Assembly (NCBI GenBank): GCA_040755005.1
Contig: JBFMBV010000002.1
Span: 13,761 to 77,760 of the forward strand
DNA from: Bacillota bacterium
GTDB taxonomy: Bacteria > Bacillota > Sulfobacillia > JBFMBV01
Length of the DNA stretch: 64,000 nucleotides
Reading direction: 5' to 3'
The translations under genes were made by a program, and so were the position numbers. The notes below the pieces were generated by a model. It saw only the letters and a list, made by a program, of their open reading frames with translations, did no database searches and was not told the origin of the DNA. Shown here one piece after another: positions 1 to 64,000 of the stretch. How positions within the stretch are numbered: the stretch's first letter is position 1; each line of letters opens with the position of its first letter.

Positions 1-747
1 CTCTCCCTGGGGCTCGTTGACGCCATCGCCCCCAACAGCCTGGAGGCCATCCGCGGCCAGGGCTTCACCGGGAGTGTGCGTGAACTCCAGCCCCGCCCAG
101 CGGAAGTCGCCGCCCGCTTCCTGACCCACCCCGCGGTGGCGCCTATCTTGCTGACCGTCGGTTTGATCGGGCTGGGCGTGGAGTTGTTCGCGCCGGGGTT
201 CGGCGTGCCCGGGTTCATCGCCATCATCAGCCTGACCGCGTTCTTCGGCGGACAGCTGGTGGCGGGGTTCGCCGGCTGGGAAGTGGTCGGCCTCTTCCTG
301 CTGGGCTTGGTCCTGCTGACGGTGGAGGCTATGCTCCCAGGCTTCGGCGTCCCCGGGGTGTTGGGCATCGCCGCGTTTGCTGCTGCGATCGTCCTGGCGG
401 CGCGCAGCGGTGGGCAGGCCGTCCGTTCCCTGGTCGTAGCCACCATTGCCAGCCTGATGCTTGGGGGTATCCTACTCAAACAGGGCACCAGGCGGGGCTT
501 GTGGCGCAGATTCGCCCTGCAGAACCGGGAACGGCCTGAGGAAGGGTACGTCGGACTCAGGCACGAGGCCGAGCTGGTGGGTCAACACGGTACGGTCGTG
601 AGCCCCTTGCGACCCGCTGGGGTCATCGAAGTGAACGGGCGCCGGCTGGACGTGGTGAGTGAGGGCGGCTTCGTCGCCGTCGGCGCGAAGGTGGAGGTTG
701 TGCGCTTGGAAGGGCCGCGCATCGTGGTGCGGCCTGTGGACGCTTAA
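1..747 (+). CDS. nfeD: NfeD-like membrane protein (YqeZ-type), 5' partial: open frame runs to window start; C-terminal TM segments and OB-fold region
   Basis: No stop codon from nt 1 in this frame; hydrophobic TM stretches followed by a soluble C-terminus. The flotillin gene lies immediately downstream, the classic NfeD-SPFH pairing. Confidence 0.65.
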   Translation, partial: LSLGLVDAIAPNSLEAIRGQGFTGSVRELQPRPAEVAARFLTHPAVAPILLTVGLIGLGVELFAPGFGVPGFIAIISLTAFFGGQLVAGFAGWEVVGLFLLGLVLLTVEAMLPGFGVPGVLGIAAFAAAIVLAARSGGQAVRSLVVATIASLMLGGILLKQGTRRGLWRRFALQNRERPEEGYVGLRHEAELVGQHGTVVSPLRPAGVIEVNGRRLDVVSEGGFVAVGAKVEVVRLEGPRIVVRPVDA

Positions 748-775
748 GCCTGCTGACTGACGAGGAGGAGAGTCC

Positions 776-1765
776 GTGGAAGTCATCATCGTGGCCATGA
801 TCGCGATGGCCCTTGGCATCATCGCCCTGTCGGTCCTGTTCAGCTTCGTTCCGATCGGCCTGTGGATCGCCGCTGCCGCAGCAGGGGTGCGCATCGGCAT
901 GACCACCCTCATCGGTATGCGCTTGCGCCGCGTGCCGGCGGCCCGTATCGTCAACCCGATGATCAAGGCTACCAAGGGCGGCGTGGACATCAACATCAAT
1001 AAGCTCGAAGCCCACTACCTGGCCGGCGGCAACGTGGACCGGCTGGTCAACGCCCTGATCGCCGCCCAGCGCGCAGCCATCAGGCTCGAGTTCGAGCGGG
1101 CCGCCGCCATCGACTTGGCCGGACGCGACGTGCTCCAGGCCGTCCAGGTCAGCGTCAACCCACGGGTCATCGAGACGCCGGTCGTAGCCGCCGTGGCGAA
1201 GGATGGCATCGAGCTCAAGGCCAAGGCAAGGGTCACAGTGCGGGCCAACATCGAGCGGCTGGTCGGCGGCGCCGGCGAGGAGACCATCATCGCTAGGGTC
1301 GGCGAGGGTATCGTCACCACCATCGGTTCGTCCGACAGCCACAAAGCCGTGCTGGAGAACCCGGACACCATCTCCCGCACCGTGCTGGCCAAGGGGTTGG
1401 ATGCTGGCACCGCCTTCGAAATCCTGTCCATCGACATCGCCGACGTGGATGTGGGCAAGAACATCGGCGCTGAACTCCAGACCGACCAGGCCGAGGCCGA
1501 TAAGCGCATCGCCCAGGCCAGGGCCGAAGAACGCCGCGCCATGGCCGTGGCCCGCGAGCAAGAGATGAAGGCCATGGTCCAGGAGATGCGGGCCAAGGTC
1601 GTCGAGGCCGAAGCCGAGGTGCCTAGGGCGTTGTCCGAAGCCTTGAGGTCGGGCAAGTTGGGGGCCCTCGACTACTACCAGCTGCAAAACCTCCTGTCCG
1701 ACACCCAGATGCGGGAGTCCATCGCCCGCGGCGGCCCCAGGCCCGAGCTGGGCGACAAGAAGTAG
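776..1765 (+). CDS. floA: Flotillin-like protein FloA (SPFH/band-7 family, YqfA)
   Basis: N-terminal TM segment; SPFH-like core (...[33 protein letters not shown]...); A/E-rich coiled C-terminus. Sits downstream of nfeD as in B. subtilis yqeZ-yqfA. RBS-like GAGGAGGAG precedes the GTG at 776. Confidence 0.8.
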
Positions 1766-1766
1766 C

Positions 1767-2111
1767 ATGGAATCGGCCGTTGGGCTGCTCATCTTCATTC
1801 TGATCATGGTTTTCCGGATCATGGAGGGCCTGAACGAGGCTGCCCGCAAGCGGCAGGCCCCGCCGCAGCCTGCCCGGCCTGCCCGGCCCGCGCCGGAGGC
1901 CGTGCCCAGCTCCCAGCCCCGCCCCGTCGCAGCGGTCCGCGCGCCCGCGCCGTCGGGGCCCGCTGCCTGGGTTGATGACGTGCCTGGGCCGACGGAGGAG
2001 CTGGTAGAGGCAGTAGCCTTCGACCTGGCCGCCATCCGTCAGGGCATCGTCCTGGCAGAGGTCCTCGGTCCCCCCAGGGCTTTGCGGAGGCACCACGGCG
2101 GGCGGCGCTAG
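1767..2111 (+). CDS. Small hypothetical protein with N-terminal TM helix and Pro/Ala-rich tail (occupies the yqfB position)
   Basis: ORF immediately after floA with a hydrophobic N-terminus; function unknown. Confidence 0.35.
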   Translation: MESAVGLLIFILIMVFRIMEGLNEAARKRQAPPQPARPARPAPEAVPSSQPRPVAAVRAPAPSGPAAWVDDVPGPTEELVEAVAFDLAAIRQGIVLAEVLGPPRALRRHHGGRR

Positions 2112-2127
2112 ACCGTCGCTGCAACCG

Positions 2128-2162
2128 GTGGCCGGCGCAGGGCATAGTGGCTCTGCGCCGGC
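2128..2162 (+). terminator. GC-rich hairpin (GGCCGGCGCAG...CTGCGCCGGCC) after the small ORF
   Basis: 11-bp perfect inverted repeat read directly; followed by TAGTTTAT. Confidence 0.35.
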
Positions 2163-2194
2163 CATAGTTTATCCCTAGCGAGGGGGATAAGCCG

Positions 2195-2485
2195 GTGGCG
2201 AAGGAGACGTGGCGTCGGCGCTGGCAGCGCAAGGTGGCTCAGGCCCTCGAGCTGCCGACCGACGTTGCCCTGGACGTCACCCGGGTGGAAATCGTGGGCA
2301 TGCTGCAGGTGAGCGTCACCAACCATCAGGGCTTGCTCCAGTTCACCCCGGAGGCGGTGGTCGTGGCTGTCGATCAGGGGTCCGTGACCATCGCCGGGGC
2401 GGAACTGGTCATCGCACTGATCGACGCTACCACCCTGATCATCACCGGACGCGTGCGCGGCCTCGCCTTCGCCGGGGAGGAATAG
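2195..2485 (+). CDS. yqfC: Sporulation protein YqfC (YabP family)
   Basis: About 96-aa protein with YabP-like beta-rich sequence (VEIVGMLQVSVTNHQGLLQFTPEAVVVAVDQGSVTIAGAELVI); GTG start; followed by yqfD as in Bacillus. Confidence 0.7.
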   Translation: MAKETWRRRWQRKVAQALELPTDVALDVTRVEIVGMLQVSVTNHQGLLQFTPEAVVVAVDQGSVTIAGAELVIALIDATTLIITGRVRGLAFAGEE

Positions 2486-2488
2486 CCC

Positions 2489-3655
2489 TTGGCCCGCTGG
2501 ACCCTGCGCTTCTGGCGGGGGTACCTGGAGCTGGCCGTAAGCGGCGGCGCCCCACACCGGTTCGTCAACGGCCTGCTGGCCAGAGGGATCGACGTCTGGA
2601 ACCTGCACTGGCACGGGCCGGTGCTGCGCCTGTGCCTGGCCTGGCGGGACTTCGCCCTGATCCGGCCGGCTGTGCGTAGGTCGGGCTGCCATGTGCGCAT
2701 CGTCCGCCGCAGGGGCCTGCCTACCATCCTCGGCAGCGTCGTGCGACGGCAGGGACTGCTCCTCGGCCTGGCGGCCGTGGTCATCACCATCCAGGTCGTC
2801 ACCGCGCTGATCTGGCGTATCGAGGTCACCGGGCTGAACCGGGTCCCCCGGGAGGCTTTGCTGCAGACGGCGGCCGGGGCAGGGCTCAGGCTGAAGGCCG
2901 TGAGACGGTCAGTGGACATGGACGCCGTCAGGGACGCGCTGCTCATCGCCCATCCGGAGCTCGCCTGGGTGGGCATCAGGCTCCACGGGACCCTCGTCAT
3001 CATCGACGCGGTCGAAAAGGCGACCGCCCTGCCCATCGAAGACCAGTCCCCTGGGGACATCGTGGCCGCCGTGCCCGCCGTGATCGAGAAGCTCCTGCCG
3101 GTCATCGGCGAGGGCTGGGCGCAGCCCGGACAGGAAGTGGCAGCGGGCGATATCCTCATCGCCGGGCGCATGTACGTTGACGGCTACGCCCGCAAGGCTG
3201 TGCGCGCGCGGGGTGTGGTGCTCGGGCGCGTGTACCAGCTGGAACAGGCGTCCCACCCTCTGACGGTCGCCGAGCGCATCCGCACCGGCACCCAGCAGAC
3301 CGTGCTTGTCTTCAGGGTGGGCAGCCGGGTTATACTCGTCGGTAAGCCGTTGTTCAGCCCCGAGGAGCGCGACGACCAAGTCGTCGGCCACTGGGTATTT
3401 AGCAGGAGCAAGTACGCTACCGTCGAACTAACCAAGGTACGTTATCATCACGTCGAAGTCCGCCAACAGACTTGGTCCCCCCAGGATGCCCGTGAGCTGG
3501 CGAAGGCGGCGGCCCTAGAGGCCCTGCGCGCCCGGCTGCCCGCGGGCGCAGTCATCGCAGCGGCCAGGTTCACCGATGTGGTAGACGCTGAGGTTGTCCG
3601 CGTCGAGCTCGATGCCTGGGTGACCATGGAGATCGGCGAATTCCGCAGGCACTAG
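2489..3655 (+). CDS. yqfD: Stage IV sporulation protein YqfD
   Basis: N-terminal region resembling YqfD (WTLRFWRGYLELAVSGG..RFVNGLLARGIDVWNL); one TM segment mid-protein; position after yqfC. Confidence 0.7.
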   Translation: MARWTLRFWRGYLELAVSGGAPHRFVNGLLARGIDVWNLHWHGPVLRLCLAWRDFALIRPAVRRSGCHVRIVRRRGLPTILGSVVRRQGLLLGLAAVVITIQVVTALIWRIEVTGLNRVPREALLQTAAGAGLRLKAVRRSVDMDAVRDALLIAHPELAWVGIRLHGTLVIIDAVEKATALPIEDQSPGDIVAAVPAVIEKLLPVIGEGWAQPGQEVAAGDILIAGRMYVDGYARKAVRARGVVLGRVYQLEQASHPLTVAERIRTGTQQTVLVFRVGSRVILVGKPLFSPEERDDQVVGHWVFSRSKYATVELTKVRYHHVEVRQQTWSPQDARELAKAAALEALRARLPAGAVIAAARFTDVVDAEVVRVELDAWVTMEIGEFRRH

Positions 3656-3678
3656 GGGGGTTTCCGCTTCTGCAGTTA

Positions 3679-4647
3679 GTGGACAAGCGTTTTCATGTGG
3701 AGGACAACGCGCAGGCCCTAAGTCTCTTCGGCAAGCAGGATCAGAACCTGCGCGCCATCGAGGCTGCTTTTGGCGTGCGCCTGGTGAGCCGGGGGAATGA
3801 AGTGCGGGTGAGCGGCCCTGAGCAAGATGTGCTCAAGGTCCTGCTGCTCTTCGAGCAGCTGCTGGAACTCACCAGCGACGGGCATTTCATCAGCCCCCCC
3901 GACGTCAACTACGCCATTAGGCTCGTCCGGGAAGGGCGCGGCGAGGACCTCGGCGAGCTCTTCGCCGAGACCGTGTGCGTCTCGGCCCGGGGGAAGCAGA
4001 TCCGGCCGAAGACCAACGGGCAGAAGGAGTACATCGAGGCCATCAAGGCCAACGGCATCGTCATCGGTATCGGCCCCGCCGGCACCGGCAAGACCTATTT
4101 AGCCATGGCCATGGCCATCGCCGCCTTTAAGCGGCGTGAAGTGACCAGGCTCATCCTCACCCGCCCGGCGGTGGAAGCCGGTGAGAAGCTGGGCTTCCTG
4201 CCCGGGGACCTCCAGGAGAAGGTAGACCCGTACTTGAGGCCCCTGTATGACGCCCTGTTCGACATCCTCGGGATGGAGACGTTCCAGAAGTATATGGAGA
4301 AGGGCCTGATTGAGGTCGCGCCCCTGGCCTACATGCGCGGCCGGACCTTGGACGACTCCTTCGTCATCCTGGATGAGGCCCAGAACACGACGCCGGAGCA
4401 GATGAAGATGTTCCTCACCCGCCTGGGGTTCGGGTCCCGGGCCATCGTCACCGGGGACATCACCCAAGTGGACTTGCCTAAGGGCCAGTTCTCCGGGCTG
4501 GAGGAAGTCCGTCTGGTGCTCAAGGACACGCCAGGCATCGCCTTCATCTACCTCACCGAGCAGGATGTGGTCAGGCACGAGCTCGTTCAGGCCGTGATCA
4601 AGGCCTATGAGTTGTACGAAAAACAAAGGGCGGAGGCCGCGCTGTGA
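3679..4647 (+). CDS. phoH: PhoH family ATPase
   Basis: Walker A GIGPAGTGKTYLAMAMA; Walker B-like FVILDEAQN; conserved PhoH C-terminus (IVTGDITQVDLP). Confidence 0.85.
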   Translation: MDKRFHVEDNAQALSLFGKQDQNLRAIEAAFGVRLVSRGNEVRVSGPEQDVLKVLLLFEQLLELTSDGHFISPPDVNYAIRLVREGRGEDLGELFAETVCVSARGKQIRPKTNGQKEYIEAIKANGIVIGIGPAGTGKTYLAMAMAIAAFKRREVTRLILTRPAVEAGEKLGFLPGDLQEKVDPYLRPLYDALFDILGMETFQKYMEKGLIEVAPLAYMRGRTLDDSFVILDEAQNTTPEQMKMFLTRLGFGSRAIVTGDITQVDLPKGQFSGLEEVRLVLKDTPGIAFIYLTEQDVVRHELVQAVIKAYELYEKQRAEAAL

Positions 4648-6779
4648 GACGCGGGTGGCACGCGGTCGAGGCCTCCCTGGGTGAACTCGCCCGCCGGCTG
4701 CCTCCCCTCTGGCGCCCATGGGCGGTCGCGCTGGGCATGTTCGCCGTGTTCAGCATCGTCCTGGTGAGCAGGGTGGTCCCGCCCACCGTCAACCTGGCCG
4801 TCGAGCAAGTGGCGCCGGCCGATATCACTGCTGGTAAGAGCATCATCAACCGGGTACGCACCGAGGAGGCCAAACGCCGGGCCGCTGCGGCCGTGCCTGA
4901 TGTGTATGAGTTGGACCACGCTGTGGTGTCGGCGGTGGAAGCGCAGATAATCTCCGTCATCGCGCAGGTGATGGCCGCCCGCGAAGCCCCCGGGACAGTC
5001 GAGGCGCGCAGCGAGGCCCTGCGGGCCCAAGCGGGAGTAGACCTGCTTCAGGGGAGCTGGCGCTATGCCCTCACAGCGTCCGCCGCCGACGTACGCGAGG
5101 CGGAAGCGGCGGCCAAGGGCATCATCCGCCATGTCATGGCAGGAGGGCTCAGGGCCGAGGTCCTAGAGGCCGCCAAATCCCAGGCGACGGCCGAAGCTGC
5201 GGCCCTGCGCCTGCCCGCCTCCGCCCGCAACTTCGTCGCTGACCTGGCCAAGGCTGCGCTAAGGCCCAACATGCTGTTCAATGAAGCCGAGACCAAACAG
5301 CGCCGCCAGGAGGCCATGGACGGGGTCACGCCGGTGCGCATCCCCAAGGGGTTCGTTGTCCTGCGCAGGGGCGAGATCGTGACCGAGGAACACATCATCA
5401 TCTTGCAGGACCTGGGGCTGCAGCGGGACGGGCTGGACGCAGGCGGTATCGCCGGGGCCCTGCTCGCCGCCGCCCTGCTAGTTGCCGTGCCTGTCGCCTA
5501 TGTATACCAGTTCGGGCGGAATCTGTTTAGCGAGTTCCGCCTCTTGTTCCTGGGCGGCCTCGTCACCAGCGTGACCCTGGTCTTGTCGGTCCTGCTCATG
5601 CCCCTGTCCGGCTTCCTGGCGCCGGTGGCCATGGGCAGCATGCTCCTGGCGACGCTGCTCGACCGGGGATTGGCCGTGATTCAGGCCCTGACGTTGGCCA
5701 TGGCCATTGGGCTGGTAGGAGGCATGGAACTAGGTTTCGCCTTGGTGGCCCTAGCGGGCGGGCTGGTCGGCGTGTTCAGCGTGCGGCGCATCACCCGCCG
5801 GTTCGACTTGATGCGGGCCGGCGCCCTCGTAGGACTGGCCAACGCCGTGATGATCCTGACCCTGGCGCTGATCGGGGCCGAGTCTGTCTTCGGCCTGGAT
5901 GTCGTGAAGCACATGGGGGTGGGCGGGGTCAACGGCGCCCTGTCCGCGGTGCTGGCCATCGGTTCCCTGCCCTTCTTCGAGGGCGCCTTCGGCGTGGTCA
6001 CCCCGACCCGCCTGCTGGAGCTGTCCAATCCCAACGAACCGCTGCTCAAGCGCTTGCTCGTGGAAGCCCCCGGCACGTACCACCACAGTATCATCGTCGG
6101 GAACCTGGCCGAGGCCGCCGCCGACGCCATCGGCGCCAACTCGCTCCTGGCCAGGGTAGGGGCCTACTACCATGACGTGGGCAAAGTGATCCGCCCGTAC
6201 TTCTTCATCGACAACCAGCACGGGGCGGACAACCCCCACGATCGTATCAGCCCCCATCTCAGCACCCGCATCATCGTCTCCCATGTCCGGGACGGTGTGG
6301 CGCTGGCGAAGGAGCACGGGCTGCCCCAGCCGTTGGTGGACATCATTGGGCAGCACCACGGCACGACGGTGGTGAGCTACTTCTATGCCCGCGCTGTCGA
6401 AGACGGCAAGTCCAAGCTGGCCGAGACCGACTTTCGGTACGAGGGGCCCCGGCCTGAGTTGCGCGAAGCCGCTGTGGTCATGCTGGCGGACTCGGTGGAG
6501 GCCGCCTCCCGGGCCCTCACCCGGCCGACCCCCGGCCGCCTGTCCAGCCTGGTGGCCAAGATCGTGCGTGACCGCCTGCAAGACGGGCAGCTGGACCGCT
6601 CGGACCTGACCCTCCGCGATCTGGACGCCATCACCGGGGCCTTCGTGCGCGTGCTGGGAGGCATCTTCCACCCGCGCATCGAGTACCCGAACGGGGGCGG
6701 CAGGCCTGAAGCCGCGGCCCCTGAGCCTGAGCCCGTGCCCGATGCTGCGGCCCAGGGAGGCAAGACCGATGCCCGTTAG
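4644..6779 (+). CDS. pgpH: 7TM receptor with intracellular HD hydrolase domain (YqfF/PgpH-like phosphodiesterase)
   Basis: Multiple TM helices in the central part; HD motif (YHHSIIVGNLAEAAADAIGAN...YYHDVGK); GTGA start overlap with phoH. Confidence 0.8.
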   Translation: MRRGWHAVEASLGELARRLPPLWRPWAVALGMFAVFSIVLVSRVVPPTVNLAVEQVAPADITAGKSIINRVRTEEAKRRAAAAVPDVYELDHAVVSAVEAQIISVIAQVMAAREAPGTVEARSEALRAQAGVDLLQGSWRYALTASAADVREAEAAAKGIIRHVMAGGLRAEVLEAAKSQATAEAAALRLPASARNFVADLAKAALRPNMLFNEAETKQRRQEAMDGVTPVRIPKGFVVLRRGEIVTEEHIIILQDLGLQRDGLDAGGIAGALLAAALLVAVPVAYVYQFGRNLFSEFRLLFLGGLVTSVTLVLSVLLMPLSGFLAPVAMGSMLLATLLDRGLAVIQALTLAMAIGLVGGMELGFALVALAGGLVGVFSVRRITRRFDLMRAGALVGLANAVMILTLALIGAESVFGLDVVKHMGVGGVNGALSAVLAIGSLPFFEGAFGVVTPTRLLELSNPNEPLLKRLLVEAPGTYHHSIIVGNLAEAAADAIGANSLLARVGAYYHDVGKVIRPYFFIDNQHGADNPHDRISPHLSTRIIVSHVRDGVALAKEHGLPQPLVDIIGQHHGTTVVSYFYARAVEDGKSKLAETDFRYEGPRPELREAAVVMLADSVEAASRALTRPTPGRLSSLVAKIVRDRLQDGQLDRSDLTLRDLDAITGAFVRVLGGIFHPRIEYPNGGGRPEAAAPEPEPVPDAAAQGGKTDAR

Positions 6780-7236
6780 CCTGTGCGACGAGCAACGCAC
6801 CCTAGACGTCGCCCCGTTCCAAGACCGGCTGGTGCAGGTGGCCGAGGCCGTCCTCGCGGCGGAGGGGCGGCCCACCGCCGAGGTGAGTGTGGCCATCGTC
6901 GAAGATGAGGCAATCCGGGAGTTGAACCGGGGCTACCGGGGCAAGGACGAGGTCACTGACGTCCTGTCCTTCTCCATGCTCGAGGAGGTTTCCGGCGAAC
7001 CACCTGTGTTGGCGGGTCCCGAGTACACGCTCCTGGGCGATGTGATCATTGCCGCGGGCAGGGCCCGGGCCCAAGCCGAGGCTTACGGCCACTCCATCGC
7101 CCGCGAGGTCTGCTTCCTCGTGGCCCACGGCATCCTGCACCTTTTGGGCCACGATCACGCGGACTCGGCCGCGGCCGCACGCATGGATGCCGCCGCCGAG
7201 GCGGCCCTCACCGGCGCCGGGCTGGGCCGGCGGTAA
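6769..7236 (+). CDS. ybeY: rRNA maturation endoribonuclease YbeY
   Basis: Metal-binding motif HGILHLLGHDH; size about 155 aa; start chosen at ATG 6769 (ORF track offers upstream ATG 6742). Confidence 0.85.
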   Translation: MPVSLCDEQRTLDVAPFQDRLVQVAEAVLAAEGRPTAEVSVAIVEDEAIRELNRGYRGKDEVTDVLSFSMLEEVSGEPPVLAGPEYTLLGDVIIAAGRARAQAEAYGHSIAREVCFLVAHGILHLLGHDHADSAAAARMDAAAEAALTGAGLGRR

Positions 7237-7241
7237 TGTAG

Positions 7242-7688
7242 GTGGCAGCCTGGCGACTGGCCCGCAGTGTCCGGGACGCACTGGCGGGTTTCGTTGCGGC
7301 GGTGCGGTCGGAGCGGAACCTCCGCATCCATTTGGCCGTCCTGGTCACAGTGATCGGGCTGGCCGGGGCAAGCCGCCTGCGCTTGGTCGAATGGGGTCTG
7401 CTGCTGCTGGTGAGCAGCGTGGTCATCGCGATGGAGCTGATGAACACCGCCATCGAGGCGGCAGTCGACTACACCGGCCCCGAGGCCCATCCCCTGGCCC
7501 GGCTGGCCAAGCACACCGCCGCCGCCGGCGTCCTGGTATCGGCCGCGGGGGCCGTCGCGGTCGGCGCTTTGGTCTTGGCCCCCTGGGCCCGCTGGGAGAT
7601 GCTCAAGGGCGGGCTGCACAGCCCCTGGGGACTGGTGGTCCTGGCCGGGGCCGTCCTGACCCTAATCGCTGTAATGGAGGTAACATGA
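7242..7688 (+). CDS. dgkA: Diacylglycerol/undecaprenol kinase DgkA
   Basis: Small 3-TM protein with the DgkA motif (ELMNTAIEAAVD); GTG start. Confidence 0.8.
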   Translation: MAAWRLARSVRDALAGFVAAVRSERNLRIHLAVLVTVIGLAGASRLRLVEWGLLLLVSSVVIAMELMNTAIEAAVDYTGPEAHPLARLAKHTAAAGVLVSAAGAVAVGALVLAPWARWEMLKGGLHSPWGLVVLAGAVLTLIAVMEVT

Positions 7689-8278
7689 ACCGCCTGCGGA
7701 CTTGGTTCATCGCGGGACTGCTAGTGGTCATCCCCGCGGCCGGTACGTCCTATATCCTGGTTGCCCTGTTTCGCACCCTGGACGGGTTGCTGGGCGGGCA
7801 CATCGCCGACCTGGTGGGGCGGAGGGTGCCCGGGGTCGGGGTAGCCGTTACCCTCGCCCTAGTCCTGCTGGCGGGGGTCTTCGCCACCAACTGGCTGGGC
7901 AGGCGGCTCATCATCGGCGTGGAACGGGCCATGGTGCGGGTGCCGGTGGTGCGCAGCATCTACACCACCATGAAGCAAGTGGCTGATGTGTTCCTCCGTA
8001 AGGCGGAGGACTCCTTCGCCAAAGTGTGTCTCGTGGAATACCCGACCAAAGGCATCTGGGCCGTCGGGCTGCTTACGGCGGCCACCTCCGAGGAGGTCTG
8101 CCAGCGCACCGGCCGGAATCTCGTTACGGTGTTCATTGCGACGACGCCCAACCCCACGTCGGGGTTCCTGCTCTTCTTTCCCGCCGAAGACGTGATCATC
8201 CTCGACATGGGCATCGAGGAAGCGATCAAGCTGATCGTGTCAGCGGGGTTGACCGGCGACAGCGGGACAAGGCGCTAG
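7685..8278 (+). CDS. DUF502-family membrane protein
   Basis: Start at ATG 7685 (ATGA overlap with the dgkA stop). Two N-terminal TM helices then a conserved soluble part. The long ORF 7049-8278 in the track is an upstream read-through artefact. Confidence 0.6.
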   Translation: MNRLRTWFIAGLLVVIPAAGTSYILVALFRTLDGLLGGHIADLVGRRVPGVGVAVTLALVLLAGVFATNWLGRRLIIGVERAMVRVPVVRSIYTTMKQVADVFLRKAEDSFAKVCLVEYPTKGIWAVGLLTAATSEEVCQRTGRNLVTVFIATTPNPTSGFLLFFPAEDVIILDMGIEEAIKLIVSAGLTGDSGTRR

Positions 8279-8337
8279 CACCGGTCTCGCGGTTGCCCCG
8301 CTGCACGCCACCGCAGGCCCGACAGAGGAGGCCCCCC

Positions 8338-8730
8338 ATGACCGACCATAACTTGATCAAGGAGGCTGCCGTCGCCCGTGAACGGGCCTGGGCGCCTTAC
8401 TCGCGCTTTCGGGTGGGGGCCGCGCTCCTGGCCGCTGACGGCAGCGTCCATACGGGCTGCAACGTGGAAGACGCCTCCTACGGCCTGACCATGTGCGCGG
8501 AGCGGGTGGCGTTGTACAACGCCGTCAGCCGCGGGCACAGGGCCTTCACCGCCTTGGCAGTGGTGGCTGACGCCCCGTGCCCTGTCTCCCCCTGCGGGGC
8601 CTGCCGCCAAGCCTACATGGGCTTCGCCCCTGACCTGCGGGTGGTCATGGCCAACCTGGCCGGGCAGGTCACCCGGGCAACCCTGGCCGAGCTGCTCCCG
8701 TCGGCCTTCCTGCTGCCGGACGGGCACTGA
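8338..8730 (+). CDS. cdd: Cytidine deaminase
   Basis: CMP/dCMP deaminase zinc motifs (CAERVAL ... PCGACRQ); 130 aa; RBS GAGGAG 8 nt upstream of ATG 8338. Confidence 0.85.
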   Translation: MTDHNLIKEAAVARERAWAPYSRFRVGAALLAADGSVHTGCNVEDASYGLTMCAERVALYNAVSRGHRAFTALAVVADAPCPVSPCGACRQAYMGFAPDLRVVMANLAGQVTRATLAELLPSAFLLPDGH

Positions 8731-9620
8731 TGGAGTACCTATCCGGTTTCGCCGCCATCGTGGGGCGGCCCAACGTCGGCAAATCCACCTTGCTCAACGC
8801 CCTCGTCGGGACCAAGGTCGCCATCGTCTCAGACAAGCCCCAGACCACCCGTAGGCGGATCCTCGGAGTAGTGGACGAACCCGGCGGGCAGTTGGTGTGC
8901 ATCGACACCCCGGGCATCCACAAGCCCAAGCACGCCCTGGGGCAGACCATGGTGGGCCAGGCCCTCGGGGCCCTGGCGGAAGTGGACTTGATCCTGCATG
9001 TGGTGGATGCCTCGAGCCGCCCGGCTGGTGGGGAACGCTATGTGGCCCAGCGACTGGCCGCAGTGGCCACCCCCGTAGTGCTGGTGTTGAACAAGCTGGA
9101 CCTGGCGCCTGACGTCAGGGCGGCCGCCCTCGCCTACGGCGCGCTGCACCAGTACACATCAGTGGCTTCGGTGTCAGCGCTGGCCGGCACGGGCCTGACT
9201 GAACTGAAACGGCTATGCTTCAGCTTCCTTTCCCCCGGGCCGCGTTACTTCCCTGAGGGGACCGTGACCGACCAACCCGAGCACCTGCTCGTGGCGGAGT
9301 TGGTCCGCGAACGGATCCTCCTGCATACGCGGGAGGAAGTTCCCCATGCCGTCGCCGTGGCCGTGGAGGAGATGACCGAACGCGCAAGCGGGCTGTTTTA
9401 CGTCAGCGCTGCGATCTATGTGGAGAAGGAGTCCCAGAAGGCGATCATCATCGGCCAGGGCGGCCGCCTGCTGCGCCAGGTGGGCCAGGAGGCCAGGCTG
9501 GAGATCGAGGGGATGTTGGGAGTCCGCCTGTACCTGGATCTGTGGGTCAAGGTGCGGAAAGACTGGCGCAACGACCGCCGGTCCCTGGCGGGGCTAGGTT
9601 ACGAGCCCGGTCGGCGGTGA
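8730..9620 (+). CDS. era: GTPase Era
   Basis: G1 GRPNVGKST, G2 TTR, G3 DTPG, NKLD (G4); C-terminal KH domain; ATG overlaps the cdd stop (TGATG). Confidence 0.9.
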   Translation: MEYLSGFAAIVGRPNVGKSTLLNALVGTKVAIVSDKPQTTRRRILGVVDEPGGQLVCIDTPGIHKPKHALGQTMVGQALGALAEVDLILHVVDASSRPAGGERYVAQRLAAVATPVVLVLNKLDLAPDVRAAALAYGALHQYTSVASVSALAGTGLTELKRLCFSFLSPGPRYFPEGTVTDQPEHLLVAELVRERILLHTREEVPHAVAVAVEEMTERASGLFYVSAAIYVEKESQKAIIIGQGGRLLRQVGQEARLEIEGMLGVRLYLDLWVKVRKDWRNDRRSLAGLGYEPGRR

Positions 9621-9822
9621 GGCGGGGGGTTGCCAGAGCGTGTCAGCGTGAGTATGCTAGCTGGGGGAAGACAGTCTAACCGGCGCAGTGAAGGGAGTGG
9701 GGACGGTGGACGTGGAGCCGTGTAGTCGCCATGCCGCCCAGACCCATTTGCGCACTGGCGGGAGCAGCCCCCTCTAGCTAAGCGGCCGGGGGCCTTCCAC
9801 CGGTGGGGGAGGTCTCCATACG

Positions 9823-11166
9823 ATGAAGGACACGCGCGCCCTGGCCATCCGGGTTCGTGCCCTGCTCGCCGCAGGCAACCGCTCCGAACTGGTCGCCCTC
9901 CTGGAAGACCTGCACCCTGCCGACGTGGCCGACATCCTGGAGCGTCTGGCGCTCAGCGGCGCCGTCCAGGTGTTCGGCCTGCTCGACCCAGAGACTGCCG
10001 CGGAAGTCCTGGCCGAGGCTGAGAATGCGCCTGCTCTGGTCAGCCGGATGGCCGACAGCGCGGTCGCGCCGGTCCTCGATGAGATGGGTGCCGACGATGT
10101 GGCGGACCTCATCGCCGAGGTGCCGGCCGGTCGGGCCGACCGGCTGCTGGGCTTGATGGAGGCCGACGAGGCCGGAGACGTCCAGGAGCTGCTCGAACAC
10201 GCCCCTGACAGCGCCGGCGGCCTGATGACCACCGAGTTCATCTCCCTGCCCAGCCAACTTACGGTCGCCGCAGCGATCGACGCCATCCGCGCCAAAGCCC
10301 CCGACGCCGAACAGCCCTATTACATCTACGTCGTGGACGCCAGAGGGCGCCTGCTGGGCGTGCTGTCCCTGCGCGAGCTGATCATCGCGCCCGCCGGGGA
10401 CACCTTGGCCCAGCACATGGAGACCAACGTCATCACCGTAGCGCCCGCCACCGACCAGGAAGAGGCCGCGCGGCTGGTGGGCAAGTATGACCTCCTGGCC
10501 TTGCCGGTCGTTGATTCCCACCAGCGCCTGCTAGGTATCATCACCGTAGACGACGTCATCGACGTCATCCAAGCAGAACACACCGAAGACCTGAACCTGT
10601 TCTCCGGCTCCGGCCATGGCGACGTGGTGGTGACGGGCAACGCCTGGACGAGGACGATGCGCCGCCTGCCCTGGCTGGTGGTCTGCTTGTTCGGCGACCT
10701 CCTGTCAGGCGGGGTCATCCACTTCTTCGAAGGGGCACTGCAAAGCCTCGTGGCCCTGGCCTACTTCATCCCGGTCCTGATGGACATGGGCGGCAACGTC
10801 GGCACGCAATCCCTCGCCATCATGGTGCGGGGCCTGGCCATCGGCCAGATCGACTCCCGGCGGATCCTGCGCCTGGTCTTCCGGGAGCTGCAGGTGGGGG
10901 CGTTGGCTGGCGCCATCACGGGCACTCTGGTCGCGGTGATCGCCTCGGTCTGGCAGGGCAACCCCACCCTGGGACTGGTGGTCGGGATCGCCATGGCTAG
11001 CACGCTGACGGTCGCCGCCGCCGTCGGGACCACCGTGCCCCTGGTGCTCAGCCGGTTGGGCGTGGACCCGGCCATCGCCTCGGGACCGTTCATCACCACC
11101 GTCATCGACGTCGCCGGCCTGGTCATCTACTTCCGCCTGGCCGTGGCACTGCTGGGAGTCATCTGA
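9823..11166 (+). CDS. mgtE: Magnesium transporter MgtE
   Basis: N-terminal MgtE_N-like acidic domain, tandem CBS region, C-terminal 5-TM MgtE domain (PVLMDMGGNVGTQS). Confidence 0.85.
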   Translation: MKDTRALAIRVRALLAAGNRSELVALLEDLHPADVADILERLALSGAVQVFGLLDPETAAEVLAEAENAPALVSRMADSAVAPVLDEMGADDVADLIAEVPAGRADRLLGLMEADEAGDVQELLEHAPDSAGGLMTTEFISLPSQLTVAAAIDAIRAKAPDAEQPYYIYVVDARGRLLGVLSLRELIIAPAGDTLAQHMETNVITVAPATDQEEAARLVGKYDLLALPVVDSHQRLLGIITVDDVIDVIQAEHTEDLNLFSGSGHGDVVVTGNAWTRTMRRLPWLVVCLFGDLLSGGVIHFFEGALQSLVALAYFIPVLMDMGGNVGTQSLAIMVRGLAIGQIDSRRILRLVFRELQVGALAGAITGTLVAVIASVWQGNPTLGLVVGIAMASTLTVAAAVGTTVPLVLSRLGVDPAIASGPFITTVIDVAGLVIYFRLAVALLGVI

Positions 11167-11177
11167 GGAGGGAAGCC

Positions 11178-11942
11178 GTGGCCCTGGTCAACAGCGAGGG
11201 GATCGTCCTCAGGGTTCGCGACCTTGGCGAAGCTGACCGGCTGCTCACCATCCTCGGCGACGCAGGCGGCAAGTACCGCGCCGTCGCGCGGGGCGCCCGG
11301 CGCCCCCGCAACCGGCTGGTGGCCGCCGCCCAGCCCTTCGTCCACGCCCGCTTCTCCCTGTTCAAGGGCAGCGGGTTGCATGCCATCAGCCAGTGCGAGG
11401 TCAAGGAGTCCTTCCGTGGGCTGCGCGAGGACCTGTCCGCCTTCGCCCACGCGTCCTACGCCGTGGAACTAGTGGACGAGTTCGCCCGCGAGGGCGACGA
11501 GGCCCAGGCCCTGTTCTACACCCTGCTCAACTACCTGCACCTCCTGGCCGCCGGGAGGACCAATCCTCTGCTGAGGCGGGCCTTTGAGCTGCGGATGTTG
11601 GACATCGGCGGGTTCAAGCCCCAGTTCGAGGCGTGCGCGGCCTGCGGTCGCGCTGTGGCGGAGAACCCCGTCCCCTTCGGGCCCGCGGCGGGCGGCCTGC
11701 TCTGCCCAGCCTGCGCGGGGAAGGAGGCCACGGTGGTGGTGGGGCGAGACACCGTCGCCGCTGCCAACATGCTCCTGCGCCTGGAGTTGAGCCGTGCGGG
11801 CACCGTCCATTGCACCGAGAAGGCCCGGGCTGAACTGGGGCGCCTATTGGACCGGCATCTGCTCCACCGCCTCGGGCGATCCCTGAAGACCCTCAGCTTC
11901 CTGACCGAACTGAGCGCGACGGAGGTGTCACCGGATGGATGA
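11178..11942 (+). CDS. recO: DNA repair protein RecO
   Basis: N-terminal OB-fold sequence typical of RecO (EGIVLRVRDLGEADRLLTIL); C-terminal CxxC...CxxC zinc finger; RBS GAGGAGGG before GTG. Confidence 0.8.
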   Translation: MALVNSEGIVLRVRDLGEADRLLTILGDAGGKYRAVARGARRPRNRLVAAAQPFVHARFSLFKGSGLHAISQCEVKESFRGLREDLSAFAHASYAVELVDEFAREGDEAQALFYTLLNYLHLLAAGRTNPLLRRAFELRMLDIGGFKPQFEACAACGRAVAENPVPFGPAAGGLLCPACAGKEATVVVGRDTVAAANMLLRLELSRAGTVHCTEKARAELGRLLDRHLLHRLGRSLKTLSFLTELSATEVSPDG

Positions 11943-12882
11943 GCCGCGCACCCACGAAGAGGTCGAGACCACCCGGGCCGAGAAGGTGCTGGCCCTCGGC
12001 CTGGCTGTCTTCCTGCTCATCGGCGGGTTCTGGGTCACAGGCCGGCTGGAGCGGCTGGCGCCGCACGTCGATCAGCAGGCCCTCGAGGTCAAGTACCGTC
12101 TCCCTGAGCTGCGGCAGCCCGTAATGGACTGGGACCGCCTGCTGGGTACGGCCGGTGCGGAAGTGGCCAAGAAAGGCCAGGCGGCCGAAGAGGCCAGGGC
12201 GGCCTACGAGTTCCGCCGCGAGGAGTACCGGGTCACCGTGGATCGCGGGGCGCCCGACGCGGCCAAGGAACTCCTCTACCAGCAGGCCTTGACGGCCTTC
12301 GAGGCGGCCCGGGCCGAGTCCGAGCTGGCGCGGGACGCCCAGGAGCAACTTACGGTCCAGGCGGAGCCAGCCAAAGCGGCTCTGGCCCGGGCCGAGCAGG
12401 CGATGTATACTGAGTGGTCGCGGCTCAACGACCGGACGGAGTTGATCCTCTTCCTGCTCAGGTTCGGCTGGGCCGCCCCCGTGCTGGTCTTGTCGATCCA
12501 TGTCTGGCAGCGCGCCCGTCGGCGCGGGAGCCAGCTGCTCATCGCCGCCACGGCCTTGCTGGGCGCCGCCGTCATCCAGCTGGCGGTGCTGGTAGGCCGA
12601 TACTCCTGGCACCTGCTACGGGATAGCTCGATGTTGGCCGTGTCCGTCGTGGGTTCTGCCGTCACCGTTTACGGTATCGTTTTGCTCAAACGTTATGCTT
12701 TCAGCCCCGAGCGGCTCGCCTGGGGCCGCTGGCGCAAGGGCCAGTGCATCCGTTGCGGCCATCCGGCCGCCGGGGCGCATTGCCCGGCCTGCGGTACGTC
12801 CCTGACCCGGGCCTGCCGCGGATGCGGGACGGCTGTGCCGGCCCTGGCCAAATTCTGCCCAGGGTGCGGCGCCAGCGTTTGA
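11935..12882 (+). CDS. Hypothetical membrane protein with a coiled-coil region and a C-terminal double zinc ribbon
   Basis: TM helices; an A/E-rich region; four CxxC pairs at the C-terminus (CIRCGH..CPACG..CRGCG..CPGCG). Confidence 0.5.
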   Translation: MDEPRTHEEVETTRAEKVLALGLAVFLLIGGFWVTGRLERLAPHVDQQALEVKYRLPELRQPVMDWDRLLGTAGAEVAKKGQAAEEARAAYEFRREEYRVTVDRGAPDAAKELLYQQALTAFEAARAESELARDAQEQLTVQAEPAKAALARAEQAMYTEWSRLNDRTELILFLLRFGWAAPVLVLSIHVWQRARRRGSQLLIAATALLGAAVIQLAVLVGRYSWHLLRDSSMLAVSVVGSAVTVYGIVLLKRYAFSPERLAWGRWRKGQCIRCGHPAAGAHCPACGTSLTRACRGCGTAVPALAKFCPGCGASV

Positions 12883-12899
12883 CAGCCCTTGGGCCGTGT

Positions 12900-13125
12900 G
12901 CTAGAGTGAGGTTGTATCGAGGCCGAGGAAGGGCAGGAGTAATCGCGCGGGGGTCTCACAGCGAGCCGGCGGCGGTGGGAGGCTGGCGGGCTCCGGCGAT
13001 GAAGGGCAGCCCGGAGGCCGTGGTGCGAACGAGTGGGCGCCCGAGGCGGGCGCCAATCAGGGTGGAACCGCGGGTCAAGCCCCGTCCCTGGAAGCCGTGT
13101 TTCCGGCTAGGAAACGGCATCCTGA
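12900..13125 (+). promoter_or_regulatory. T-box riboswitch leader (glycine-specific candidate) upstream of glyQS
   Basis: T-box core AATCAGGGTGGAACCGCGG at 13055-13073 (consensus AAUUAGGGUGGUACCGCG). Downstream terminator hairpin GCCGTGTTTCC..GGAAACGGC at 13094-13118. GGC-A candidate specifier in GATGAAGGGCAGCC. Confidence 0.6.
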
Positions 13126-13164
13126 GCGGGGCTGCTTGCTGTCGTCAGGAAGGGAGGCCTGTGG

Positions 13165-14052
13165 GTGACGCTGCAGGAGATCATCTTCACCTTGCACCGG
13201 TCTTGGGGGGACCGCGGCTGCCTCATCGCCCAGCCTTATGACGTGGAGAAGGGCGCGGGCACCATGACCCCCTTCAGTTTCCTCAGGGCCATCGGCCCGG
13301 AGCCGTGGAAGGTGGCCTATGTGGAACCGTCCCGGCGTCCCGCCGATGCCAGGTACGGGGAGAACCCCAACCGACTGTTCCAGCACCACCAGTACCAGGT
13401 CATCATCAAGCCTTCGCCCGCTGACATCATCGACCTGTACCTCGCCAGTCTGGCCGCCATCGGCCTAGACCACCGCGCCCATGATGTGCGTTTCGTCGAG
13501 GATAACTGGGAGGCGCCTACCCTGGGGGCCTGGGGGGTAGGCTGGGAGGTCTGGTGCGACGGGATGGAGATCACCCAGTTCACCTATTTTCAGCAAGTCG
13601 GGGGCCTCGAGGTTCGGCCGGTCCCGGTGGAACTCACCTTCGGGCTGGAGCGGCTGGCTGCCTTCATCCAAGGCAAGGCCAGCGTCTTCGACGTGGAGTG
13701 GCTGCCCGGCCTCACCTACGGCGAAATCTTCCGCCAGAACGAAGTGGAGCAGTCTCAGTACAGCTTCGAGGCGGCCGACGTGGGCATGCTGCTGAAGCTG
13801 TTCGAGCTGTACGAGCAGGAGGCCAAGCGCCTGGCTGGGCTGAAGTTGATCCTGCCCGCCTACGACTACGTGCTGAAGTGCTCCCACACCTTCAACCTGC
13901 TGGAGGCTAGGGGGGCCGTGAGCGTCGCCGAACGGACCGGGTACATACTCCGGGTGCGCAACCTCGCCCGGCTGTGCGCCCAGGGCTATTACGACGAGCG
14001 GGAACGGCTCGGCTTCCCGCTGCTGAAGGAGGCCGGGGACGGTGCCCGCTGA
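13165..14052 (+). CDS. glyQ: Glycine--tRNA ligase alpha subunit
   Basis: Highly conserved GlyQ sequence ([30 protein letters not shown]...); RBS GGAAGGGAGG. Confidence 0.9.
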
Positions 14053-16150
14053 CCTGATCCTGGAGATCGGCGTGGAGGAGTTCCCCGCCAAAGCCATGCC
14101 CTCCACCCTGGCGGCCCTGGCGGAGCGGGGGCGGCATGCCCTCAACGAGGCTAGGCTGGTCCCCGGCGGCGTGCGGGCCTTCGGCACCCCCCGGCGCTTG
14201 ACGCTGGTGGCGGGAGGGGTGCCCGACCGGCAGGCCCCCGTGACCGTCGAGGCCAGGGGCCCTGCGGTGAAGGCGGCCTTCGACGCCGGAGGGCAGCCCA
14301 CCAAAGCTGCCCTAGGCTTCGCATCGGGCCAGGGGGTGCCCGTGAGTTCCCTGGAGCGGCGGCCCACCCCCGCCGGCGAGTACCTGTACGCTGTCCGCAG
14401 CGACCCGGGCAGGCCTGCCCTTGACGTGCTGGCCGAGATCCTACCCCAGCTCATCGCCGGCCTGGAATTCCCCCGGGCCATGCGCTGGGGGACGGTGGAC
14501 TTCAAGTTCCTGCGGCCGATCCGCTGGCTCCTCTGCCTCCTGGGCAGCGAGGTGGTGCCCTGCGCCGTGGCCGGCGTGGCCAGCGGGCGGGAGACCTATG
14601 GCCACCGCGCACTGCACCCCGGCCGCGTGACCGTGCCCGAGGCCGGATCCTACCTGGCGCAGCTGGAGGGGGCCTGGGTCATGGCCGACCAGGACGCCCG
14701 CCGGCGGGCCATCCAGGCCCAGGTGGCCGCCCTGGCCGCCGAGGTGGGCGGGGTGGTGCCCGCGGATCCGGAGCTGCTGGAGGAGGTCACCCAGCTGGTC
14801 GAGTACCCGACCGCCCTGCGGGGCAAGTTTGACGCCCGCTTCCTCAAGCTGCCCGCCGACGTGCTCATCACCACCATGAAACACCACCAGCGCTACTTCC
14901 CCGTCCTCGGCGGCGACGGGCAGGTGTTGCCCCATTTCATCACCGTGCGCAACGGCGACGCCACCGGGCTGGAGACGGTCCGCCGGGGCAACGAGCATGT
15001 GCTCACCGCCCGCCTGGAAGACGCGGCCTTCTTCTACGGGGAAGACCTGAAGGTCCCCCTGGCCGACCGGGTGGAGACCCTCGCGGGCGTCACCTTCCTG
15101 GAGGCTCTGGGCACCATGGCCGACAAGAGCCGCCGCCTGGAACAGATCGCGGCGGGCCTTGCCCGCCTGGCGGCCGGGGTCCTGCCCGGCCTGGATTCGG
15201 CCTTGGCGGCTAGGGCCGGCAAGCTGGCCAAAGCCGACCTCACCACGGCGGTGGTCAAAGAGTTCCCCGAACTCCAGGGCTACATGGGCCGGGAGTACGC
15301 GCGCCTGTCCGGTGAGGCGCAGGCGGTCTGCCAGGCCATCGACGAGCACTACCGTCCGCGGGGTGCCGGGGCCGAGCTGCCCGGGACCCCCCTGGGGATA
15401 GTCCTGGCCGTGGCCGACAAGCTGGATACCGTGGCAGGCTGCCTGGGAGTGGGGCTTAACCCCACCGGTTCCCAGGACCCCTACGGGCTGCGGCGCCGGG
15501 CCGCCGGCGTGGTGGCGACCCTGCTCGCCCACGACCTGCCCCTCGACCTCAAGGCCGCCGTGGGCCTCGTCCAGGCGGCGTATCCCGAGGCGGTCCGGGA
15601 GCAGATCGCCGCCGCCCTGCCGGCCATCCTCGATTTCCTGCGCCAGCGCACCCGGGGCCTCCTGGCTGAGGCAGGACACAGGTACGATGTCATCGAAGCT
15701 GCCATGGGCACCGCCGGGGCCGACGACCCCGCCGACGCCCGGCGGCGTTGCCGCGCCCTGGAGCGCTTCCGCGCCGAGGAGGGGTTCGCCGACTTGGTGG
15801 TCGGGTTCACCAGGGCCTACAACATCGCCGGCAAGGCGGGAGAGGGCCCTGTGGACCCGGCCCGGTTCACCGAACCCGCCGAAGGCGCCCTGTACTCCGC
15901 CCTGGAGCGGGCCGGGCCGCCCTTGCGGGCCGCGCTCAGGGCCTTTGACTACGACCGCTTCTTCAGGGAGGCAGCGGCCTTGCGCGGTCCCATCGACACC
16001 TTCTTCACCGAGGTGTTCGTGATGGCCGAAGCTGAGGCGGTCCGCACCAACCGGCTGGCCCTGGTGCGGGACGTGGCCAGGCTGCTGGGCGCGGGCGCGG
16101 ACCTGAGCAAGCTGGCGGGCGACGAACGCGTGGCCGGGGAGGGGCGATAG
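14042..16150 (+). CDS. glyS: Glycine--tRNA ligase beta subunit
   Basis: About 700 aa; GlyS N-terminus ([14 protein letters not shown]); start overlaps the glyQ stop. Confidence 0.9.
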
Positions 16151-16154
16151 ACTG

Positions 16155-16997
16155 ATGCGAGGGGTGGCAACCACGCCCGTGCCCGAAGTGCCGATCATCT
16201 ATGTGGTTTCCGACTCCATCGGCGAGACGGCCGAACTGGTGGCCAGGGCGGCCCTGAGCCAGTTTGACCCAGGCACCATGGCCATCCGGCGCATCGCCTA
16301 CGCTACCGAGGAATCCGACATCCACGCAGTGCTCAAGGAAGCCCGGCCCGGCAAGGCTGTGATCGCCTACACCCTCATCTCGCCCGGGCTCCGGGACTTG
16401 GTGAAGGCGGAGACGGCCAAGAAGGGCATCCCCGCCGTGGACATCCTCGGGCCAATGATGGACGCCATCATGCTTTTGACCGACCTCTGCCCGCGGCTGC
16501 AGCCGGGCCTCATCCACCGGCTAGACGAAGATTACTTCCGACGAGTGGAAGCCGTGGAGTTCGCCGTAAAATACGACGACGGCAAGAACCCGGCCGGCCT
16601 CAAGCACGCCGACGTGGTGATCATCGGGGTCTCCCGGACATCCAAGACGCCGGTCTGCATGTACCTGGCCCAGAAGCGCATCAAGGCCGCCAATGTGCCG
16701 TTGGTGCCGGAGCTGAGCCCCCCGCCGGAGCTGATGGCCCTGCCCCACAGCAAGGTCGTGGGCCTGACCATCGATGCCCGTCAGTTGAACGAGATCCGTC
16801 GGGAACGGCTGCGCATCATCGGCCTGGACCCCAACGCCGACTACGCCAGTTCCCAGCGGATAAACCGCGAGCTGGAGTACGCCCGGGGGATCATGACCGA
16901 ACTCGGCTGTCCCGTCATCGATGTCACCAACAAGGCAGTGGAGGAGACGGTCAACCGGGTGCTCGAGGTCACCAACAGGAGGGAGACGCGTGCCTGA
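16155..16997 (+). CDS. Pyruvate, phosphate dikinase regulatory protein (PDRP, DUF299/YqfL)
   Basis: P-loop-like GVSRTSKTP, about 270 aa, directly upstream of ppdK. Confidence 0.85.
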   Translation: MRGVATTPVPEVPIIYVVSDSIGETAELVARAALSQFDPGTMAIRRIAYATEESDIHAVLKEARPGKAVIAYTLISPGLRDLVKAETAKKGIPAVDILGPMMDAIMLLTDLCPRLQPGLIHRLDEDYFRRVEAVEFAVKYDDGKNPAGLKHADVVIIGVSRTSKTPVCMYLAQKRIKAANVPLVPELSPPPELMALPHSKVVGLTIDARQLNEIRRERLRIIGLDPNADYASSQRINRELEYARGIMTELGCPVIDVTNKAVEETVNRVLEVTNRRETRA

Positions 16998-19629
16998 ACG
17001 ACTCGTGTACGCCTTCACCGACGGCACCGCCCAGATGCGCGAGCTACTGGGCGGCAAAGGGGCGAACCTGGCTGAGATGACCCGGCTGGGCCTGCCCGTG
17101 CCGCCGGGGTTCACCATCACCACCGTCGCTTGCCGGGACTACTACCGCAGCGGTGGGAAGCTGCCCCAGGGCCTGCTGGACCAAGTGGGGGCGGCGCTCC
17201 AGGGCCTGGAGGCGGTGACAGGCAAGGGCTTCGGCGACCCGGCCAACCCGCTGCTGGTGTCGGTCCGGTCAGGGGCGGCCGTGTCCATGCCCGGCATGAT
17301 GGACACCATCCTCAACCTCGGCCTGAACGACGCTACCGCTGAGGGGCTCGCGCGCCTCACCCAGGACAGGCGTTTCGCCCTGGACTGCTACCGGCGCTTC
17401 ATCCAGATGTTCAGCGACGTGGTGATGGGTCTGGACCTGGGCCGGTTCGAGGGCATCCTGGCCAAGGCCCGGGCCGCCGAGGGCGTGGCCGACGACCACC
17501 AGCTCTCCGCAGGCAGCCTGCAGGGGGTCGTCGCCGGCTACCTGCGTGAAGTGGCGGCCGCCGGGCGCAAGTTCCCCCAGGACCCCCTGGAGCAGCTGCG
17601 CCTGGCCGTGGAGGCAGTCTTCCGTTCCTGGAACACCGAGCGCGCCAAGGTGTACCGGCGCTCCCAGCGCATCCCCGACGACCTCGGCACCGCCGTCAAC
17701 ATCCAGGCGATGGTGTTCGGGAACACTGGCTCCGACAGCGGCACAGGCGTCGTCTTCACCCGCGACCCCTCCACCGGTAGGCCCGGCATCTACGGGGAGT
17801 TCCTGGTCAACGCCCAGGGCGAGGACGTGGTGGCGGGCATTCGCACCCCCATGCCCATCGCCGGCATGGCCGAGGCACTGCCCGGCTCCTACCTACGGCT
17901 GCTGGACTTGTGCGAGCTGCTGGAGGAGCACTACGGGGATATGCAGGACATCGAGTTCACCGTCGAGGGCGGACAGCTGTTCCTGCTGCAGACCCGCACC
18001 GGCAAGCGCACCGCCGCGGCGGCCCTGCGCCTGGCGGTGGACTTTGTCAGCGAGCGGCGGATCGAGCCAGAACAGGCCCTCAGACGGGTGGACCCCGCCC
18101 AGCTGGAGACGGTGCTCCACCGGGGCATCGACCCTCAGGCCAAGGTCAACGTGGTGGCCAGGGGCTTGCCGGCCTCACCGGGGGCTGCCAGCGGACTGGC
18201 CGTGTTCGAGGCCGACGCGGCCGAGGCCCGGGCCGCGGCCGGGTACAAGGTGATCCTGGTGCGGCCGGAGACCACCCCCGATGACATCCACGGCATCGTG
18301 GCGGCCCAAGGTGTCCTCACCAGCCGCGGCGGGATGACCTGCCACGCGGCCATCGTCGCCAGGCACATGGGCAAGCCCTGCGTGGTGGGGTGCGACGCCC
18401 TGGTCATCGACGCCGGCGCGGGGAGCTGCGCCTGCGGTGAGGTGGTGGTGCGCGAGGGCGACCTCATCTCCATCGACGGGGCCACGGGCCGGGTCATTCT
18501 CGGCGCAGTGCCCCTGGTGGAGCCCGAACTCAGCGAGGACTACCGCGTGCTCTTGGGCTGGGCCGACGCGGCCCGGGGCCTGGGGGTAAGGGCCAACGCC
18601 GACACCCCCGCCGACGCCCTGAAGGCGCGCCAGTTTGGGGCCGAAGGCATCGGCCTGTGCCGCACGGAGCACATGTTTATGGCCCCTGACCGGCTGCCGG
18701 TGGTGCAGGAGATGATCCTGGCGGAGGACGCCGCAGGCAGGGGGAAAGCCCTGGCCCGGCTCTTGCCGATGCAGCGCGGGGACTTCGAGGGCATCCTCGA
18801 GGCCATGGACGGGCTGCCCGTCACCATCCGGCTGCTGGACCCCCCCTTGCACGAATTCCTGCCTAATGCCGAAGAGCTATCCCTGGAGATCCAGGAGCTG
18901 AGACACCGCGGGAGGCCCGCGGCGGAAGTGGCCCAGCGGGAGGCCCTGCTCAAGCGCGTACGGGCCCTGGCCGAGTTCAACCCCATGCTGGGGCTGCGGG
19001 GCTGCCGCCTGGGCCTGGTGTACCCCGAGATCTACGCCATGCAGGCCCGGGCCGTCTTCGCGGCCACGGTCAACCTACTCAAGCGCGGTCGCGACCCGCA
19101 GCCCGAAGTGATGATACCCTTGGTGGGCATGCGGACTGAACTGGAGCAGACCCGGGATGCCATCCTCACGGTGATGCGGGACGTGTTCGACAAGGCCGGC
19201 GTCGAGCGGCACGTGCCCGTCGGCACCATGATCGAGCTGCCCAGGGCCGCCCTGGTGGCCGATGAGATCGCCGAGCTGGCGGAGTTCTTCTCCTACGGCA
19301 CCAACGACCTCACCCAGACCACCTTCGGCTTCTCCCGGGACGACGCCGAGGCCAAGTTCATGCACCGCTACCTCGACCTGAAGCTGCTCAGCGCCAACCC
19401 CTTCGCCACGTTGGACGAACGGGGCGTGGGCAGGCTGATGCTGATGGGGGTGGAGCTGGGGCGCAAGGCCCGCCCTGGCCTGAAGGTGGGCATCTGCGGC
19501 GAGCACGGCGGCGACCCCGCCTCGATCGACTTCTGCCACCGGATCGGGCTGGACTATGTGAGCTGCTCCCCCTACCGGGTGCCGGTGGCGCGGTTGGCAG
19601 CTGCCCAGGCCAAACTCAAGCACGGTTAA
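16990..19629 (+). CDS. ppdK: Pyruvate, phosphate dikinase
   Basis: PEP-utilising enzyme motifs (GGMTCHAAIVARHMG; TNDLTQ); about 880 aa. GTG 16990 preceded by AGGAGGGA; the track's upstream ATG 16921 lies inside the PDRP gene. Confidence 0.9.
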   Translation: MPERLVYAFTDGTAQMRELLGGKGANLAEMTRLGLPVPPGFTITTVACRDYYRSGGKLPQGLLDQVGAALQGLEAVTGKGFGDPANPLLVSVRSGAAVSMPGMMDTILNLGLNDATAEGLARLTQDRRFALDCYRRFIQMFSDVVMGLDLGRFEGILAKARAAEGVADDHQLSAGSLQGVVAGYLREVAAAGRKFPQDPLEQLRLAVEAVFRSWNTERAKVYRRSQRIPDDLGTAVNIQAMVFGNTGSDSGTGVVFTRDPSTGRPGIYGEFLVNAQGEDVVAGIRTPMPIAGMAEALPGSYLRLLDLCELLEEHYGDMQDIEFTVEGGQLFLLQTRTGKRTAAAALRLAVDFVSERRIEPEQALRRVDPAQLETVLHRGIDPQAKVNVVARGLPASPGAASGLAVFEADAAEARAAAGYKVILVRPETTPDDIHGIVAAQGVLTSRGGMTCHAAIVARHMGKPCVVGCDALVIDAGAGSCACGEVVVREGDLISIDGATGRVILGAVPLVEPELSEDYRVLLGWADAARGLGVRANADTPADALKARQFGAEGIGLCRTEHMFMAPDRLPVVQEMILAEDAAGRGKALARLLPMQRGDFEGILEAMDGLPVTIRLLDPPLHEFLPNAEELSLEIQELRHRGRPAAEVAQREALLKRVRALAEFNPMLGLRGCRLGLVYPEIYAMQARAVFAATVNLLKRGRDPQPEVMIPLVGMRTELEQTRDAILTVMRDVFDKAGVERHVPVGTMIELPRAALVADEIAELAEFFSYGTNDLTQTTFGFSRDDAEAKFMHRYLDLKLLSANPFATLDERGVGRLMLMGVELGRKARPGLKVGICGEHGGDPASIDFCHRIGLDYVSCSPYRVPVARLAAAQAKLKHG

Positions 19630-19648
19630 GGAGACGGACACACGAGGT

Positions 19649-20590
19649 TCAATAGCCCCTGCTCTTGTCCACTGGGTTGAGCAGGGGTTCCCCTTTCCGC
19701 CAGCGTTTGAGGTTCTTCACAAACAGCTCGATGTTGCGCCGCTTGTTCTCCGGCGAGCTGGCGGAGCAGTGCGGCGAGATGATCACGTTGGGCATCGCCC
19801 AGAGGGGGCTGTCGCGGGGCAGGGGTTCGGCCTCGAACACATCGAGCCCCGCGCCGCGCAGGCGGCCCCCCTGCAGGGCCGCGGTCAGGGCCGCCTGGTC
19901 GACCAGGCTGCCCCGGGCCACGTTGATCAGCACCGCCGACGGCTTCATCAGCTGAAGCTCCGCCTCGCCGATCAGCCGCCGGGTCTCGGCGGTGGCAGGG
20001 GCCGCCACCAGGACGTAGTCGGCCTCGGGCAGCAGCTGCCCCAGCCCCTCCGGGGTCAGCACGGTGCCCATCCCGGGCACGGGCTGGCCGCTGCGCCGGG
20101 TGCCGATGACCCGCATCCCCAAGGACCGGCACTTGCGGGCCACCGCCAGCCCCACCCCGCCCAAGCCAGCCACCAGCACCGTCTTGCCCCTGATCTCCTC
20201 GCTCCGCACCTGGGGCAGCCAGCGGGCCTCCCGCTGAGCGGCCATCAGTTCCGGCAGGCGCCGGGCGAAGGCCAGGATCAGGAGGAGCACGTGCTCGACC
20301 ATGGGTAGGTTGTAGACACCCCGGGCATTGGTGAGCAGGCAGCGGTGGGCCTTGAACTCCGGCGTGAGCAGCAGCTCGACTCCAGCTGCCGTGCAGTGCA
20401 CCCACTCCAGGTTGACGGCCTTCGCCAGGAACTCCGGGGAGAACCTCCGGCGGAAGGTGAGGACGACGTTGACCCCGGCGGGGTCAACCCCCGCCTCATC
20501 CTCGGCCTGGCGGATGCCCTCTCCGGGCCATGCCCGGGCGACGTCCTCCAGGTGCCCGCCAGCTAGGGGTACGAAGGACAACAGCTGCAT
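19649..20590 (-). CDS. D-isomer-specific 2-hydroxyacid dehydrogenase family protein (NAD-binding)
   Basis: Rossmann motif GKTVLVAGLGGVGLAVARK and catalytic-domain layout; convergent with ppdK. Confidence 0.75.
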   Translation of the reverse strand: MQLLSFVPLAGGHLEDVARAWPGEGIRQAEDEAGVDPAGVNVVLTFRRRFSPEFLAKAVNLEWVHCTAAGVELLLTPEFKAHRCLLTNARGVYNLPMVEHVLLLILAFARRLPELMAAQREARWLPQVRSEEIRGKTVLVAGLGGVGLAVARKCRSLGMRVIGTRRSGQPVPGMGTVLTPEGLGQLLPEADYVLVAAPATAETRRLIGEAELQLMKPSAVLINVARGSLVDQAALTAALQGGRLRGAGLDVFEAEPLPRDSPLWAMPNVIISPHCSASSPENKRRNIELFVKNLKRWRKGEPLLNPVDKSRGY

Positions 20591-20691
20591 TCTGGTGACT
20601 CCTCCTCAGTAGTTCGACCCGAAACCGCAACGCGGGCGGCAGGTAAAGCCCACTCCCCCTGGAATGATTCCGCCCACGGGGGTGCATTCCT

Positions 20692-21714
20692 TTGACCATC
20701 AGGGCACAATCCGAAGCCCTCGAACGGCGTACGCTGTCTTCCCGGGCCTCGTTCAGCGACGCCACCGCCGGGCGGGCCAGGCCGGAGCAGCCCTGCAGCG
20801 TCCGCACCGACTACCAGCGCGACCGCGACCGCATCATCCACAGCAAGCCCTTCCGCCGGCTGAAGTACAAGACCCAGGTCTTCGTCCAGCCCAAGGGGGA
20901 CCACTACCGCACGCGCCTCACCCATACCCTGGAGGTGGCGCAGATCGCCCGCACCATCGCCCGGGCGCTGTTGCTCAACGAGGACCTCGTCGAGGCCATC
21001 GCCCTCGGCCACGATCTTGGGCATACGCCCTTCGGGCACTCGGGGGAGGACGTGCTCAACGAGTTCCTGGCTGGTGAAGGTGGCTTCCGCCACGCCGAGC
21101 AGAGCTTGCGCGTGATCGACCTACTCGCTGACCACCACGGCTTGCCCGGCATCAACCTCACTTGGGAGGTGCGGGACGGCATCGCCAACCATTCGGACGG
21201 CTTCACCGGCGGGCGCTTGGACGAACCGCGGGCCGCCAGCCTGGAGGGCCAGGTGGTGCGCTTCGCCGACAAGATCGCTTACATCAACCACGACATCGAC
21301 GATGCCATCAGGGCCGGCATCCTCACCCCGGCCGACTTGCCCCGGGAGCTTGCCGCCACCCTCGGCGGGACCCACGGTGAGCGGCTCAGCGTGATGGTGT
21401 CCGATCTCATCGCCCATTCCGGCGAGGGCAGCGAAATCCGCATGGGCCCTGAGGTGGGCAGCGCTACCGCCCGCCTGCGCGACTTCCTGTTCGAGCGGGT
21501 TTACCGCCACCCCCAGGTGCTGGTCGAGAACGCCAAGGCCAAGCACCTGCTGGTGAACCTGTGCAGCCACTTCCTGGCGCGCCAGGAGGGACTCCCCCCG
21601 GGCCCCGGCGACGTCAAGCGCCGCGTGGCGGATTACGTGGCCGGCATGACCGACCGCTACGCCGTGGACCAGTACCTCAAGCATTTCCTGCCCATCCCCG
21701 TGGGCAGTCAGTGA
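20692..21714 (+). CDS. dgt: dGTP triphosphohydrolase-like HD-domain protein
   Basis: FQRDRDRIIHS motif and HD motif (HTLEVAQIAR...GHDLGHTPFGH); TTG start per the track. Confidence 0.8.
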   Translation: MTIRAQSEALERRTLSSRASFSDATAGRARPEQPCSVRTDYQRDRDRIIHSKPFRRLKYKTQVFVQPKGDHYRTRLTHTLEVAQIARTIARALLLNEDLVEAIALGHDLGHTPFGHSGEDVLNEFLAGEGGFRHAEQSLRVIDLLADHHGLPGINLTWEVRDGIANHSDGFTGGRLDEPRAASLEGQVVRFADKIAYINHDIDDAIRAGILTPADLPRELAATLGGTHGERLSVMVSDLIAHSGEGSEIRMGPEVGSATARLRDFLFERVYRHPQVLVENAKAKHLLVNLCSHFLARQEGLPPGPGDVKRRVADYVAGMTDRYAVDQYLKHFLPIPVGSQ

Positions 21715-21733
21715 AGGAGCGACTGCTAACGCC

Positions 21734-22810
21734 ATGTCAACGCTAGGACGCCACCGCGCCATCGCCGCCGCCGGCTTCGCCATCGGGGCCCTGGCAGCCC
21801 TCCTGCAGCGGTGGGGTAACCCCGCCAACCTAGGACTCTGCATCGCCTGCTTCATCCGGGACAGCAGCGGCGCCCTGGGCCTGCACCGGGCAGCCGCCGT
21901 GCAGTACCTGCGCCCGGAGCTGCCCGGCATCATCATCGGCGCCTGGCTAGCCGCCCTCTGGGCCGGGGAGTTCAGGCCCAGAGGCACGAGCTCCGCCGCC
22001 TTCAAGTTCGCCCTCGGCGTCCTGATGGTGTTCGGGGCCCTCGTCTTCCTGGGTTGCCCCTTGAGGGCCGCCTTGAGGCTGGCCGGCGGCGACCTGTCCG
22101 CCCTCGCCGGCCTGGCCGGGCTGCTAGCTGGCGGCTATGCCGGGGGCCTGTTGGTGAGGGGAGGCTACTCCACAGGGAAGGCCCAGCCCGCCGCCCGATT
22201 CCCGGCCTTTCTGTTCATCGTCGGCGCCCTGGCCCTGGTGGCGCTGGGCGCCGTCCGGCCCGTGGCGGATCTCGCCGCGGGCGGCCCCATCTTCGCCAGC
22301 TCCACCGGGCCCGGGTCCCTGCGCGCAGCCTGGCCCCTGTCCCTGGCGGCAGGCCTCATGGTGGGCATAGCCGCCCAGCGTACCCGCCTGTGCCTGATCG
22401 GGGCTGTCCGCAACCCCCTCTTCAGCAAGGACTTCCACCTGACGGCCGGCCTGGGCGGGATCCTCGTAGGCGCCGCCGGCCTCAACCTCGCGTTCGGCCA
22501 GTTCAGGCTGGCCGCGGCAGGCCCCATCGCCCACAGCCACATCCCCGGCAACTTCCTCGGCCTCGCCCTGGTAGGGCTGGCCGCCACCCTGGCCGGGGGC
22601 TGCCCCTTGCGGCAGCTGGTGCTCGCCGCCGAGGGGAACCAGGACGGGGTCGCCACCGTCCTGGGGATGGGGGTAGGGGCCGCCCTGGCCCACAACTTCC
22701 GCCTGGCCAGCACAACCGCGGGCCCGGCCCCCTTGGCCCTGCCCCTGGTTGCCGTCAGCCTGGCCCTGCTCTGCCTGGGCGGGTTGAGCATGCGCGAGCG
22801 GCCCGCTTGA
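21734..22810 (+). CDS. YeeE/YedE family membrane protein (thiosulfate/sulfur-compound transporter-like, TsuA-type)
   Basis: Polytopic membrane protein with two repeated halves, each carrying a conserved GCPxRQ-like motif (GCPLRAALRLAGGD... GCPLRQLVLAAEGNQDG). Confidence 0.7.
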   Translation: MSTLGRHRAIAAAGFAIGALAALLQRWGNPANLGLCIACFIRDSSGALGLHRAAAVQYLRPELPGIIIGAWLAALWAGEFRPRGTSSAAFKFALGVLMVFGALVFLGCPLRAALRLAGGDLSALAGLAGLLAGGYAGGLLVRGGYSTGKAQPAARFPAFLFIVGALALVALGAVRPVADLAAGGPIFASSTGPGSLRAAWPLSLAAGLMVGIAAQRTRLCLIGAVRNPLFSKDFHLTAGLGGILVGAAGLNLAFGQFRLAAAGPIAHSHIPGNFLGLALVGLAATLAGGCPLRQLVLAAEGNQDGVATVLGMGVGAALAHNFRLASTTAGPAPLALPLVAVSLALLCLGGLSMRERPA

Positions 22811-23040
22811 TGGAGGAGCACGTCCTCGACGTGCGGGGCTTAGACTGCCCGGCGCCAATGCTGAGAGCCATCGACGAAGTGCGCCGCCTGCGGCAGGCCG
22901 GCGTCGGCAGCCTGATCGTCATCGGCGATGAAGCCGCGGCCTATGAAAGCGTCCAGCGAGTCGCCGTCAAGCTCGATTGCTTGGCCGAGGCTGTAAGCGG
23001 TTCCACGGCAGAATGGCGCTTGCGCCTGCGGCTGCGCTGA
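22810..23040 (+). CDS. tusA: TusA-like sulfurtransferase (CPxP motif)
   Basis: 76 aa; LDCPAPM motif; ATG overlaps the YeeE stop (TGATG). The larger ORF 22054-23040 in the track is an alternate-frame artefact over YeeE. Confidence 0.65.
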   Translation: MEEHVLDVRGLDCPAPMLRAIDEVRRLRQAGVGSLIVIGDEAAAYESVQRVAVKLDCLAEAVSGSTAEWRLRLRLR

Positions 23041-23118
23041 CCTGTGTTGCCTCAGGGAGGAAAACGGGATTCCCTGGCGAAGACAAGCGCCTACCAGGGT
23101 GCACTGGAGTGAAGCCGG

Positions 23119-24934
23119 ATGCAGGGTCGGAGATTCGACGACCGCTTCGCCGACGAAGTGCGCCAACGCGCTGACATCCTGGAAATCATCGGCGAGCATG
23201 TCTCCCTGCGCAGGACCGGCAAGAACCACGTGGGGCTTTGTCCCTTCCACACGGAGGACACCCCATCATTCTCCGTTTCCGCTGAACGGGGGATGTATTA
23301 TTGTTTCGGGTGCGGCGCGGGCGGGAACGTGTTCACGTTCCTCATGCGCAAGGAGGGCCTGAGCTTCGCCGAAGCCCTCCGCCGCCTGGCCGATCGCTAC
23401 GGGCTGGCGATGCCCTCCGAGGAGCTGACCCCCGCCCAGAAGCGCCGCCTGGCGGCCTTGGACGCCCTGGAGGAAGCGGCCAAGTTCTACGCGGCCTGCC
23501 TCGCCTCCCCGCAGGGGGCCAACGTGAGGGCCTACCTGGAAGGCCGCGGCGTGACCGCCGAGGTGGCGGGCAAGTTCCGTTTGGGCTATGCGCCCCCGGG
23601 CTGGGACAATCTGCTCACGCACCTGAAGGGCAAAGGCTTCCGCGCCGACCTGGCCGTCTACGCGGGTCTGGCCAGCCAGGGCGAGCAGAGCCCCTACGAC
23701 CGCTTCCGCGACCGTCTGATGTTCAGCATCTGCGACGCTGGCGGGCGGGTGACGGGGTTCGGCGCCCGGGTGCTGGCAGGCGCGGACGGGCCCAAGTACC
23801 TCAACTCCCCCGAGAGTGACGTGTTCAGCAAAGGCCGGGGGCTGTACGCTCTCCATTTGGCCAGGGGCGCCGCCCGGGAACAGGACAGGCTCATCGTCGT
23901 CGAAGGGTACATGGACGTCATCGCCATGCACCGGGCGGGCTTCACCGGGACCGTGGCGCCGCTAGGGACGGCCCTCACGCAGCACCAAGCCGCGCTGATC
24001 GGCCGCCACACCAAGGAAGTCATCATCGCCTTCGACGCTGATGCCGCCGGGCAGGCCGCCACCCTGCGGGGCCTCGAGACGTTGAGCGCCGAGGGGCTGA
24101 AGGTGCGCGTGGCCCAACTGCCCGCGGGCAAGGACCCCGATGAGGCGCTGAAGACCGCGGGCCGCGACGCCCTGGCCAAGGCCATCGACCAGGCCCTGCC
24201 CCTGCCAGAGTACCGCTTCAAACTGGCGGTCGCGGCGCATGATACCAGCACTGTGGACGGGAAGGTGCGGGCCGCCCAGGACATCGCCCCGGTGCTCGCC
24301 GCCTTGGACAACGCGCTGGAGCTCAACGCTTATGTGGACAGCTTCGCGCGCCGCCTGGGCGTCGAACCGGCCTCCCTGTACGGCGAAGTCAAGCGGCTGG
24401 GGCGCGCCAGGGACAGGCAACAGCTGGATAGTCCCAGGGAAACGCGAAATAATACAGTAGACAGAAAGGCTCAGCCAGGCAGGAAACCAGTCAAGGAGCT
24501 CCGCCAGCGCGCCGAAGAGGAACTGCTGCGGCTGATGCTAGCCCACCCATCGGCCCGTAGGATGGTAGAGGGGACGCTGGCGCCCAAGGACTTCTCCATC
24601 CCGGCCCACGCCGAGGTGGCGGCGGCCCTGCTGGAGACAGCCGTGGCGGAACCTGCTGACCTGCTCAACCGTATTAGTGAGGACAGCGCCGCTGTGGCAG
24701 CCAGTGTGTTCATGGCCCCGGCGGTAGTCAGCGATGCTGACGTAGGGCGCGTGGTGGCGGACTGTATCGAGGCCATCCGCAAGGATGCCCTAAGGACGAG
24801 GGCCAGGCAACTGGAGGAGACGATCAGGTCACAGGAAGCCAGCGGGAGGCTCGACCCGGCCCTGCTCCAGGAATTAAACCAGCTTGTGCGCCAGAGTAAG
24901 GTTGGGGCCGGCGAGAAAGGGGACACCGTTTCCG

Positions 24935-24948
<14 letters not shown>
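23119..24948 (+). CDS. dnaG: DNA primase
   Basis: CHC2 zinc finger ([13 protein letters not shown]...[11 protein letters not shown]), Toprim region ([10 protein letters not shown]...AFDADAAG), C-terminal DnaB-binding domain. Confidence 0.9.
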
Positions 24949-26038
<1,090 letters not shown>

Positions 26039-26064
26039 TTATAGAGCACAACGCCAAACGAACG

Positions 26065-26090
26065 AGGCGCCCCAAACGGGCGCCTTTACT
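26065..26090 (+). terminator. Rho-independent terminator after sigA
   Basis: AGGCGCCC-CAAAC-GGGCGCCT hairpin followed by TTTACTT. Confidence 0.5.
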
Positions 26091-26171
26091 TCTGCCCGCC
26101 TACCTGCTCATGCCCTGAGGCCTGGCTGGGGATGCTACCCATCAGACCACAGCGAAAGGACAGGAAGCCCT

Positions 26172-27062
26172 ATGCTGAGACGCCCCCGGTTCGAACTGCG
26201 CTGGCTGCTGCTGGCCGCCCCCGCCGCCTTCGCCTGGAGCATGTGGCGGCAGCTGGCGCGGGCCGTCCGCCCCGCCAACGCCGAGCAGGCCGTGCTCCAA
26301 GGGTTGCAGCTGACCAGGGGCGCCAAGCGCGTCCTGGCGGTGACGGCCCACCCCGACGATCTGGAAGCCATTTGCGCCGGGACCCTGCGCTTGATGGCCC
26401 TGGCCGGCAGCGAGATCTACGTGGCCGTCCTGTCTGACGGCGCCAACCAGACCAACTGGCGCTCTAACCTGGGCGAGATCCGCGACATGGAAGAAGGCAA
26501 CGCCGCCAACGTGGTGGGCTACAAGCAGGTCCACCGGCTGGGCTTCCGGGACCTGAGCCTGTCCGTGATCGAGGAGGTCCAGGATGAGCTGGCCGAGGTG
26601 TGGCAGGCCGTCGACCCGGACGTGGTCTTCTCTTTCGACCCCAGCTTCCCCGGGCGCTTCCTGGCCCACCCCGACCACCTCACCGCGGGACGGGCCGTGC
26701 TGAACATCGCCCGCAGCGAGCTGGGCCGCAGAGCCCGCGTCTACTTCTACGCCACCCGGGACACCAACGTGGTGGTGGACATCACCCCGGTGATGGAGGA
26801 CAAGGTGCGGGCGGTGCTGATGCACCGCAGTCAGCTGAAGATGGCCCCCATCTTCTACAGCTGGCTCATCCGTGCGGCTGCCCGCCTGCGCGGCCGCCCG
26901 GTGCAGATCACCTACGCCGAGGGGTTCAGGGCCCTCTCCCTGCCCGTGCCCGACCGGCGCGTGGCCAGGAGCAGGTGGACCAGGCCAGTGTCCCAGCGAC
27001 GCACACGCGGGCGCCCGGTGAGCGGACAGCCAGCCTCAGGCGGCCCGGGCCGTCAGCGCTGA
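26172..27062 (+). CDS. PIG-L/LmbE family N-acetylglucosaminyl deacetylase
   Basis: N-terminal TM/signal segment, then the AHPDD(L)E motif (VLAVTAHPDDLEAIC) and the HPDH motif characteristic of LmbE-like deacetylases. Confidence 0.7.
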   Translation: MLRRPRFELRWLLLAAPAAFAWSMWRQLARAVRPANAEQAVLQGLQLTRGAKRVLAVTAHPDDLEAICAGTLRLMALAGSEIYVAVLSDGANQTNWRSNLGEIRDMEEGNAANVVGYKQVHRLGFRDLSLSVIEEVQDELAEVWQAVDPDVVFSFDPSFPGRFLAHPDHLTAGRAVLNIARSELGRRARVYFYATRDTNVVVDITPVMEDKVRAVLMHRSQLKMAPIFYSWLIRAAARLRGRPVQITYAEGFRALSLPVPDRRVARSRWTRPVSQRRTRGRPVSGQPASGGPGRQR

Positions 27063-27118
27063 ACGCCGCAAAGCCTGGCATTGCTAGCGCAACGCCGCAG
27101 CTCAAGCCAGCGCTGCTC

Positions 27119-27148
27119 TTGACCCTGTTCTGGCAGTTGTGTATAATA
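27119..27148 (+). promoter_or_regulatory. Sigma-70-type promoter for tRNA-Asn (TTGACC -18 nt- TATAAT)
   Basis: TTGACC at 27119-27124 and TATAAT at 27143-27148; the tRNA starts 10 nt downstream. Confidence 0.45.
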
Positions 27149-27157
27149 ACGTTGCAT

Positions 27158-27232
27158 TCCTCGATAGCTCAATGGTGGAGCACTCGGCTGTTAACCGAGG
27201 GGTTGCAGGTTCGAGTCCTGCTCGAGGAGCCA
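27158..27232 (+). tRNA. tRNA-Asn (anticodon GUU), CCA encoded
   Basis: Cloverleaf readable: acceptor TCCTCGA/TCGAGGA, D-arm GCTCAATGGTGGAGC, anticodon loop CTGTTAA (GTT), T-arm GCAGGTTCGAGTCCTGC, discriminator G + CCA. Confidence 0.85.
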
Positions 27233-27237
27233 AGCAC

Positions 27238-27265
27238 AAACCGCCGGTGACGGCGGTTTTTGTGT
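27238..27265 (+). terminator. Rho-independent terminator downstream of tRNA-Asn
   Basis: AAACCGCCG-GTGA-CGGCGGTTT followed by TTGTGTTT. Confidence 0.6.
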
Positions 27266-27392
27266 TTGGGGTACGTCATCTGGAGTGTCTTTCCATTAAT
27301 GGGTGGTTCTTGACCGACTTCGTCTCTTTTCATATACTCGCATTGGATCATGTACGCATCGGGATCTCTCGAACGCGAGGGAGGGGAACCAT

Positions 27393-28275
27393 ATGCTGAT
27401 GAGGCAGAAGGCAATCCTAGGCCTCCTCATCCAGGTCGGCAGGTCGCTTTCGCCGACCGCCTTTGTGAAGCTCGTCTTCCTCCTCCGTTGCGAGACATCC
27501 TTAAGGGAGAACCCGTGCTTCTACGACTTCGTACCGTACGACTATGGACCTTTTTCGTTTACACTTTTTTGCGGACTTGAATGGCCTCCGACGGAACGGG
27601 TATGTGACGGGGGAAGACGAGTCGATCGCGCTCTGCACCTGCGTGCTGGAGTCGGCCAAGAAGCTCGCTCAGGAGCTCCCGGCAGGTACGCGTGCCGCCA
27701 TTGCAGACATTGTAAGTCGTTACGGGGCCATGAGTATTGATGACCTCGTCCAATACGTCGATGAAAGGTATCCGTGGTTCACCATCAACAGCAAGCTGTT
27801 GGGACGGAACGCTGCAGCTACCCGGCACGGCAATCGGGCCCGCCCAGCCGTCTATACGACTGGATACGAAGGGTGTTCAGTGGAGAGCTTCTTTGGCGGC
27901 ATCCTTGAACGAGGCATTCACGTGATAGCTGATGTGCGGGCAAACCCATGGTCCCGCAAGTACGGGTTTTCTGGCCCACGGCTCGCTGAGTTCTGCCAGA
28001 GGCTCGGTCTTGAATACCAGCCCACGCCTAGCCTGGGAATACCCAGTTCCGCTCGGAGCGAGCTCAATGGCTTTGCATCGTACCAGCAGCTCCTCAGCCA
28101 ATACGAGCAGACCTTACTCCCGAGACGGGTGACGGAGGTCGAGGCTCTCTCCCAGCTCATGCGGCGGACACCGACCGTGCTTGTCTGCGTGGAGAAAGAT
28201 GTCCGTTTGTGCCACCGAAGCAGATTGGCGGAGGCCATAAAGAGCGGTACCGAGCTGGAGGTGGTCCACATATGA
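27393..28275 (+). pseudogene. Panacea-domain (DUF4065) - DUF488 fusion gene split by a frameshift in a T6 run (or a sequencing error)
   Basis: Frame A 27393-~27570 encodes a Panacea-like N-terminus (KLVFLLRCETS..FYDFVPYDYGPFSFTLF). Frame B (ORF 27544-28275) continues in a protein-like way (ADLNGLRRNGYV...) and ends with a full DUF488 domain (TTGYEGCSVESFF..IADVRANPWSRKYGF..CHRSRLAEAI..VHI). Removing one T from TTTTTT at 27565-27570 joins them. Confidence 0.55.
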
Positions 28276-28574
28276 CGGGCACACCTGGGCAAGAGCGCCT
28301 CAGGGTTCTGATTACCGTGAAGACTTACCCTATCCCTTCGGCCAAGTACGACGAGCTAGTCTGCACAGCGGGAGTAACGGAGAACGGCGATTTTGTCCGT
28401 CTCTATCCGGTCAACTTCCGTGATCTAGCTTTCCGCAGTCAATATAAGAAACCCAGTGGATCGAGGTACTTGCCCAGGGGCATCGGGGGCGTGACGTACG
28501 CAAGGAGAGCTACCCCTTTAACGGAAGCCGCCGGTGCATCGCGCACGGCGGTACTGCCGTCGGCACCCAGTTGA
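28272..28574 (+). CDS. Hypothetical ORF; only the N-terminal ~50 aa look protein-like. Possibly a gene remnant truncated at the island junction.
   Basis: ATGA overlap with the preceding stop. Sequence becomes low-complexity and GC-biased towards its end, just before the degenerate tRNA-like repeat. Confidence 0.25.
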   Translation: MTGTPGQERLRVLITVKTYPIPSAKYDELVCTAGVTENGDFVRLYPVNFRDLAFRSQYKKPSGSRYLPRGIGGVTYARRATPLTEAAGASRTAVLPSAPS

Positions 28575-28597
28575 AGTGGCCCCCGAGGGATTGTAGT

Positions 28598-28655
28598 TTG
28601 AGTCCCACTTGAGGAGCATCTACGGAACCGCCGGCAACGGCGGTTTTTGCCTGAC
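28598..28655 (+). repeat. Degenerate direct repeat of the tRNA-Asn 3' end plus its terminator (att-like junction scar)
   Basis: GGGATTGTAGTTTGAGTCCCACTTGAGGAGCATCTACGGAACCGCCGGCAACGGCGGTTTTTGCC is about 80% identical to 27200-27262 (GGGGTTGCAGGTTCGAGTCCTGCTCGAGGAGCCAAGCACAAACCGCCGGTGACGGCGGTTTTTGTG). Confidence 0.6.
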
Positions 28656-28775
28656 CACTGGGAACCTGCACGGGTGCTGCTTCCATTTCTCGTGAAGCAC
28701 TGGAAAAGGAACTGTGGGGGCAAGACGCGAATTTCCTCGAAAGAAGTCGTTAACAGGAGTGGGCGGGAACCCCAG

Positions 28776-31700
28776 ATGACACAGGACGGCAACAACCTCG
28801 CTCCCGGCGATGTGGTCTCGGGCTTGGAGCCCTCTGAGCTCGTCGAGATCCAGCGCATTGTTCCCTTCGGCGGCAAGACGCTGGTCGAAGGCGTCGGGCT
28901 CCAGTCCCGCCGCCTGTTGAAGCGTCCCCTCACCGCGGAGGAACTGGCCGCTCTCGTCAGAGTTCGCGGCCAGCAACGCACGTTTGACGGCGATGCCCGG
29001 CTTTTCCTCCTTGGCGCCGAGGCTGAACGCATCCGTATCGCCTACCAGTTCGACCCCCTCTTCGCCGTTAACTCCAGCATCGTCGACCCCCTCCCTCACC
29101 AGGTTGAAGCAGTCTATCGATACCTCCTCCCCTTGCCGAGGATCCGGTTCCTGCTCGCCGATGACACCGGTGCCGGCAAGACGATCATGACCGGGCTACT
29201 AATCAAAGAACTGCTCTTCCGGGGAGTGCTCCAGAAGGTACTGATCATCACACCGGGGGGCCTGACGAAGCAGTGGAAGGAAGAGGAGTTGCAGGAGCGG
29301 TTTGGGCTCTACGCGCGGCTAGTGAACCGCGCGTCCTTTGATGCCGAGCCGGGCCAATTCGCCCGTTATGAAGAGGGCATCTTCGTCACGTCCATCGATT
29401 TTCTCGGACGGAATGAGGGGTGCCTCAAGGCCGCCTCTGAAACCCAGTGGGACCTCGTGGTCGTCGACGAGGCCCATAAGCTGTCGGCCTATGAGTACGG
29501 GACCAAGTTGGAAGAGAGCGAACGGTACAAGGCGGTGAAGGCGCTCGCCGGCAAGAGCGATCATCTGCTCTTCCTCACCGCGACGCCGCACCGGGGAAGA
29601 AAGGACACGTTCCGCCGGCTGCTCCTCCTTCTCGACCCGGACCTGTTCCAAAAGGACGAACATGTCACCGATCGAGTCCGCGAGCAAGCAGTGCCCTACG
29701 GAACCTCCGAGGCAGAGGACTTTGAGGATGAACGCCCGATTAGTAGGGCGCGCAACCGCTTCTTCCTTCGTCGCCTGAAGGAGGAGATGGTAGACTGGGA
29801 CAACCACGCCCTCTTCAAGGATCGTCACACGAAGACCACCGGCTACGATCTCACCCCGGAGGAGAAGACCCTGTATGACCAGGTGACAAGCTACGTCCGC
29901 TCGCAGCGCAAGCAAGCCCAGGCGCAGAAGAACCGGAACGTCGAGCTGACCCTCATGGTCATGCAGCGCCGTCTGGCCAGCAGCCTCTACGCGATTACGC
30001 GGACGTTGGAGAACCGCCTACAGGTCCTCAACGAGGTCCTTGCCATCCTGAGGGACCCGAGCCGCTCCGAGGCGGACAAAAGGAAACTGCTCAGGGGAAC
30101 TCCAGACCCCAACGAACCGCGCAGCATCACGGAATACTACGAGCTCAGCGAGGAGGAACGCGAGCGGGTCGACCGGCGGATCTCCCGTCAAGTCCTGACG
30201 AGTAACCCGGATAAGGTTCAGGAAGAACGGGATGAGGTCGAACGGCTGTTCCATCTGGCTGACAGTCTTAAGCACCATGAGGAAGCGAAGTTCGCCCAAC
30301 TCCTTGCCGTGCTCGACTCCTCTGACGTGATCCGCGCGGAGGACGAGAAGCTCCTGATCTTCACCGAGCATCGCGACACGATGGACAGCCTCGCCAAGCG
30401 GCTCGAGGAGAAGGGGTACACGGTCGCCACGATTCATGGCGGCATGGACGTGGACTCCCGTAAAGAGGCCCAACGACAGTTCAGGGCACATGCCAAGATC
30501 ATGGTTGCTACCGATGCCGCGGGCGAAGGTATCAACCTTCAGTTCTGCCGACACCTGATCAACTGGGACATCCCGTGGAACCCGAACAGGCTCGAACAGC
30601 GCATGGGGCGCATCCACCGGTACGGTCAGACCGACGATGTCTGGGTCTACAATCTGGTTGCCCAGAACACCCGGGAGGGCTCGGTCCTCCAGAAGGTCCT
30701 CTCCAAGATGGACGTGATGCGTGAGCAGATGGGGACCGACCGGGTGTACGATGTGATTGACGAGTGGCTGGAGGATGTGCCACTGCTCCGGCTGATCGAG
30801 AGTGCGATTGACGACGCAGACGAATCTGCGAGTGCCAGAGAGACCGACGCCGCCCTCTCGGCGGCATCCAACGAGAGGGCCGCTAGGCTCATAGCCCTCC
30901 AGAAGAAGACCTCCCTCGCCTCACGCCTGAGTCTTAGATCCGCGCGTGAGCTGCGAGATGCGTCAGACGAGCGCCGGCTTCAGCCACTGTTCGTCGAGCG
31001 GTTCTTCGAGCGCGCGTGGACGGCTTGCGGGGGCACAATCCGCCAGGACGACCACTTTCCGGTATGGCACATCGGTTCCACGCCGACCGCCTTGCTGGAA
31101 CTCGCCCAGGAGCGGCGGCAGCCTCTGTCAGATGACTTCGACACGCCCTTCGTCTTCGACAAGCAGCTCGTCAGCGTTGCCAGCAAGGTGCGTACCCCCG
31201 AGCGTACGAAGCTGATAGGCCCCGGACACCCGCTCTTCGACACCTTGATCGAGTGGGCGATCCGGGAGGCGCGACAGGCCTTCGCCAAAGGGGCGACCCT
31301 CGTGGACCCTAACATTGCCACACCCCAGCGGCTTTGGCTAGTCCGCTCGACCATCGAGGACGGACGTCGGCAATACCGGCAGGATCGTCGCAAGCTCCCT
31401 GCCCATGAGCGCCTGGCCGTGATCGTACAAGACCACATGGGCCTTCGCACGACCTCGCCTTCATACATGCTCAACTGCGTAGCTCCAGATGCCCCCCTAC
31501 CGGTTCCCGACGTGGCAGCGAGGTCTGCGGAGGAGATCCAGGCCTGGGCCCATGAACAGATCACCGAGCGGCAGCTCGACCAGGTCAAGACCCTCCGTGA
31601 GGAGGAGTGCAGTCTCCGCCAGGAGTATCTCAACACTGCCTTCACTGGTCTCATCCTTCAGCTGCAGGGGGAGTTGAACGACCTGCAGCAGGCGGAGCTC

Positions 31701-32315
31701 TACGGAGACGACAATGCGGAGGAGCGTGAGCGGCTCCGGCAACGAGTCAAGGATCTGAAGGTCCGACGGGCCGAACGGCTGCAAGAGCTGGAGCTCATGC
31801 TGAAGCTGACCGCCAACCTCCCTGATCTCCTGACGGAGGCCGTGGTCGCCCCTGTCCCAGTGGCTATGGTGGAGAGCGACGCAGAGGCACCGTCCAGGGG
31901 CTTCCCGATGCGACGCGACGACGAGGTCGAGGCCATTGCCATGGACGTGGCCATGCGCTACGAGCGCGGACGCGGGTGGACACCTGTAGATGTCAGCCGG
32001 GACGGAGATCACTATGACGTCCGGTCGGAAGGGCCTAGTGGAGAGAAGCGGTTCATCGAGGTCAAGGGCCGCGCCCAGTCGGGCGCCATCGTCCTGACCG
32101 GTCCCGAGGTGGACAAGCTTCGCCAGCTCGGCGAGCGGGCCTGGTTGTACGTCGTTACCTTCTGCAAAGGCGAGCGTCCCAGGCTACGCATCATCCAGGA
32201 CCCCATCGCCAATCTCAGCCCAGAGATGCTCTATCGGCAGATCCAGTACATCGTCACAGAAGACGATTGGGCACAGAAGTGCGAGGAAGTATCGGAAGGA
32301 GGCCAACCCCTATGA
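28776..32315 (+). CDS. SNF2/DEAH-family helicase with C-terminal DUF3883-like domain (defence-associated)
   Basis: Walker A LADDTGAGKT, DEAH box (VVVDEAHKL), LLFLTATPHRG, helicase-C motifs (ATDAAGEGINLQ...WNPNRLEQRMGRIHRYGQ). C-terminal DUF3883-type segment (DVSRDGDHYDVRS...RFIEVKGRAQSG). Start chosen at ATG 28776; the track ORF begins at 28647. Confidence 0.8.
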   Translation: MTQDGNNLAPGDVVSGLEPSELVEIQRIVPFGGKTLVEGVGLQSRRLLKRPLTAEELAALVRVRGQQRTFDGDARLFLLGAEAERIRIAYQFDPLFAVNSSIVDPLPHQVEAVYRYLLPLPRIRFLLADDTGAGKTIMTGLLIKELLFRGVLQKVLIITPGGLTKQWKEEELQERFGLYARLVNRASFDAEPGQFARYEEGIFVTSIDFLGRNEGCLKAASETQWDLVVVDEAHKLSAYEYGTKLEESERYKAVKALAGKSDHLLFLTATPHRGRKDTFRRLLLLLDPDLFQKDEHVTDRVREQAVPYGTSEAEDFEDERPISRARNRFFLRRLKEEMVDWDNHALFKDRHTKTTGYDLTPEEKTLYDQVTSYVRSQRKQAQAQKNRNVELTLMVMQRRLASSLYAITRTLENRLQVLNEVLAILRDPSRSEADKRKLLRGTPDPNEPRSITEYYELSEEERERVDRRISRQVLTSNPDKVQEERDEVERLFHLADSLKHHEEAKFAQLLAVLDSSDVIRAEDEKLLIFTEHRDTMDSLAKRLEEKGYTVATIHGGMDVDSRKEAQRQFRAHAKIMVATDAAGEGINLQFCRHLINWDIPWNPNRLEQRMGRIHRYGQTDDVWVYNLVAQNTREGSVLQKVLSKMDVMREQMGTDRVYDVIDEWLEDVPLLRLIESAIDDADESASARETDAALSAASNERAARLIALQKKTSLASRLSLRSARELRDASDERRLQPLFVERFFERAWTACGGTIRQDDHFPVWHIGSTPTALLELAQERRQPLSDDFDTPFVFDKQLVSVASKVRTPERTKLIGPGHPLFDTLIEWAIREARQAFAKGATLVDPNIATPQRLWLVRSTIEDGRRQYRQDRRKLPAHERLAVIVQDHMGLRTTSPSYMLNCVAPDAPLPVPDVAARSAEEIQAWAHEQITERQLDQVKTLREEECSLRQEYLNTAFTGLILQLQGELNDLQQAELYGDDNAEERERLRQRVKDLKVRRAERLQELELMLKLTANLPDLLTEAVVAPVPVAMVESDAEAPSRGFPMRRDDEVEAIAMDVAMRYERGRGWTPVDVSRDGDHYDVRSEGPSGEKRFIEVKGRAQSGAIVLTGPEVDKLRQLGERAWLYVVTFCKGERPRLRIIQDPIANLSPEMLYRQIQYIVTEDDWAQKCEEVSEGGQPL

Positions 32316-34237
32316 AGATCAAGTCGGTACGCATTCGTAACTTCCGCTCCGTGAGAGGGCAGCTCGTTGAGCTTGGCGACTACACATGCTTTGTGGGAGC
32401 TAATGGTTCAGGGAAGTCTAACGTGCTTCATGCTCTTAACGTTTTCTTCGGAACAGACACCCCTGGCCTCGACACCCACGAACTAGAAGAGGAGGATTTT
32501 CACAACAAGAACACAGGAGAGCCTGTAGAGATAACAGTTACGTTTTGTGACCTCTCGCCGCAAGCCAAAGAGGAACTAAAGCACTATGTGCGCCACGACC
32601 AACTGGTAGTCTCAGCTGAAGCGGGTTTTGACGCTGATACCCGCAAGGCTGCGGTCAAGCAGTATGGACGCAGGATGGTGATCAGGGAGTTTGCGCGCTT
32701 CTTTGAGGCTGAGAAGAAGACAGGCACGAAGGTCTCGGAACTCAAGGAGATATATGCGGACATACAAAAGAGATACTCACAACTGCCTGTTACAGGAACA
32801 AGGGAAGCCATGATCACGGCGCTTCGGTCATATGAGGAGAGTCACCAGGAGGAGTGTGAGGAGCTTCCGAGCAGCGACCAGTTCTATGGAGTAGCCAAAG
32901 GAACAAACCACCTCGAGAAGTACATCCAATGGGTCTATCTCCCAGCAGTCAAAGACGCATCGAGCGAACAGGCTGAAGCCAAAACCACGGCCCTCGGAAA
33001 GCTCTTGGCACGCACCGTTCGATCCAAGGTCAACTTCAAGGAGTCGATTGACGCTATCCGTGGAGAAACACGAGAAAAGTACGAAAAGCTTCTGGTCGAT
33101 AGTCAGGAGGAGCTGGCAGAAGTATCTCAAGCTCTAAGAGATCGCTTTGTGCTGTGGGCACACCAGGACGCGACTCTCCGGCTGGAATGGCAACAGGATC
33201 CTGAGAAGGCAGTACGTGTGGACGAACCATTCGCTCAAGCCATTCTCGGTGAGGCAGGCTTTGAGGGGGAACTCACCCGTTTCGGACACGGACTTCAACG
33301 GTCCTTTCTCCTGGCGCTTCTGCAAGAACTCTCCGGTAGTAACATCGAGGCGGGTCCGCGGCTGATTCTCGCGTGTGAGGAACCTGAGCTTTACCAGCAC
33401 CCCCCTCAGGCAAGGCACCTATACAACGTGCTGCTGAGACTGAGCGAACAGAACTCTCAGATTCTTATTGCGACCCATAGCCCCTACTTCGTGTCCGGTG
33501 AAGGCTTTGAGAGTGTACGAATGGTTCGCAAGTCTAACGGGGCGTCTTCGATCACGAGGGCGACACATGACGAAGTATCGAAGAGAATCGCGAAGGTTCG
33601 AGGAGAGCAGCCTATAAGGGCCAGCGGCCAACTGGCCAAGATCCATCAGGCGCTCCAGCCGGGACTTAGCGAGATGTTCTTCGCCTCCCGAGTCATATTT
33701 GTTGAAGGTCTTGAAGACATTGCCTATATAACAACATACTTACATCTCCTAGGCTTGTGGGACGAGTACAGGAGGCTCGGTTGCCACTTGATCTCGACTG
33801 GTGGGAAGAACGAAGTGCTTCTGTCCTTGGCGGCTGTGAAGTGCCTCCAGATCCCGGCTTTCGTTGTCTTCGATTCAGACGATGACAAACCGGACAAGAA
33901 CGGCAGCAAGCAGAAACATCGAAAGGACAACTCTGCAATCCTAAGTCTATGTGACGTTGACAGTCTGCAAGTGTCTCCGTCCGATACATTCTGGGGAGAC
34001 TCCGCGGTCATGTGGTCCTCTGATATTGGGCAGGTGGTTGCGCAGGAGATTGGAGCCGAGGACTGGGACAGGTATCGCTCTGAGGCTGACGCGAAGTATG
34101 GGCACGTAGGGAACCTCCGCAAGAACATGCTACACATCGCATCGAGCCTGCAAATAGCTTGGGAAGCTGGGAAAGAGTCGGACTCGCTAAGGAAGGTCTG
34201 CAACAAGATCATGGAGTTTGCTCAGAAGAATGGATAG
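32312..34237 (+). CDS. OLD-family ATP-dependent nuclease (N-terminal ABC-type ATPase + C-terminal Toprim)
   Basis: Walker A GANGSGKSN. Toprim motifs (IFVEGLEDIAYI ... FVVFDSDDD). Noticeably AT-richer than its neighbours. ATG 32312 overlaps the helicase stop; RBS GGAAGGAGG. Confidence 0.8.
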   Translation: MKIKSVRIRNFRSVRGQLVELGDYTCFVGANGSGKSNVLHALNVFFGTDTPGLDTHELEEEDFHNKNTGEPVEITVTFCDLSPQAKEELKHYVRHDQLVVSAEAGFDADTRKAAVKQYGRRMVIREFARFFEAEKKTGTKVSELKEIYADIQKRYSQLPVTGTREAMITALRSYEESHQEECEELPSSDQFYGVAKGTNHLEKYIQWVYLPAVKDASSEQAEAKTTALGKLLARTVRSKVNFKESIDAIRGETREKYEKLLVDSQEELAEVSQALRDRFVLWAHQDATLRLEWQQDPEKAVRVDEPFAQAILGEAGFEGELTRFGHGLQRSFLLALLQELSGSNIEAGPRLILACEEPELYQHPPQARHLYNVLLRLSEQNSQILIATHSPYFVSGEGFESVRMVRKSNGASSITRATHDEVSKRIAKVRGEQPIRASGQLAKIHQALQPGLSEMFFASRVIFVEGLEDIAYITTYLHLLGLWDEYRRLGCHLISTGGKNEVLLSLAAVKCLQIPAFVVFDSDDDKPDKNGSKQKHRKDNSAILSLCDVDSLQVSPSDTFWGDSAVMWSSDIGQVVAQEIGAEDWDRYRSEADAKYGHVGNLRKNMLHIASSLQIAWEAGKESDSLRKVCNKIMEFAQKNG

Positions 34238-37166
34238 CAGCAGCACTATCGGTTGGTGTCCGCGTTTGATCGAGGTGGCACTCCCCATCCGTGAAATCTC
34301 GGCAGAGAGCGTGCGGGACAAATCGCTGCGGCACGGCCATATCTCCACGCTTCACCTCTGGTGGGCGCGTCGACCGCTGGCTGCGTCACGAGCGGTTGTG
34401 TTCGCGTCGCTCGTGCCCGATCCCGACGACCCGCGTTGTCCGGCCGACTTCAGGGCAGCGGTGGAGCGTCATCTCAAGACGCACGTGCCGGCGGAACTGA
34501 GATACTACCTTCGCGGCCGCCACAGTCACCGTGATGAGGACCCGTACCGGCCCTACGATGGCATGCCGGACACGCTGCGGAACCGCCTCCTCATGTTCAT
34601 CGCCAAGTGGTCGCCGGAGTCCCTGACGTTTGAGGCCGGCAAGCGGAAGAACGCGCCCGTGCCGAAAGAGCTCCTGGACGACCGCTCCCTCGTGAAATGG
34701 GAGACCTCCGATCCTGAGAACGCCCAAGGCCAGGAGATCCTCCGCATCGCCCGCCAGCTTGTGAAGGCCGCCCACAGGGGCGACGTCCCGAGGGTGCTCG
34801 ATCCCTTTGCCGGCGGCGGGGCGATTCCGCTGGAGGCCGGGAGGCTCGGCTGTCAGGCCATTGCCAACGACTACAACCCGGTCGCGTATCTCATCCTTAG
34901 GGCGACCTGCGAGTTTCCGCAGAGGTACGGTAAGCCAGGCAAGAGGACGGTGGTCGTGGAGGAGTTTGGCAAGAAGGCCGAACGCGAAATCCAGGTTCAA
35001 AACGTCCTCGTCCACGACTTCGCACAGTGGGCGAACTGGATTCTCGAGCGGGCTCGCCAGAGGATTGGGCATCTGTATCCTCCCGGCATGGACGGCAGGC
35101 CGGTTGTGGGCTACCTCTGGGCCCGCACTGCGCCGTGCTCGAACCCCACCTGCCGTGGCGAGATTCCCCTGTTACGGAGCCTTCTGGTCTGCAACAAGAA
35201 GGGGAAGCAAGTCGCGCTGACGATGGATGTGGACAGCAAGCGGAAGACGGTTCGATTCGGGATCGCGGAAGGCAACGCCATCAGGATGACTGACGGCACC
35301 ATGCAGAGTCGCGGAAACGTTTTGTGCCCGTACTGCGGACAGGTGACCCCTGTCGCCGACCTACGGACCGCTGGACGCGCGGGCCGCATGAGCGAGCAGA
35401 TGGTATGTGTCGTGGTGGAAGGAAAGGGTGGAAAGGACTACCGGGAGGTGGAGTACACAGACCTCACGGGGATTGCCTGCGCAGCGAAGATCGAGGTTGA
35501 GTGTCCCGGGGAGAGAATTCCTGAGAACCAGTGGAATGTGAAGACCTGGCTGTATGGAATGAAGACCTGGGGTTCCCTCTTCAACCCCCGCCAGCTCGTG
35601 GCCATGCAGACGTTTGTCTCCTGTCTCCACGAGGCGCTAGGAGGGATGAAGAGAGAGATCGCCGACGACGAGTACCGGAAGGCGGTTGGAGTCTGTCTGG
35701 GGCTTTGGCTGAACCGGATTGCCCAGCGAAGTTCGAATGTAGGAATTTGGGACACAACCCGAGAGACCTTTGCTCATCCCTTTGGCCGCCAGGCTATCCC
35801 TATGACGTGGGACTATCCCGAGGCGAACCCTTTTTCAGAGACAACAGGGGGTGCGGAAGGCGGACTGGACTGGATGAAGCGGGTGATCCTGCATGAGTCA
35901 GGGAATTCCCTACCTGCCTACGTGACACGCAGTGATGGCGCGGCCCTTCCCTTCAGGGAAGCATCTTGCGACTTGGTCGTCACCGATCCACCCTATTTTG
36001 ACGCCATCGCTTACGGTGACCTCTCCGATTACTTCTACGTTTGGCTCAAGCGCGGCCTTGGCGATGTCATCCCTGAGGCCCTGATCACGCCGCTCACGCC
36101 CAAGGCTGATGAGGCGACTGCACTCAAGCATCGTCATTCCGGCGACGGAGAGAAGGCGGATGCTCACTTCAAGTCAAAGTTGGCGGCGGTACTAGCGGAG
36201 GCACACCGGATCTTAAGGCCTGATGGCATCGTCTCGATCATGTTTGCACACCAGTCCACAGAGGCGTGGACGGCCCTGGTTTCGGCGATCTTCGAGGCTG
36301 GGTTGACGGTGCACGCGACGTGGCCGATTGACACGGAGCTCACTACGGCCTTGAAGGCCAGCATGTCGGCTCTGTCGTCGTCGGTAACCGTTACCTGCCG
36401 TCCGCGCGCTGTAGCAGGTGCTATATCCTCCAAGGCGGTCCGCAGTGAGATCGAGGAGGTAGTGGGCCGTTCCGTAAAGCGCTTCTGGTCCTACGGCTTT
36501 CGCGGCGCAGACCTCATCGTTGCGTGCTATGGACCCGCTGTGGGGGTCTTTGGGAAATACGAGCGAGTGGAGAAGGCAGATGGCACCCCTGTCGGCATCC
36601 CCGAACTCCTGGTGCTTGCCAAGCAGGCCGCCCGTGACGCGATCGCCGGGGATTTCCGCGGAGACAACTTCTCAACCCTCTACTACGTCTGGGCGAACCT
36701 CTACGGGGCGGCGGAGCAGGCTTGGGATGACGCCCGGCTGGTCGTGCAGATCGGAGGAGACGAGGACAACGCCATGGAGGTTGCCCGCGGGCATGGGATC
36801 TTTGTGGTGGACGGTCCGAAATGCCGCCTTGCGCTCCTAGAGGACCGCGCCAATCGCCGAGGACTTGGCATGGATCAGAACCCGCCACACATTGACGCGC
36901 TACATCGCAGCATGCTCCTCTGGAAGAAGGAAAAGCGTAAGGATCTAGTCGAGTATCTCCGTGAGCGCGACCTCTTGGAGGATGGCCCGTTCTGGAAGCT
37001 GGCGCAGGCCCTGTTCGAGGTCCTTCCCCGCGATCTGGAGGACTGGAAGCTGGTCAGCGCTTTGCTCGGCGAGCGCCAGACTTTGCGTACGGAGGGCAAG
37101 CGTAGCGCGTACAGGGATGAGCAACAGGAGCTGTCCTTCGACGAGGGAGGCGGTGAGCGAACATGA
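34230..37166 (+). CDS. DUF1156-type DNA methyltransferase (N6-adenine/N4-cytosine class, DPPY motif)
   Basis: DUF1156-like N-terminus (RLIEVALPIREISAESVRDKSLRHGHISTLHLWWARRP). SAM motif I VLDPFAGGGAIPLEA. Catalytic motif IV DLVVTDPPY. ATG 34230 overlaps the OLD stop (ATGGATAG). Confidence 0.75.
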   Translation: MDSSSTIGWCPRLIEVALPIREISAESVRDKSLRHGHISTLHLWWARRPLAASRAVVFASLVPDPDDPRCPADFRAAVERHLKTHVPAELRYYLRGRHSHRDEDPYRPYDGMPDTLRNRLLMFIAKWSPESLTFEAGKRKNAPVPKELLDDRSLVKWETSDPENAQGQEILRIARQLVKAAHRGDVPRVLDPFAGGGAIPLEAGRLGCQAIANDYNPVAYLILRATCEFPQRYGKPGKRTVVVEEFGKKAEREIQVQNVLVHDFAQWANWILERARQRIGHLYPPGMDGRPVVGYLWARTAPCSNPTCRGEIPLLRSLLVCNKKGKQVALTMDVDSKRKTVRFGIAEGNAIRMTDGTMQSRGNVLCPYCGQVTPVADLRTAGRAGRMSEQMVCVVVEGKGGKDYREVEYTDLTGIACAAKIEVECPGERIPENQWNVKTWLYGMKTWGSLFNPRQLVAMQTFVSCLHEALGGMKREIADDEYRKAVGVCLGLWLNRIAQRSSNVGIWDTTRETFAHPFGRQAIPMTWDYPEANPFSETTGGAEGGLDWMKRVILHESGNSLPAYVTRSDGAALPFREASCDLVVTDPPYFDAIAYGDLSDYFYVWLKRGLGDVIPEALITPLTPKADEATALKHRHSGDGEKADAHFKSKLAAVLAEAHRILRPDGIVSIMFAHQSTEAWTALVSAIFEAGLTVHATWPIDTELTTALKASMSALSSSVTVTCRPRAVAGAISSKAVRSEIEEVVGRSVKRFWSYGFRGADLIVACYGPAVGVFGKYERVEKADGTPVGIPELLVLAKQAARDAIAGDFRGDNFSTLYYVWANLYGAAEQAWDDARLVVQIGGDEDNAMEVARGHGIFVVDGPKCRLALLEDRANRRGLGMDQNPPHIDALHRSMLLWKKEKRKDLVEYLRERDLLEDGPFWKLAQALFEVLPRDLEDWKLVSALLGERQTLRTEGKRSAYRDEQQELSFDEGGGERT

Positions 37167-40000
37167 GTGACACTCTCAAACCCTGGTATGCAGTTGCGAC
37201 ACCTCACGAGGACATCCGCGAAGGACGGCTCGCAGAGGCCATCTTTGCGGCAAACGTCTGGGCGGTCGTCCAGGGTACGGCGCCCGAGATCTACCTCGAC
37301 CCTGAGGAGTTTTTCCGTAAGACCTACCTCACCACCGGACTAACCACGGTGCTGAACCGCGTTGCGGGCGCGCTCCGACGCAACGGCGAGGTTGGAGACC
37401 GCATCATCAGCCTCCAGACAGCCTTCGGCGGTGGGAAGACGCACACGCTGGTGGCCCTGTGGCATCTAGCGAAGTATGCCGACCGCTTGGCGGGCTCGCC
37501 TCACTCAGATGCCCTTCGGAGAGCCATCGGCGGCCGATTCCCGGAGAAGGTGAAGGGCGTCGCCGTCTTCACCAACCAGACCTGCGATGCGACCCAGGGA
37601 CGTAGGGTCGCAGATGGCGTTCACCTGCGCACGTTGTGGGGAGAGTTAGCCTACCAGCTCGGCGGGAAGGAGCTCTACGAACGCGTCCGTGCCAATGACG
37701 AAAGCCAGCGCGTGCCTCAAGGGCTCTTCTTCGAGATCCTGCAGGCCGCCGCACCCTGCCTGATCTTGCTGGACGAGCTTGCCGACTACTGCGTTGGCGC
37801 GGCGGCAGTGCCGGTAGGTGACACGAGCCTGGCAGACCAGACCGTGTCCTTCATCCAGCAGCTGACCGAGTCCGTCCAGCAGGTGCCGGGCGTAGTGGTG
37901 GTCGCCACCCTGCCGGCGAGCAAGCACGAGGTCGCCCAAAGCGAGAAGGGCCAGGAGGCCTTCGTGACACTGGAGAAGCGCTTCCAGCGTCTCGGAGCCG
38001 ACGTCAAGCCGGTGGCGGATGTGGAAATCTACGAGGTTGTCCGGGCCCGCCTCTTCGAATCCATCGCACCGGACACTGCTCCGGACTATCCTAAGAAGGT
38101 TGCCCAGGCGTACCAGAGTATGTACGCGGCGCACTCGGGTGAGGTACCCCCCGAGGCCGCCAAAAACACGTACCGCGAGCAGCTCGAGCGCGCCTATCCG
38201 TTCCATCCCCTGCTCATCGACGCACTCTACACGCGCTGGGGCAGCCACCCCGATTTCCAACGGACGCGGGGTGTATTGCGCCTGCTGGCGAGCATCGTAG
38301 GCGACCTTTGGAAGCGCCGGCAGGGAAGCACCGAGACCCAACACCTGATTCAGCCGTGCCATGTCCGCTGGTCTGTCGATGCGCTGCAGGCTGCGCTCAC
38401 ACGACTCTGGGGACCCGCCTATCAATCCGTTGCTGCTGCCGACGTCATCGGGGAGCGGTCCAATGCCGGCATCTTCGACGAAGAACGTGGTGGCGACTAC
38501 CGAAGCGAGTCCATCGGCAAGGGGCTGGGGTCTGCGATCATCCTCGGCTCATTCGGCGGCCAAGGTGGCCGCAGCGGGTTCAGCGCTAGAGATCTGAAGC
38601 TGGCATGCTCCCGGCAGGGTTTAAACTGGAGTTACACGGACGGGGCTCTGCTGGAGCTGGAGAACCGCTGTTTCTACCTCCACACGGTGACGTCCGGAAG
38701 CCTCGGCAAGCGCTACTGGTACGGCACAAAACCGACCCTCAACAAGCTGGTCGTCCAGTACCGTCAGCAGAGCGCCAAGGAGGACTTCGGCGAGGAGATA
38801 CTGGAGGACCTCCGGGCTGATTCCCAGAAGAGCCCCATGGCTGGTGCGACGTGGCGGGTGGTCGTCAACCCCGCAGAAGACCTGCCAGAGCAGAAGTCTC
38901 TCACGCTACTGATCCTTCCGCCGTCCCTGGCCTGGGACGAGAACGGCGGGGCGAAGGACGTGGTCCAGGCACGCGTACAGGCGATCAGCACCAGGTGCGG
39001 CGGAAGGGACCGCCTGTATCGGAACACGCTCCTGTTTCTGGTTGGGACCACTCGCGGGCTCACTAAGCTGCGGCAGGCCTATCGGGAGCAGGCAGCGCTG
39101 GAAGGCGTGCGTGCGGACTACTGGGAACAGCTCGATGAGGAGCAGCGCGAGGAGCTCAAAAAACGACTGGATGCGGCGCGCAAAGCCGCCCTGGAAGCGC
39201 TGGGCCCCGCCTACACCGTTGCCCTCCGAGTGCGCGGGCAAGAAGTAGAGCCATGCGTGCTCTCGGACGCGCGGCGAACCTTCCCAGAACACCTTGGTTA
39301 TGTGTGGACGACGCTCGTCGAGGACGAGGAGTGGATTCTCCGTCGTGTTGGGTCGGTGACGCTGGAGAGCACGGGCCTCATCCCGAAGGAAGGCGGCCTT
39401 CGCTTGAAGGATGCCGTCGAGGCCTTCCTGCGCTTCACGGACAAGCCCATGGTCGCGACCAAGGAGGCGGTGACCACCGGGCTCGCCCAGGCTTGCCTGG
39501 ACGGACTGGTTGGCATCGGCAGAGGTGGAAGCCTGTCGACACTCCTGACCCGCCATTGCAGGCAGTCGGTGTCGCTCGACCCCAACGAAGACGGTGTGTG
39601 GATCATCCCTCCGTTCACACCGGAGCCGACGATGGTTCCTGGGGCTGAGGGAACCGCCGGAGTTGGGATCAATGTCGGGGGACCGGGCGGCCCAGGTGGA
39701 ACAGGCTCCAGCACGGGCAGTGGGGAAGGTGCGGCAACGACCGCCACGGGTAAGCCGGGAATCGAGGGCACGGTGCGTCGGTTCGTCGTCCGCGGCGAGG
39801 TTCCCGTGGAGAGCTGGGGTGAGCTCTTTCGCTGCTTCGTTGGGCCTGCTGCACGGATGAACCTGAAGAAGTTGCAGCTCGGCGTGCAGTTCGAGATGGT
39901 GCTCCCTGAGGAGCGGGTGCTGAGCGAGACCGATCACACGCTCAAGACGATCAAAGAGGCCGCCCGCCAGCTGGGGCTCACCTTCGAGGTGGGGGAGTAA
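37163..40000 (+). CDS. DUF499-family ATPase (BrxC/PglY-like) of a BREX-related, methylation-associated defence system
   Basis: Walker A LQTAFGGGKTHTL and Walker B LILLDELADY in a DUF499-like context; about 945 aa; ATGA overlap with the methyltransferase stop; RBS GAGGGAGG. Confidence 0.75.
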   Translation: MSDTLKPWYAVATPHEDIREGRLAEAIFAANVWAVVQGTAPEIYLDPEEFFRKTYLTTGLTTVLNRVAGALRRNGEVGDRIISLQTAFGGGKTHTLVALWHLAKYADRLAGSPHSDALRRAIGGRFPEKVKGVAVFTNQTCDATQGRRVADGVHLRTLWGELAYQLGGKELYERVRANDESQRVPQGLFFEILQAAAPCLILLDELADYCVGAAAVPVGDTSLADQTVSFIQQLTESVQQVPGVVVVATLPASKHEVAQSEKGQEAFVTLEKRFQRLGADVKPVADVEIYEVVRARLFESIAPDTAPDYPKKVAQAYQSMYAAHSGEVPPEAAKNTYREQLERAYPFHPLLIDALYTRWGSHPDFQRTRGVLRLLASIVGDLWKRRQGSTETQHLIQPCHVRWSVDALQAALTRLWGPAYQSVAAADVIGERSNAGIFDEERGGDYRSESIGKGLGSAIILGSFGGQGGRSGFSARDLKLACSRQGLNWSYTDGALLELENRCFYLHTVTSGSLGKRYWYGTKPTLNKLVVQYRQQSAKEDFGEEILEDLRADSQKSPMAGATWRVVVNPAEDLPEQKSLTLLILPPSLAWDENGGAKDVVQARVQAISTRCGGRDRLYRNTLLFLVGTTRGLTKLRQAYREQAALEGVRADYWEQLDEEQREELKKRLDAARKAALEALGPAYTVALRVRGQEVEPCVLSDARRTFPEHLGYVWTTLVEDEEWILRRVGSVTLESTGLIPKEGGLRLKDAVEAFLRFTDKPMVATKEAVTTGLAQACLDGLVGIGRGGSLSTLLTRHCRQSVSLDPNEDGVWIIPPFTPEPTMVPGAEGTAGVGINVGGPGGPGGTGSSTGSGEGAATTATGKPGIEGTVRRFVVRGEVPVESWGELFRCFVGPAARMNLKKLQLGVQFEMVLPEERVLSETDHTLKTIKEAARQLGLTFEVGE

Positions 40001-40252
40001 TCGGCTCCTAATCCGGAGCACCACCGCCTTACTGCTGCAGCACAGCTATGCCTCAGCACCTCGGGCAGCGCCACGGCCTGCGGGAGAAGCCAAGTATCGT
40101 ACCCTAAGGATGTACGGCTGGCATCTGAAGAAGCGCTAACACTGGCGGGTTGGGTCGATTCCCAACCGACTCTAGGGGGTCACATGCAGCCCGGCGATAA
40201 GGGCAAGAACCGTCACGTCTGGTCAGGCGGTTGCTGAACGGAAGGGGATAGT

Positions 40253-43200
40253 ATGGCGCAGCAAACCAGACCACGCGTCACCCAGCGGGCGTACTCACTC
40301 CGGTTGCGGGGGACCACACCGGGCGACACATCATGGCGGGATGCGCTCTGGCAGACCCATGAGGCTGTCAACAAAGGTGCCAAGGCATTCGGTGATTGGC
40401 TGCTTACTTTGCGTGGCGGCCTGGATCACACACTTGCGGCCGCCAAGACCGACGGAGAACGCCGCCAACGACGCATTCTCTTGGCTCTGTCATGGCTGTC
40501 GGTGGAATCAAAACGCGGAGCTCCGGATGACTTCATTATCAGGCACGGCGGACACGACCGAGGTAAAGCTGTAACCGGGGCACTTGAGGAAATCCTAGTG
40601 CGTCGGGGTGTGGACCAGAGTGAGCTAGCTGAGTGGAAGCGCGACTGCTCCCCGTCCTTGCACGCAGCTATTCGCGAGGATGCCGTTTGGGTGAATCGGA
40701 GCAGGGCATTTGATGGTGCGGTCAACTCAATAGGTTGCTCACTCACGCGCGAGGAGGCGTGGGACATGCTGGAACGCTTCTTCGGAAGCCGTGAAGCCTA
40801 TCTGGCTCCAGCGAAAGGGTCCGAAGATGAGTCTTCCGACACAGGGCAAGAGGAGAAAGCAAAGGACCTCGTCCAGAAGGCAGGGCAATGGCTCAGCAGC
40901 CGGTTCGGCACCGGCAAAGGAGCGGACTTCTCCCGCATGGCCGAGGTCTATCAAGAGATCGCGAGTTGGGCTGGCGCACACTCACCGGACAAGCCGGGCA
41001 CGCATGCCATTGCCAGCCTTGCGACCGCCCTCAGCGAGTTCACTCCTGCATCAGACAACCTACAGGGCGTGCTTGGTCTGATCAGCGGTCCAGGATACAA
41101 GAGCGCGACGCGCAATCTTCTCACTCAGATCGCCGCCAAGACCACCGTTACTCAACAAGATTTTACGAAACTGAACGCAACGGCGACCGCGGATAAAGGA
41201 AAATGCATGACGAACACCGGATCGAAGGGGCAACGAGCATACTCCGACACCATCCTCAAGGACGTGGAGTCGGCTTGTGGGTTCACCTACCTGCAGGACG
41301 GAGGGCCTGCTAGACACCCGGAGTTTGCAGTCATGCTTGACCACGCAGCTCGCCGCGTTTCCTTGGCCCACACGTGGATCAAGCGGGCTGAGGCGGAACG
41401 TCGCCGGTTTGAGGAAGAAGCGAAGCGTATGGCCAATGTCCCATCTCCTGCTAGGGAGTGGCTGGACTCGTTCTGCTCGGAACGTTCGGGAACGTCAGGT
41501 GCTTTGGAACCCTACCGTATCCGGCGGCGGGCGGTGGACGGGTGGAAGGAAGTGGTCACCGCATGGAGTAGGAGTTCATGTAGTACCGGCGCCGACCGGA
41601 TCGCCGCCGCTCGGGCGTTGCAGGACGCTCCAGAGATCGACAAGTTCGGCGACATTCAGCTATTCGAGGCCCTCGCTGAAGACGACGCCGTGTGCGTTTG
41701 GCACAAGGATGGCGATGCCGCGAAACCTCCCGACCTTCAGCCGCTGCTTGACTACGTTTTTGGCGCTGAAGCGGAGTTCAAGAAACGGCACTTCAAGGTG
41801 CCGGCGTACCGCCACCCCGATGCGCTTTTGCATCCGATCTTCTGCGATTTTGGGAAGTCCCGCTGGGACATCTGCTTCGACGTCCAGAAGAACGTGCAAA
41901 CGCCCTTTCCGCGGGCGCTTTGCCTGACGCTTTGGACCGGGAGCGGGATGGTAGCAGTTCGGTTGTGCTGGCAGTCCAAGAGGCTTGCATGTGATTTGGC
42001 CCTTGGAAACAACGCGAGGAATGCAGGTGCTTCCGCGGTCACCCGCGCGGACAGATTGGGACGAGCTGCCTCAAATGTGACAAAGAATGATGAGGTAAAT
42101 ATCGCGGGGCTCTTTGAACAAGCAGACTGGAATGGCCGGTTGCAGGCTCCAAGACAGCAGTTGGAAGCCATCGCCGCACGTGTGGCCAAACACGGCTGGG
42201 ATGATAAGGCCGTACAGATGCAATATCGTATCCAATGGTTGGTGTCTTTCTCTGCCAAGCTTCAACCGCAGGGCCCGTGGCTCACCTATGGAATGGCAAA
42301 TAACCTGAAGCTAGACCAGAAGAACGGTGATATTGTTATCGCGCCGCCTAACACCAAGAATGAATGGCGTGGGCTGGCTTACCCGTTCTGGCATCCTGAT
42401 AATCAGGAAGGCCGTAAGGGATTGGCCAAGCACTGCCTCTCCCGTTTGCCCGGTCTTCGCGTGCTTTCTGTCGACCTTGGTCACCGTTATGCTGCGGCGT
42501 GCGCGGTGTGGGAAGCGGTAAACACCGAGCAGATCAAGGTAGCGTGCCAGGCCGCCGGACATGATGAGCCGAAGGAGAGCGATCTCTACCTGCATCTCAA
42601 GAGAAAGGCGACGAAGCAGAAGAGGGGCGAAAACGTCGAGGTCGAGAGAACCACTATCTATCGCCGCATCGGCGCGGACACATTGCCGGACGGTACGCAG
42701 CATCCCGCCTCGTGGGCGCGCCTGGACCGCCAGTTCCTCATCAGGCTCCAGGGCGAGGAAAAGGGAGCTCGCGCGGCATTAAACGAGGAGATATGGGCGG
42801 TTCATCAACTGGAGGCTGAACTGGGCAGGACCGTGCCAATTATCGACCGACTGGTCAGATGGGGTCAGTCCGGCAAGCAAGAAACGAGACTCGATGCGCT
42901 ACGTAATCTGGGGTGGGCACCGGCAAACGAGGTTCAAGGCTCTGACGAGATGGACGAAGGCGAAGTCCGTAAGCCATCGCGCTCCGTTGACGAACTGATG
43001 TCCTCCGCCGTCCGGACCATGCGCCTCGCGCTCAAGCGCCATGGCGACCGGGCGCGAATCGCCTTTGCCATGACGGCAGCCTATAAACCTTTGCCCGGCG
43101 ACCGCAGATACTACTTCACCGAGGCGAGAGATGCTTCGGCGAACGAAGATGCTAATGCGCGGAACGGTACGCATATCGAGTCTATCCAAGATGCTCTGCT

Positions 43201-44659
43201 CCTCTGGTATGGATTGGCATCCTCCCGTGGATGGCGGGACGACGCGGCAAAGCGACTGTGGGATGACCATATCACCGGATTGTCCGGATACAAGGCTCCG
43301 GAAGAAATCGGTGAGGATGTCTCCGGTGTAGCGCGCAAGACGAAGCAAAGAGAGAATCGAGAGAAACTCCATCATGTGGCGGAGGCCCTGGTCAAGGATG
43401 CAAGGCTTCGAGAGGCTCTCCACGACGCCTGGAAGAAGCGATGGGAAGCGGACGACGAGCGGTGCAAAAGACAGCTTCGCTGGTTCAAGGACTGGATTCT
43501 TCCCCGCGGCAAAGCCGCGAGTGATCCGACCATCCGCAAGGTCGGCGGACTCTCCCTTCGCCGGCTTGCCACGCTGACCGAGTTTCGCCGCAAAGTTCAA
43601 GTGGGATTTTTCACCCGCCTTCAACCGGATGGCATAAGGGCTGAAGCCAAAGAGCAGTTCGGGCAGAGCGCCTTGGACGCTCTGGAACATCTACGCGAGC
43701 AGCGCGTCAAGCAACTTGCCAGTCGCATAGCCGAGGCGGCGCTCGGTATCGGACGGATGAGGCGGCCCATGGGAGGCAAGGACCCCAAACGGCCAAGTGT
43801 CCGTGTAGACGCGCCTTGCCACGCCATCGTCATCGAAGACCTTACCCACTACCGGCCGGAGGAAACTCGTACCCGGCGGGAAAACCGCCAACTCATGACG
43901 TGGTCGTCCTCGAAGGTCAAGACGTACCTGGCCGAAGCCTGCCAACTCCACGGCCTGCACCTCCGCGAAGTCTCGGCGAGCTACACGTCGCGCCAGGACT
44001 CCCGCACAGGAGCTCCCGGCATCCGCTGTCAGGATGTGCCTGTCAATGAGTTCATGCGGTTGCCGTTCTGGAGGAAGCAGGTTAAGCAAGCGGAGGCGAA
44101 GCAGGCCGAGAACAAGGGCGACGCGCGTGAGCGGCTCCTCTGTGACCTGAACTCAATGTGGAAAGACAAGGCTGTAGCCGATTGGCAGAAGGCCGGGGTT
44201 ATCCGTGTTCCACTAAGAGGAGGCGAGATATTTGTTTCGGCCAGCCGGGACTCCCAGGGAGTGAAGAGCCTTCAAGCCGACCTGAACGCCGCTGCCAACA
44301 TCGGCCTGCGGGGGCTTACTGACCCGGACTGGCCGGGAAAGTGGTGGTACGTGCCATGCGAGCCGGCCAGCTTCAAGCCCACACCTGATAAGGTAAAAGG
44401 TAGTGCCGCGATCAACCTGGACATGCCACTCAAAGACGCATCGGTCGGCAGCGGGGACGTAACCAGGAAGAAAGCCGGGAAGGCCAAGTCACAGTCCAAA
44501 GAGGTTGTTAACCTCTGGCGAGATGTCTCATCACGGGTGATTTCTGCGGAGGGCGTGGCGTGGGAAGTCTATTCCGCCTATCAGAATCAAGTGCAGGCGC
44601 GAGTGGTCGATATCCTGCACAGATCCGCGTGCTCAAACAATGACCGGGAGAAACAATAG
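40253..44659 (+). CDS. cas12b: Cas12b (C2c1) type V-B effector nuclease, unusually long (1468 aa)
   Basis: N-terminus alignable by eye to AacCas12b (RAYSLRLRG..SWRDALWQTHEAVNKGAKAFGDWLLTLRGG). RuvC-I VLSVDLGHRYAAACAV; RuvC-II IVIEDLTHY...YTSRQDSRTGAPGIRC; RuvC-III QADLNAAANIGLRGL. Followed by cas4/1, cas2 and an array. Confidence 0.85.
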   Translation: MAQQTRPRVTQRAYSLRLRGTTPGDTSWRDALWQTHEAVNKGAKAFGDWLLTLRGGLDHTLAAAKTDGERRQRRILLALSWLSVESKRGAPDDFIIRHGGHDRGKAVTGALEEILVRRGVDQSELAEWKRDCSPSLHAAIREDAVWVNRSRAFDGAVNSIGCSLTREEAWDMLERFFGSREAYLAPAKGSEDESSDTGQEEKAKDLVQKAGQWLSSRFGTGKGADFSRMAEVYQEIASWAGAHSPDKPGTHAIASLATALSEFTPASDNLQGVLGLISGPGYKSATRNLLTQIAAKTTVTQQDFTKLNATATADKGKCMTNTGSKGQRAYSDTILKDVESACGFTYLQDGGPARHPEFAVMLDHAARRVSLAHTWIKRAEAERRRFEEEAKRMANVPSPAREWLDSFCSERSGTSGALEPYRIRRRAVDGWKEVVTAWSRSSCSTGADRIAAARALQDAPEIDKFGDIQLFEALAEDDAVCVWHKDGDAAKPPDLQPLLDYVFGAEAEFKKRHFKVPAYRHPDALLHPIFCDFGKSRWDICFDVQKNVQTPFPRALCLTLWTGSGMVAVRLCWQSKRLACDLALGNNARNAGASAVTRADRLGRAASNVTKNDEVNIAGLFEQADWNGRLQAPRQQLEAIAARVAKHGWDDKAVQMQYRIQWLVSFSAKLQPQGPWLTYGMANNLKLDQKNGDIVIAPPNTKNEWRGLAYPFWHPDNQEGRKGLAKHCLSRLPGLRVLSVDLGHRYAAACAVWEAVNTEQIKVACQAAGHDEPKESDLYLHLKRKATKQKRGENVEVERTTIYRRIGADTLPDGTQHPASWARLDRQFLIRLQGEEKGARAALNEEIWAVHQLEAELGRTVPIIDRLVRWGQSGKQETRLDALRNLGWAPANEVQGSDEMDEGEVRKPSRSVDELMSSAVRTMRLALKRHGDRARIAFAMTAAYKPLPGDRRYYFTEARDASANEDANARNGTHIESIQDALLLWYGLASSRGWRDDAAKRLWDDHITGLSGYKAPEEIGEDVSGVARKTKQRENREKLHHVAEALVKDARLREALHDAWKKRWEADDERCKRQLRWFKDWILPRGKAASDPTIRKVGGLSLRRLATLTEFRRKVQVGFFTRLQPDGIRAEAKEQFGQSALDALEHLREQRVKQLASRIAEAALGIGRMRRPMGGKDPKRPSVRVDAPCHAIVIEDLTHYRPEETRTRRENRQLMTWSSSKVKTYLAEACQLHGLHLREVSASYTSRQDSRTGAPGIRCQDVPVNEFMRLPFWRKQVKQAEAKQAENKGDARERLLCDLNSMWKDKAVADWQKAGVIRVPLRGGEIFVSASRDSQGVKSLQADLNAAANIGLRGLTDPDWPGKWWYVPCEPASFKPTPDKVKGSAAINLDMPLKDASVGSGDVTRKKAGKAKSQSKEVVNLWRDVSSRVISAEGVAWEVYSAYQNQVQARVVDILHRSACSNNDREKQ

Positions 44660-44689
44660 TGATGACCACTCCGTGGCCGGGAGCCTGCT

Positions 44690-46408
44690 ATGGATGAGAG
44701 CCTTTGGCCAGCCCGGAATGTGGCCGAACATGCATATTGCCCGCGGCTCTTCTATTACATGCAGGTCGAGGGTGTCTTTGTTCCGAGCAGCGACACGGAA
44801 AAGGGGGTCGCTGTCCATCGACGCGTGGACAAGCCCAGCGCAGCTCAGGGGAAGGCGGATGAAAGCGAGGCGGACCCCGATCGGCCGAAAACAGTTCGGA
44901 GTCTGGCCTTAACAAGTGAGTCGCTCGGTCTAACCGCGACGTTGGACTTGGCGGAGATCTCGGGTCAAGTCGCAGTGCCCGTCGAATATCGCAAAGGTCG
45001 TCCCAAGCGCGTTTCATTGGATCCGCCTCCCGACGATCCGGGCGAAGCAGAGGAAGCTCCACTTTCGCACACAGAAGCGTGGCCCACGGACCGTGTTCAA
45101 GTGGGCCTCCAAGCCATTCTTCTTGAGGGTGCCGGGTATACGGTTAGTGAAGCGGTCATCTACTACGCCGAGGAGAAACATCGTTTCAGGATTCCCGTCG
45201 ATGATGCTCTCAAGGTCGAAGCGCTGAGGACCTTGGAAAGCGCGAAACAATGCGCCGAAGGCTCACGGCCTCTCCCGCTGCTCAATGATCCGCGCTGTCC
45301 GCGGTGTTCGCTTCAGCCGATATGCTTGCCGGACGAGGTCAATCACCAGCGGGCACAATCTTCAAGTGACGAACGTACACCGAGAAAGATCTGGCCGCCG
45401 CGCGATGACGGTATTCATGTAGTAGCCCAGCAGGATGGCGTGAAGGTCGGCGTTCGTGGCATGGAGTTGAAGGTCACGGACAAAAGTGGCGCAGTAGTCA
45501 AAACCATGCCGCTCGCCAACCTCGAAAGCCTTTCCCTGCTTGGTTCGGTGCAAATCACCACCCAGGCGATTCGTGCCCTTGCCGACATGAACACTCCTAT
45601 CGCGTTTCTTTCGCCGGCGGGACGGCTAGTGGCCATGATCGATCCGCTCGATTCAGTCAGCGCCGAGGTTCGAAGGTCACAGGTTCGTAAACTCGACCGC
45701 ATGGAGGTCTGCCTCGAACTTGCACGTGCCCTCGTGTCGGCCAAGATCATGAACCAGAGAACACTCCTCCTCCGCAATCACAGCTCGTTGCCACCTGGCG
45801 TAGCTGCTGATCTGGTGAAGGAGGCTCAGAATGCGGCGCAGTCGGATTCGGTAGATTCGGTGCGCGGGCATGAGGGTCAGGCGGCGGCCATCTACTTCGG
45901 GCATTTTGCTGGAATGTTCAAGGGCCCTCTATCGTTGGAGTTTGATGCCAATGGCAGGAAACGCAGACCTCCGCCCGACCCCATCAACTCCTGTCTGTCG
46001 CTTGCGTACTCGATGTTGACTCACGAGTGCGTGGCGGCGTTACGCCTCGCAAGACTGGAGCCATCTATCGGCGGATTTCATGTATCGAAGCCAGGGCGTC
46101 CCGCGCTCGCGCTCGATCTCATGGAACCGTTTCGACCCCTGATCGCGGATTCCGTCGCGATCACATGCTTTAACCGGGGTGAGTTGACCGAGGGACATTT
46201 TCTTCGCACTGCCTCCGGCTGTTCGCTCACCGACGCTGGCAGAAGGGGCTTCTTCCATGCTCTTGGCAGAAGAATGGATACTGAGGTCACCCATCCGGTC
46301 TTCGAGTATCGTTTGAGCTACCGGCGCATGATCGTCTTGCACGCGCGGATGATTGCGGCCTGGCTCACGGGAGATATTCCTTCTCTGGCGTTCCTGAACA
46401 CACGCTGA
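44690..46408 (+). CDS. cas4-cas1: Cas4-Cas1 fusion protein
   Basis: Cas4 part: EHAYCPRLFYY plus C-terminal Cys cluster (CPRCSLQPIC). Cas1 part: conserved blocks (LSLLGSVQITTQAIRAL; RRPPPDPINSCLSLAYSML; DLMEPFRPLIADS). Confidence 0.9.
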   Translation: MDESLWPARNVAEHAYCPRLFYYMQVEGVFVPSSDTEKGVAVHRRVDKPSAAQGKADESEADPDRPKTVRSLALTSESLGLTATLDLAEISGQVAVPVEYRKGRPKRVSLDPPPDDPGEAEEAPLSHTEAWPTDRVQVGLQAILLEGAGYTVSEAVIYYAEEKHRFRIPVDDALKVEALRTLESAKQCAEGSRPLPLLNDPRCPRCSLQPICLPDEVNHQRAQSSSDERTPRKIWPPRDDGIHVVAQQDGVKVGVRGMELKVTDKSGAVVKTMPLANLESLSLLGSVQITTQAIRALADMNTPIAFLSPAGRLVAMIDPLDSVSAEVRRSQVRKLDRMEVCLELARALVSAKIMNQRTLLLRNHSSLPPGVAADLVKEAQNAAQSDSVDSVRGHEGQAAAIYFGHFAGMFKGPLSLEFDANGRKRRPPPDPINSCLSLAYSMLTHECVAALRLARLEPSIGGFHVSKPGRPALALDLMEPFRPLIADSVAITCFNRGELTEGHFLRTASGCSLTDAGRRGFFHALGRRMDTEVTHPVFEYRLSYRRMIVLHARMIAAWLTGDIPSLAFLNTR

Positions 46409-46424
46409 CTTGCCGGAGGCTATT

Positions 46425-46715
46425 ATGCGTCGATGCTACCTGGTTTGTTACGACATCAGAGAACCGAAACGATTGCGGCGTGTCCACAAGGTGCTTAAAG
46501 GGTACGGCGAAGCCTGGCAGTTTTCCGTCTTCTTTTGTGTGCTCAAAGACATTGACCGCGTGCGGTTGCAGACCGATCTCGAGGAGCAGATGAACCAGAA
46601 GGTAGATCAGGCCATGATTCTGGACCTTGGCCCTAACGAGAAGGAGGCCCGCGAAGCGGCCACGGTTATAGGCCAACCCCTTCCCGGCCAGGACAGCGGG
46701 ATCGTTGTTGTTTGA
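46425..46715 (+). CDS. cas2: Cas2
   Basis: About 97 aa, MRRCYLVCYDI.. N-terminus typical of Cas2; the track begins the ORF at TTG 46410. Confidence 0.85.
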   Translation: MRRCYLVCYDIREPKRLRRVHKVLKGYGEAWQFSVFFCVLKDIDRVRLQTDLEEQMNQKVDQAMILDLGPNEKEAREAATVIGQPLPGQDSGIVVV

Positions 46716-46811
46716 CTTTCGGGGTGCCAGAAGGTATGATTTCCCTGAGGCCTCTACAGGAGGCGAGAGTACCACGGCACGTGTCTTCCCCTTCAATGGG
46801 CTTGGCACCGT

Positions 46812-46836
46812 GGAGTCGATCAGTTTTGTTCCGACG
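46812..46836 (+). ncRNA. Candidate tracrRNA anti-repeat within the cas2-array leader (transcript bounds unknown)
   Basis: GGAGTCGATCAGTTTTGTTCCGACG matches the reverse complement of the repeat (CCGTCGATCAGATCCGTTTCGATG) at 17/25 positions, including a perfect 9-mer GTCGATCAG. Followed by a T-run. Adjacent CAATGGGCTTGGCACCGTGG loosely resembles the Aac tracrRNA segment CCAATGGCCACTTTCCAGGTGGCA. Confidence 0.3.
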
Positions 46837-47033
46837 AAGGAGCGGACTCCTCGACAGCAGCCGCGAGCGCGGAGGTGGTGCAGGGGGGGCCAGGGGGTGC
46901 TCGAACCTGTTGGGTTTCCTGAGGCTATGAACAGCGCTCAGACCACCTGCGTAGGCTCATTGTCGGCAGCACTCGGTCACGCTCGCATGGCAGCCAGCAA
47001 ACGCTGTGTTAGCAAGGGTTTGCAGGGACGGCG

Positions 47034-48701
47034 GCCACCGACATCGAAACGGATCTGATCGACGGACACACCGACCGCCGCGGTGCCGGCTCTACGGACC
47101 TAGGCCACCGACATCGAAACGGATCTGATCGACGGACACCTGCAGGGGGAGAGTTCACGATGCAGTTCCTCCGCCACCGACATCGAAACGGATCTGATCG
47201 ACGGACACAGGGCCAGGTCGCCCAGTACATCAGACGTTTTACGCCACCGACATCGAAACGGATCTGATCGACGGACACGCCGCGCAATTCCACCAGGTAC
47301 ACCTCTTCCAACACGCCACCGACATCGAAACGGATCTGATCGACGGACACGTTGCGAGCGGCCGAATGAAAACCATGTCGTCCACGCCACCGACATCGAA
47401 ACGGATCTGATCGACGGACACCGTCACCCCCCCTACACCGCGAATGTCACATCCCAGCCACCGACATCGAAACGGATCTGATCGACGGACACGAGTAGGA
47501 CCCCCCGGGGCGAGACGTAGGTTAGGCCACCGACATCGAAACGGATCTGATCGACGGACACCTCCCCCAACAGTCTGCAAAAAAAACGCGCTGTGCACGG
47601 CCACCGACATCGAAACGGATCTGATCGACGGACACTATCAAGCTCGCCATAGGTGACTGTGAGACACTAGCCACCGACATCGAAACGGATCTGATCGACG
47701 GACACCGCAGGAGGCGGGCTGCGCGCAGGCTGTTCGCGGCAGCCACCGACATCGAAACGGATCTGATCGACGGACACTGGTATGTGATACCATTAGAAGC
47801 GCAGCATACAAAGCCACCGACATCGAAACGGATCTGATCGACGGACACTCACGCCCCTGTCCCGCGCAGGTCACACCCATAGGCCACCGACATCGAAACG
47901 GATCTGATCGACGGACACCCACGCCCCAGGCCAAGCGCGCGGCGATCCTCAGGCCACCGACATCGAAACGGATCTGATCGACGGACACCGCAAACCCTCC
48001 TCCACCAACTCCAGGCTTCTTGGCCACCGCCATCGAAACGGATCTGATCGACGGACACTTACTGCGGTGGTCAGGGCCGCGAGACTGCCCACTGCCACCG
48101 ACATCGAAACGGATCTGATCGACGGACACTCTTATGGTCTCGTCAGCAGGTACGTCCCAAGCCGCCACCGACATCGAAACGGATCTGATCGACGGACACA
48201 TGCAGTGGTGCTTGAGGGCCAGCTTGACCTGTTGCCACCGACATCGAAACGGATCTGATCGACGGACACTTGATTGTGACCTCAAGGTAGCGCGGGCCCT
48301 CCTCCGGCCACCGACATCGAAAAGGGATCTGATCGACGGACACATCTTTACCGACCCGCCCTACGGGCACAACAGCAAGCCACCGACATCGAAACGGATC
48401 TGATCGACGGACACAGCTACTCAGGCAACGCCTTCCGCGGCCACCTGCGCGCCACCGACATCGAAACGGATCTGATCGACGGACACACACGGGGTGTGTT
48501 CAGGTGGGCTGGTGTAGTCGGCGCCACCGACATCGAAACGGATCTGATCGACGGACACTTGACTGTGACCTCAAGGTAGCGCGGGCCCTCCTCCGGCCAC
48601 CGACATCGAAACGGATCTGATCGACGGACACCATCGGTGCCAGCACGAAGCGGCGTACGTCTACTGCCACCGACATCGAAACGGATCTGATCGACGGACA
48701 C
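47034..48701 (+). CRISPR. CRISPR array, 24 repeats of 36 nt (GCCACCGACATCGAAACGGATCTGATCGACGGACAC), 23 spacers of 34-37 nt
   Basis: Regular ~70-nt periodicity read directly. Repeat ends in ...GACAC like the V-B repeat 3' handle, implying + strand transcription with the leader at the cas2 side. Repeats 15 (48033, A>C) and 19 (48307, 37 nt) are variant. Confidence 0.95.
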
Positions 48702-48924
48702 TCAGGTTGTCGTCAGGATGATGGACTGCGTCGCCGGACCTCTCTACCGGCTGACAGGAGAACACATGCCTGCGCCCCGCACCCTTGTCTACCAAAGCCG
48801 GCTTCCCACAAGCGAGATCGAGCAGGTGCCCCTCCTGTTCTGTGTGGTGCGCATCATTTGGGCCCGGAAGCTGTAAGCTGAGAGACAGCATGAGCTAAGG
48901 GCAATCCCACATAACGCAATCCGG

Positions 48925-48952
48925 AAGCCGCCTCGTGGCGAGGCGGCTTTTG
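48925..48952 (+). terminator. Rho-independent terminator downstream of the CRISPR array
   Basis: AAGCCGCCTCG-TGGCG-AGGCGGCTT followed by TTTTGCC. Confidence 0.5.
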
Positions 48953-49074
48953 CCGTGTGCGTTCTTCCTACATTGCCCTCCTCCGCGCCCAAGCCCAGCT
49001 AAAGGACTTGTTGTCCCCATGGTGGAATGTCTGGCATAATGGTTGCTTTACATACTGGGCAGGAGGTGGTGGCT

Positions 49075-50997
49075 GTGCTGGGTAGGCGCATCCTTGCCGC
49101 CCTGGCGGTGCTGGCCATCTTCGCCCTCACTCCCGCCCCTGCGCTCGCGGCCGCAGGCCCGACTCTGCCGGCCCGCCTGCGGGTGGGCGGGGACAACCAC
49201 TTCCCGCCCTTCGAGTTCGTGGATGAGCGCGGGGTCTACCGGGGCTTCAACGTGGACATCATGCAGGCCATCTCCCTGGAGCTGGGCATCGAGCTGGAGC
49301 TGGTGCCGATGCTGTGGTCTGATGTGCCCTCGGCCCTGCTCTACGGGCAGATCGACGCCATCCAGGGGATGAAGCACTCGCCCGAACGGGCCCTCTTGTA
49401 CAGCTTCTCCGACCCCTACCTGGTCAGCTCCCAGGCCATCTTCGTCCGGGCCACCGACCGCCACATCGTCTCCTTGGACGATCTGGCCGGCTACCACGTG
49501 GCGGTGCAGCGGGGAGACTGGGCCCATGAGCTGCTGCGTGACCGCAACGATCTGACGCTGGTGGTGGCGGAGAACCAGGAAGAAGGCATGGCCCTGCTGG
49601 TGGAAGGCGGAGTGCATGCCTTCGTCGGTAACCGCCTGTCGGGCTTGTATGTGCTGCAGAAGCGGCGCCACACGGACCTGGTGAAGATCGTCGGGGAGCC
49701 TTTAGTCCCGGCCAACTACTGCAGCGTCTTCCGCCACAGCGACCCGCATCTGGTGGAAGCCTTCAACCGGGCCCTCAAGGCCATCAAGCGTAACGGCACC
49801 TACGACAAGATCTACCGCAAGTGGTTCGGTGAAGTGGTGGGCCCGTCGGCGGCCCAGATCCGCCAGGTGGCCTACGGGCTGGCGGGCACCGTGCTGTTTG
49901 TTATGGCGGTGCTCGGGTTCACCGTCCGGTGGAACCGGACCCTCCGCGCGGAGGTGCGGCGCAGGACGGCCGCGCTCGAAGCCAGCGACCGGCTCAAGGA
50001 ACGCATCCTGGACAGTGTCGTGACGGGGATCATCGCCATCGACAACGCCGGGCGGGTCACGGCGGCCAACCGCCGGGCCCTGGACCTGCTGGATCTACGC
50101 GGCGGCCCCGCTGACTGGGTGGGCAGGCCCCAGGTGGACCTGGGCCTGGAGCGGTTCGGGGCCGGGGAAACGACGGTGTCCGCCGGGGGCAGGTCCCTGG
50201 CGGTGACCTGCCAGGCATACCCCTTGCGGGGGGATGACGGCGAGAGCGAAGGGCTGCTGGTCGCCCTGCGGGATGTCACCGCCGAGCGGGTGGCCCAGGC
50301 GCGGCTGATTAGAGAGGACAAGATGGAGTCCCTCGGGCGGCTGGTGGCGGGCATCTGCCACGAAGTGCGGAACCCCCTGTTCGCCATCAAGACCTTCGTC
50401 GAACTCGTCCCTGCCAAGTTGCACCTGCCTGCCTTCCGGGAGGAACTGCTCAAGCATGTCCCGGCTGAAGTAGACCACCTCAGCGGCCTGCTCGGCGAAC
50501 TCCTGGAGTACGCCAAGCCCAGGGCGGCCCAGCCCGGGGCCTGCAAGGTGAAGGAAGCCGTGGAGGGTGTCATCGCCCTCTGCCAGGGCAGGATGCAGGA
50601 GCAAAGCATCGAGCGGGATATCCGCATCCCGGAGGGGTTGGCGGTCTGGGTGGACAGGCAGCAGTTCCGCCAGATCCTGATCAACCTGATGCTGAACGCC
50701 GTGGAGGCGATGGGCGCTGGGGGCATCCTGTCTATCGAGGCGGCAGCGGCGGGCGGGTGGGCCTCCCTGAGCGTGCAGGACACGGGCTGCGGCATCCCCG
50801 AAGCCGACCTGCCCATGGTGTTCGAACCCTTCTACACCCGCAAGGCCGACGGCACGGGCCTGGGCTTGTACATCTGCTACCAACTTACCCAAGAGAACGG
50901 CGGCGCCATCGAAGTCGACAGCCGGCCGGGGGCGGGCACTACGGTGACCTTACGCTTCAGGCTGGCGGGGGAGGGCGGACCATGCCCAACGTGTTGA
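49075..50997 (+). CDS. Sensor histidine kinase with N-terminal periplasmic solute-binding (SBP_bac_3-like) domain, TM, PAS, HisKA and HATPase_c
   Basis: Signal peptide, then amino-acid-binding-protein-like domain, TM helix, PAS-like segment. H-box (GICHEVRNPL), N/G boxes (LMLNAVEAM...QDTGCGIP...GTGLGL). GTG 49075 preferred over ATG 49027 because of RBS GGGCAGGAGG. Confidence 0.8.
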   Translation: MLGRRILAALAVLAIFALTPAPALAAAGPTLPARLRVGGDNHFPPFEFVDERGVYRGFNVDIMQAISLELGIELELVPMLWSDVPSALLYGQIDAIQGMKHSPERALLYSFSDPYLVSSQAIFVRATDRHIVSLDDLAGYHVAVQRGDWAHELLRDRNDLTLVVAENQEEGMALLVEGGVHAFVGNRLSGLYVLQKRRHTDLVKIVGEPLVPANYCSVFRHSDPHLVEAFNRALKAIKRNGTYDKIYRKWFGEVVGPSAAQIRQVAYGLAGTVLFVMAVLGFTVRWNRTLRAEVRRRTAALEASDRLKERILDSVVTGIIAIDNAGRVTAANRRALDLLDLRGGPADWVGRPQVDLGLERFGAGETTVSAGGRSLAVTCQAYPLRGDDGESEGLLVALRDVTAERVAQARLIREDKMESLGRLVAGICHEVRNPLFAIKTFVELVPAKLHLPAFREELLKHVPAEVDHLSGLLGELLEYAKPRAAQPGACKVKEAVEGVIALCQGRMQEQSIERDIRIPEGLAVWVDRQQFRQILINLMLNAVEAMGAGGILSIEAAAAGGWASLSVQDTGCGIPEADLPMVFEPFYTRKADGTGLGLYICYQLTQENGGAIEVDSRPGAGTTVTLRFRLAGEGGPCPTC

Positions 50998-52370
50998 TCA
51001 TTGACGACGAGACAGCCATCCTGACGTCCCTCGCCTTCGCCCTGGAGGACGAGTTTTGTGTCCACACCGCGGCCGACACGGCCACGGGCCTAGAGATGCT
51101 GGCCAGGGAAGACATCGACCTGGTCCTCCTGGACCTGCGCATCGGGGCCGATAACGGCCTGGACGTGCTCAAGCGTATCCGGGCCACGCGGGAGCAGGCG
51201 GTGGTGATCATCATCACCGCTTATGGGTCCATCGGGTCGGCGGTGGAGTGCATGCAGGCCGGCGCCTACTACTATGTCACCAAGCCGGTTGATCTCGCCC
51301 AGCTCAAGCTGGTGATAGCCAAGGGCTTGGAGTTCGCCAGTCTCCGCGGCAAGCTGGCTTACCTGGACAGCCAGCTGGCGGACACCTACCTCCAACGCGG
51401 GTTGGTGGGCCCGTCCAAGCGGATGCGGCAGGTGTTCGATCTGGTGGAGAAGGTCAAGGACATCGACAGCAACGTTCTGATCACCGGCGAGAGCGGGACC
51501 GGCAAGGAGCTGGTGGCCCGGGCGGTCCACTTCGGCGGGCGGCGCAAGCAGGGCCGCTTCGAGGTGGTGGACTGCGCGGCCATCCCTGCCACCCTCCTGG
51601 AGAGCGAGCTGTTCGGGTTCGAGCAGGGGGCCTTCACCGGCGCCCACCGGGCCAGGAAGGGCCGCTTCGAGCTGGCGGCCGGGGGCACCGTGTTCCTGGA
51701 TGAGATCGGCGACATGGACCTGGCCCTCCAGGCCAAGATCCTGCGTATCCTGCAGAGCCGGGAGTTCACCCCCCTGGGATCCTCGGGCGCCAGGAAAGCC
51801 GATGTGCGGGTTATCGCCGCCACCAACAAGGACCTCAAGGCCGAAGTGGCCCGCGGGGCTTTCCGCGAGGACCTGTATTTCCGCCTCAACGTTATCCCCA
51901 TCGAGCTGCCGGCCCTTAGGGAGCGCCGCGAGGACATCCCGGCCCTGGCGAGGCACTTCCTGCGCCACTACGCCAAGACCCTGGGCAAGCCCGCCATCGA
52001 GCTCACCGCGGAGGCCTTGGCCGCGCTGGAGGGCTACGCCTACCCGGGCAATGTCCGAGAGCTGGAGAATATGATCGAGCGGGCGGTGGCCCTGTGCCCG
52101 GATGGTCAGCTGTGCCTGCGCGATCTGCCCCCGGAGGTGGCCCACGGTGCCATCCCAGCCCTGGCCGCGGCAGCGGCGCAGCCCCTGCTGACGGTTTACC
52201 CTGGCATCAAGCTGGCTGACATCGAGCGGTTGGTGATCCTCAGGACCCTATCCCACTGCCGGGGCAGCCGCCGCGAGACCGCCCGGCTGCTAGGGTTGAG
52301 CGAACGCACCTTGCGGCACAAGCTGAAGGAGTATAAGCGCAGGCAGCTGGAACAGGCCGAAGGGCAGTAA
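50982..52370 (+). CDS. Sigma-54-dependent response regulator (NtrC family: REC + AAA+ sigma-54 activator + Fis-type HTH)
   Basis: Receiver Asp pocket (LVLLDLRI). Walker A GESGTGKE, GAFTGA motif (FEQGAFTGA), ESELFG. C-terminal HTH (RETARLLGLSERTLRHKLKEY). Overlaps the kinase stop. Confidence 0.85.
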   Translation: MPNVLIIDDETAILTSLAFALEDEFCVHTAADTATGLEMLAREDIDLVLLDLRIGADNGLDVLKRIRATREQAVVIIITAYGSIGSAVECMQAGAYYYVTKPVDLAQLKLVIAKGLEFASLRGKLAYLDSQLADTYLQRGLVGPSKRMRQVFDLVEKVKDIDSNVLITGESGTGKELVARAVHFGGRRKQGRFEVVDCAAIPATLLESELFGFEQGAFTGAHRARKGRFELAAGGTVFLDEIGDMDLALQAKILRILQSREFTPLGSSGARKADVRVIAATNKDLKAEVARGAFREDLYFRLNVIPIELPALRERREDIPALARHFLRHYAKTLGKPAIELTAEALAALEGYAYPGNVRELENMIERAVALCPDGQLCLRDLPPEVAHGAIPALAAAAAQPLLTVYPGIKLADIERLVILRTLSHCRGSRRETARLLGLSERTLRHKLKEYKRRQLEQAEGQ

Positions 52371-52460
52371 TTGCCGCCCTGGCGCCCCTAAGCGGCAAGG
52401 ATTGCCGCCCGTCCGCTCCCACCTGGCCCGCGGGACAAGCCCCGCGGGCTTGTGCGTGTT

Positions 52461-52476
52461 TGGCACAAGACTTGCA
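52461..52476 (+). promoter_or_regulatory. Sigma-54 (-24/-12) promoter TGGCAC-N5-TTGCA
   Basis: TGGCACAAGACTTGCA exactly matches the RpoN consensus TGGCAC-N5-TTGCA. It lies ~30 nt upstream of the formiminotransferase start and just downstream of the NtrC-type regulator gene. Confidence 0.7.
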
Positions 52477-52504
52477 CTATGGCACAAGCGGGGAGGGATG
52501 CCGA

Positions 52505-53407
52505 GTGAACCTGCTGGTTGCGGTAGTGCCCAACTTCAGCGAGGGCAGACGGACGGACGTGATCGAGTCCATCGTGGCCCCGTACCACGATCATCCGTTA
52601 GTCAGACTGCTCGATGTGGCGTCCGACGCCGACCACAACCGGGTGGTGGTCACGGCCGTGGGGCCTCCGGAGGTGATGGCCGAGGCCACCTTCGACTGCA
52701 TCCGGCGGGCGGCGGGCCTGATCAACATGGCAGAGCACAAGGGCGAGCATCCCCGTATGGGGGCTACGGACGTGGTCCCGTTCATCCCGGTCAAGGGTGT
52801 CAGCATGGCCGACTGCGTAGCTTTGGCCAAGGGGTTGGGCAGGCGGGTGGGGGAGGAGCTCGGCATCCCCGTCTACCTGTACGAAGCCGCCGCCTCCCGG
52901 CCCGAGCGGCAGGATCTGGCCTACATCAGGAAGGGCCAGTATGAGGGGTTCAAGACCAAGATCCAGCTCCCGGACTGGGTGCCCGACTTCGGGCCCCAGA
53001 CCCTGCATCCCACGGCGGGCGCCACCGTCATCGGGGCGCGCATGCCCCTGGTGGCCTTCAACGTCAACCTGGGTACGGCCGACATCGCCATCGCCGACCG
53101 TATCAGCAAGGCCGTCCGCCACTCCAGTGGCGGGCTGCGGTTCTGCAAGGCGGTGGGCGTGGCTCTCAAGGCCAAGGGCATCGTCCAGGTGTCCATGAAC
53201 CTGACCGATTACACCCGTACCGCCCTGCACCGGGCCTTCGAGTTGGTGCGGGTGGAGGCGGAGCGCTACGGCGTGCCGGTCGTGGGCAGCGAGATCATCG
53301 GCCTCACGCCCATGGCCGCCCTCATCGACGCCGCTGCCCATCACCTGCGCCTGGAGGGGTTCAGGCTGGACCAGGTGCTCGAACAGCACCTAGCCGACGA
53401 GGCCTGA
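52505..53407 (+). CDS. Glutamate formimidoyltransferase (FtcD formiminotransferase domain)
   Basis: N-terminus VNLLVAVVPNFSEGRR and overall similarity to formiminotransferase domain proteins; GTG start with RBS GGGGAGGGA. Confidence 0.8.
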   Translation: MNLLVAVVPNFSEGRRTDVIESIVAPYHDHPLVRLLDVASDADHNRVVVTAVGPPEVMAEATFDCIRRAAGLINMAEHKGEHPRMGATDVVPFIPVKGVSMADCVALAKGLGRRVGEELGIPVYLYEAAASRPERQDLAYIRKGQYEGFKTKIQLPDWVPDFGPQTLHPTAGATVIGARMPLVAFNVNLGTADIAIADRISKAVRHSSGGLRFCKAVGVALKAKGIVQVSMNLTDYTRTALHRAFELVRVEAERYGVPVVGSEIIGLTPMAALIDAAAHHLRLEGFRLDQVLEQHLADEA

Positions 53408-53439
53408 GTTGACCATAATCTAGAGGAGGTATCGTAGAG

Positions 53440-54450
53440 ATGAGACGCACCATCCCCGTCGTCGCCCTGCTGCTGGTGTTAGCAGTGGTGGCGGGCAGCG
53501 CAGGCTGCGCGCCCAAGAAGCAGTTCGTCACCATCGTCACCGGCGGCACCGCAGGCACCTACTATCCAGTCGGCACCATCATGGCGGCCTTGTGGAACGA
53601 GAAGCTGGGCAAGACAGGCGTCGTGGCCGCGGCCCAGTCCTCGGGGGGTTCCGTGGAGAACCTCAACATGCTGAAGAGCGGTGAGGCGCAGTTGGGCATC
53701 GCCATGTGCAACCTCACCTACTTCGCCGCCAAGGGGCAGGAACGGTTCGACGGCAAGCCCTTCCCCGACGTCCGCTTCCTCACCGCCCTGTGGCCCGATG
53801 TCAGCCAGTTCGTCGTCACCAAGGCCTCCGGCGTGAACACCTTCTCGGACCTGCGCGGCAAGAAGTTCTCGGTGGGCAGCGCGGGCAGCGGCACCGAATA
53901 CAGCTCTCGGATGATCCTGGACATCATCGGCGGCCTCAAGTACGCTGATTTCACCCCGGAGTACCTGTCCTACGGCGATGCCTCCGCTGCCATGCAGAAC
54001 GGGCAGCTGGCCGGCATGAACGCCGAGGGCGGCGTGCCCACCACCGCTGTGGCGGAGATCTTCGCCTCGCGGACCCCAGTCAGGATGCTGCAGTTCACCG
54101 ATTCCGAGTACCATAAGCTCAATGACCAGATCCCCTTCTACGTCCAGGTGACCATCCCCGCCAACACCTACTCCAACCAGCCCGAGGCCATTAAGACCAT
54201 CGGCGTGAAGTGCGCCGTGGTAGCCTCCAAGGGCCTCAGCGAGAAGCTCGCCTATGACCTGGTCAAGGCGATGTACGAGAACCTCGAGACGATGCAGAAG
54301 TCTCACAAGGCGCTGGGGTACCTGACCCTCCAGGGGGCCATCGAGGGGCTGCCCAAGGGCGTGCCGCTGCACGTCGGCGCCTACAAGTTCTTCAAGGAGA
54401 AGGGCTTGAACATCCCCGCCGAACTCATCCCGCCCGAGGCCAAGAAGTAA
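53440..54450 (+). CDS. TAXI-family TRAP transporter solute-binding protein
   Basis: Lipoprotein-like signal (..VVAGSAGCAPKK) and TAXI hallmark FVTIVTGGTAGTYYPVG; RBS GAGGAGG. Confidence 0.8.
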   Translation: MRRTIPVVALLLVLAVVAGSAGCAPKKQFVTIVTGGTAGTYYPVGTIMAALWNEKLGKTGVVAAAQSSGGSVENLNMLKSGEAQLGIAMCNLTYFAAKGQERFDGKPFPDVRFLTALWPDVSQFVVTKASGVNTFSDLRGKKFSVGSAGSGTEYSSRMILDIIGGLKYADFTPEYLSYGDASAAMQNGQLAGMNAEGGVPTTAVAEIFASRTPVRMLQFTDSEYHKLNDQIPFYVQVTIPANTYSNQPEAIKTIGVKCAVVASKGLSEKLAYDLVKAMYENLETMQKSHKALGYLTLQGAIEGLPKGVPLHVGAYKFFKEKGLNIPAELIPPEAKK

Positions 54451-54486
54451 CTGCTGGCGGCCCGGCCAGGGAGAGGGGGGAAGCTC

Positions 54487-56409
54487 ATGGTCAGTTCCTG
54501 CGGCGCCCCAAGTCAGCACCAGGAGCCTACCGAACGGAGGCTCATCCCCACATTGGCGATGGTCGTGACGGTGCTAGCCGTACTCACGTCCTTGTTCCAC
54601 CTGTACATGAACAGCATGAGCCTGATGATGGGCATCAAGAAGAACGCCATGCACCTCGGGCTGATGCTGGCGCTGTGCTTCCTCATGTACCCCGCCAGCA
54701 AGCGTTCGCCCAGGGACCGCTACACGTGGCTGGATATGCTCCTGGCCGCCCTCGGCCTGTCTACGGGGCTCTACGTCTACTTTCAGTATGACGCTATCAT
54801 CGACCGTTCCCTCATCCCCACCAACCTCGACTACACCTTCGCCGTCATCGCCGTCCTGCTCGTACTGGAAGCGGCGCGCCGGGCGGTGGGCAAGATCCTC
54901 CCGGTCATGGCCATCTGTTTCCTGCTGTACGCCCACTTCGGGTACCTGTTCCCCGGGGTGCTGGCCCACCGGGGGTTCACCTGGACGCGCATCCTCACCC
55001 GGATGTACATGACCGATGAGGGCATCTTCGGGGTCACGCTGATGGTGTCCGCGTCGTACGTGTTCATGTTCATCCTGTTCGGGGCGTTCCTGTCCCACAC
55101 GGGCACGGCCAAGTTCTTCAACGACTTCGCCCTGGCTTTCGCCGGGAGGCTGCGGGGCGGGCCAGCCCAGGTAGCGGTGCTGGCCAGCGGGATGATGGGG
55201 ACCATCAGCGGGAGTTCCCAGGCCAACGTGGCTACTACTGGGGCCTTCACCATCCCCCTGATGAAGCAAGTTGGGTACAAACCCTACTTCGCCGGGGCGG
55301 TGGAGGCGGCAGCCTCCACGGGAGGCATCCTCATGCCCCCCATCATGGGCGCCGCCGCGTTCATCATGTGCTCCTTCCTCGGGATCCCCTACGTCCAGGT
55401 GATGGCGGCAGGGGTCATCCCAGCCCTGCTGTACTACTTCGCCATCTTCGTCATGGTCGACCTGGAGGCGCGCAAGCTGGGGCTGAAAGGGCTGCCGGCC
55501 TCAGCCATCCCCGACCTGCGCCGCACACTGCTCGACGGCGGGCACCTCATCCTGCCGATCGGGCTGATCCTGTACCTACTCATCCGCGGCATCACCCCGC
55601 TCTACGCCGCCTTCTACGGCCTGATAGCGACGGTGGCCTGCAGCTGGCTGAGGCCTCACACCCGCATCAACCTGAAGGGCATCATCGCCGCCCTGGACCA
55701 GGGCGCCCGCACCGCCGTGTCGGTGGCGGCCTCCTGCGCCGTGGTGGGGTTCATCGTCGGGGTGGTGTCCATGACCGGCCTGGGGCAGGTCATCGCACAC
55801 AATATCATCAATCTGTCCATGAACCAGGTCTTCCTCGCCCTGTTCTTGGTTATGATCTCCGCCATGGTGCTGGGGATGGGGCTGTGCGCCACGGCGTGCT
55901 ACATCATCACCGCGACGGTGGCCGCGCCCGCCCTCGTCACCATGGGCATCTCGCCCCTGGCGGCGCACTTCTTCGCCTTCTACTACGGGACGCTGTCGGC
56001 GGTGATCCCGCCGGTGGCCCTCACTTCCTACACGGCGGCGGGACTGGCCGGGGCCAACCCTACCAGGGTGGCGCTGCAGGGGCTCAAGTTGGCCACGGCA
56101 GGGCTGATCATCCCCTACTTCTTCGCCTATAACCCCATGCTGCTCATGGTGGATGTGATCCCGGGCGAGCTGGTCCTGGCTTTGGTCACGGCCACCCTCG
56201 GCATCGTCTGCCTCGGGGCGGCCTTCGAGGGGCACCTGCTTGGCGACTTGAGCTGGCCGGAACGGCTCGCCGCGGGGGCCGGGGCGGTAGTGCTGATCCA
56301 TCCCGGCCTAACGACCGACCTAATTGGGCTGGCCCTGGCTGGCTCAGCGCTGACCTCGCACCTCCTGCGCCTGCGCCGCCGGCACCGGCAGGTGCAACCC
56401 GCAGCCTAG
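54487..56409 (+). CDS. TRAP transporter fused permease (TAXI-associated 4TM/12TM membrane component)
   Basis: About 640-aa polytopic membrane protein downstream of the TAXI SBP; typical fused DctQM-like permease sequence. Confidence 0.8.
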   Translation: MVSSCGAPSQHQEPTERRLIPTLAMVVTVLAVLTSLFHLYMNSMSLMMGIKKNAMHLGLMLALCFLMYPASKRSPRDRYTWLDMLLAALGLSTGLYVYFQYDAIIDRSLIPTNLDYTFAVIAVLLVLEAARRAVGKILPVMAICFLLYAHFGYLFPGVLAHRGFTWTRILTRMYMTDEGIFGVTLMVSASYVFMFILFGAFLSHTGTAKFFNDFALAFAGRLRGGPAQVAVLASGMMGTISGSSQANVATTGAFTIPLMKQVGYKPYFAGAVEAAASTGGILMPPIMGAAAFIMCSFLGIPYVQVMAAGVIPALLYYFAIFVMVDLEARKLGLKGLPASAIPDLRRTLLDGGHLILPIGLILYLLIRGITPLYAAFYGLIATVACSWLRPHTRINLKGIIAALDQGARTAVSVAASCAVVGFIVGVVSMTGLGQVIAHNIINLSMNQVFLALFLVMISAMVLGMGLCATACYIITATVAAPALVTMGISPLAAHFFAFYYGTLSAVIPPVALTSYTAAGLAGANPTRVALQGLKLATAGLIIPYFFAYNPMLLMVDVIPGELVLALVTATLGIVCLGAAFEGHLLGDLSWPERLAAGAGAVVLIHPGLTTDLIGLALAGSALTSHLLRLRRRHRQVQPAA

Positions 56410-56673
56410 TAGCTGTTACCCAGCCCACGCGGCGTTGCCCCAACGGGGACCCGGCCTGGCGGCCGGGTCTTCGCCTTGCGTGGAGCGGCGGGCAAGGCCA
56501 GGGAAGGAATCTGCCTCCTTCTACGGAATTCCTAAGCGATCGCGCACTCATCCATGCCCGTTTACGCAGCTGCGCGGCGTACCCAGTGGCAGACAGGGTG
56601 ACTCAGGCTGAACGATACCCCGCGTGCCGCACGTTGCTATGACCGCTTCATCTCCACCCTCGACCGCCTGGGC

Positions 56674-57207
56674 GTGGCCCGCTGGCGGCGGGGGCTGTGG
56701 GCTGCGGTGAAAGGTCCACGGGTGCTGGAGCTCGGGTGCGGGACGGGGGCGAATGTGCCGCACTGGGGGGCCGGCCTGCGGGTCACGGCGCTCGACCGTT
56801 CCCCCCATATGCTCGAACACGCCCAGCGCAAGGCTGCAGGCCTGGCTCGGCCAGCGGAGTTCGTCCAGGCCTGTGCCGAGTCCCTCCCCTTTGAGGCTGC
56901 GCAGTTCGACGACGTCGTGACCACCTTCGTCCTCTGCTCGGTGCAAGGCCCTGCGGCCATGCTGAGCGAGATCCACCGTGTGCTTAGGGCGGGCGGCACC
57001 CTGCACATGCTGGAGCATTTGCGGTCACGGGGCAGGGCGGGCAGGGTGATGGACTGCATCGCTGGCCCCCTCTACCAGCTTACCGGGGACCACATCGCCC
57101 GCGACCCCGCGCCGTTGCTGGCGCAGGCTGGGTTCTCCCACTCCGGGACTGCGCAGTTCCCCCTGCTCCTGGACATCGTGCGCATCATCCGCGCCACCAA
57201 GCGCTAG
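56674..57207 (+). CDS. Class I SAM-dependent methyltransferase (UbiE/Methyltransf_11-like); true start uncertain
   Basis: SAM motif I VLELGCGTGAN; acidic motif after it. Protein-like sequence (RCYDRFISTLDRLGVARWRR) continues upstream of the GTG to a stop at 56599-56601 without a canonical start codon. Confidence 0.6.
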   Translation: MARWRRGLWAAVKGPRVLELGCGTGANVPHWGAGLRVTALDRSPHMLEHAQRKAAGLARPAEFVQACAESLPFEAAQFDDVVTTFVLCSVQGPAAMLSEIHRVLRAGGTLHMLEHLRSRGRAGRVMDCIAGPLYQLTGDHIARDPAPLLAQAGFSHSGTAQFPLLLDIVRIIRATKR

Positions 57208-57349
57208 GGCTCTCGTACCACGTCCTGGCCTGCGGGCCCAGGACAGGACAGGCCAGTGCGCGTTTGGGGGAGGCGCAAGGTTTCCGCTGACGAGGCTAGA
57301 AGAGAGGACCCGTCGTCACAACACACATACCCTGATTGGAGGTACCTAC

Positions 57350-57889
57350 GTGACCAAGACGACCCCCACCCTCACCCTGATCCTGACCGGCGCGCTGATC
57401 GCCCTCGGGGTGCTCCTGCCCATGGCCTTCCACACCGTGGGCCTGGGCAGGGTCTTCCTGCCCATGCACATCCCCGTCCTCTTGGCGGGGTTCCTGGTCG
57501 GGCCCTTGCCCGGCATGGTTACGGGCATGGTCACCCCGGCTTTGAGCGCTTTGCTGACGGGCATGCCGCCCCTGGCGCCCATGCCGGTGGCCCAGACGAT
57601 GGTGTTCGAGCTGGGGACATACGGGCTGCTGGCAGGCCTGGCCTACCGGAAACTGCGCCTGGGGACCCTACCCGCCCTCATCCTGGCCATGGCCGGGGGG
57701 CGGCTGGTCTACGGGCTGATCGGCTTCACGCTGCTGCCGCTTATCGGCCTGCGGCAGGTGCCGCTGCTGCTGCCGCTGACGACCGGTCTGGTGACGGGCC
57801 TCCCCGGGCTCATCCTGCAGCTGGTGTTCGTACCGACGGTGGTGACCCTGGTGACGGGCAACGTCAAGGGGCTCTGGCGCCGCTCGTAG
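57350..57889 (+). CDS. Small polytopic membrane protein, ECF-transporter S-component-like
   Basis: 179 aa, ~5-6 TM helices, Gly/Pro-rich loops (MHIPVLLAGFLVGPLPGMVTG); GTG start with RBS GGAGG. Confidence 0.45.
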   Translation: MTKTTPTLTLILTGALIALGVLLPMAFHTVGLGRVFLPMHIPVLLAGFLVGPLPGMVTGMVTPALSALLTGMPPLAPMPVAQTMVFELGTYGLLAGLAYRKLRLGTLPALILAMAGGRLVYGLIGFTLLPLIGLRQVPLLLPLTTGLVTGLPGLILQLVFVPTVVTLVTGNVKGLWRRS

Positions 57890-58196
57890 CGGTCGCTGCG
57901 GGCGCTCTCGCCGCCCTTATCCCGGCAGTGGCGCGCAGCGCCAGGGGGTGTGAACGGATAGCTGTGCCCGGCGGGTAAGGCGGACATGCTGACCGCCGGG
58001 GGTGATGGCTGGTGGAAGGCTGGCGCCGGTGGGAGTACTTACGTTTCCTCTCCCTTCTCGCCCGTCAACAGGAGCGTCTGGGAACAACTGAAGGGCATCT
58101 TCTGGCCCATCCTGGGCTGGGTCTTGGTCGAGCAGGTGTTCGTCTGGCCCAAGCCCCCAGCCTTCTGGCCGGCCAACAAGCACGGGAGGGTGATTT

Positions 58197-59405
58197 ATGG
58201 GGGTGCCTGAGCGGGTCAAGGATGCCACTGTGCAGGGGTGGCTGCACAAGGCCGCCCACGACATGACGGCCGGGCAAGTCCTGCTGGCGGCTGAACCGCC
58301 AGTGGTGTACGCTGCATGCTGCCACGCGCATCAAGCCGCCACGGGATATCTCATGGCGCTGCTCAGCTTGTACGGCGTCGAGTTTCCCCGGACGCATTCC
58401 ATCAAAAAGCTCCTGGGGTTGCTCCAACCAGTGGATGACCCGGCTGCGTCAGAGCTTGAGGTTGCCGTCTCGCTTACCGCTCACGGTGCGGCCCAACACA
58501 TGCCGGGCGAGCACCAGCTCAAGCTGGGTGATGCCTACGAGGCTTTGGGACTGGCTAATCTGGTCCAGGAAGCGGTCTTGTGGCGCGTGCACTTCGCAGA
58601 GGAGTTCCCAGAGCAGCCGCTAGAAAGCCTGGTGAAGCATCTGCGCAGCGGCACGCGGGTTGACTCCGCCTTGCAGCGCGCCCAGCAGCTCATCTATGAC
58701 GCCTGGGAGGCCCCCACGCGTGAGCGGGTCGTAGCCTTGGCTACGCGGGCTCTGGAGGTCTCCCCCGACTGCGCGGACGCCTACGTCCTCCTGGGCGAGT
58801 ACACGGCTAAGACCTTCGACCAAGCCATCAAGTTGTACACCGCAGGGGTCAAGGCAGGCGAACGCGCCATCAGCGAGGGCACCTTCCCGGTGGGAGCGGG
58901 GCATTTCTGGGGTGTGGTCGAGACGCGTCCGTATATGCGGGCGCGCGCGGCTCTGGCCGAGTCCCTTCGGGAATCCGGCCAGCGTGAGGAGGCGGCTGAA
59001 CACTGCCAGGAGCTGCTCCGGCTCAACCCCCGGGACAACCAAGGCATCCGCTATCTGCTGATGGCCTGCCTGATCGAGCTAGGACAGGACAAAGAGGCGG
59101 CCAGGCTCTGGAGGCAGTATAAGGGTGAGCGCACAGCGGAGTGGGCCTACACGCGGGTCCTGCTCACCTTCAGGCAGCACGGGGATTCCGCGCGGACGAG
59201 GGCCGTGCTCAAGCGGGCTCTGGCCAGCAACCAGTTCGTGCCGTCCTACCTCCTGCGCCGCAAGCGGGTCCCGCGGCAGCTGCCCGATGCGTACGGCTTC
59301 GGCACAGCCGAGGAGGCGGCGTGCTATGCTCACCGGTATCGGGCCACCTGGCAGTCCGTCCCCGGGGCGCTGGCACTCCTCGACGCGGCCATCGCTGGAG
59401 GTTGA
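58197..59405 (+). CDS. HEPN-domain protein with C-terminal TPR-like helical repeats
   Basis: N-terminal HEPN features (WLHKAAHDMTAG..., R-x-H motif in FPRTHSIKKLL). C-terminal alpha-helical repeat region (ADAYVLLGEY.., ALAESLRESGQREEAAEHCQELLRLNP). Confidence 0.55.
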   Translation: MGVPERVKDATVQGWLHKAAHDMTAGQVLLAAEPPVVYAACCHAHQAATGYLMALLSLYGVEFPRTHSIKKLLGLLQPVDDPAASELEVAVSLTAHGAAQHMPGEHQLKLGDAYEALGLANLVQEAVLWRVHFAEEFPEQPLESLVKHLRSGTRVDSALQRAQQLIYDAWEAPTRERVVALATRALEVSPDCADAYVLLGEYTAKTFDQAIKLYTAGVKAGERAISEGTFPVGAGHFWGVVETRPYMRARAALAESLRESGQREEAAEHCQELLRLNPRDNQGIRYLLMACLIELGQDKEAARLWRQYKGERTAEWAYTRVLLTFRQHGDSARTRAVLKRALASNQFVPSYLLRRKRVPRQLPDAYGFGTAEEAACYAHRYRATWQSVPGALALLDAAIAGG

Positions 59406-59485
59406 CGCAGGACAAAGGGCCTAAGGGGCGAACGTTCAATAGGATAAGGCCCTAGAGACATAGATAGACCGGGTGGGGGGTACAA

Positions 59486-61423
59486 GTGAAGCTGAAACGA
59501 GACCGGGCCGGGCCGTTCCGGGGCGGTAGCGGACGCCTGCGGACCGCCCTGGCGGCCTTGCGTGCTCTGAATCAGCCTGGCACAGTGTCCAGGGAGGCGG
59601 TGCTGGAGGGCTTAGTCAACCTCGCCAAGGGCTATGCCCAGTGCGAGGTGGCTATGCTCTGCGGGTGCGGGGACGAGGGGGATGTGTCTCCCTGCCCCGG
59701 TTCAGCAGGCGCAGAGGACGGCAGACACTCGTGCGCCTGCTTTGAGCTCTTAGCCAGCAATCACTTGCCCGGATGGTCTGAGCGCACCGCTCGTGGCAGC
59801 TGTTGGTCCGAGGACGGGTGTGTCCCCAACGGGTGCCCCCTGGCCCTGACACCCATGCGGGCTGTCATCCCGGTGCACAGGGGTGGGGAACCTGCCGGCG
59901 CCCTGCTGCTAGGCCGCCGCGGCGCAGGGTTCACCCGTGGGGACATCGTCTTCCTCGAAGCCCTGCTGGAATCCGTAGGTGCCGGCCTGAGCCGCGGTGC
60001 CGCCGAGTCCGGCCTGTTGCGCACGGTGATCGGCCGCAGCCGGGACGGGTTCATCCTCTGCACCCTGGACGGCAAGGCGGTCTTGTACAACGAAGCGATG
60101 CAGCGGATATCCGGCTTCACCGCCGAGGAGATCGCCAGCTACGGCTGGTTCGATCTGGTCTACCCCGACCTGGAGGATCGCGACCGGGCGATGTCCCTCA
60201 ACCAGGAGGCGGTCGCCGGCGGGCTGGGGTACACCGAGACGCAGATCACCACCAAGGCGGGCGCGCTGAAGTGGGTGTCCCTGTCGCTCACCCCGCTGGA
60301 GCTGTATGGGCGCACCATGGTGTTCATGACGGTGACGGATATCACCGACCGCAAAGAGGCGGAGGCCCGGCTGACCCACCTGAGCATGCACGACCCCTTG
60401 ACGGGGTTGCACAACCGCGCTTCGCTGGAGGCCGAACTGCAGCGGCTGACCGTGGAAGACAGCTACCCCGTGTCGATGATCAGCGTGGACGTGGACGGCC
60501 TGAAGCTGATCAACGACGTGATGGGGCACATCCAGGGCGACAGCCTGCTCAAGGCCTGCGCGCGGACCCTGCGCAGGGCCGTCAGAAAGAGCGACATGGT
60601 GGCGCGTACCGGCGGCGATGAGTTTGTGGTCATTCTGCCCCACACCGGGCGTGCGGCTGCGGCTGAGGTGCGCAAGCGCATCGGGCAGGAGCTGTCCGCC
60701 CACAACCAGAGGCATCCCTCGCAGCCCCTCAGCCTCTCCTTGGGGCTCGCCACGGCTGACTCGGCTGCGGTCAAGCTGGAGGAGACCCTCAAGGCCGCCG
60801 ACCGGGACATGTACAAGGACAAGAAGCACCGCTCCCGGACAGTCCACGGGATCGTGCGGGCGCTGCAGACGGTCCTGGCCGCGAAGGACTACATCAGCGC
60901 CGGGCACGTCGCCCGGGTGCTGGACCTGTCCTGGAGGCTGGGTGTGGCTGCCGGGTTGCCCAAGCAGGACCTGGCCGATCTGAGGCTGTTCGCCGAAGTC
61001 CACGACCTCGGCAAGATGGGCATCCCCGACCACATCCTGTTCAAGCCGTCGTCCCTCTCCGACTCCGAGCTGGAGCAGGTCCAGTTGCACGTGACGGTAG
61101 GCTACGAGATCGCCAAGTCCACCCCCCAGCTGGCCCACATCGCCGACTTCATCCTGCATCATCATGAGTGGTGGGATGGGGGAGGCTATCCGGGCGGCGT
61201 CAGGGGCGAGGACATACCCCTGCCCAGCCGCATCCTGGCCATCGCCGACGCCTACGACATCATCACGACGGGCAGGCCCTACCGGCCGGCGGTGAGCAGG
61301 GCGGACGCCCTGGCCGAATTGCGGCGCTGTGCCGGGACCCAGTTCGACCCCAGGCTGGTGGAGCTGTTTGCCACGGAAGTCGAGCCCCAGGCGGCGCCAC
61401 CGGGGGAGAGTGGATGCGGTTGA
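59486..61423 (+). CDS. Multidomain c-di-GMP signalling protein: GAF/PAS - GGDEF - HD-GYP
   Basis: GGDEF active site RTGGDEFVV. HD-GYP motifs (HDLGKMGIPDHIL; HHEWWDGGGYPGGV). PAS-like region (GFILCTLDGKAVLYNEAMQRISGFTAEEI). Confidence 0.8.
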   Translation: MKLKRDRAGPFRGGSGRLRTALAALRALNQPGTVSREAVLEGLVNLAKGYAQCEVAMLCGCGDEGDVSPCPGSAGAEDGRHSCACFELLASNHLPGWSERTARGSCWSEDGCVPNGCPLALTPMRAVIPVHRGGEPAGALLLGRRGAGFTRGDIVFLEALLESVGAGLSRGAAESGLLRTVIGRSRDGFILCTLDGKAVLYNEAMQRISGFTAEEIASYGWFDLVYPDLEDRDRAMSLNQEAVAGGLGYTETQITTKAGALKWVSLSLTPLELYGRTMVFMTVTDITDRKEAEARLTHLSMHDPLTGLHNRASLEAELQRLTVEDSYPVSMISVDVDGLKLINDVMGHIQGDSLLKACARTLRRAVRKSDMVARTGGDEFVVILPHTGRAAAAEVRKRIGQELSAHNQRHPSQPLSLSLGLATADSAAVKLEETLKAADRDMYKDKKHRSRTVHGIVRALQTVLAAKDYISAGHVARVLDLSWRLGVAAGLPKQDLADLRLFAEVHDLGKMGIPDHILFKPSSLSDSELEQVQLHVTVGYEIAKSTPQLAHIADFILHHHEWWDGGGYPGGVRGEDIPLPSRILAIADAYDIITTGRPYRPAVSRADALAELRRCAGTQFDPRLVELFATEVEPQAAPPGESGCG

Positions 61424-61499
61424 GCTGGCGGCTCGCTCCGCTACGCCGTCGACCACGCCGAGGCGGGGCCACGTTCAGCCGAGAGGGGGTCGAACGCCG

Positions 61500-63185
61500 A
61501 TGAGGGCCCTGTGGGCCGCAGTGAAGCTTACGCTGAACACCACCTATGGGTTCAGCGCAGCCAAGTACCGCTATCTGGTCAAACGGCAGCACCTGTGGGA
61601 GCTGCCCCTCATCTGCCTCGGCATCGGGAGCGTCGCAGCCCTGTTCGGCGCGGGCGCGTTCTTTGTGGCCCAGGGTTTTGTCCTGGCCGGCCTCCAGTTC
61701 GGCCAGCCGGAGCTAGCGCTCACCGCAGCCCTGATGGCCACCTCACTGCTGGTGTTCTTCACGGGGATCATGGCCATCAGCTCGGTGTTCTTTTTCGCCG
61801 ATGACCTGGAAACGTTGGTAGCCCTGCCGCTACGCCCGGGCGCCATCGCCACGGCCAAGTTCGGCGCGGTGCTGGCCGGCGAGTACATCCCGATGTTGCT
61901 GTTGTTTCTGCCGGCAGCAGTGGCCTATAGCTGGCATGTGGGCGGCGGCGCCAGCTTCTGGGTGGCCGCCGTCTTGGTGGGACTGCTGGCGCCTGTGCTC
62001 CCCCTGGCCCTGGCTACGGCCCTTGCGGTGCTGTTGATGCGCGCCATCAACCGCCGCCACCGGGACCTATACTTCATCCTGGGCACCTTGCCGCTGGTCG
62101 GGGTCATGCTCTATGTGCAAATGTCCATAACCACCATCCCCCCCCACCAGCTGGAGGGCTTCTTGCTCCAGTTAGCAGCGGGCCGACTGGATCTGGTGGC
62201 GACCCTGGGCAGGGCCTACCCGCCCGCGGTCTGGGCCACCAGGGCGATGGCTGGGGGCGCCCCACTTGCCGGCTGGGCCGGACTGGCGGGGGTCATCCTC
62301 TCGGCGCTGGGCGCTGCGGCCCTGGCTGCAGTCACCAGCGACAGGCTGCTGCTGGGTGGCCTGATCGGGTCGCGGGAAGTGATGCGGAGGCGCGGGCCGT
62401 CCCTGGGCAACGTCCTGTCCGCGGGATTGGGCAAGGGGTCGCAGATCGGCGCCCTGTTCTGGCGCGAATGGCGCACCTTTATCCGTACGCCTGTCTGGGC
62501 GCTGAACGGGCTGATCGGAGCGGTGTTGCTCCCGCTGATGATGGTCTTCCCGGCGTTCCAGCGCGGGTCAGGGCTGGGCGCGATCCTGGCCCAGGTGCGG
62601 ACTGGCGGGCCGGCCACCTTCATCGCTACGGGCGTGGCCGCAGCCATGGGGGCCTTCGTCGGCAGCCTGAACACCACCGCCGGCTCCGCCCTGTCCCGGG
62701 AGGGCAGGCAGCTCTGGATCTCACAGATGCTCCCCGTCGCTCCCGTCGTCCAGGTCCAGGCCAAGCTGCTGCACGCCCTGGTCACCTCAGGGCTGTGCAC
62801 GCTGCCCGCGCTGATCATGTTCGCCGTCCTGGTCAACCCGCCGTGGCTGAACATCGTGGCCGCAGGGTTAGTCGCGCTGGCCGTGGCGATGGCTGCCAAC
62901 GTGGCGGGGCTGCTGCTTGACCTCTGGCGTCCCTACCTCGGCTGGAACAACCCAGAGCAGGCCACGAAGCAGAATCTCAACGTGATTGTGCCGATGCCCG
63001 TAGTGGGACTGCTCGGGTTCGGCCTGGTCAGCCTGACCATGGCGCTGCTGCGTCGAGGCTGGGGGTTCGATGCGGTGTTGGCCATGGTGTGCGGGGCTTC
63101 CGCGGTGCCGGTCGTTGTCCTGTACGGCGTGGCCCTCAGACTGGCGCCAGCGTTATATGACCGGTTGACTGCGCGGGGCCGTTAG
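61500..63185 (+). CDS. ABC-2-type exporter permease (putative ABC exporter membrane protein)
   Basis: About 560-aa polytopic membrane protein directly upstream of an ABC ATPase; N-terminus MRALWAAVKLTLNTTYGF resembles the next permease paralog. Confidence 0.6.
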   Translation: MRALWAAVKLTLNTTYGFSAAKYRYLVKRQHLWELPLICLGIGSVAALFGAGAFFVAQGFVLAGLQFGQPELALTAALMATSLLVFFTGIMAISSVFFFADDLETLVALPLRPGAIATAKFGAVLAGEYIPMLLLFLPAAVAYSWHVGGGASFWVAAVLVGLLAPVLPLALATALAVLLMRAINRRHRDLYFILGTLPLVGVMLYVQMSITTIPPHQLEGFLLQLAAGRLDLVATLGRAYPPAVWATRAMAGGAPLAGWAGLAGVILSALGAAALAAVTSDRLLLGGLIGSREVMRRRGPSLGNVLSAGLGKGSQIGALFWREWRTFIRTPVWALNGLIGAVLLPLMMVFPAFQRGSGLGAILAQVRTGGPATFIATGVAAAMGAFVGSLNTTAGSALSREGRQLWISQMLPVAPVVQVQAKLLHALVTSGLCTLPALIMFAVLVNPPWLNIVAAGLVALAVAMAANVAGLLLDLWRPYLGWNNPEQATKQNLNVIVPMPVVGLLGFGLVSLTMALLRRGWGFDAVLAMVCGASAVPVVVLYGVALRLAPALYDRLTARGR

Positions 63186-63235
63186 CCGGGCGTTGAAGTA
63201 CGGGTAGGACAACACCACGACAGGAGGTTCCAGTC

Positions 63236-63961
63236 ATGCTGACCCTGACCGGAGTGTCCAAGAGCTACGCCAAGGGCGGCGTCCGCGCCGTCGACGACCT
63301 CACCTTGGCAGTGCCAGCGGGAGAGATCTTCGGGTTCCTGGGGCCCAACGGGGCGGGCAAGACAACGACCATCAAGCTGGTGGTAGGCTTGCTCAAGCCC
63401 GACGCCGGCACCATCACCGTGGACGGGGTGGATGTGCTCAAGGAGCCCCTCGACGCCAAACGCCGCCTCGGGTACGTGCCCGACTACCCCAACCTCTACG
63501 AGCGCCTGACGGGCCTAGAGTACCTCAACTTCATCGCCGATGTCTGGGGGATCCCCACGGCTGAACGCCGCCGGCGCCTGGAGCCGCTCTTGGGCATGTT
63601 CGACCTGGCCGATGCCATCACGGACATCGTACAGGCCTATTCCCACGGCATGCGCCAGAAGCTGGCCGTGACAGCGGCGGTGCTGACCGACCCCGCCCTG
63701 CTCATCCTGGATGAACCGATGACCGGCCTTGACCCCAAGTCCCAGGCAGACTTCAAGGAACTGATGCGCGGGCGGTGCGAGGCAGGCAAGGCCGTGTTCT
63801 TCTCCACGCATATCCTCGATGTGGCTGAACGCCTGTGTGACCGCGTTGGCATCATTCACAAGGGTAAGCTGGTGGCGGTGGGGACCATGGCGGAGCTATC
63901 CCGCAGGGCGGCAGGCCACGAGACGCTGGAGCAGATCTTCCTGGAGCTGACCGCCTCATGA
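63236..63961 (+). CDS. ABC transporter ATP-binding protein
   Basis: Walker A GPNGAGKTT, Q-loop, signature (YSHGMRQKLAV), Walker B LLILDEP, H-loop STH; RBS AGGAGG. Confidence 0.85.
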   Translation: MLTLTGVSKSYAKGGVRAVDDLTLAVPAGEIFGFLGPNGAGKTTTIKLVVGLLKPDAGTITVDGVDVLKEPLDAKRRLGYVPDYPNLYERLTGLEYLNFIADVWGIPTAERRRRLEPLLGMFDLADAITDIVQAYSHGMRQKLAVTAAVLTDPALLILDEPMTGLDPKSQADFKELMRGRCEAGKAVFFSTHILDVAERLCDRVGIIHKGKLVAVGTMAELSRRAAGHETLEQIFLELTAS

Positions 63962-64000
63962 AGGCGTTGTGGGCGACCCTGCAACTCACCCTGAACAACA
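63958..64000 (+). CDS. Second ABC-2 permease paralog, 3' partial (runs off window)
   Basis: MKALWATLQLTLNN parallels the N-terminus of the 61500 permease; ATGA overlap with the ATPase stop. Confidence 0.4.
   Translation, partial: MKALWATLQLTLNN

Follow-up and report, generated by a model that had tools for sequence, protein, structure and literature searches.

How did a fragment of the tRNA-Asn gene come to lie a second time, with its terminator, at the edge of a region of defence genes, and does it mark the point at which foreign DNA entered this chromosome? This question is raised by a stretch of 64,000 nucleotides, referred to here as the window, for which a sequence-only reading had proposed site-specific integration at the attB of a tRNA gene, with at least two insertions in succession. 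The sole tRNA of the window is a tRNA-Asn(GTT). To its left lies a conserved Bacillota block (yqfD, phoH, era, glyQS, ppdK, a gene for an HD phosphohydrolase, dnaG and rpoD), in which a PIG-L deacetylase gene comes after rpoD. The tRNA terminator is strongly folded (27228-27270: -28.2 kcal/mol, z = -5.6). A mobile element that integrates splits the tDNA and makes it whole again; the island is then bounded by the regenerated gene and the displaced fragment (PMC4383910). The Islander catalogue lists a 3' fragment for 3760 of 3919 islands, and the anticodon loop is the commonest crossover region (2083/3919; PMC4383910). The coordinates of all features discussed below are collected in Table 1.

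Table 1. Features of the tRNA-Asn locus and the adjoining defence region (positions of the window).
Feature	Position	Strand	Remarks
Promoter-like site of tRNA-Asn	27119..27147	+	TTGACC-17-TATAAT, 11/12, near-consensus
Intact tRNA-Asn(GTT)	27158..27232	+	ARAGORN; Rfam RF00005, 70.3 bits; attL side in the integration model
Repeat copy 1	27195..27262	+	3' 38 nt of tRNA to CCA, 6-nt linker, hairpin terminator
tRNA-Asn terminator hairpin	27238-27262	+	Flagged by terminator scan
Promoter-like site before the PDC-M19 genes	27310..27338	+	TTGACC-17-TATACT, 10/12
PDC-M19A homologue, frameshifted	27393..28275	+	N-terminal region and C-terminal DUF488
Truncated PDC-M19B	28272..28574	+	PADLOC profile match, partial
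Repeat copy 2	28583..28649	+	tRNA fragment 28583-28618, scrambled linker, hairpin 28626-28649; attR in the integration model
Foreign defence block	28776..48701	+	Pfam and PADLOC genes, GC/GC3
HmaA	28776-32315	+	In defence block
OLD-family nuclease	32267-34237	+	In defence block
HmaB	34218-37166	+	In defence block
HmaC	37163-40000	+	In defence block
Cas12b	40253-44659	+	Type V-B CRISPR-Cas locus
Cas4/Cas1	44690-46408	+	Type V-B CRISPR-Cas locus
Cas2	46410-46715	+	Type V-B CRISPR-Cas locus
CRISPR array	47032-48701	+	About 24 repeats
Terminator-like hairpin	48921..48952	+	Right edge of low-GC block; weak likeness to copy-2 hairpin

The repeat is real and chance similarity is excluded. The first copy recurs 1.4 kb downstream in direct orientation, and the BLASTN comparison of the tRNA region (27158-27275) with the window, which had been suggested as a check, returned one non-self match, which is significant (51/68 identical, 1 gap, E = 1e-8). 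In a global alignment 54 of 69 columns match, distributed over the tRNA part (30/38), the linker (2/7) and the terminator (22/24). The Smith-Waterman score of copy 1 against copy 2 is 33 and lies about 13 sd over a null obtained with shuffled queries, for which the best score in the window was 14.8 +/- 1.4 with a maximum of 18; tested separately, either part, tRNA or terminator, reaches 20. The duplication of the tRNA-Asn 3' end together with its terminator was thus recognised correctly from the letters, while its dimensions have to be corrected: the alignment lets the second copy start at 28583 and not at 28598, an offset of about 10-15 nt, the repeated tRNA portion comprises 38 nt instead of 33 nt, and the identity, given as about 80%, was measured as 75-78% (77% over the range originally considered). 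GC-rich hairpins with T-runs do look alike, as the one that closes the low-GC block on the right illustrates, but a chance resemblance or convergence of two GC-rich intrinsic terminators has a practically negligible probability, given the combined score and the BLAST E value, a tRNA part whose own score over 36 nt (20) exceeds the highest null value reached with the entire 68-nt query (18), and substitutions that are all transitions.

Similarity sets in with the 3' strand of the anticodon stem (CCGAG, from 27195), immediately behind the anticodon loop; copy 2 lacks the 5' half of the tRNA, and just 2 of the 7 anticodon-loop nucleotides preceding the repeat match in copy 2. In alignments, copy 2 scores 20 with the tRNA-Asn of the window and 10-16 with tRNA-Asn alleles from relatives; tRNA-Met, -Glu and -Val of these relatives give no more than 9. 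Leaving aside the scrambled 7-nt linker, the tRNA part and the hairpin together hold eight substitutions, every one of them a transition, and this points to descent with mutation and not to convergence. The tRNA fragment of copy 2 is about 21% diverged and has one deletion. At the T-stem pair 50-64 two transitions turn C-G into T-A, a state that is present in functional tRNA-Asn alleles of two relatives (L008, L010). The further changes are C56>T, U63>C, the loss of one T-stem G and CCA>CAT, and the first three of these would inactivate a tRNA.

The hairpin behaves differently from the tRNA part. In copy 1 it consists of the stem ACCGCCG/CGGCGGU with the loop GUGA, followed by a T-run; stem and T-run are identical in both copies and the loop reads GCAA in copy 2, both loops being of the GNRA type. 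The compensatory changes that had been read into the terminator are therefore not found, as GTGA>GCAA sits in the loop and leaves the stem identical. The copy 2 hairpin is weaker (-18.1 kcal/mol, z = -2.8) and is not flagged by the terminator scan. Given that the tRNA part has diverged by 21%, 22 unchanged hairpin positions are improbable (probability about 0.006, calculated as 0.79^22), and the hairpin has therefore probably been under selection or has a different history. If the repeat is an integration scar, the near-identity of the two hairpins (22/24) demands either an attP cassette derived from a closely related tRNA-Asn locus or the participation of two related elements.

The DNA enclosed by the two copies amounts to 1.3 kb and has a GC content of 0.57 and a GC3 of 0.62-0.69, compared with a GC content of 0.68 and a GC3 of 0.83-0.92 in the flanking core. 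It contains two genes that overlap by an ATGA start/stop at 28272-28275. The frame of the first gene is broken by one extra T in a T6 run (27565-27570), and the frame-corrected protein of 293 aa corresponds to PADLOC PDC-M19A over profile positions 1-292 of 294 (E 3e-73), with a DUF488 domain (E 8e-19). The description of the enclosed module as Panacea-DUF488 plus an ORF holds for DUF488; Panacea (SocA-like, PF13274) reaches 13.6 bits (E 0.13) in the corrected protein, which is below the gathering cut-off of 25.7 bits, and Pfam gives no match to it in the uncorrected ORF. The accompanying ORF is a truncated PDC-M19B, in which residues 9-60 alone match the profile (positions 3-54 of 269). Its homology is lost near 28452, i.e., the gene is severed after about 60 of about 270 codons, and the remaining approximately 215 codons are missing, with no room for them before HmaA. 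An intact, adjacent pair of M19A and M19B is thus not present, and no protein-domain remnant was detected in the junction regions when the junction peptides were searched with Pfam. Judged by its predicted proteins, the module is the broken remnant of a two-gene defence candidate that was cut by a deletion near copy 2. Among phage and plasmid records, resemblance to this module is limited to the DUF488 domain or the tRNA, and the name 'PDC-M19' is absent from the searchable literature.

On balance we consider it probable that this structure is the classical decayed tDNA-fragment scar of an integrase-bearing mobile element at tRNA-Asn. An element with a tyrosine integrase would have recombined its attP with the tRNA-Asn gene, and the attP would have supplied a replacement tRNA-Asn 3' end together with a hairpin terminator. 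The outcome would be an intact tRNA at one end (27158-27262) and, at the opposite end, the displaced 3' fragment together with its terminator (28583-28649). The insert would subsequently have decayed to 1.3 kb by deletion of the integrase and most of the cargo, leaving the dead PDC-M19 pair, and the displaced tRNA fragment would have gathered inactivating transitions and a deletion. The hairpin stem has stayed unaltered, probably because transcription of the remnant still ends there. The resulting structure would now be immobile.

An attP made of the same tRNA-Asn end was found in a scan of IMG/VR with the last 25 nt of the tRNA-Asn. The match, IMGVR_UViG_3300001446_000006 (L055), is a 24.4 kb contig, of which an 8.4-kb stretch was analysed; this stretch has a GC content of 0.64. 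Although ARAGORN predicts no tRNA in L055, a tRNA-Asn 3' end is present: it begins one base ahead of the anticodon loop, runs to CCA, agrees with the window at 47 of its 48 positions and is followed by a hairpin. The gene of a tyrosine integrase lies 20 nt upstream of this segment; its product comprises Arm-DNA-binding, SAM-like and catalytic domains. On the far side of the integrase comes a CI/S24 repressor, and the lysis genes, for a holin and an SLH-domain amidase, converge on the segment from the other flank. With this order of lysis genes, attP, tyrosine integrase and CI-like repressor, the segment is by its gene content a typical attP of a contiguous temperate-phage genome, and the SLH-domain lysin suggests a high-GC Bacillota host. 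Since this attP matches the tRNA-Asn of the window, the proposed mechanism exists for this tRNA sequence. The identity of the phage attP starts one base before the anticodon loop, the repeat in the window directly 3' of it. In contrast to the remnant in the window, the phage region of L055 is complete and includes integrase, repressor and lysis genes; the hairpin of L055 has another sequence, and no further similarity between the two was found. None of the viral contigs showed the hairpin pattern. A likeness between the sequence after copy 1 and that after the phage attP (TTTGYGTTTGGRGT) was rejected as a guide (p = 0.5) and cannot tell which of the two copies is element-derived.

The reading as an integration scar is favoured by a repeat that is significant and direct, whose source is this tRNA-Asn and no other tRNA and that encloses low-GC foreign DNA. 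Against it stand the lack of an integrase or an integrase remnant and of an empty site in a close relative, the demand that the near-identical hairpins make on the origin of the attP, and the weak agreement of the anticodon loop (2/7), which ties the repeat to no particular one of the known crossover sublocations (anticodon loop, T loop, T/acceptor junction). A search of all long ORFs and the junction peptides with Pfam gave neither a tyrosine integrase (PF00589) nor another recombinase in the window, and tblastn of three diverged tyrosine integrases against the window reached no better than E = 0.065, at a position outside the island; both searches agree with the earlier remark that no integrase is present in the window. 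What stands of the proposed scar at a tRNA attB is the direct 3' fragment, the foreign DNA that it encloses and the phage attP. The event itself is less direct: we infer that the repeat was made by integrase-mediated recombination and that the integrase was removed by deletion.

Foreign DNA extends beyond the second copy: the defence/CRISPR block, which the sequence-only reading had also placed there, starts 127 nt past copy 2 and is of low GC3. In its genes GC3 amounts to 0.74-0.78 (Hma), 0.60 (OLD) and 0.63-0.67 (cas), next to the values given above for the M19 genes and the core, and a core-like composition is back at the histidine-kinase gene (49027/49075). From this drop in GC3 across 27.26-49.0 kb it follows that the whole region is foreign and is itself a mosaic. 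The CRISPR spacers gave no match to L055 or to the other loci compared, the best one agreeing at 20 of 34 positions.

It is possible, though in our estimate unlikely, that at least two elements accreted in succession at tRNA-Asn, with copy 2 as the junction between a younger PDC-M19 element and an older Hma/Cas12b island, the distal tRNA fragment of the 20-kb island having decayed or been deleted. The proximity of the 20-kb block to copy 2, its foreign composition up to 49.0 kb and the different GC3 classes of M19, Hma, OLD and cas, which indicate a mosaic of several acquisitions, would fit such a history; two related attP cassettes would also account for the near-identical hairpins, and decayed elements that accrete at tRNA genes are well documented (PMC5704250). 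The hairpin at the right edge is the best copy 2 match outside the repeat pair, and none of 370 equal-sized tiles scores as high. Its score of 17, however, equals the whole-window null mean and could reflect generic features of GC-rich terminators, and the tRNA part at the right edge scores 6, which is under the null mean of 7.5. We therefore rejected this hairpin as a third att copy. BLASTN with word size 7 and Smith-Waterman comparisons of the whole window, with either copy as query, revealed no third copy, and around 48.7-49.0 kb, beyond which a search for a third att-like copy had been suggested, no tRNA-derived sequence occurs (48.7-49.03 kb). The Islander rule for tandem arrays assigns to each unit its own fragment and its own integrase; here one fragment is present and neither unit has an integrase. 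The succession of at least two insertions put forward from the letters is consequently not sustained by this single fragment and a right-edge hairpin that lacks tRNA-derived sequence. More doubtful still is an extended form of this idea, in which a family of high-GC Bacillota elements with an attP cassette of tRNA-Asn 3' half and GNRA-loop terminator, like the one in phage L055, accreted successively at this site. If true, each member would add a fresh tRNA end and terminator and leave its defence cargo, with Hma/OLD/Cas12b arriving first and PDC-M19 thereafter, and the kept hairpins would insulate the accreted units.

Related genomes bear on the locus from another side. The source is a metagenome-assembled genome of an uncultured high-GC Bacillota, and the lineage is thinly sampled. 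The nearest RpoD (P0002) lies on a 5.5-kb contig that ends just past rpoD. Relatives of about 95% nucleotide identity comprise only two populations, in SRR22746135 and SRR22746140, represented by 1.2-kb contigs (L012, L018) that end within the tRNA, at 27205 and 27203, respectively. These ends were considered as strain heterogeneity at the att site and rejected: positions 27174-27205 (32 nt) are common to other Firmicutes tRNA-Asn alleles, and such a shared block forks a k = 31 assembly graph regardless of att-site variation, so that the ends give no att signal. The idea of an insertion hotspot gains no support from these short contigs. Four relatives, whose RpoD is 83-85% identical, have a tRNA cluster Asn-Met-(Glu)-Val after rpoD, and the content downstream of this cluster is different in all four. 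Two of them (L004, L011) have an integrase-bearing prophage or element directly after the cluster, which demonstrates that, in the wider clade, integrases make use of the tRNA region next to rpoD. A tRNA-Asn 3' fragment that seemed to lie inside the L004 integrase gene was set aside (score 14, p ~0.025, probably chance). Scanning GTDB with the PIG-L protein returned homologues of 28-32% only, and PIG-L homologues at about 60% identity were not syntenic. A JGI scan with the central 29-mer of the tRNA gave 34 unrelated low-GC loci. Across the RpoD, histidine-kinase and PIG-L homologue searches and 12 locus contexts, neither a syntenic close relative nor an empty site was found.

Copy 2 might also be the leftover of a second chromosomal tRNA-Asn, or a local duplication of the tRNA end and terminator without an integrase, its 5' half having been lost through illegitimate recombination during an insertion or deletion of foreign DNA. 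We consider this improbable. Relatives do have tRNA clusters downstream of rpoD, a kept tRNA part and hairpin with a scrambled linker would be expected of two once-functional paralogous or orthologous tRNA-Asn loci, and the T-A state at 50-64, a compensated change from C-G, is present in functional alleles of L008 and L010. Nevertheless, the similarity ends exactly at the anticodon-stem boundary, in the integrase crossover region as in the phage attP, none of the relatives examined has two tRNA-Asn in its cluster, and the DNA between the copies is foreign and carries defence genes.

Compared with known systems, the locus interpreted as an integration scar is ordinary in plan and fits an old, immobilised remnant. 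In Enterobacteria, asn-tRNA islands such as the Yersinia high-pathogenicity island use tRNA-Asn as attachment site, encode an integrase and show a direct repeat of the tRNA 3' end; they are found in an unrelated phylum and have kept a P4-like integrase and short exact repeats. As in tDNA-integrated islands and prophages (Reiter 1989; Williams 2002; PMC4383910), an intact tRNA and a direct 3' fragment bracket low-GC cargo, and the fragment starts beside the anticodon loop. In line with the Islander definition, an intact tDNA and a cognate tDNA fragment occur on the same replicon and in the same orientation. Unlike in these islands, there is no integrase here, the interval is as short as 1.3 kb, the fragment is about 21% diverged and the repeat runs into the terminator hairpin. 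The structure comes closest to CIMEs and accreted ICE-IME remnants (Pavlovic 2004; Bellanger 2011; PMC5704250), in which att-derived repeats bracket a remnant that lies in tandem with foreign DNA at a tRNA 3' end. Genes for integration and transfer are absent here and an att-like repeat is present, with a tRNA part that is 21% diverged and carries a deletion. However, CIMEs keep functional attL and attR sites, whereas copy 2 is degenerate in the T-loop and T-stem and no partner ICE or IME is present, and cis-mobilisation of the PDC-M19 remnant thus appears doubtful. The finding establishes no new principle, as repeats of tRNA 3' fragments at the ends of islands were already known in 1989 and catalogues list thousands of them.

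The value of the finding is practical and lies in the defence region. The scar of the PDC-M19 remnant adjoins the foreign Hma/OLD/Cas12b block, of which the mode of arrival is not readable from the sequence. As an integration scar at tRNA-Asn, the repeat sets an exact left limit to a 22-kb defence region composed of the PDC-M19 remnant, Hma, OLD and the type V-B Cas12b system, and suggests how this region probably arose. The locus also shows PDC-M19, a candidate defence system, caught in the course of being lost.

The right part of the island carries a complete type V-B CRISPR-Cas locus, in which the effector Cas12b/C2c1 is accompanied by a Cas4-Cas1 fusion and by Cas2. In the array, a pattern search returned approximately 24 copies of the repeat GCCACCGACATCGAAACGGATCTGATCGACGGACAC with a single gap of 109 nt, and this gap indicates that a degenerate repeat, missed by the search pattern, lies within it. 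No spacer matched any of the loci retrieved for comparison. Between the final repeat and the histidine-kinase gene a short ORF is placed, followed by a GC-rich hairpin.

Features of the island, of its flank and of the compared loci
Feature	Position	Details
OLD-family nuclease gene	32267-34237	AAA_15 + OLD-like TOPRIM; GC 0.53, GC3 0.60
Type V-B CRISPR-Cas locus	40253-48701	complete
Cas12b/C2c1	within 40253-48701	1468 aa
Cas4-Cas1 fusion	within 40253-48701
Cas2	within 40253-48701
CRISPR repeat		36 nt
Gap in array	48270-48378	109 nt
ORF	48766-48879	37 codons; Shine-Dalgarno-like sequence
Hairpin	48921-48952	T-run
HEPN protein gene	58197-59405	N-terminal HEPN domain; TPR/ST7-like repeats
Region with attP, phage contig IMGVR_UViG_3300001446_000006 (L055)	L055 2395-3728	attP: tRNA-Asn 3' end + hairpin
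DUF488-N3a and Fic genes	L016/L017 7770-9882	just upstream of PIG-L

The OLD-family nuclease gene is flanked by HmaA and HmaB, and since its GC3 is far below that of the Hma genes (0.74-0.78), its composition suggests either that it entered the Hma operon later or that it belongs to a variant Hma system of four genes. Right of the island, the HEPN protein gene sits in a region of core composition.

In four relatives (L004, L008, L010, and L011) a cluster of tRNA genes, Asn-Met-(Glu)-Val, comes immediately downstream of rpoD, whereas in the window lineage tRNA-Asn stands alone and a PIG-L deacetylase gene is inserted between it and rpoD; the PIG-L homologues of the relatives are found at other genomic places. 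One lineage (L016/L017) has, just upstream of a PIG-L of 60% identity, a DUF488-N3a gene that stands alone, together with a Fic gene; this second DUF488/PIG-L neighbourhood may be a coincidence. Two Logan contigs from approximately 95%-identical populations (L012 and L018) share their first base, which lies in rpoD, and both break off within the tRNA, at the equivalents of 27205 and 27203, respectively. Variation of the att site was rejected as the cause, because a 32-nt tRNA block is common to the window and tRNA-Asn of other Firmicutes, making these ends an assembly-graph fork.

A distance of 20 nt separates the attP of L055 from the tyrosine integrase gene upstream of it, and L055 is a temperate phage whose high-GC Bacillota host probably bears an S-layer. 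As one base, in the anticodon stem, differs between this attP and the window tRNA-Asn, the natural host of L055 possesses a slightly different tRNA-Asn.

Follow-up and report, generated by a model that had tools for sequence, protein, structure and literature searches.

A decayed copy of the widespread candidate defense pair PDC-M19 next to a tRNA-Asn gene in a Bacillota genome

Analysis of a 64,000-nucleotide stretch of a Bacillota genome (from now on referred to as the window) revealed a frameshifted gene followed by the remnant of a second gene, and together they are a dead member of PDC-M19, a widespread gene pair that is already catalogued in PADLOC-DB but is only a candidate anti-phage system. 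The first gene, PDC-M19A, codes for a Panacea-like N-terminal domain joined to DUF488 and has probably undergone a real and recent pseudogenization within a small tRNA-Asn island remnant. The second gene, PDC-M19B, was overlooked in the original prediction and is the one that decides between the alternative explanations. The T6 run in M19A is merely where one of several inactivating lesions fell, and the module is non-functional in this genome even if the extra base in that run were an error, because M19B is gone. A literature search on PDC-M19 or DUF488-N3 found no paper describing either of them. The features of the locus are collected in Table 1.

Table 1 Coordinates of the PDC-M19 remnant and of neighboring features in the window.
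Feature	Position	Strand	Basis and remarks
tRNA-Asn (anticodon GTT), integration landmark upstream of the module	27158..27232	+	ARAGORN
GC-rich hairpin and T run after the tRNA, terminator-like	27239..27262	+	Sequence; repeat family D13; direct-repeat arm with 28626-28649
PDC-M19A, probable pseudogene	27393..28275	+	Panacea-like N-terminal domain, linker and DUF488 domain; ORFs, Pfam, PADLOC, homologues, AlphaFold2
N-terminal Panacea-like/DarG-C-terminal-like domain region (residues 1 to about 130)	27393..27783	+	Frameshift after codon 59; PF13274 sub-threshold and fold matches
T6 run with one extra base, giving the frameshift	27565..27570	+	Window ACACTTTTTTGCGGAC; L002/L003 ACAC-TCTACGCAGAC (TLYAD); DNA alignment
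DUF488 domain (residues 164-281), frame B	27883..28236	+	Pfam PF04343, E 8e-19; invariant columns; PTP-fold phosphatase matches
PDC-M19B remnant	28272..28513	+	ATG overlaps the M19A stop (ATGA); codons 1-60 in frame; homology to about residue 82
Second frameshift, in M19B	28452..28453	+	Window AAGAAA-CC-CAG, relative AAGAAA-TAC-CAG; 1-nt loss
Degenerate direct copy of the tRNA-Asn 3' part and terminator hairpin, att-like	28582..28649	+	Scan, alignment, D13
Intact Hma-type system, context outside the module	28776..40000	+	PADLOC and Pfam
HmaA (SNF2 helicase with NOV_C domain)	28776-32315	+	PADLOC/Pfam
OLD-family ATPase/TOPRIM, inserted in the Hma system	32267-34237	+	PADLOC/Pfam
HmaB (DUF1156 methylase)	34218-37166	+	PADLOC/Pfam
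HmaC (DUF499)	37163-40000	+	PADLOC/Pfam

The M19A coding sequence is distributed over two reading frames. Frame A starts with the ATG at 27393, reads MLMRQKAILGLL...FSFTLF and leaves the coding frame at the T6 run, after which the unrepaired frame continues for 56 more out-of-frame codons up to a stop at 27738-27740. Frame B reads ...ADLNGLRRNGYVTGEDES...VVHI and terminates at the stop codon at 28273-28275. Deletion of one T from the run results in a 293-amino acid protein that aligns to hundreds of homologues of 292-299 amino acids over 100% of its length without gaps. The sequence and the ORF list thus confirm the frame change originally placed at this run, and agreement of this extent is well outside what chance would produce. 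Using a 63%-identical homologue as tblastn query, residues 1-62 are found in one frame and residues 54-293 in the next. The NCBI record of the frame B product (MEW6307568.1, 223 aa, 'MAG: DUF488 domain-containing protein [Bacillota bacterium]') is the sole member of its protein cluster and should better be marked as a pseudogene.

In PADLOC-DB, the repaired protein corresponds to the PDC-M19A model PDLC04505, with residues 1-292 aligned to model positions 1-293 of 294 (E 3.2e-73). Another M19A model, with only 234 positions, is matched from residue 89 on, the E-value being 9e-35 compared with 3e-73 for the long model. Searching with the repaired protein returned 392 protein clusters (90% identity), one of them (P0002) being the frame B product of the window itself, and among the best 120 of these nearly all are 275-299 amino acids long, most with 100% query coverage, at 51-88% identity. 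A scan of one genome per species yielded 80 M19A loci distributed over at least 10 phyla, with hosts from Planctomycetota, Acidobacteriota, Rhodothermales, Chloroflexota, Myxococcota, Gemmatimonadota, Poribacteria and other groups, and residues 1-293 are encoded in a single frame in all 80 of them. A profile of the N-terminal 140 residues detected 2741 representatives at 50% identity, 826 of them with E<=1e-10, and fusions of 285-300 amino acids again predominate among the best matches. The original prediction regarded a Panacea-DUF488 fusion as unusual, which does not hold given these numbers and the existing PADLOC model; the database search for intact fusions that it proposed returned many intact single-gene homologues of about 293 amino acids. 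No homologue split at the T6 site was found among at least 80 loci or more than 390 homologous proteins.

The second component of the module is encoded directly downstream of M19A. In the locus whose M19A is 63% identical to that of the window (L001), the gene after M19A encodes 286 amino acids. When this protein was used as a tblastn query, residues 2-61 were located at 28272-28451, and the similarity continued up to residue 82 in another frame, to position 28513. The rest of M19B, about 200 of the 286 codons (about 600 nt, or about 70% of its length), is absent from the whole window in this search. Likewise, the PADLOC model PDLC04508 (PDC-M19B) was matched at profile positions 3-54 of 269 only (E 1.7e-23). 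Further, the invariant Pro54 of M19B is replaced by Ala in the window. Among relatives, M19B is located directly downstream of M19A on the same strand in 66 of the 74 loci with room for it, and no third conserved gene is common to more than about 10% of their loci, so PDC-M19 is a two-gene module. The window locus matches this PADLOC-DB v2 phage defense candidate end to end in M19A and at the N-terminus in M19B, with the same gene order and ATGA overlap, but differs from intact loci in that both of its genes are inactivated, A by a frameshift and B by a frameshift and a 3' deletion.

Two short contigs (L002 and L003; lineage in SRR22746135 and SRR22746111) with about 95% DNA identity to the window and an identical tRNA-Asn flank represent the nearest relatives. 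Both encode an intact 293-amino acid M19A without the T run. At the site of the second frameshift, the relative reads AAGAAATACCAG compared with AAGAAA-CCCAG in the window. Past about position 28513, the window loses its likeness to M19B while L002 and L003 go on with the M19B gene. Comparing the repaired M19A with L002 gave a dN/dS of 0.28 (dS 0.22), and of 102 positions that are highly conserved, five are altered in the repaired protein (Y59F, V103I, Y123D, A130T and L170I), where the family median is 2. Judged from the sequence, the inactivation of M19A looks recent because of this dN/dS value, the small number of deviations and the retention of the catalytic-type residues.

Three explanations were initially put forward for the interrupted frame, namely a recently inactivated gene, a phase-variable or programmed frameshift and a sequencing error in a homopolymer. 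The first is now favored and the second is contradicted by the data, while the third, in which the additional T arose in the homopolymer during sequencing or assembly and the cell itself carries an undamaged M19A, appears unlikely. The source is a metagenome-assembled genome, the M19A lesion consists of exactly one base in a T6 homopolymer, a classic place for errors, and the repaired M19A is otherwise well conserved and looks fully functional. However, the window contains 37 homopolymer runs of at least 6 nt, 23 of which are located within long coding-type ORFs, at a depth of at least 50 codons, and leave the frame unbroken. The neighboring large genes (570-1468 aa) are all uninterrupted as well, and general assembly indel noise was rejected on these two grounds. 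The M19A site also differs from that of the relative by substitutions (TCTAC vs TTTTTT) and not by run length alone. Most importantly, M19B, located 700-900 nt downstream, has a frameshift of its own that lies outside a long homopolymer and is accompanied by a substitution, in addition to the change of an invariant residue and the deletion of about 600 nt, and no base-calling error could produce this deletion. Due to these independent lesions in M19B, the operon is in decay regardless of how many Ts the run really has. Metagenome contigs were scanned twice by exact pattern for a second assembly of the window strain, and none was found.

Alternatively, frame B could be expressed as a useful stand-alone DUF488 protein carrying a partial N-terminal domain, with a length of 243 amino acids from the ATG at 27544 or of 223 amino acids as in the NCBI product. 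NCBI does call a CDS here, the DUF488 domain is complete and the shorter PADLOC model for M19A aligns from residue 89. Yet such a product would be without the first three helices and the β-hairpin of a compact, confidently modeled domain, the window protein is clearly of the long form according to the two PADLOC E-values, and its M19B partner is gone, all of which makes a stand-alone function quite improbable. A functional shift, meaning programmed +1 ribosomal frameshifting or transcriptional slippage at CUU-UUU-U or a phase-variable T-tract switch, is barely credible: CUU UUU U would permit tRNA re-pairing in the +1 frame and defense genes are sometimes phase-variable, but split homologues are absent from the loci and proteins surveyed, the relatives all being single-frame where programmed frameshifting calls for a conserved shift site and a two-frame organization, the nearest relative has TCTAC and no T run, six Ts fall short of the usual length of slippage or contingency tracts and do not make the long, length-varying tract of a phase-variable gene, neither a stop nor a rare codon follows the site, and the partner gene is destroyed. 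Recent pseudogenization of M19A, as one step in the decay of the operon, is thus the reading followed from here on.

The C-terminal part of M19A is a full DUF488 domain, as had been proposed for frame B. Pfam model PF04343 matches the repaired protein with 68.9 bits (cut-off 22.2), and PF22751 (DUF488-N3a) gave a sub-threshold match of 20.4 bits (cut-off 27). The invariant DUF488 residues C265, E267, C273, H274 and R275 are all retained, and a DVRANPxSRKYGF segment is likewise invariant in the family alignment. Fold comparison of this part identified PTP-type cysteine phosphatases, for example SsoPTP with a probability of 0.98, as well as phage DUF488 proteins. Burroughs and Aravind reportedly described, in 2023, a rhodanese-phosphatase superfamily that includes a clade of RapZ-C, DUF488 and DUF4326, and are said to have predicted activities on nucleotide sugar-phosphates and nucleic-acid ends in conflict systems for it. 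M19A resembles this superfamily through its PF04343 match, its Cys/Glu/Cys-His-Arg residues and its PTP-fold phosphatase matches. Among the DUF488 papers returned by a literature search, none gave a function.

The assignment of the N-terminal domain is less straightforward. The original prediction named it a Panacea domain; a distinct Panacea-type domain is indeed indicated by recurrent weak matches and by fold resemblance, while membership in the SocA_Panacea family PF13274 falls below the Pfam threshold. On the repaired protein, PF13274 reached 13.6 bits (E 0.13, cut-off 25.7) over residues 45-128, a region that spans the frameshift site. The same model was matched at E<=1 by 29 of the 48 family members, the lowest E-value being 1.1e-4, and otherwise only the two DUF488 models recur in most members. 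The five PF13274 matches with printed scores range from 13.6 to 15.9 bits and are all below the cut-off of 25.7. Proteins that combine the domain with a type I specificity subunit (P0379) or an AbiEi_4 domain (P0258) gave sub-threshold PF13274 matches as well, and the PADLOC search also gave a Specificity_I match.

Structural modeling of the repaired M19A with AlphaFold2 (pLDDT 89, pTM 0.78) resulted in two domains, between which about residues 131-150 form a linker modeled with low confidence. The best fold match of this model in the PDB is 7yk3_D from a DarTG complex (E 7.6e-4, probability 1.0, TMt 0.56), a chain that presumably corresponds to the DarT-binding domain at the C-terminus of DarG. 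In the viral library BFVD, a protein annotated as 'Antitoxin SocA-like Panacea domain-containing protein' was matched with a probability of 0.95 and a TMt of 0.60, but with an E-value of 0.3. At the sequence level, hmmsearch and hhalign comparisons of the N-terminal domain with one DarG were weak (E about 0.01-0.04), the latter aligning KL.FLL..ET...Y.fGPFS..L...L...G with QKIAYFATES...YGPYAPEL...L..NG. NCBIfam gave only a weak DarG hint for M19A, and sequence-profile searches of the PDB with M19A, its N-terminal domain and M19B returned noise only. We conclude that the N-terminal domain of M19A is probably a divergent relative of the Panacea/DarG C-terminal-domain fold, and it stays outside PF13274 by Pfam's rule.

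For M19B, 6226 homologues were found, and at the sequence level it had no match in Pfam, NCBIfam or the PDB. Its AlphaFold2 model (pLDDT 79, pTM 0.79) was matched by Foldseek to tandem OB-fold single-stranded DNA-binding proteins, specifically archaeal RPA, baculovirus LEF-3, Oxytricha TEBP-alpha, Teb1, RecO and SSB. The best E-value is 3.5e-6 and probabilities range from 0.95 to 1.0, while global TM-scores are low (0.2-0.34), as expected when matches extend over several domains. The invariant residues C189, C194, H197 and C236 suggest a zinc site. Intact M19B is therefore predicted, based on its model, to be a single-stranded DNA-binding protein of the RPA-like type, with tandem OB folds and a zinc motif.

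The remnant is located in an island next to a tRNA, as originally noted. The end of the tRNA-Asn(GTT) gene lies 161 nt upstream of M19A, and a degenerate att-like copy of its 3' part is found downstream of the M19B remnant. This copy (28582-28649) shares 46 of 68 positions with 27195-27262 in an ungapped alignment, including 22 of 24 within the hairpin (D13), and is the only such tRNA-3'-copy site on either strand of the window. A strict scan of the window for a second tRNA 3' end (at most 3 mismatches) found none, and the degenerate copy was recovered with a looser one. Composition is atypical too, with GC3 values of 0.58-0.78 in the island compared with 0.83-0.91 in the core genes on either side, dnaG and rpoD among them. 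With a tRNA at its border, a direct repeat of the 3' end of this tRNA and an atypical composition, the locus shows the marks of a tRNA-linked island. The tRNA and the att-like copy flank the 1.35-kb M19 remnant, as expected of the remains of an integrated element. No integrase was seen among the large ORFs at 27-49 kb.

Downstream of the remnant follows an intact Hma-type (helicase-methylase-ATPase) system. It adjoins M19 in the window, but the att-like repeat stands between the two. In three relatives (L001, L004 and L055), the M19 pair is located between HmaB-like and HmaC-like genes, and a fourth (L013) shows the same order as far as its contig extends. Dependence of M19 on Hma was nevertheless rejected, most M19 loci being without Hma genes, and we read the association of the two as shared residence in defense islands and not as dependence. 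Downstream of the remnant, the window also encodes a type V-B CRISPR-Cas locus consisting of Cas12b, a Cas4/Cas1 fusion and an array of 24 repeats.

Two characterized types of toxin-antitoxin system invite comparison with PDC-M19. PanAT systems are toxin-antitoxin pairs with Panacea/DUF4065 antitoxins (Kurata et al., PNAS 2022, PMC8832971). The M19A N-terminal domain shows recurrent PF13274 matches over positions 24-112 of 113 and has the KL..FLL...YGPFS...L..L...G motif region in common with PanAT antitoxins, and the M19 pair is also a two-gene operon with overlapping genes. In contrast to PanAT, the M19A domain stays below the Pfam gathering score and is fused to DUF488, and the M19 partner is a predicted OB-fold DNA binder instead of a recognized toxin domain. 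The PanAT study mentions neither DUF488 nor a relationship to DarG (PMC8832971). Similar to DarG, M19A joins a predicted partner-binding domain to an enzyme-type domain; however, the domain order is reversed, DUF488 takes the place of the macrodomain and the partner is no DarT ADP-ribosyltransferase. Membership in DarTG was rejected, the window pair having neither a macrodomain nor a DarT domain and resembling it in the DarG C-terminal fold only.

A tentative mechanistic picture of the intact module can be drawn from the predicted folds and the gene order. A and B would be translationally coupled, because the order A then B is conserved and the ATGA overlap is often kept in relatives. Over 59 loci, the median identity to L001 is 49% for the N-terminal domain, 57% for DUF488 and 63% for M19B, making the N-terminal domain the fastest-evolving part, which is also seen in partner-specific antitoxin domains. 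As PanA antitoxins (PMC8832971) and the C-terminal domain of DarG do with their partners, the N-terminal domain would bind M19B, possibly restraining it by mimicking single-stranded DNA. M19B itself would recognize single-stranded DNA such as phage replication intermediates, and DUF488 may be an enzyme whose substrate is a sugar-phosphate or the end of a nucleic acid. This enzymatic step could either reverse or prevent damage, as the DarG macrodomain does, or serve as the effector, and the outcome would be a toxin-antitoxin or abortive-infection-like defense. We speculate that PDC-M19 may be a DarTG-like module made of other parts, in which M19B is the harmful or sensing component, the N-terminal domain restrains it and DUF488 is the enzymatic component active in reversal or as effector. 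M19B would then have been lost first, as the toxic partner, with M19A only just broken. In the window, M19B has lost most of its length and M19A carries a single lesion; this imbalance, seen at one locus, agrees with B being harmful and therefore the first of the two to be lost.

For this genome, the finding carries little weight, the pair being a dead copy of a mobile defense module. One contribution of the analysis is the correction of the annotation, from a CDS of 223 amino acids to a pseudogene. For the wider family, the predicted RPA-like structure of M19B and the proposed link of the M19A N-terminal domain to the DarG C-terminal/Panacea fold are additions. If the DarTG-like reading is true, the window represents a natural decay series in which B was destroyed first, as expected for a toxic B. 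PDC-M19 now has a testable predicted architecture, in which M19A combines a Panacea/DarG-C-terminal-like binder with a DUF488 enzyme and M19B is an RPA-like OB-fold protein. A defense assay on an intact PDC-M19 system could yield a first phenotype for the large DUF488 family.

Base composition sets the defence stretch of the window (27300-48700) apart from the core genes beside it, with GC3 values of 0.58-0.78 compared with 0.83-0.91 in the flanks. This contrast points to horizontal acquisition of the defence stretch.

Features of the defence stretch, its flanking core genes and a related locus (window positions unless stated)
Feature	Position	Remarks
dnaG	23119-24948	Flanking core gene in GC3 comparison
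rpoD	24884-26038	Flanking core gene in GC3 comparison
Hma-type defence system	28776-40000	Intact
HmaA		SNF2 helicase with NOV_C domain
HmaB		DUF1156 methylase
HmaC		DUF499
OLD-family AAA_15/TOPRIM gene	32267-34237	Inserted between HmaA and HmaB
Cas12b (C2c1) ORF	40253-44659	1468 aa
Cas4/Cas1 fusion	44690-46408	
Cas2, probable	46398-46715	
CRISPR array	47031-48719	~24 repeats, 36 nt each, GCCACCGACATCGAAACGGATCTGATCGACGGACAC
M19A-M19B pair in relative L001	L001 952-2683	

Compared with classical Cas12b proteins, the one encoded here has ~350 additional residues. Such a long form is not new, since a 1496-aa solved protein (PDB entry 9kln) matches it almost end to end (1765 bits). The CRISPR array contains a duplicated spacer (about 48270-48306 and 48559-48595) located inside a 98%-identical block.

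In some related loci (L001, L004 and L055), the two genes of the candidate phage-defence pair PDC-M19, M19A and M19B, are flanked by HmaB-like and HmaC-like genes, and L013 has this order as far as its contig extends. The island of L001 also carries a DarT-DarG pair. The M19A N-terminal domain is also found as the C-terminal portion of a type I restriction specificity subunit and, in a 508-aa protein with DUF488, after an AbiEi_4 domain.

In the window, the public annotation of frameshifted M19A is a 223-aa 'DUF488 domain-containing protein' (NCBI MEW6307568.1, 27604-28275), called from an internal start and carrying no pseudogene flag. The M19B remnant appears to be without public annotation. 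The 3' part of tRNA-Asn together with its terminator hairpin (27195-27262) is repeated directly in degenerate form at 28582-28649 (46/68 identities), the hairpin portion being identical at 22/24 positions. The two copies enclose the 1.35-kb M19 remnant in an arrangement resembling att sites; no integrase was seen among the large ORFs at 27-49 kb of the window.

Alignment with L002, the nearest relative, showed only three differences in the M19B remnant, all disruptive or non-synonymous. In M19A, the 5' two-thirds (27393-28000) differ from L002 by about 10%, and the stretch from the 3' end of the gene into M19B (28000-28513) by about 1%. Such mosaic divergence suggests recent recombination.

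What the first reader, a model, noticed from the sequence alone, without database searches (positions are those of the whole stretch)
28776..40000. Four-gene, translationally coupled defence operon: SNF2-DUF3883 helicase, OLD nuclease, DUF1156 methyltransferase and DUF499 ATPase
The DUF499 ATPase (BrxC/PglY-like) plus DUF1156 MTase (DPPY) plus a large SNF2/DEAH helicase with a DUF3883 tail is the signature of a BREX-related, methylation-associated immunity family. That family was first predicted from defence-island analysis. I recall it being characterised recently as MADS, but I cannot verify the component list from memory. Here the module is unusually compact (four genes). An OLD-family ATPase-Toprim nuclease is embedded between the helicase and the MTase. 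All four genes overlap by 4 nt at their junctions (ATGA/ATGGATAG), so they are expressed as one unit. Whether the OLD nuclease is an integral effector of this variant or a nested independent system (class-1 OLD / Gabija GajA-like / fused PARIS-like) is open. A candidate new architecture for a methylation-based defence system.
Basis: partly seen in the sequence, partly recalled or inferred. Interest (0 to 1): 0.85.

Follow-up and report, generated by a model that had tools for sequence, protein, structure and literature searches.

The report
Hma defence operon carrying OLD nuclease
This is a known three-gene, BREX-related anti-phage system (Hma) with a separate, swappable OLD nuclease gene lodged between its first two genes; published surveys already describe this arrangement, so it is a clear example and not a new kind of system.

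Summary
Four same-strand genes at 28776-40000 overlap at every junction (ATGA, ATGGATAG, ATGA) and have the predicted domains.

The helicase, methyltransferase and ATPase match PADLOC HmaA, HmaB and HmaC (E 1e-188, 4e-139, 9e-132). That is the Hma system, renamed "Type-1 BREX-related" in 2026. It is not MADS: only weak mad2/mad3 hits, and MAD3 scores 38.8 bits against a cutoff of 420.

The core is three genes; the fourth is cargo. It is a class-1-like OLD nuclease (best solved relative Thermus scotoductus OLD, 6P74) with intact ATPase and Toprim motifs.

- Hma loci with 86-87% identical HmaC carry other genes in the same slot: TIR-SLATT, a UvrD helicase, or Schlafen plus a PHP-ATPase.
- OLD relatives at 73-78% identity sit between the mod and res genes of type III-like restriction systems.
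- None of 80 genomes with more distant relatives has Hma nearby.
- OLD GC3 is 0.60, against 0.75-0.78 for the hma genes.

Gene embedding in Hma, including TOPRIM/OLD nucleases, has been published (Payne 2024; Liu 2024; Rakesh & Krishnan 2026). Verdict: a new member of a known kind, of modest interest.

The parts
28776..32315 (+). hmaA: Swi2/Snf2 helicase with a C-terminal NOV_C (DUF3883) PD-(D/E)xK nuclease domain. Walker A is DTGAGKT (130-136) and the DEAH box is at 230-233. The candidate nuclease residues are D1081, E1095-x-K1097 and E1111.
   Evidence: Pfam gives SNF2-rel_dom, Helicase_C and NOV_C at residues 1051-1140. PADLOC HmaA scores 1.9e-188 over residues 8-1129. The start equals NCBI's call, MEW6307569.1. 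NCBIfam scores for RapA, DrmD and DpdE are all far below their cutoffs.
32312..34237 (+). Embedded cargo gene: an OLD-family ABC-ATPase/Toprim nuclease of class-1 type. Walker A is GANGSGKS (29-36), Walker B region is CEEPE (355-359), the Toprim glutamate is E465 (VEGLED), and the DxD motif is D521/D523.
   Evidence: Pfam gives AAA_15 (2.8e-45) and OLD-like_TOPRIM. PADLOC Old scores 1.1e-48. The best PDB sequence hit is 6P74, Thermus scotoductus OLD, at 1.9e-24, with the Toprim residues aligned. The AlphaFold model (pLDDT 71.7) has 6P74 as its best Foldseek hit at 5.7e-20, followed by GajA and the Retron-Eco8 effector. GC3 is 0.60 against 0.75-0.78 for the flanking hma genes.
34230..37166 (+). 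hmaB: a DUF1156 N6-adenine-type DNA methyltransferase. The SAM-binding motif is DPFAGGG (190-196) and the catalytic motif is DPPY (586-589). The central region, about aa 351-750, is mosaic and variable, and is probably the specificity region.
   Evidence: Pfam gives DUF1156 (8.1e-23) plus weaker UPF0020/MethyltransfD12 matches; the N6_N4_Mtase match (26.6 bits) falls just under its 26.7-bit cutoff. PADLOC HmaB scores 4.2e-139. Compared with the closest locus L169, identity is 94-100% in aa 1-350 and 751-950 but 44-80% in aa 351-750.
37163..40000 (+). hmaC: a DUF499 AAA+ (ORC/Cdc6-like, BrxC-related) ATPase. Walker A is GGGKT (89-93) and Walker B is LLDE (201-204). There is no N-terminal HEPN fusion.
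   Evidence: Pfam gives DUF499 at 2.8e-28. PADLOC HmaC scores 9.2e-132 over residues 4-688. The sequence equals NCBI MEW6307572.1.
32312..32315 (+). ATGA start/stop overlap between hmaA and old. The SD GGAGG lies at 32298-32302, inside the hmaA tail.
   Evidence: Read from the sequence. In related loci the same ~135-nt hmaA tail, ending in an SD and ATGA, precedes the OLD gene.
34230..34237 (+). ATGGATAG 8-nt overlap between old and hmaB.
   Evidence: Read from the sequence. The same 8-nt overlap appears in the gene calls of L081, L085, L168 and L170, and the 3'-end sequences are compared.
37163..37166 (+). ATGA start/stop overlap between hmaB and hmaC.
   Evidence: Read from the sequence. The same hmaB/hmaC 4-nt overlap is seen in L169, L175 and L176.
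28626..28649 (+). Terminator-like GC hairpin about 125 nt upstream of hmaA. It is a 92% copy of the hairpin that follows tRNA-Asn (27239-27262) and probably insulates the operon from upstream transcription.
   Evidence: Direct repeat family D11 and the sequence itself. The first copy was scored as terminator-like; the second has a shorter T run and was not scored.

Best explanation
The locus is an Hma system (helicase-methylase-ATPase, also called a Type-1 DUF499-centred BREX-related system) with one extra gene in its known cargo slot between hmaA and hmaB. That gene is an autonomous, class-1-type OLD nuclease.

Proposed working of the core, inferred from relatives and not shown here:
- HmaB, a DPPY adenine methyltransferase, marks host DNA at a short motif. 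It is probably loaded or activated by the AAA+ ATPase HmaC. This is what has been shown for the sister Type-2 system MANTIS.
- HmaA, a Snf2 translocase fused to a PD-(D/E)xK nickase, attacks unmarked invading DNA.

Proposed working of the cargo: the OLD protein is a separate second-line defence, an ABC ATPase sensor coupled to a Toprim DNA nickase/nuclease. It is co-transcribed and translationally coupled with Hma, so the two layers are expressed and inherited together. It does not need Hma, and Hma does not need it.

The whole unit lies in a roughly 21-kb low-GC defence island beside tRNA-Asn, together with a type V-B CRISPR-Cas locus.
For: Identity of the core:
- Near full-length PADLOC matches to HmaA, HmaB and HmaC, with the expected Pfam domains.
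- All catalytic motifs are intact.
- NCBIfam models for the Type-2 (MANTIS/Gao_RL) proteins, DrmD, RapA and MAD3 all score far below their cutoffs.

OLD is a bona fide OLD nuclease: 6P74 is the best hit by both sequence and fold, and the Toprim E/DxD and Walker motifs are conserved.

OLD is cargo and not core:
1. HmaC relatives at 86-87% identity carry different genes between hmaA and hmaB. L174 has TIR+SLATT. L176 has a UvrD helicase. L171 has Schlafen plus a PHP/ABC ATPase plus Schlafen. L081 has Schlafen plus OLD. L177 has a RAMP cassette in the hmaB|hmaC slot. Only the 96% relative L169 shares the window's layout.
2. OLD relatives at 73-78% identity lie between the Mod and Res genes of a conserved type III-like RM operon (L083/84, L087-L089, L101). 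They interleave with the Hma-embedded copies in an NJ tree.
3. Among 80 genome loci with 46-70% identical relatives, none has HmaB or HmaC within 10 kb. Their neighbours are SbcC/SbcD-like, AAA_27, nSTAND3-Mrr, RmuC, HsdM and others.
4. L092/L093 keep OLD with only a fragment of hmaA and no hmaB.
5. OLD GC3 is 0.60, against 0.75-0.78 for hmaA/B/C and 0.83-0.88 for host genes.
6. HmaA keeps its own nuclease domain.

Literature:
- Hma was defined in Payne 2021.
- 62.7% of Hma loci carry embedded genes, many of them ABC-ATPase defences.
- HmaA alone defends against T4 through its NOV_C nickase, and the hma region is an insertion hotspot.
- TOPRIM/OLD are listed as 'backup' effectors in BREX/BR loci.
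- The MANTIS mechanism is described.
- A single class 1 OLD suffices for defence in V. cholerae.
Against: - In at least seven independent loci (72-95% OLD identity) the OLD gene holds the same position immediately upstream of hmaB; the 8-nt overlap itself was seen in the gene calls of four of them. OLD identity roughly tracks Hma identity: L169 is 95 against 96-97, the L081 group is 76 against 80-87, and L094 is 72 against 65-69. The association is therefore old and stable within one lineage, which would also fit a functional link.
- No experiment shows that Hma discriminates self by methylation. In Halomonas, HmaB overexpression did not modify T4 detectably.
- The NJ tree has no support values.
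- The sample of nearest Hma relatives is small (six loci).
- No promoter was identified.
Confidence: 0.8

Rival explanations
1. The OLD nuclease is an integral effector of a distinct four-gene Hma variant. HmaBC would sense or mark DNA, and OLD, not HmaA or in addition to it, would carry out the cleavage as part of one complex.
For: - The position is conserved; the 8-nt overlap with hmaB is seen in the gene calls of L081, L085, L168 and L170.
- There is rough co-divergence with the Hma genes.
- The OLD start is embedded in the hmaA tail, which supplies its SD.
- Rakesh & Krishnan note that other nucleases, TOPRIM among them, may compensate in loci where the helicase lacks its nuclease.
Against: - HmaA here retains NOV_C with D/ExK/E residues.
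- Hma loci that are 86-87% identical have unrelated cargo in the slot.
- The same OLD subfamily works in Mod-OLD-Res operons and in non-RM contexts.
- The distinct GC3 points to a separate origin.
- The Hma core is widespread without OLD.
Confidence: 0.1
2. OLD is a dedicated guard of methylation-based helicase-nuclease systems, in the manner of PrrC or PARIS. It would be kept silent while Hma (or the type III-like RM) is intact, and unleashed when a phage anti-restriction protein disables the host system.
For: - The close OLD subclade is found inside two different methyltransferase plus SF2 helicase-nuclease operons, Hma and Mod-Res.
- There are precedents: PrrC in EcoprrI, and Ocr triggering PARIS and Gabija, as discussed. 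The 'backup suicidal effector' idea appears.
Against: - No interaction data exist.
- Relatives at 46-60% identity, and some at 69-73%, live beside SbcCD-like or unrelated genes without any RM partner.
- Some of those copies still carry a decayed hmaA-tail scar, so they moved out of Hma and persisted.
- Embedding could be purely selfish hitch-hiking, as argued.
Confidence: 0.2
3. The locus is a MADS system, or another named BREX-like system: MANTIS/Gao_RL, DISARM or BREX proper.
For: The domain vocabulary is shared (DUF499-like ATPase, methyltransferase, SF2 helicase). There are weak PADLOC hits to mad2 (5e-11), mad3 (5e-18), DrmD and BrxH.
Against: - MADS has eight genes, with MAD6-8 mandatory, and none is present. 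NCBIfam MAD3 scores 38.8 against a cutoff of 420.
- The MANTIS-type NCBIfam models score 172 against 1200, 193 against 1000 and 153 against 1100. There is no small DUF3780/3870 gene and no PLD domain.
- DrmD scores 371 against 610.
- There is no PglZ, DrmB or DrmC among the neighbours.
Confidence: 0.02

Closest known systems
Hma system (HmaA/HmaB/HmaC; Payne et al. 2021), also called the Type-1 DUF499-centred BREX-related (BR) system (Rakesh & Krishnan 2026)
   Same: The three core proteins, their order and their strand are the same. The Snf2 helicase carries a C-terminal NOV_C PD-(D/E)xK nuclease, the methyltransferase is a DUF1156 DPPY enzyme, and the ATPase is a DUF499 AAA+ protein. The hmaA|hmaB gap is used as a cargo slot.
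   Different: Nothing essential differs. This copy has a non-HEPN HmaC and a single cargo gene, a class-1-type OLD. Its hmaB central region differs from its 96% relative L169.
Hma-embedded candidates and other embedded defences (Payne et al. 2024: HEC-01 to HEC-09; HEC-04 is an ABC ATPase-TOPRIM fusion)
   Same: An ABC-ATPase/Toprim defence gene nested in the same orientation between hma genes. HEC-04 needs its Walker A and its Toprim metal site for defence.
   Different: The window protein is a classical OLD. It matches the PADLOC Old model at 1e-48 and 6P74 best, its Toprim lies at residues 456-523, and it is 641 aa long. It is not an obvious HEC-04 orthologue, since HEC-04's catalytic residues are E319/D375/D377. 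HEC-01A matches only at 6e-21.
Class 1 OLD nucleases (P2 Old, Thermus scotoductus OLD 6P74, Vibrio cholerae Vc OLD)
   Same: [quoted passage not shown] There is no UvrD/GajB partner and no retron. It is the best match by both sequence and fold.
   Different: It is longer (641 aa, against 528 aa for the deposited TsOLD chain) and only about 16% identical to TsOLD in the structural alignment. Class 1 is defined as a solitary gene away from other defence genes, whereas this one is translationally coupled inside a defence operon.
MANTIS / Gao_RL (Type-2 BR system; Shaw et al. 2026 preprint)
   Same: It is a sister system with a DUF499 ATPase, a methyltransferase and a helicase-nuclease. It is the only member of the BR group with a worked-out mechanism: ATPase-dependent hemimethylation of asymmetric sites, and restriction by the helicase-nuclease.
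   Different: MANTIS has a fourth core protein, MtsB, and a PLD (HKD) nuclease on the helicase. Here the nuclease is a C-terminal PD-(D/E)xK domain and there is no MtsB. NCBIfam scores are far below the cutoffs.
PrrC embedded in the type Ic EcoprrI hsd operon
   Same: An ABC-ATPase-type nuclease nested within a restriction-modification operon. It is the textbook model for a backup that fires when restriction is inhibited (discussed).
   Different: PrrC is an anticodon nuclease that physically associates with EcoprrI. No such coupling is shown or implied for this OLD, whose relatives also live outside RM loci.
MADS (mad1-8; Maestri et al.)
   Same: It is a methylation-associated defence.
   Different: [quoted passage not shown] None of these is present here.

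Membership tests
Hma / Type-1 BR system | HmaA: a Swi2/Snf2 helicase with a C-terminal NOV_C (DUF3883) PD-(D/E)xK nuclease | tested here: met
   PADLOC HmaA scores 1.9e-188 over 8-1129 of 1179 aa. Pfam gives SNF2-rel_dom, Helicase_C and NOV_C at 1051-1140. D1081, E1095xK1097 and E1111 are present. The corresponding residues were shown to be essential in Halomonas HmaA.
Hma / Type-1 BR system | HmaB: a DUF1156-type N6-adenine methyltransferase | tested here: met
   PADLOC HmaB scores 4.2e-139. Pfam DUF1156 scores 8.1e-23. The FAGGG and DPPY motifs are present.
Hma / Type-1 BR system | HmaC: a DUF499 AAA+ ATPase | tested here: met
   PADLOC HmaC scores 9.2e-132. Pfam DUF499 scores 2.8e-28. Walker A is GGGKT and Walker B is LLDE.
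Hma / Type-1 BR system | The three genes are co-oriented in one locus, with at most a few embedded genes between them | tested here: met
   The genes overlap on the + strand, with one embedded gene. Payne 2024 allows up to three embedded genes per gap.
Hma / Type-1 BR system | Absence of the Type-2 and Type-3 markers: a standalone DUF3780/3870 gene, an HKD/PLD nuclease on the helicase, and PglZ | tested here: met
   There is no PLD or PglZ Pfam hit in the operon or its neighbours. NCBIfam Type-2 models are far below their cutoffs. Overlapping junctions leave no room for a small extra ORF.
Hma / Type-1 BR system | Anti-phage activity and hmaB-dependent DNA methylation | not testable with these tools
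   This needs phage challenge and SMRT/Nanopore methylome work. Published evidence exists only for HmaA alone in Halomonas and for the Type-2 sister system.
MADS | An eight-gene mad1-8 operon with MAD6, MAD7 and MAD8 mandatory | tested here: not met
   PADLOC gives only partial hits to mad2 (5.3e-11, the SAM motif) and mad3 (4.7e-18, the P-loop region). NCBIfam MAD3 scores 38.8 bits against a cutoff of 420.
MANTIS / Gao_RL (Type-2 BR) | MtsA, MtsB, MtsC and MtsD, where MtsD is a PLD-helicase and MtsB is a small DUF3780/3870 protein | tested here: not met
   NF042962 scores 172 against a cutoff of 1200. NF042963 scores 193 against 1000. NF042964 scores 153 against 1100. There is no MtsB-like ORF.
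OLD family nuclease | [quoted passage not shown] | tested here: met
   Pfam AAA_15 covers residues 1-394 and OLD-like_TOPRIM covers 456-523. E465, D521 and D523 align with the TsOLD residues. The fold search puts 6P74 first at 5.7e-20.
OLD Class 1 | No dedicated partner: no UvrD/GajB helicase and no retron RT/ncRNA | tested here: met
   The neighbours are hmaA and hmaB. No Rfam retron or other ncRNA is found.
OLD Class 1 | A solitary gene that is not near other defence genes (Schiltz 2019 definition, as quoted) | tested here: not met
   The gene is embedded in and translationally coupled to Hma, and lies next to a type V-B CRISPR-Cas locus. It is class-1-like in protein terms but not in context.
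Gabija (OLD Class 2, GajA/GajB) | An adjacent UvrD/PcrA-like GajB helicase | tested here: not met
   There is no UvrD-family gene in the operon. GajA models score much lower than the Old model, 1e-29 against 1e-48.
PARIS (AriA/AriB) | An AriA ABC ATPase plus an AriB DUF4435-type Toprim, as a separate gene or a fusion | tested here: inconclusive
   The PADLOC AriA model matches the ATPase half at 1.5e-47. The Toprim half, however, matches OLD-like_TOPRIM and TsOLD, with no DUF4435 or AriB hit among those shown.
RapA/HepA housekeeping helicase; DISARM DrmD | A score above the NCBIfam equivalog cutoff | tested here: not met
   RapA scores 188.7 against a cutoff of 576. DrmD scores 370.8 against 610.

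The most novel reading that the evidence does not exclude
The most novel reading concerns Hma loci in general and has two parts.

1. Hma may be a structured cassette platform. In related multi-cargo loci, each extra cargo gene is preceded by a conserved ~46-nt nested hairpin. About 60 nt further on lies a sharply bounded ~135-nt copy of the last ~45 codons of hmaA, which ends in the SD and ATGA that couple the cargo. Cargo could therefore be swapped and stacked by recombination at defined junctions.

2. This particular OLD subfamily may be a specialist lodger or guard of methyltransferase plus helicase-nuclease systems. It moves between Hma and type III-like Mod-Res operons, and it leaves hmaA-tail scars where it escapes to other loci.

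The window holds the simplest, single-cassette state of such a platform.
Probability: 0.2. Interest if true: 0.55.

Novelty: new member of a known kind. Interest (0 to 1): 0.25.

Why it matters
For annotation, the locus should be labelled Hma (Type-1 BR) plus an embedded OLD nuclease, not MADS and not a new system.

Biologically, it is a clean, minimal example of layered immunity in a single transcription unit: one cargo gene with perfect translational coupling. It sits beside a type V-B CRISPR-Cas locus in a high-GC Bacillota MAG.

That makes it a convenient construct for three questions:
- Does an Hma system really use methylation for self/non-self discrimination? This is unproven for Type-1.
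- Does the embedded OLD act independently, or as a backup when Hma is inhibited?
- How are cargo genes exchanged at the hmaA|hmaB junction?

None of this changes current understanding; it fits what has been published since 2021.

Tried and rejected
- **MADS, MANTIS, DISARM, BREX proper and RapA** were considered and rejected on PADLOC and NCBIfam scores and on missing partner genes.
- **OLD as an obligate Hma component** was tested and found unlikely. I examined the neighbourhoods of 80 genome loci and 80 metagenome loci holding OLD relatives, and of the six nearest HmaC relatives.
- **Plasmid searches** with HmaC and OLD gave only distant hits, at most 35% and at most 30% identity, and added nothing.
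- **Exact look-up of the window's OLD protein** in the contig index failed. The accession came from the cluster look-up instead.
- **The promoter and terminator scan** found no convincing promoter for hmaA and no internal terminator beyond chance expectation.
- **Rfam** found only tRNA-Asn in the window, and nothing at the inter-cassette hairpin of related loci.
- **The AlphaFold model of OLD** is of only moderate quality: pLDDT 71.7, and the ATPase insertion at about residues 193-347 is poorly modelled. I used it only to confirm family and nearest class.
- **The NJ tree of OLD proteins** has no bootstrap support, so I used it only to show that the Hma and type III-like contexts do not separate cleanly.
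I judged this too rough to quote as a frequency.
Full report
**1. Observation**

The region 28776-40000 holds four + strand genes:
- 28776-32315 (1179 aa)
- 32312-34237 (641 aa)
- 34230-37166 (978 aa)
- 37163-40000 (945 aa)

The junctions are ATGA, ATGGATAG and ATGA. Each internal start has a purine-rich Shine-Dalgarno-like motif 9-13 nt upstream.

The starts of genes 1, 2 and 4 are identical to NCBI's calls for this record, a Bacillota MAG on a 112,966-bp contig (MEW6307569.1, MEW6307570.1, MEW6307572.1). The start of gene 3 is supported by conservation. In relatives, homology begins at residue 1, and independent gene calls place the start 8 nt before the OLD stop.

Pfam confirms every predicted domain:
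- Gene 1: SNF2-rel_dom, Helicase_C and NOV_C (formerly DUF3883).
- Gene 2: AAA_15 and OLD-like_TOPRIM.
- Gene 3: DUF1156 plus methyltransferase motifs.
- Gene 4: DUF499.

**2. What the core is**

PADLOC models give near full-length matches to HmaA (1.9e-188), HmaB (4.2e-139) and HmaC (9.2e-132).

Hma (helicase, methylase, ATPase) was defined by Payne et al. 2021, who found 1,638 instances in 26 phyla. Rakesh & Krishnan 2026 re-described it as the Type-1 DUF499-centred BREX-related (BR) system.

The Type-1 signature is present. The helicase carries a C-terminal PD-(D/E)xK domain, and there is no PLD domain, no small DUF3780/3870 gene and no PglZ.

The catalytic motifs are intact:
- HmaA: DTGAGKT, DEAH, and D1081/E1095xK1097/E1111.
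- HmaB: FAGGG and DPPY.
- HmaC: GGGKT and LLDE.

NCBIfam equivalog models for related systems all score far below their cutoffs:
- RapA: 189 against 576
- DrmD: 371 against 610
- MANTIS-type DUF499: 172 against 1200
- MANTIS-type DUF1156: 193 against 1000
- MANTIS-type PLD-helicase: 153 against 1100
- MAD3: 38.8 against 420

MADS is an eight-gene operon with MAD6-8 mandatory.

**3. What the fourth gene is**

Gene 2 is an OLD-family nuclease.
- It matches the PADLOC Old model at 1.1e-48, with GajA models much weaker.
- Its best solved relative by sequence is Thermus scotoductus class 1 OLD, 6P74 (1.9e-24). The Toprim glutamate (E465) and DxD (D521/D523) align.
- An AlphaFold model (pLDDT 71.7) also finds 6P74 first (5.7e-20), followed by GajA and the Retron-Eco8 effector.
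- It has no UvrD/GajB partner and no retron. As a protein it is class-1-like, but it does not meet the class-1 criterion of being solitary.

**4. Core component or cargo?**

I collected relatives in both directions.

(a) *Distant OLD relatives.* Of 80 species-representative genomes encoding 46-70% identical proteins, none has HmaB or HmaC within 10 kb. Their neighbours are SbcC-like ATPases (28 loci), SbcD-like phosphoesterases, AAA_27, nSTAND3-Mrr, RmuC, HsdM, DUF2130 and others.

(b) *Close OLD relatives (69-95% identity).* These fall into two host operons.
- Hma: L169/L170, L081/L082, L085, L086, L090, L094 and L168.
- A conserved type III-like Mod-OLD-Res operon: Thermosynechococcus L083/84, L087=L167, L088=L166, L089 and L101.
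- A few others lie beside SbcCD-like genes.
- An NJ tree interleaves the Hma and Mod-Res copies (no support values).

(c) *Nearest Hma relatives.* Only the 96% HmaC relative L169 has the same four-gene layout. At 86-87% HmaC identity the hmaA|hmaB slot holds:
- TIR plus SLATT (L174)
- a UvrD-type helicase (L176)
- Schlafen, a PHP/ABC ATPase and Schlafen (L171-173)
- Schlafen plus OLD (L081)
- L168 holds DarT, Macro and OLD (HmaC about 81% identical, by contig match).

L177 and L168 also carry a RAMP cassette after hmaB.

(d) *Hma decay.* L092/L093 keep OLD with only the last 94 codons of hmaA and no hmaB.

(e) *Composition.* OLD GC3 is 0.60. The values are 0.78, 0.75 and 0.78 for hmaA, hmaB and hmaC, 0.83-0.88 for host genes and 0.63-0.67 for the cas genes.

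Together these results show that the gene is an exchangeable lodger in a known cargo slot.

The counter-evidence is that, within one Hma lineage, the OLD gene has kept the same position upstream of hmaB (the 8-nt overlap is seen in four gene calls) and has diverged roughly in step with Hma. The association can therefore be long-lived. A functional link, such as a guard role, cannot be excluded.

**5. Literature**

The arrangement is already described.
- Payne et al. 2024 found embedded genes in 62.7% of 1,485 Hma systems. ABC-ATPase defences were the commonest family, and they validated an ATPase-TOPRIM fusion, HEC-04.
- Liu et al. 2024 showed that Halomonas HmaA alone protects against T4 through its NOV_C nickase. 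They found insertions in 66.5% of hma loci and called the region a defence-gene insertion hotspot.
- Rakesh & Krishnan 2026 list TOPRIM/OLD modules as "backup suicidal effectors" embedded in BREX and BR loci in at least 1,242 taxa.
- The only mechanistic study in the BR group is on the Type-2 system MANTIS. It shows ATPase-dependent hemimethylation of asymmetric sites, with restriction by the helicase-nuclease.
- A single class 1 OLD is sufficient for defence in V. cholerae and acts as a nickase.

**6. Likely mechanism**

Inferred steps:
- HmaC loads or activates HmaB, which methylates adenines at a host-specific motif.
- The central third of HmaB is mosaic relative to its 96% relative (44-80% identity against 94-100% in the flanks). 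This fits swapped specificity.
- HmaA translocates on unmodified DNA and nicks or cuts it.
- OLD acts independently as an ATP-dependent Toprim nuclease, possibly triggered by phage functions that disable the first layer.

Shown here: domain content, intact motifs, operon structure, and the cargo nature of OLD.

Not shown: any activity, the methylation motif, or any OLD-Hma interaction.

**7. Context**

The operon lies in a roughly 21-kb low-GC island. The order is:
- dnaG, rpoD, a PIG-L family gene and tRNA-Asn (27158-27232) on the left;
- the island itself, holding a frameshifted DUF488 gene and a truncated ORF, then Hma with OLD, then cas12b, cas4/1, cas2 and a 24-repeat CRISPR array;
- a histidine kinase gene at 49027 on the right.

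**8. Verdict**

The locus is a new member of a known kind (Hma/Type-1 BR with an embedded OLD nuclease) and is of modest interest.

The only mildly new points come from related loci and are not part of the window. They are the alternation of this OLD subfamily between Hma and Mod-Res operons, and the duplicated hmaA tail plus hairpin at cassette junctions.

Noticed in passing
window 40253-48701: A type V-B CRISPR-Cas locus lies directly downstream. It comprises cas12b (40253-44659), a cas4-cas1 fusion (44690-46408), cas2 (46410-46715) and an array of 24 36-nt repeats (GCCACCGACATCGAAACGGATCTGATCGACGGACAC) at 47034-48701. The Cas12b product is 1468 aa, whereas the best-matching PADLOC Cas12b model has 1009 positions and aligns across residues 9-1459. 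That is roughly 450 aa of extra sequence. One repeat, at about 48305, is degenerate. One spacer-repeat unit is duplicated: 48234-48325 and 48523-48614 are 98% identical.
   Followed up: partly
window 27158-28650: The island's left edge starts at tRNA-Asn, which is followed by a terminator hairpin (27239-27262). A 92% copy of that hairpin lies at 28626-28649. The two copies bracket 1.39 kb that holds a DUF488 gene apparently split by a frameshift in a T run near 27580 (ORFs 27303-27740 and 27544-28275). A truncated ORF (28273 to about 28430) follows. No integrase is present in the island.
   Followed up: partly
L081 9787-9995; L086 9784; L090 1657-1886; L168 9766-9995; L171 2489-2697; L085 about 4635-4766: In multi-cargo Hma loci the second cargo gene is preceded by a conserved ~46-nt nested hairpin (GCTCTGCAACGAGCTCTGAAG...CTTCAGAGCTGCTTCAGAGC). 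About 60 nt further on lies a sharply bounded ~135-nt duplicate of the last ~45 codons of hmaA, running from PRLRIIQDPIS... to ...QGEEV, followed by the cargo-specific SD and ATGA. L081 and L171 share the first cargo, the hairpin and the tail, but differ in the second cargo (OLD against a PHP-ABC ATPase). This looks like cassette exchange or stacking at a defined junction. No Rfam family matches, and only four distinct hairpin sequences are available, so covariation is weak. The window itself has no hairpin; its real hmaA tail plays this role.
   Followed up: partly
L166 7116-14778; L167 2806-10377; L083/L084; L089; L101: The same OLD subfamily (73-78% identical to the window's) is embedded between the Mod (N6_N4_Mtase, about 880-960 aa) and Res (ResIII, about 945 aa) genes of a conserved type III-like restriction-modification operon, with 4-nt overlaps. 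I found no description of this in the papers I read, which covered Hma, BREX, DISARM and type I RM.
   Followed up: partly
L091 8093-8153; L095 465-525; L097 9941-10001; L092 2255-2536: Close OLD relatives that now sit outside Hma still carry a decayed copy of the hmaA tail just upstream of their start, and often the ATGGATAA hmaB-start remnant at their stop. Their neighbours are SbcCD-like genes, an Mrr-AAA gene and others. This suggests that these copies left an Hma locus.
   Followed up: partly
window 35280-36480 (HmaB aa 351-750): HmaB is mosaic relative to the closest locus L169. Identity is 94-100% in aa 1-350 and 751-950 but 44-80% in between, while HmaA, OLD and HmaC are 95-97% identical. 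This is consistent with a swapped target-recognition region.
   Followed up: partly
L085 6689-8737; L168 11916-15473; L090: In some Hma loci HmaB carries an insertion of about 200 aa, between window residues 242 and 256, with a Pfam Y1_Tnp (IS200-like HUH transposase) hit.
   Followed up: no
L168 15492-21562; L177 2747-10004: A cassette of three RAMP-domain proteins plus a roughly 1,020-aa protein is embedded between hmaB and hmaC in two Hma loci. It resembles a type III CRISPR effector-like module with no array in view.
   Followed up: no
L003-L011 and 20 further loci (e.g. L004 7268-9976); L014 11972-13213; L097 5672-9846; L095 2844-7621: More distant members of this OLD family (46-60% identity) are very often adjacent to SbcC/Rad50-like ATPases and SbcD-like phosphoesterases; 28 loci share one upstream SbcC-like family.
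   Followed up: partly

Follow-up and report, generated by a model that had tools for sequence, protein, structure and literature searches.

An apparently intact, ordinary type V-B CRISPR-Cas locus related to the ChCas12b system in a variable slot beside a BREX-related Hma operon

The window analysed here is a stretch of 64,000 nucleotides from the MAG of a Bacillota bacterium (contig JBFMBV010000002.1). Its positions 40253-48701 carry, all on the plus strand, cas12b, a cas4-cas1 fusion, cas2 and an array of 24 repeats of 36 nt (Table 1). A preliminary description had announced a complete and co-oriented type V-B locus, and every component of it was recovered, including the array with its 24 repeats. 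The gene order cas12b, cas4-cas1, cas2, followed after ~320 nt by the array, is repeated in 12 related loci, which belong to many phyla. Judged from these sequences, the locus is an intact and ordinary type V-B CRISPR-Cas system and a close relative of the ChCas12b system. The three cas genes would form a single operon.

Table 1. Coordinates of the features of the type V-B locus and its surroundings in the window
Feature	Position	Strand	Description
tRNA-Asn	27158-27232	+	ARAGORN; left edge of lower-GC island (~27-49 kb)
hmaA	28647-32315	+	SNF2 helicase with C-terminal NOV_C/DUF3883 nuclease-like domain; PADLOC HmaA 2.2e-188; Pfam SNF2, Helicase_C, NOV_C
OLD-family ABC ATPase-TOPRIM gene	32267-34237	+	between hmaA and hmaB; Pfam AAA_15, OLD-like_TOPRIM; PADLOC Old, AriA, GajA
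hmaB	34218-37166	+	DUF1156 N6-adenine DNA methyltransferase; PADLOC HmaB 4.3e-139; Pfam DUF1156
hmaC	37163-40000	+	DUF499 ATPase; PADLOC HmaC 9.2e-132; Pfam DUF499
Swappable V-B cassette	40199-48716	.	limits set where homology to near-identical Hma islands stops and resumes
cas12b	40253-44659	+	1468 aa, large ChCas12b-like clade
cas4-cas1 fusion	44690-46408	+	572 aa
cas2	46410-46715	+	101 aa; Pfam PF09827, TIGR01573, PADLOC Cas2g
Sigma-70-like promoter (predicted)	46712-46740	+	TTGACT, 17 nt, TATGAT; overlaps cas2 stop; predicted tracrRNA promoter
tracrRNA core (putative)	46749-46823	+	75 nt; three stems and two anti-repeat segments (GTGTC, GTCGATCAG)
Possible leader or tracrRNA 3' extension	46824-47033	+	blocks conserved across phyla (alignment)
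CRISPR array	47034-48701	+	24 repeats (36 nt), 23 spacers of 33-38 nt

The typing of the effector as Cas12b is confirmed by two libraries, namely the NCBIfam equivalog NF033949 (1178.5 bits, cutoff 150) and PADLOC (2.5e-291). Pfam adds a C2c1_RuvC-like match, and the protein already carries the name Cas12b in its GenBank entry (MAG, Bacillota bacterium). The closest solved structure is that of ChCas12b (PDB 9kln, 1765 bits), with which the protein shares 61% global identity. The three RuvC motifs noticed earlier are all present, and their triad D741, E1195 and D1343 aligns with D767/E1220/D1364 of ChCas12b. The protein shows the single tripartite RuvC with intact D/E/D triad and without HNH that is typical of type V-B. 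Equally kept are the PAM-contact residues G221, P280, G281 and K283 of the helical-Ib region, which correspond to G230/P289/G290/K292. All these triad and PAM-contact residues of ChCas12b were proven essential (PMC12204704). At one position N564 of ChCas12b is replaced by K535; the adjacent OBD residue S565 of ChCas12b is dispensable (PMC12204704). The enzyme would recognise a 5'-TTN PAM, and its one RuvC site would cleave both strands of the DNA.

ChCas12b (PDB 9KLN-9KLQ) originates from the locus L020 of Candidatus Hydrogenedentes bacterium ADurb.Bin170 (PMC12204704). Both systems have a large Cas12b (1468 aa in the window, 1496 aa in ChCas12b), the RuvC triad and PAM residues described above, a 75-nt tracrRNA of the same fold (three stems, two repeat:anti-repeat duplexes), a repeat 3' end of the form CUGAUC[G/A]ACGGACAC, the gene order and a cas2-array gap of about 320-330 nt. 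They differ in 39% of the aligned residues, in a 21-aa insertion at residues 691-711 of the window protein and deletions of 19, 11 and 7 aa, and in the 5' half of the repeat. Moreover, the host is here a Bacillota MAG with 65% GC, and the locus is known from its sequence alone. With the canonical V-B enzymes AacCas12b and BthCas12b (PDB 5U30, 5WQE, 5WTI) the system shares the subtype, the RuvC and Nuc architecture, tracrRNA dependence, a repeat ending in GCAC/ACAC and the cas4-cas1 fusion with cas2. In contrast, the sequences align in the RuvC region only (~75-90 bits), the window protein is about 340 aa longer, and the sgRNA topology of the ChCas12b-like clade differs from that of both canonical enzymes (PMC12204704).

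Also the adaptation genes follow the V-B pattern of a cas4-cas1 fusion together with cas2. The fusion protein matches NF049935 (cas4g_cas1g) over its full length with 632 bits (cutoff 560), and Pfam detects both Cas4 and Cas1. To its orthologues in related V-B loci it is mostly 82-95% identical, the figure falling to 65-74% for the most distant loci. Cas4-Cas1 would, together with Cas2, extend the array by new spacers on its leader-proximal side.

The interval between cas2 and the array had been taken for the leader. This holds at most for its distal part (46824-47033), for which a role as leader or as 3' extension of the tracrRNA is suggested by the conserved blocks. The 318 nt are more than a leader because a tracrRNA gene and a promoter-like site lie inside them. 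This putative tracrRNA gene is the part of the system that was missed in the preliminary description. Position for position it can be aligned to the ChCas12b sgRNA that was validated and is given in the Methods of PMC12204704. In the structure test 96.5% of the cells were paired and 12 pairs had compensatory changes on both sides, values reached in none of 500 shuffles. The 5-bp repeat:anti-repeat duplex is fully paired across 12 loci and the 10-bp duplex to 89.9%; an A-U pair of ChCas12b, for example, is a G-C pair between tracrRNA and repeat in the window. The covariance model finds a single match in the window (101 bits, E 3.6e-23) and one per locus in 15 related loci. An Rfam scan of 39.9-49.1 kb with E up to 1 gave no match, Rfam being without a curated family for this tracrRNA. 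The coordinates in Table 1 comprise the core only, and the natural 3' end may lie beyond 46823. The predicted sgRNA corresponds to 46749-46823 fused to ATCTGATCGACGGACAC and the guide.

The site that overlaps the cas2 stop codon is the top promoter-like site within 39.9-49.1 kb and matches 10 of 12 positions. Its TGAC and TAT-AT blocks are kept at the same place in 13 aligned loci, which is consistent with a promoter role. Transcription of the tracrRNA would start from it; the array lies further downstream in the same orientation. The two anti-repeat segments of the tracrRNA would pair with the conserved 3' part of the repeat (CUGAUCGAC, GGACAC), and the dual guide RNA formed by tracrRNA and crRNA would be loaded into Cas12b.

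The repeat of the array is GCCACCGACATCGAAACGGATCTGATCGACGGACAC; R15 deviates from it by one mismatch and R19 by its length of 37 nt. Such regularity is far beyond chance. Its 3' half, CTGATCGACGGACAC, is complementary to the tracrRNA and kept in related loci; across 11 loci this half is conserved and the 5' half variable. An array co-oriented with the cas genes, repeats of about 36-37 nt with a 3' part that serves as crRNA handle and a tracrRNA whose anti-repeat is complementary to the repeat are all features of type V-B, and the locus agrees with them.

The 23 spacers were compared by blastn-short with the array-masked window and with 21 related loci, and only chance matches of 12-16 nt were seen, so that no self-target was found there. 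Concatenated spacers gave best matches of only E ~0.3 in phage and plasmid collections. The search of IMG/VR consisted of six exact-pattern scans and that of metagenome contigs of one scan. The single match from all pattern scans concerns spacer S19, which fits an IMG/VR viral contig at 31 of 35 positions with a 5' flank of TTC. For the other 22 spacers no credible target was found in the phage, plasmid and IMG/VR collections or in the window. The conserved PAM-contact residues and the flank of this lone, partial protospacer would be compatible with the predicted PAM. The protospacer coincides, however, with DPPY, a methyltransferase motif that is conserved, and conservation at the protein level could therefore account for the TTC flank as well as for the match.

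Upstream of cas12b and separated from it by a real gap of about 250 nt (40001-40252) lies an operon that combines an SNF2 helicase(-nuclease), a DUF1156 N6-methyltransferase and a DUF499 ATPase. On these sequences it is best assigned to Hma, a restriction-like system also named Type-1 BREX-related. Operons of this composition are classified as BREX-related Type-1 BR systems (PMC12839542), and HmaA was tested in PMC11232893. The operon of the window matches all three Hma models strongly and nothing notable differs. Even the inserted OLD-ABC/TOPRIM gene corresponds to a described theme of BR systems, the “backup effector” (PMC12839542). An extra DUF488 gene (27544-28275, PDC-M19A) is located upstream.

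The loose wording of a BREX-like methyltransferase and ATPase system, used before, is fair as Hma is ranked among the BREX-related systems in PMC12839542. The operon is neither canonical BREX nor MADS. Canonical BREX comprises the PglZ phosphatase, the BrxC ATPase and the PglX methyltransferase (plus BrxA/B/L or BrxH). PglZ was undetected in any protein of the operon, PglX matched weakly (1.6e-7) and the BrxH-like match ranks below HmaA. The link to the MADS family drawn in the preliminary description has to be dropped: the best PADLOC assignments are HmaA, HmaB and HmaC (1e-132 to 1e-188), and this operon of 4-5 genes shows only partial matches to mad2 (5.4e-11, methyltransferase motif) and mad3 (5.5e-18, ATPase). 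None of the other mad models matched the seven upstream proteins scanned (23119-40000). MADS of P. aeruginosa SMC4386 (mad1-8) likewise is a methylation-based innate system that shares a defence hotspot with CRISPR-Cas. It differs by its eight-gene operon including a kinase and a specificity subunit, and its CRISPR-Cas is type I-E instead of V-B.

Both systems are part of an island with a GC content of 0.54-0.65 compared with 0.65-0.73 in its flanks. A search at its right edge for an attR-like copy of the 3' end of tRNA-Asn found none, and no integrase is among the scanned ORFs. An exact look-up of the window HmaC on contigs returned no record, and near-identical Hma islands were obtained via members of the HmaC cluster. 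The island L023 is 94-98% identical to the Hma island of the window and its homology runs up to 40198. In a second island, L024, homology reaches 40000 and returns from ~48717 (by eye) or at 48862-49019 (blastn). The slot 3' of the Hma operon is filled by a type I-E cas operon in L023 and by a SIR2 gene in L024, and the place of the OLD gene between hmaA and hmaB holds SIR2 and DUF87 in L023. The V-B locus is a horizontally mobile cassette in a variable slot of a defence-island hotspot. Before cas12b, where a conserved boundary element or promoter was looked for, five related loci have a block of ~100 nt in common that the window lacks.

With its gene identities, intact motifs, homologous and covarying tracrRNA and regular array, this is very probably a complete and apparently functional V-B system of the large ChCas12b-like clade, carried as a mobile cassette, and its vicinity to Hma reflects clustering in an island and no dedicated partnership. 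The array could in principle belong to another system or be read from the minus strand, unlinked to the adjoining cas genes. We give this next to no credence: support for it was not found, while repeat, anti-repeat and leader evidence all point to transcription on the cas strand. The conserved 3' half of the repeat is complementary, with covariation, to a tracrRNA on the plus strand, a cas2-array spacing of 315-343 nt recurs in 12 related loci, no other cas genes are near the array in the window and no copies of the repeat occur elsewhere in it. It is also highly improbable that the locus is a horizontally gained remnant, silent or decaying and inactive in interference and adaptation, as might be concluded from the lack of a perfect known target for any spacer and from the mutations in two internal repeats. 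Missing spacer matches are usual in uncultured lineages, 22 of the 24 repeats including the last one are identical, all three ORFs are of full length with end-to-end model matches, the catalytic and PAM-contact residues of Cas12b are intact and every paired position is kept in the tracrRNA.

Cooperation between Hma and CRISPR had been proposed from their adjacency; the conservation of gene neighbourhoods gives it no support. Fragments of unmethylated invader DNA produced by the Hma helicase-nuclease might feed spacer acquisition by Cas4-Cas1-Cas2, or a synergy like that of MADS with type I-E might exist, with selection keeping both systems together. The precedent named there is correct, as synergy between MADS and CRISPR was demonstrated experimentally (bioRxiv 10.1101/2023.03.30.534895), yet it concerns a different methylation-based system and type I-E. 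Read-through would be allowed by the short gap, the shared strand and an hmaC-cas12b interval in which no intrinsic terminator is predicted, and two of the three near-identical Hma islands hold CRISPR-Cas in the same slot (V-B here, type I-E in L023). The third has SIR2 there, and the region between hmaC and cas12b is unlike that of other V-B loci. Among ~12 related V-B loci with readable upstream sequence only a Nitrospira locus (L021) has Hma genes before cas12b, and these are decayed fragments; the others are without such adjacency. Conversely, cas genes or an array are found beside HmaC in none of ~33 loci whose downstream sequence extends over 2 kb or more, a survey with Cas1, Cas2, Cas12b and type I-E probes and an exact-18-mer array finder that unusual cas loci may escape. 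Since synergy of defence systems needs no adjacency, adjacency is weak evidence either way. Functional coupling appears very unlikely. Very unlikely, too, is the idea that CRISPR-Cas cassettes (V-B, type I-E) dock preferentially at the 3' flank of the Hma operon and that this reflects real coupling. If it were true, Hma products might for instance feed adaptation, or phages escaping through methylation might face layered protection. The partial match of spacer S19 against a phage DNA-methyltransferase gene is also cited in this context.

System type, RNA components and the neighbouring system have all been described previously, and the locus is a further member that raises no new biological question. 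It provides one more intact, large ChCas12b-like Cas12b with its tracrRNA, repeat and predicted PAM, which may be useful for comparative work and, because ChCas12b is a candidate for genome editing, possibly for engineering. The near-identical islands represent a clear small case of cassette exchange in a defence hotspot, one slot being occupied by V-B, type I-E or SIR2 and a second one by OLD or by SIR2 with DUF87.

The V-B locus occupies positions 40253-48701 of the window, and checks of its ORFs with NCBIfam, PADLOC and Pfam models, and of its array, confirmed the coordinates and contents that the preliminary description had assigned to it. PADLOC Cas12b models also match the effector ORF (E = 2.5e-291), in which Pfam recognises a C2c1 RuvC-like domain, and both Cas4 and Cas1 are detected by Pfam in the fusion protein. 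An exact look-up identifies the effector as GenBank MEW6307573.1, [quoted passage not shown], on a 113-kb contig.

Features of the V-B locus and its surroundings (window coordinates)
Feature	Position	Strand	Remarks
tRNA-Asn	27158-27232		left edge of the lower-GC island
HmaA			SNF2 helicase with NOV_C/DUF3883 domain; 2.2e-188
OLD-family ABC ATPase-TOPRIM gene	32267-34237		between hmaA and hmaB
HmaB			DUF1156 N6-methyltransferase; 4.3e-139
HmaC			DUF499 ATPase; 9.2e-132
cas12b	40253-44659	+	1468 aa; NCBIfam Cas12b equivalog, 1178.5 bits (cutoff 150)
cas4-cas1 fusion	44690-46408	+	572 aa; NF049935 end-to-end, 632 bits (cutoff 560)
cas2	46410-46715	+	Pfam, NCBIfam and PADLOC models
tracrRNA	46749-46823	+	75 nt; position-by-position alignment to tracrRNA part of ChCas12b sgRNA
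CRISPR array	47034-48701	+	24 copies of GCCACCGACATCGAAACGGATCTGATCGACGGACAC; 23 spacers of 33-38 nt

Of the solved structures, that of ChCas12b (Candidatus Hydrogenedentes; PDB 9KLN-9KLQ, 1496 aa; 1765 bits) is the nearest; alignment to the classical AacCas12b and BthCas12b is confined to the RuvC region. ChCas12b is assigned to a separate clade, in which Cas12b proteins are longer and have a distinct sgRNA topology, the PAM 5'-TTN and the catalytic residues D767, E1220 and D1364 (PMC12204704). Its source locus was recovered (L020, ORF 4316-8806, 1496 aa). At 61% identity the window protein keeps the RuvC residues (D741, E1195, D1343) and the helical-Ib PAM-contact residues (G221, P280, G281, K283), whose ChCas12b equivalents are needed for cleavage (PMC12204704), but has K535 in place of N564.

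The array is separated from cas2 by 318 nt, which had been called a leader and which contain a tracrRNA gene as well. The ChCas12b sgRNA sequence was rebuilt from primers in the Methods of PMC12204704, and its published topology (three stems and two repeat:anti-repeat duplexes) was tested on 12 loci, each tracrRNA being fused to the 3'-terminal 17 nt of the repeat from its own locus. Standard pairs are found in 96.5% of the cells, and in 12 of the 29 pairs both partners have changed; the observed values were not reached in any of 500 shuffles, and sliding the partners by 1-3 columns lowered pairing to 26-44%. The repeat:anti-repeat duplex shows covariation, with A-U in ChCas12b (repeat ...AUCAACG) versus G-C in the window (...AUCGACG). 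A covariance model of the 75-nt tracrRNA has a single match (101 bits) in the 64-kb window and one match per locus in 15 related loci, including distant Planctomycetota left out of model building, and Rfam has no matching family for this region. The region's best sigma-70-like site (46712-46740; TTGACT, 17 nt, TATGAT) extends across the stop codon of cas2, its TGAC and TAT-AT blocks being conserved across loci, and the start predicted from it would fall about at the beginning of the sgRNA. The ~210 nt from the tracrRNA core to repeat 1 (46824-47033; columns 136-360 of alignment A1) include blocks conserved across phyla, among them CGCGAGCGCGGAGGTGGTG, GCTCGAAC, ATGCTCGCATGG and AAACGCTGTGCCAGCAAGG, which are candidates for an extended form of the natural tracrRNA, for a terminator or for integration signals of the leader.

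No repeat copies occur outside the array in the window. Repeat 15 carries one substitution, and repeat 19 (48307-48343), just after spacer S18, is the sole 37-nt variant. Among the related loci the repeat is conserved in its 3' half and variable in its 5' half; this 3' half is complementary to the plus-strand tracrRNA, and in 12 related loci the gap between cas2 and array has a constant size of 315-343 nt. These three features put transcription of the array on the cas strand, so the probability that it is unlinked to the cas genes or read from the opposite strand, which the preliminary description had named as fatal to its own reading, is practically negligible. It is also highly improbable that the locus is a silent remnant, since ORFs, motifs and repeats are intact. 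Gene content, motifs and RNA pairing were observed directly in this analysis; expression, PAM, cleavage and adaptation we infer by homology to ChCas12b. The tracrRNA would be driven by its own promoter 3' of cas2 and, in a duplex with a crRNA in which the spacer comes after the 3' handle of the repeat, would guide Cas12b to TTN-flanked targets, both strands of which would be cut by one RuvC site. New spacers would be added at the leader end by Cas4-Cas1 and Cas2.

Spacer targets were found neither within the window nor in the related loci, and phage and plasmid collections gave no credible matches. Spacer S19 (48344-48378) codes for a DNA-methyltransferase catalytic motif, DPPY (..IFTDPPYG..), and has no match in the window's own hmaB. 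It agrees with the IMG/VR viral contig UViG_3300036828_000780 (L022 513-547) at 31 of 35 positions, with 23/23 at the PAM-proximal end and TTC directly 5' of the match; five other spacers had no match in IMG/VR or the metagenome collection. Match and flank would fit a TTN PAM and a plus-strand crRNA, as weak evidence because the matched sequence is a conserved protein motif. Spacers S18 (48270-48306) and S22 (48559-48595), 37 nt each, are one base apart (T/C at position 5) and have different neighbouring spacers, a pattern suggesting that variant copies of a single protospacer were acquired on two occasions rather than that a block was duplicated.

Among GTDB species representatives 21 related V-B loci were found. 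Their hosts are Syntrophobacter, Thermoleophilia, Dehalococcoidia, Synergistota, Hydrogenedentota, Thermodesulfobacteriota, Nitrospira and Planctomycetota MAGs, a spread that points to horizontal movement. Gene order is constant with the exception of distant Planctomycetota relatives, in which the tracrRNA lies directly 3' of cas12b (L016 14436-14508, L017 2413-2485, L019 14693-14765); L019 additionally has cas2 and cas4/cas1 on the opposite strand, an alternative arrangement of shared parts. In the closer loci, whose hosts belong to different phyla, Cas4/Cas1 and Cas2 are 82-97% identical to those of the window versus 55-84% for Cas12b, so that Cas12b would either evolve much faster or the modules would have been exchanged separately. 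Five loci (L005, L009, L010, L014, L021) share a conserved block of ~100 nt (GAACATGTCGAA ... GGGAAGAGCTGGCATGTTTGATCACTGAATC) 5' of cas12b, which is absent from the window (alignment A3, columns 280-410) and might serve the cassette as a promoter or in its regulation.

The neighbouring operon (28647-40000) comprises four co-oriented genes for HmaA, the OLD-family ABC ATPase-TOPRIM protein, HmaB and HmaC and is the system that PADLOC names "Hma". In a comparative study of 2026 Hma was reclassified as a Type-1 BREX-related system, and the same work described OLD-ABC/TOPRIM insertions as recurrent "backup effectors" (PMC12839542). The earlier label "BREX-like" is thus fair in a loose sense, but canonical BREX is ruled out as PglZ is absent. 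MADS, an eight-gene operon (bioRxiv 10.1101/2023.03.30.534895), is ruled out too, with partial matches to mad2 and mad3 only, and the proposed link of the neighbour to this family was not borne out. The synergy between MADS and CRISPR to which the preliminary description refers is real and was demonstrated in Pseudomonas aeruginosa, where the CRISPR system was of type I-E (bioRxiv 10.1101/2023.03.30.534895).

Near-identical Hma operons from three sequencing runs (91-98% nucleotide identity), those of L023 and L024 included, were compared. Homology of L023 to the window extends to 40198 and is followed by a type I-E cas operon (L023 13037 onward), that of L024 to the hmaC stop codon (40000), followed by a 926-aa SIR2_2 gene. 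The stretches concerned are 40001-40252 and 48702-49026 of the window and 10848-14427 of L024, whose homology to the window returns ~16 nt past the last repeat (~48717, by eye) and again at 48862-49019. This comparison of island boundaries, suggested in the preliminary description, reveals that these near-identical Hma islands differ exactly 3' of hmaC (V-B, type I-E, SIR2), which marks the V-B locus as a discrete cassette (~40199-48716) occupying a slot of variable content. Another such slot, between hmaA and hmaB, contains the OLD gene in the window, L024 and L025, and SIR2_2 with a DUF87 (FtsK-like) ATPase in L023 (3337-7075). The whole island (~27-49 kb), with a DUF488 gene, the Hma operon and the V-B locus, has a GC content of 0.54-0.65 versus 0.65-0.73 in the flanks; a repeat of the tRNA-Asn 3' end was not found at its right edge, nor an integrase among its scanned ORFs. 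Short stretches on either side of the SIR2 cargo in L024 (14238-14457 and 10894-11082) resemble window sequence 8 kb and 13 kb from the slot (56854-57076 and 26777-26972; 74-79% identity) and may be paralogous gene fragments or rearrangement traces at a hotspot.

Functional coupling of Hma and CRISPR could be read from their adjacency and from the occupation of the same slot by two CRISPR types, but by three tests, one of them the above comparison of near-identical islands, this adjacency is not conserved. Where upstream sequence is present in related V-B loci, the genes 5' of cas12b are mutually unrelated (DNA polymerase III delta subunit, CobQ, GH108 lysozyme-like protein, PLD protein, integrase, S13 peptidase and BrxH-like helicase, among others). 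Hma-type genes occur there only in the Nitrospira sp. MAG (L021 2-2010), as an HmaA C-terminal part, without tblastn match to the window HmaA, and a 246-aa HmaB fragment, both apparently decayed. The hmaC-cas12b spacer has no homology to upstream regions of other V-B loci. Finally, in a survey of 79 metagenomic HmaC loci (31-90% identity, mostly >60%), none of the ~33 whose sequence continues for at least 2 kb beyond the 3' end of hmaC had Cas1, Cas2, Cas12b or type I-E matches or an array. We consider functional coupling very unlikely, as we do the idea that CRISPR-Cas cassettes dock preferentially at the flank of this Hma operon for a functional reason.

The V-B locus of the window is an uncharacterised member of a known, recently structurally characterised type V-B clade, its Cas12b being already correctly named in GenBank, and it adjoins a BREX-related system, itself known, in a hotspot typical of defence islands.
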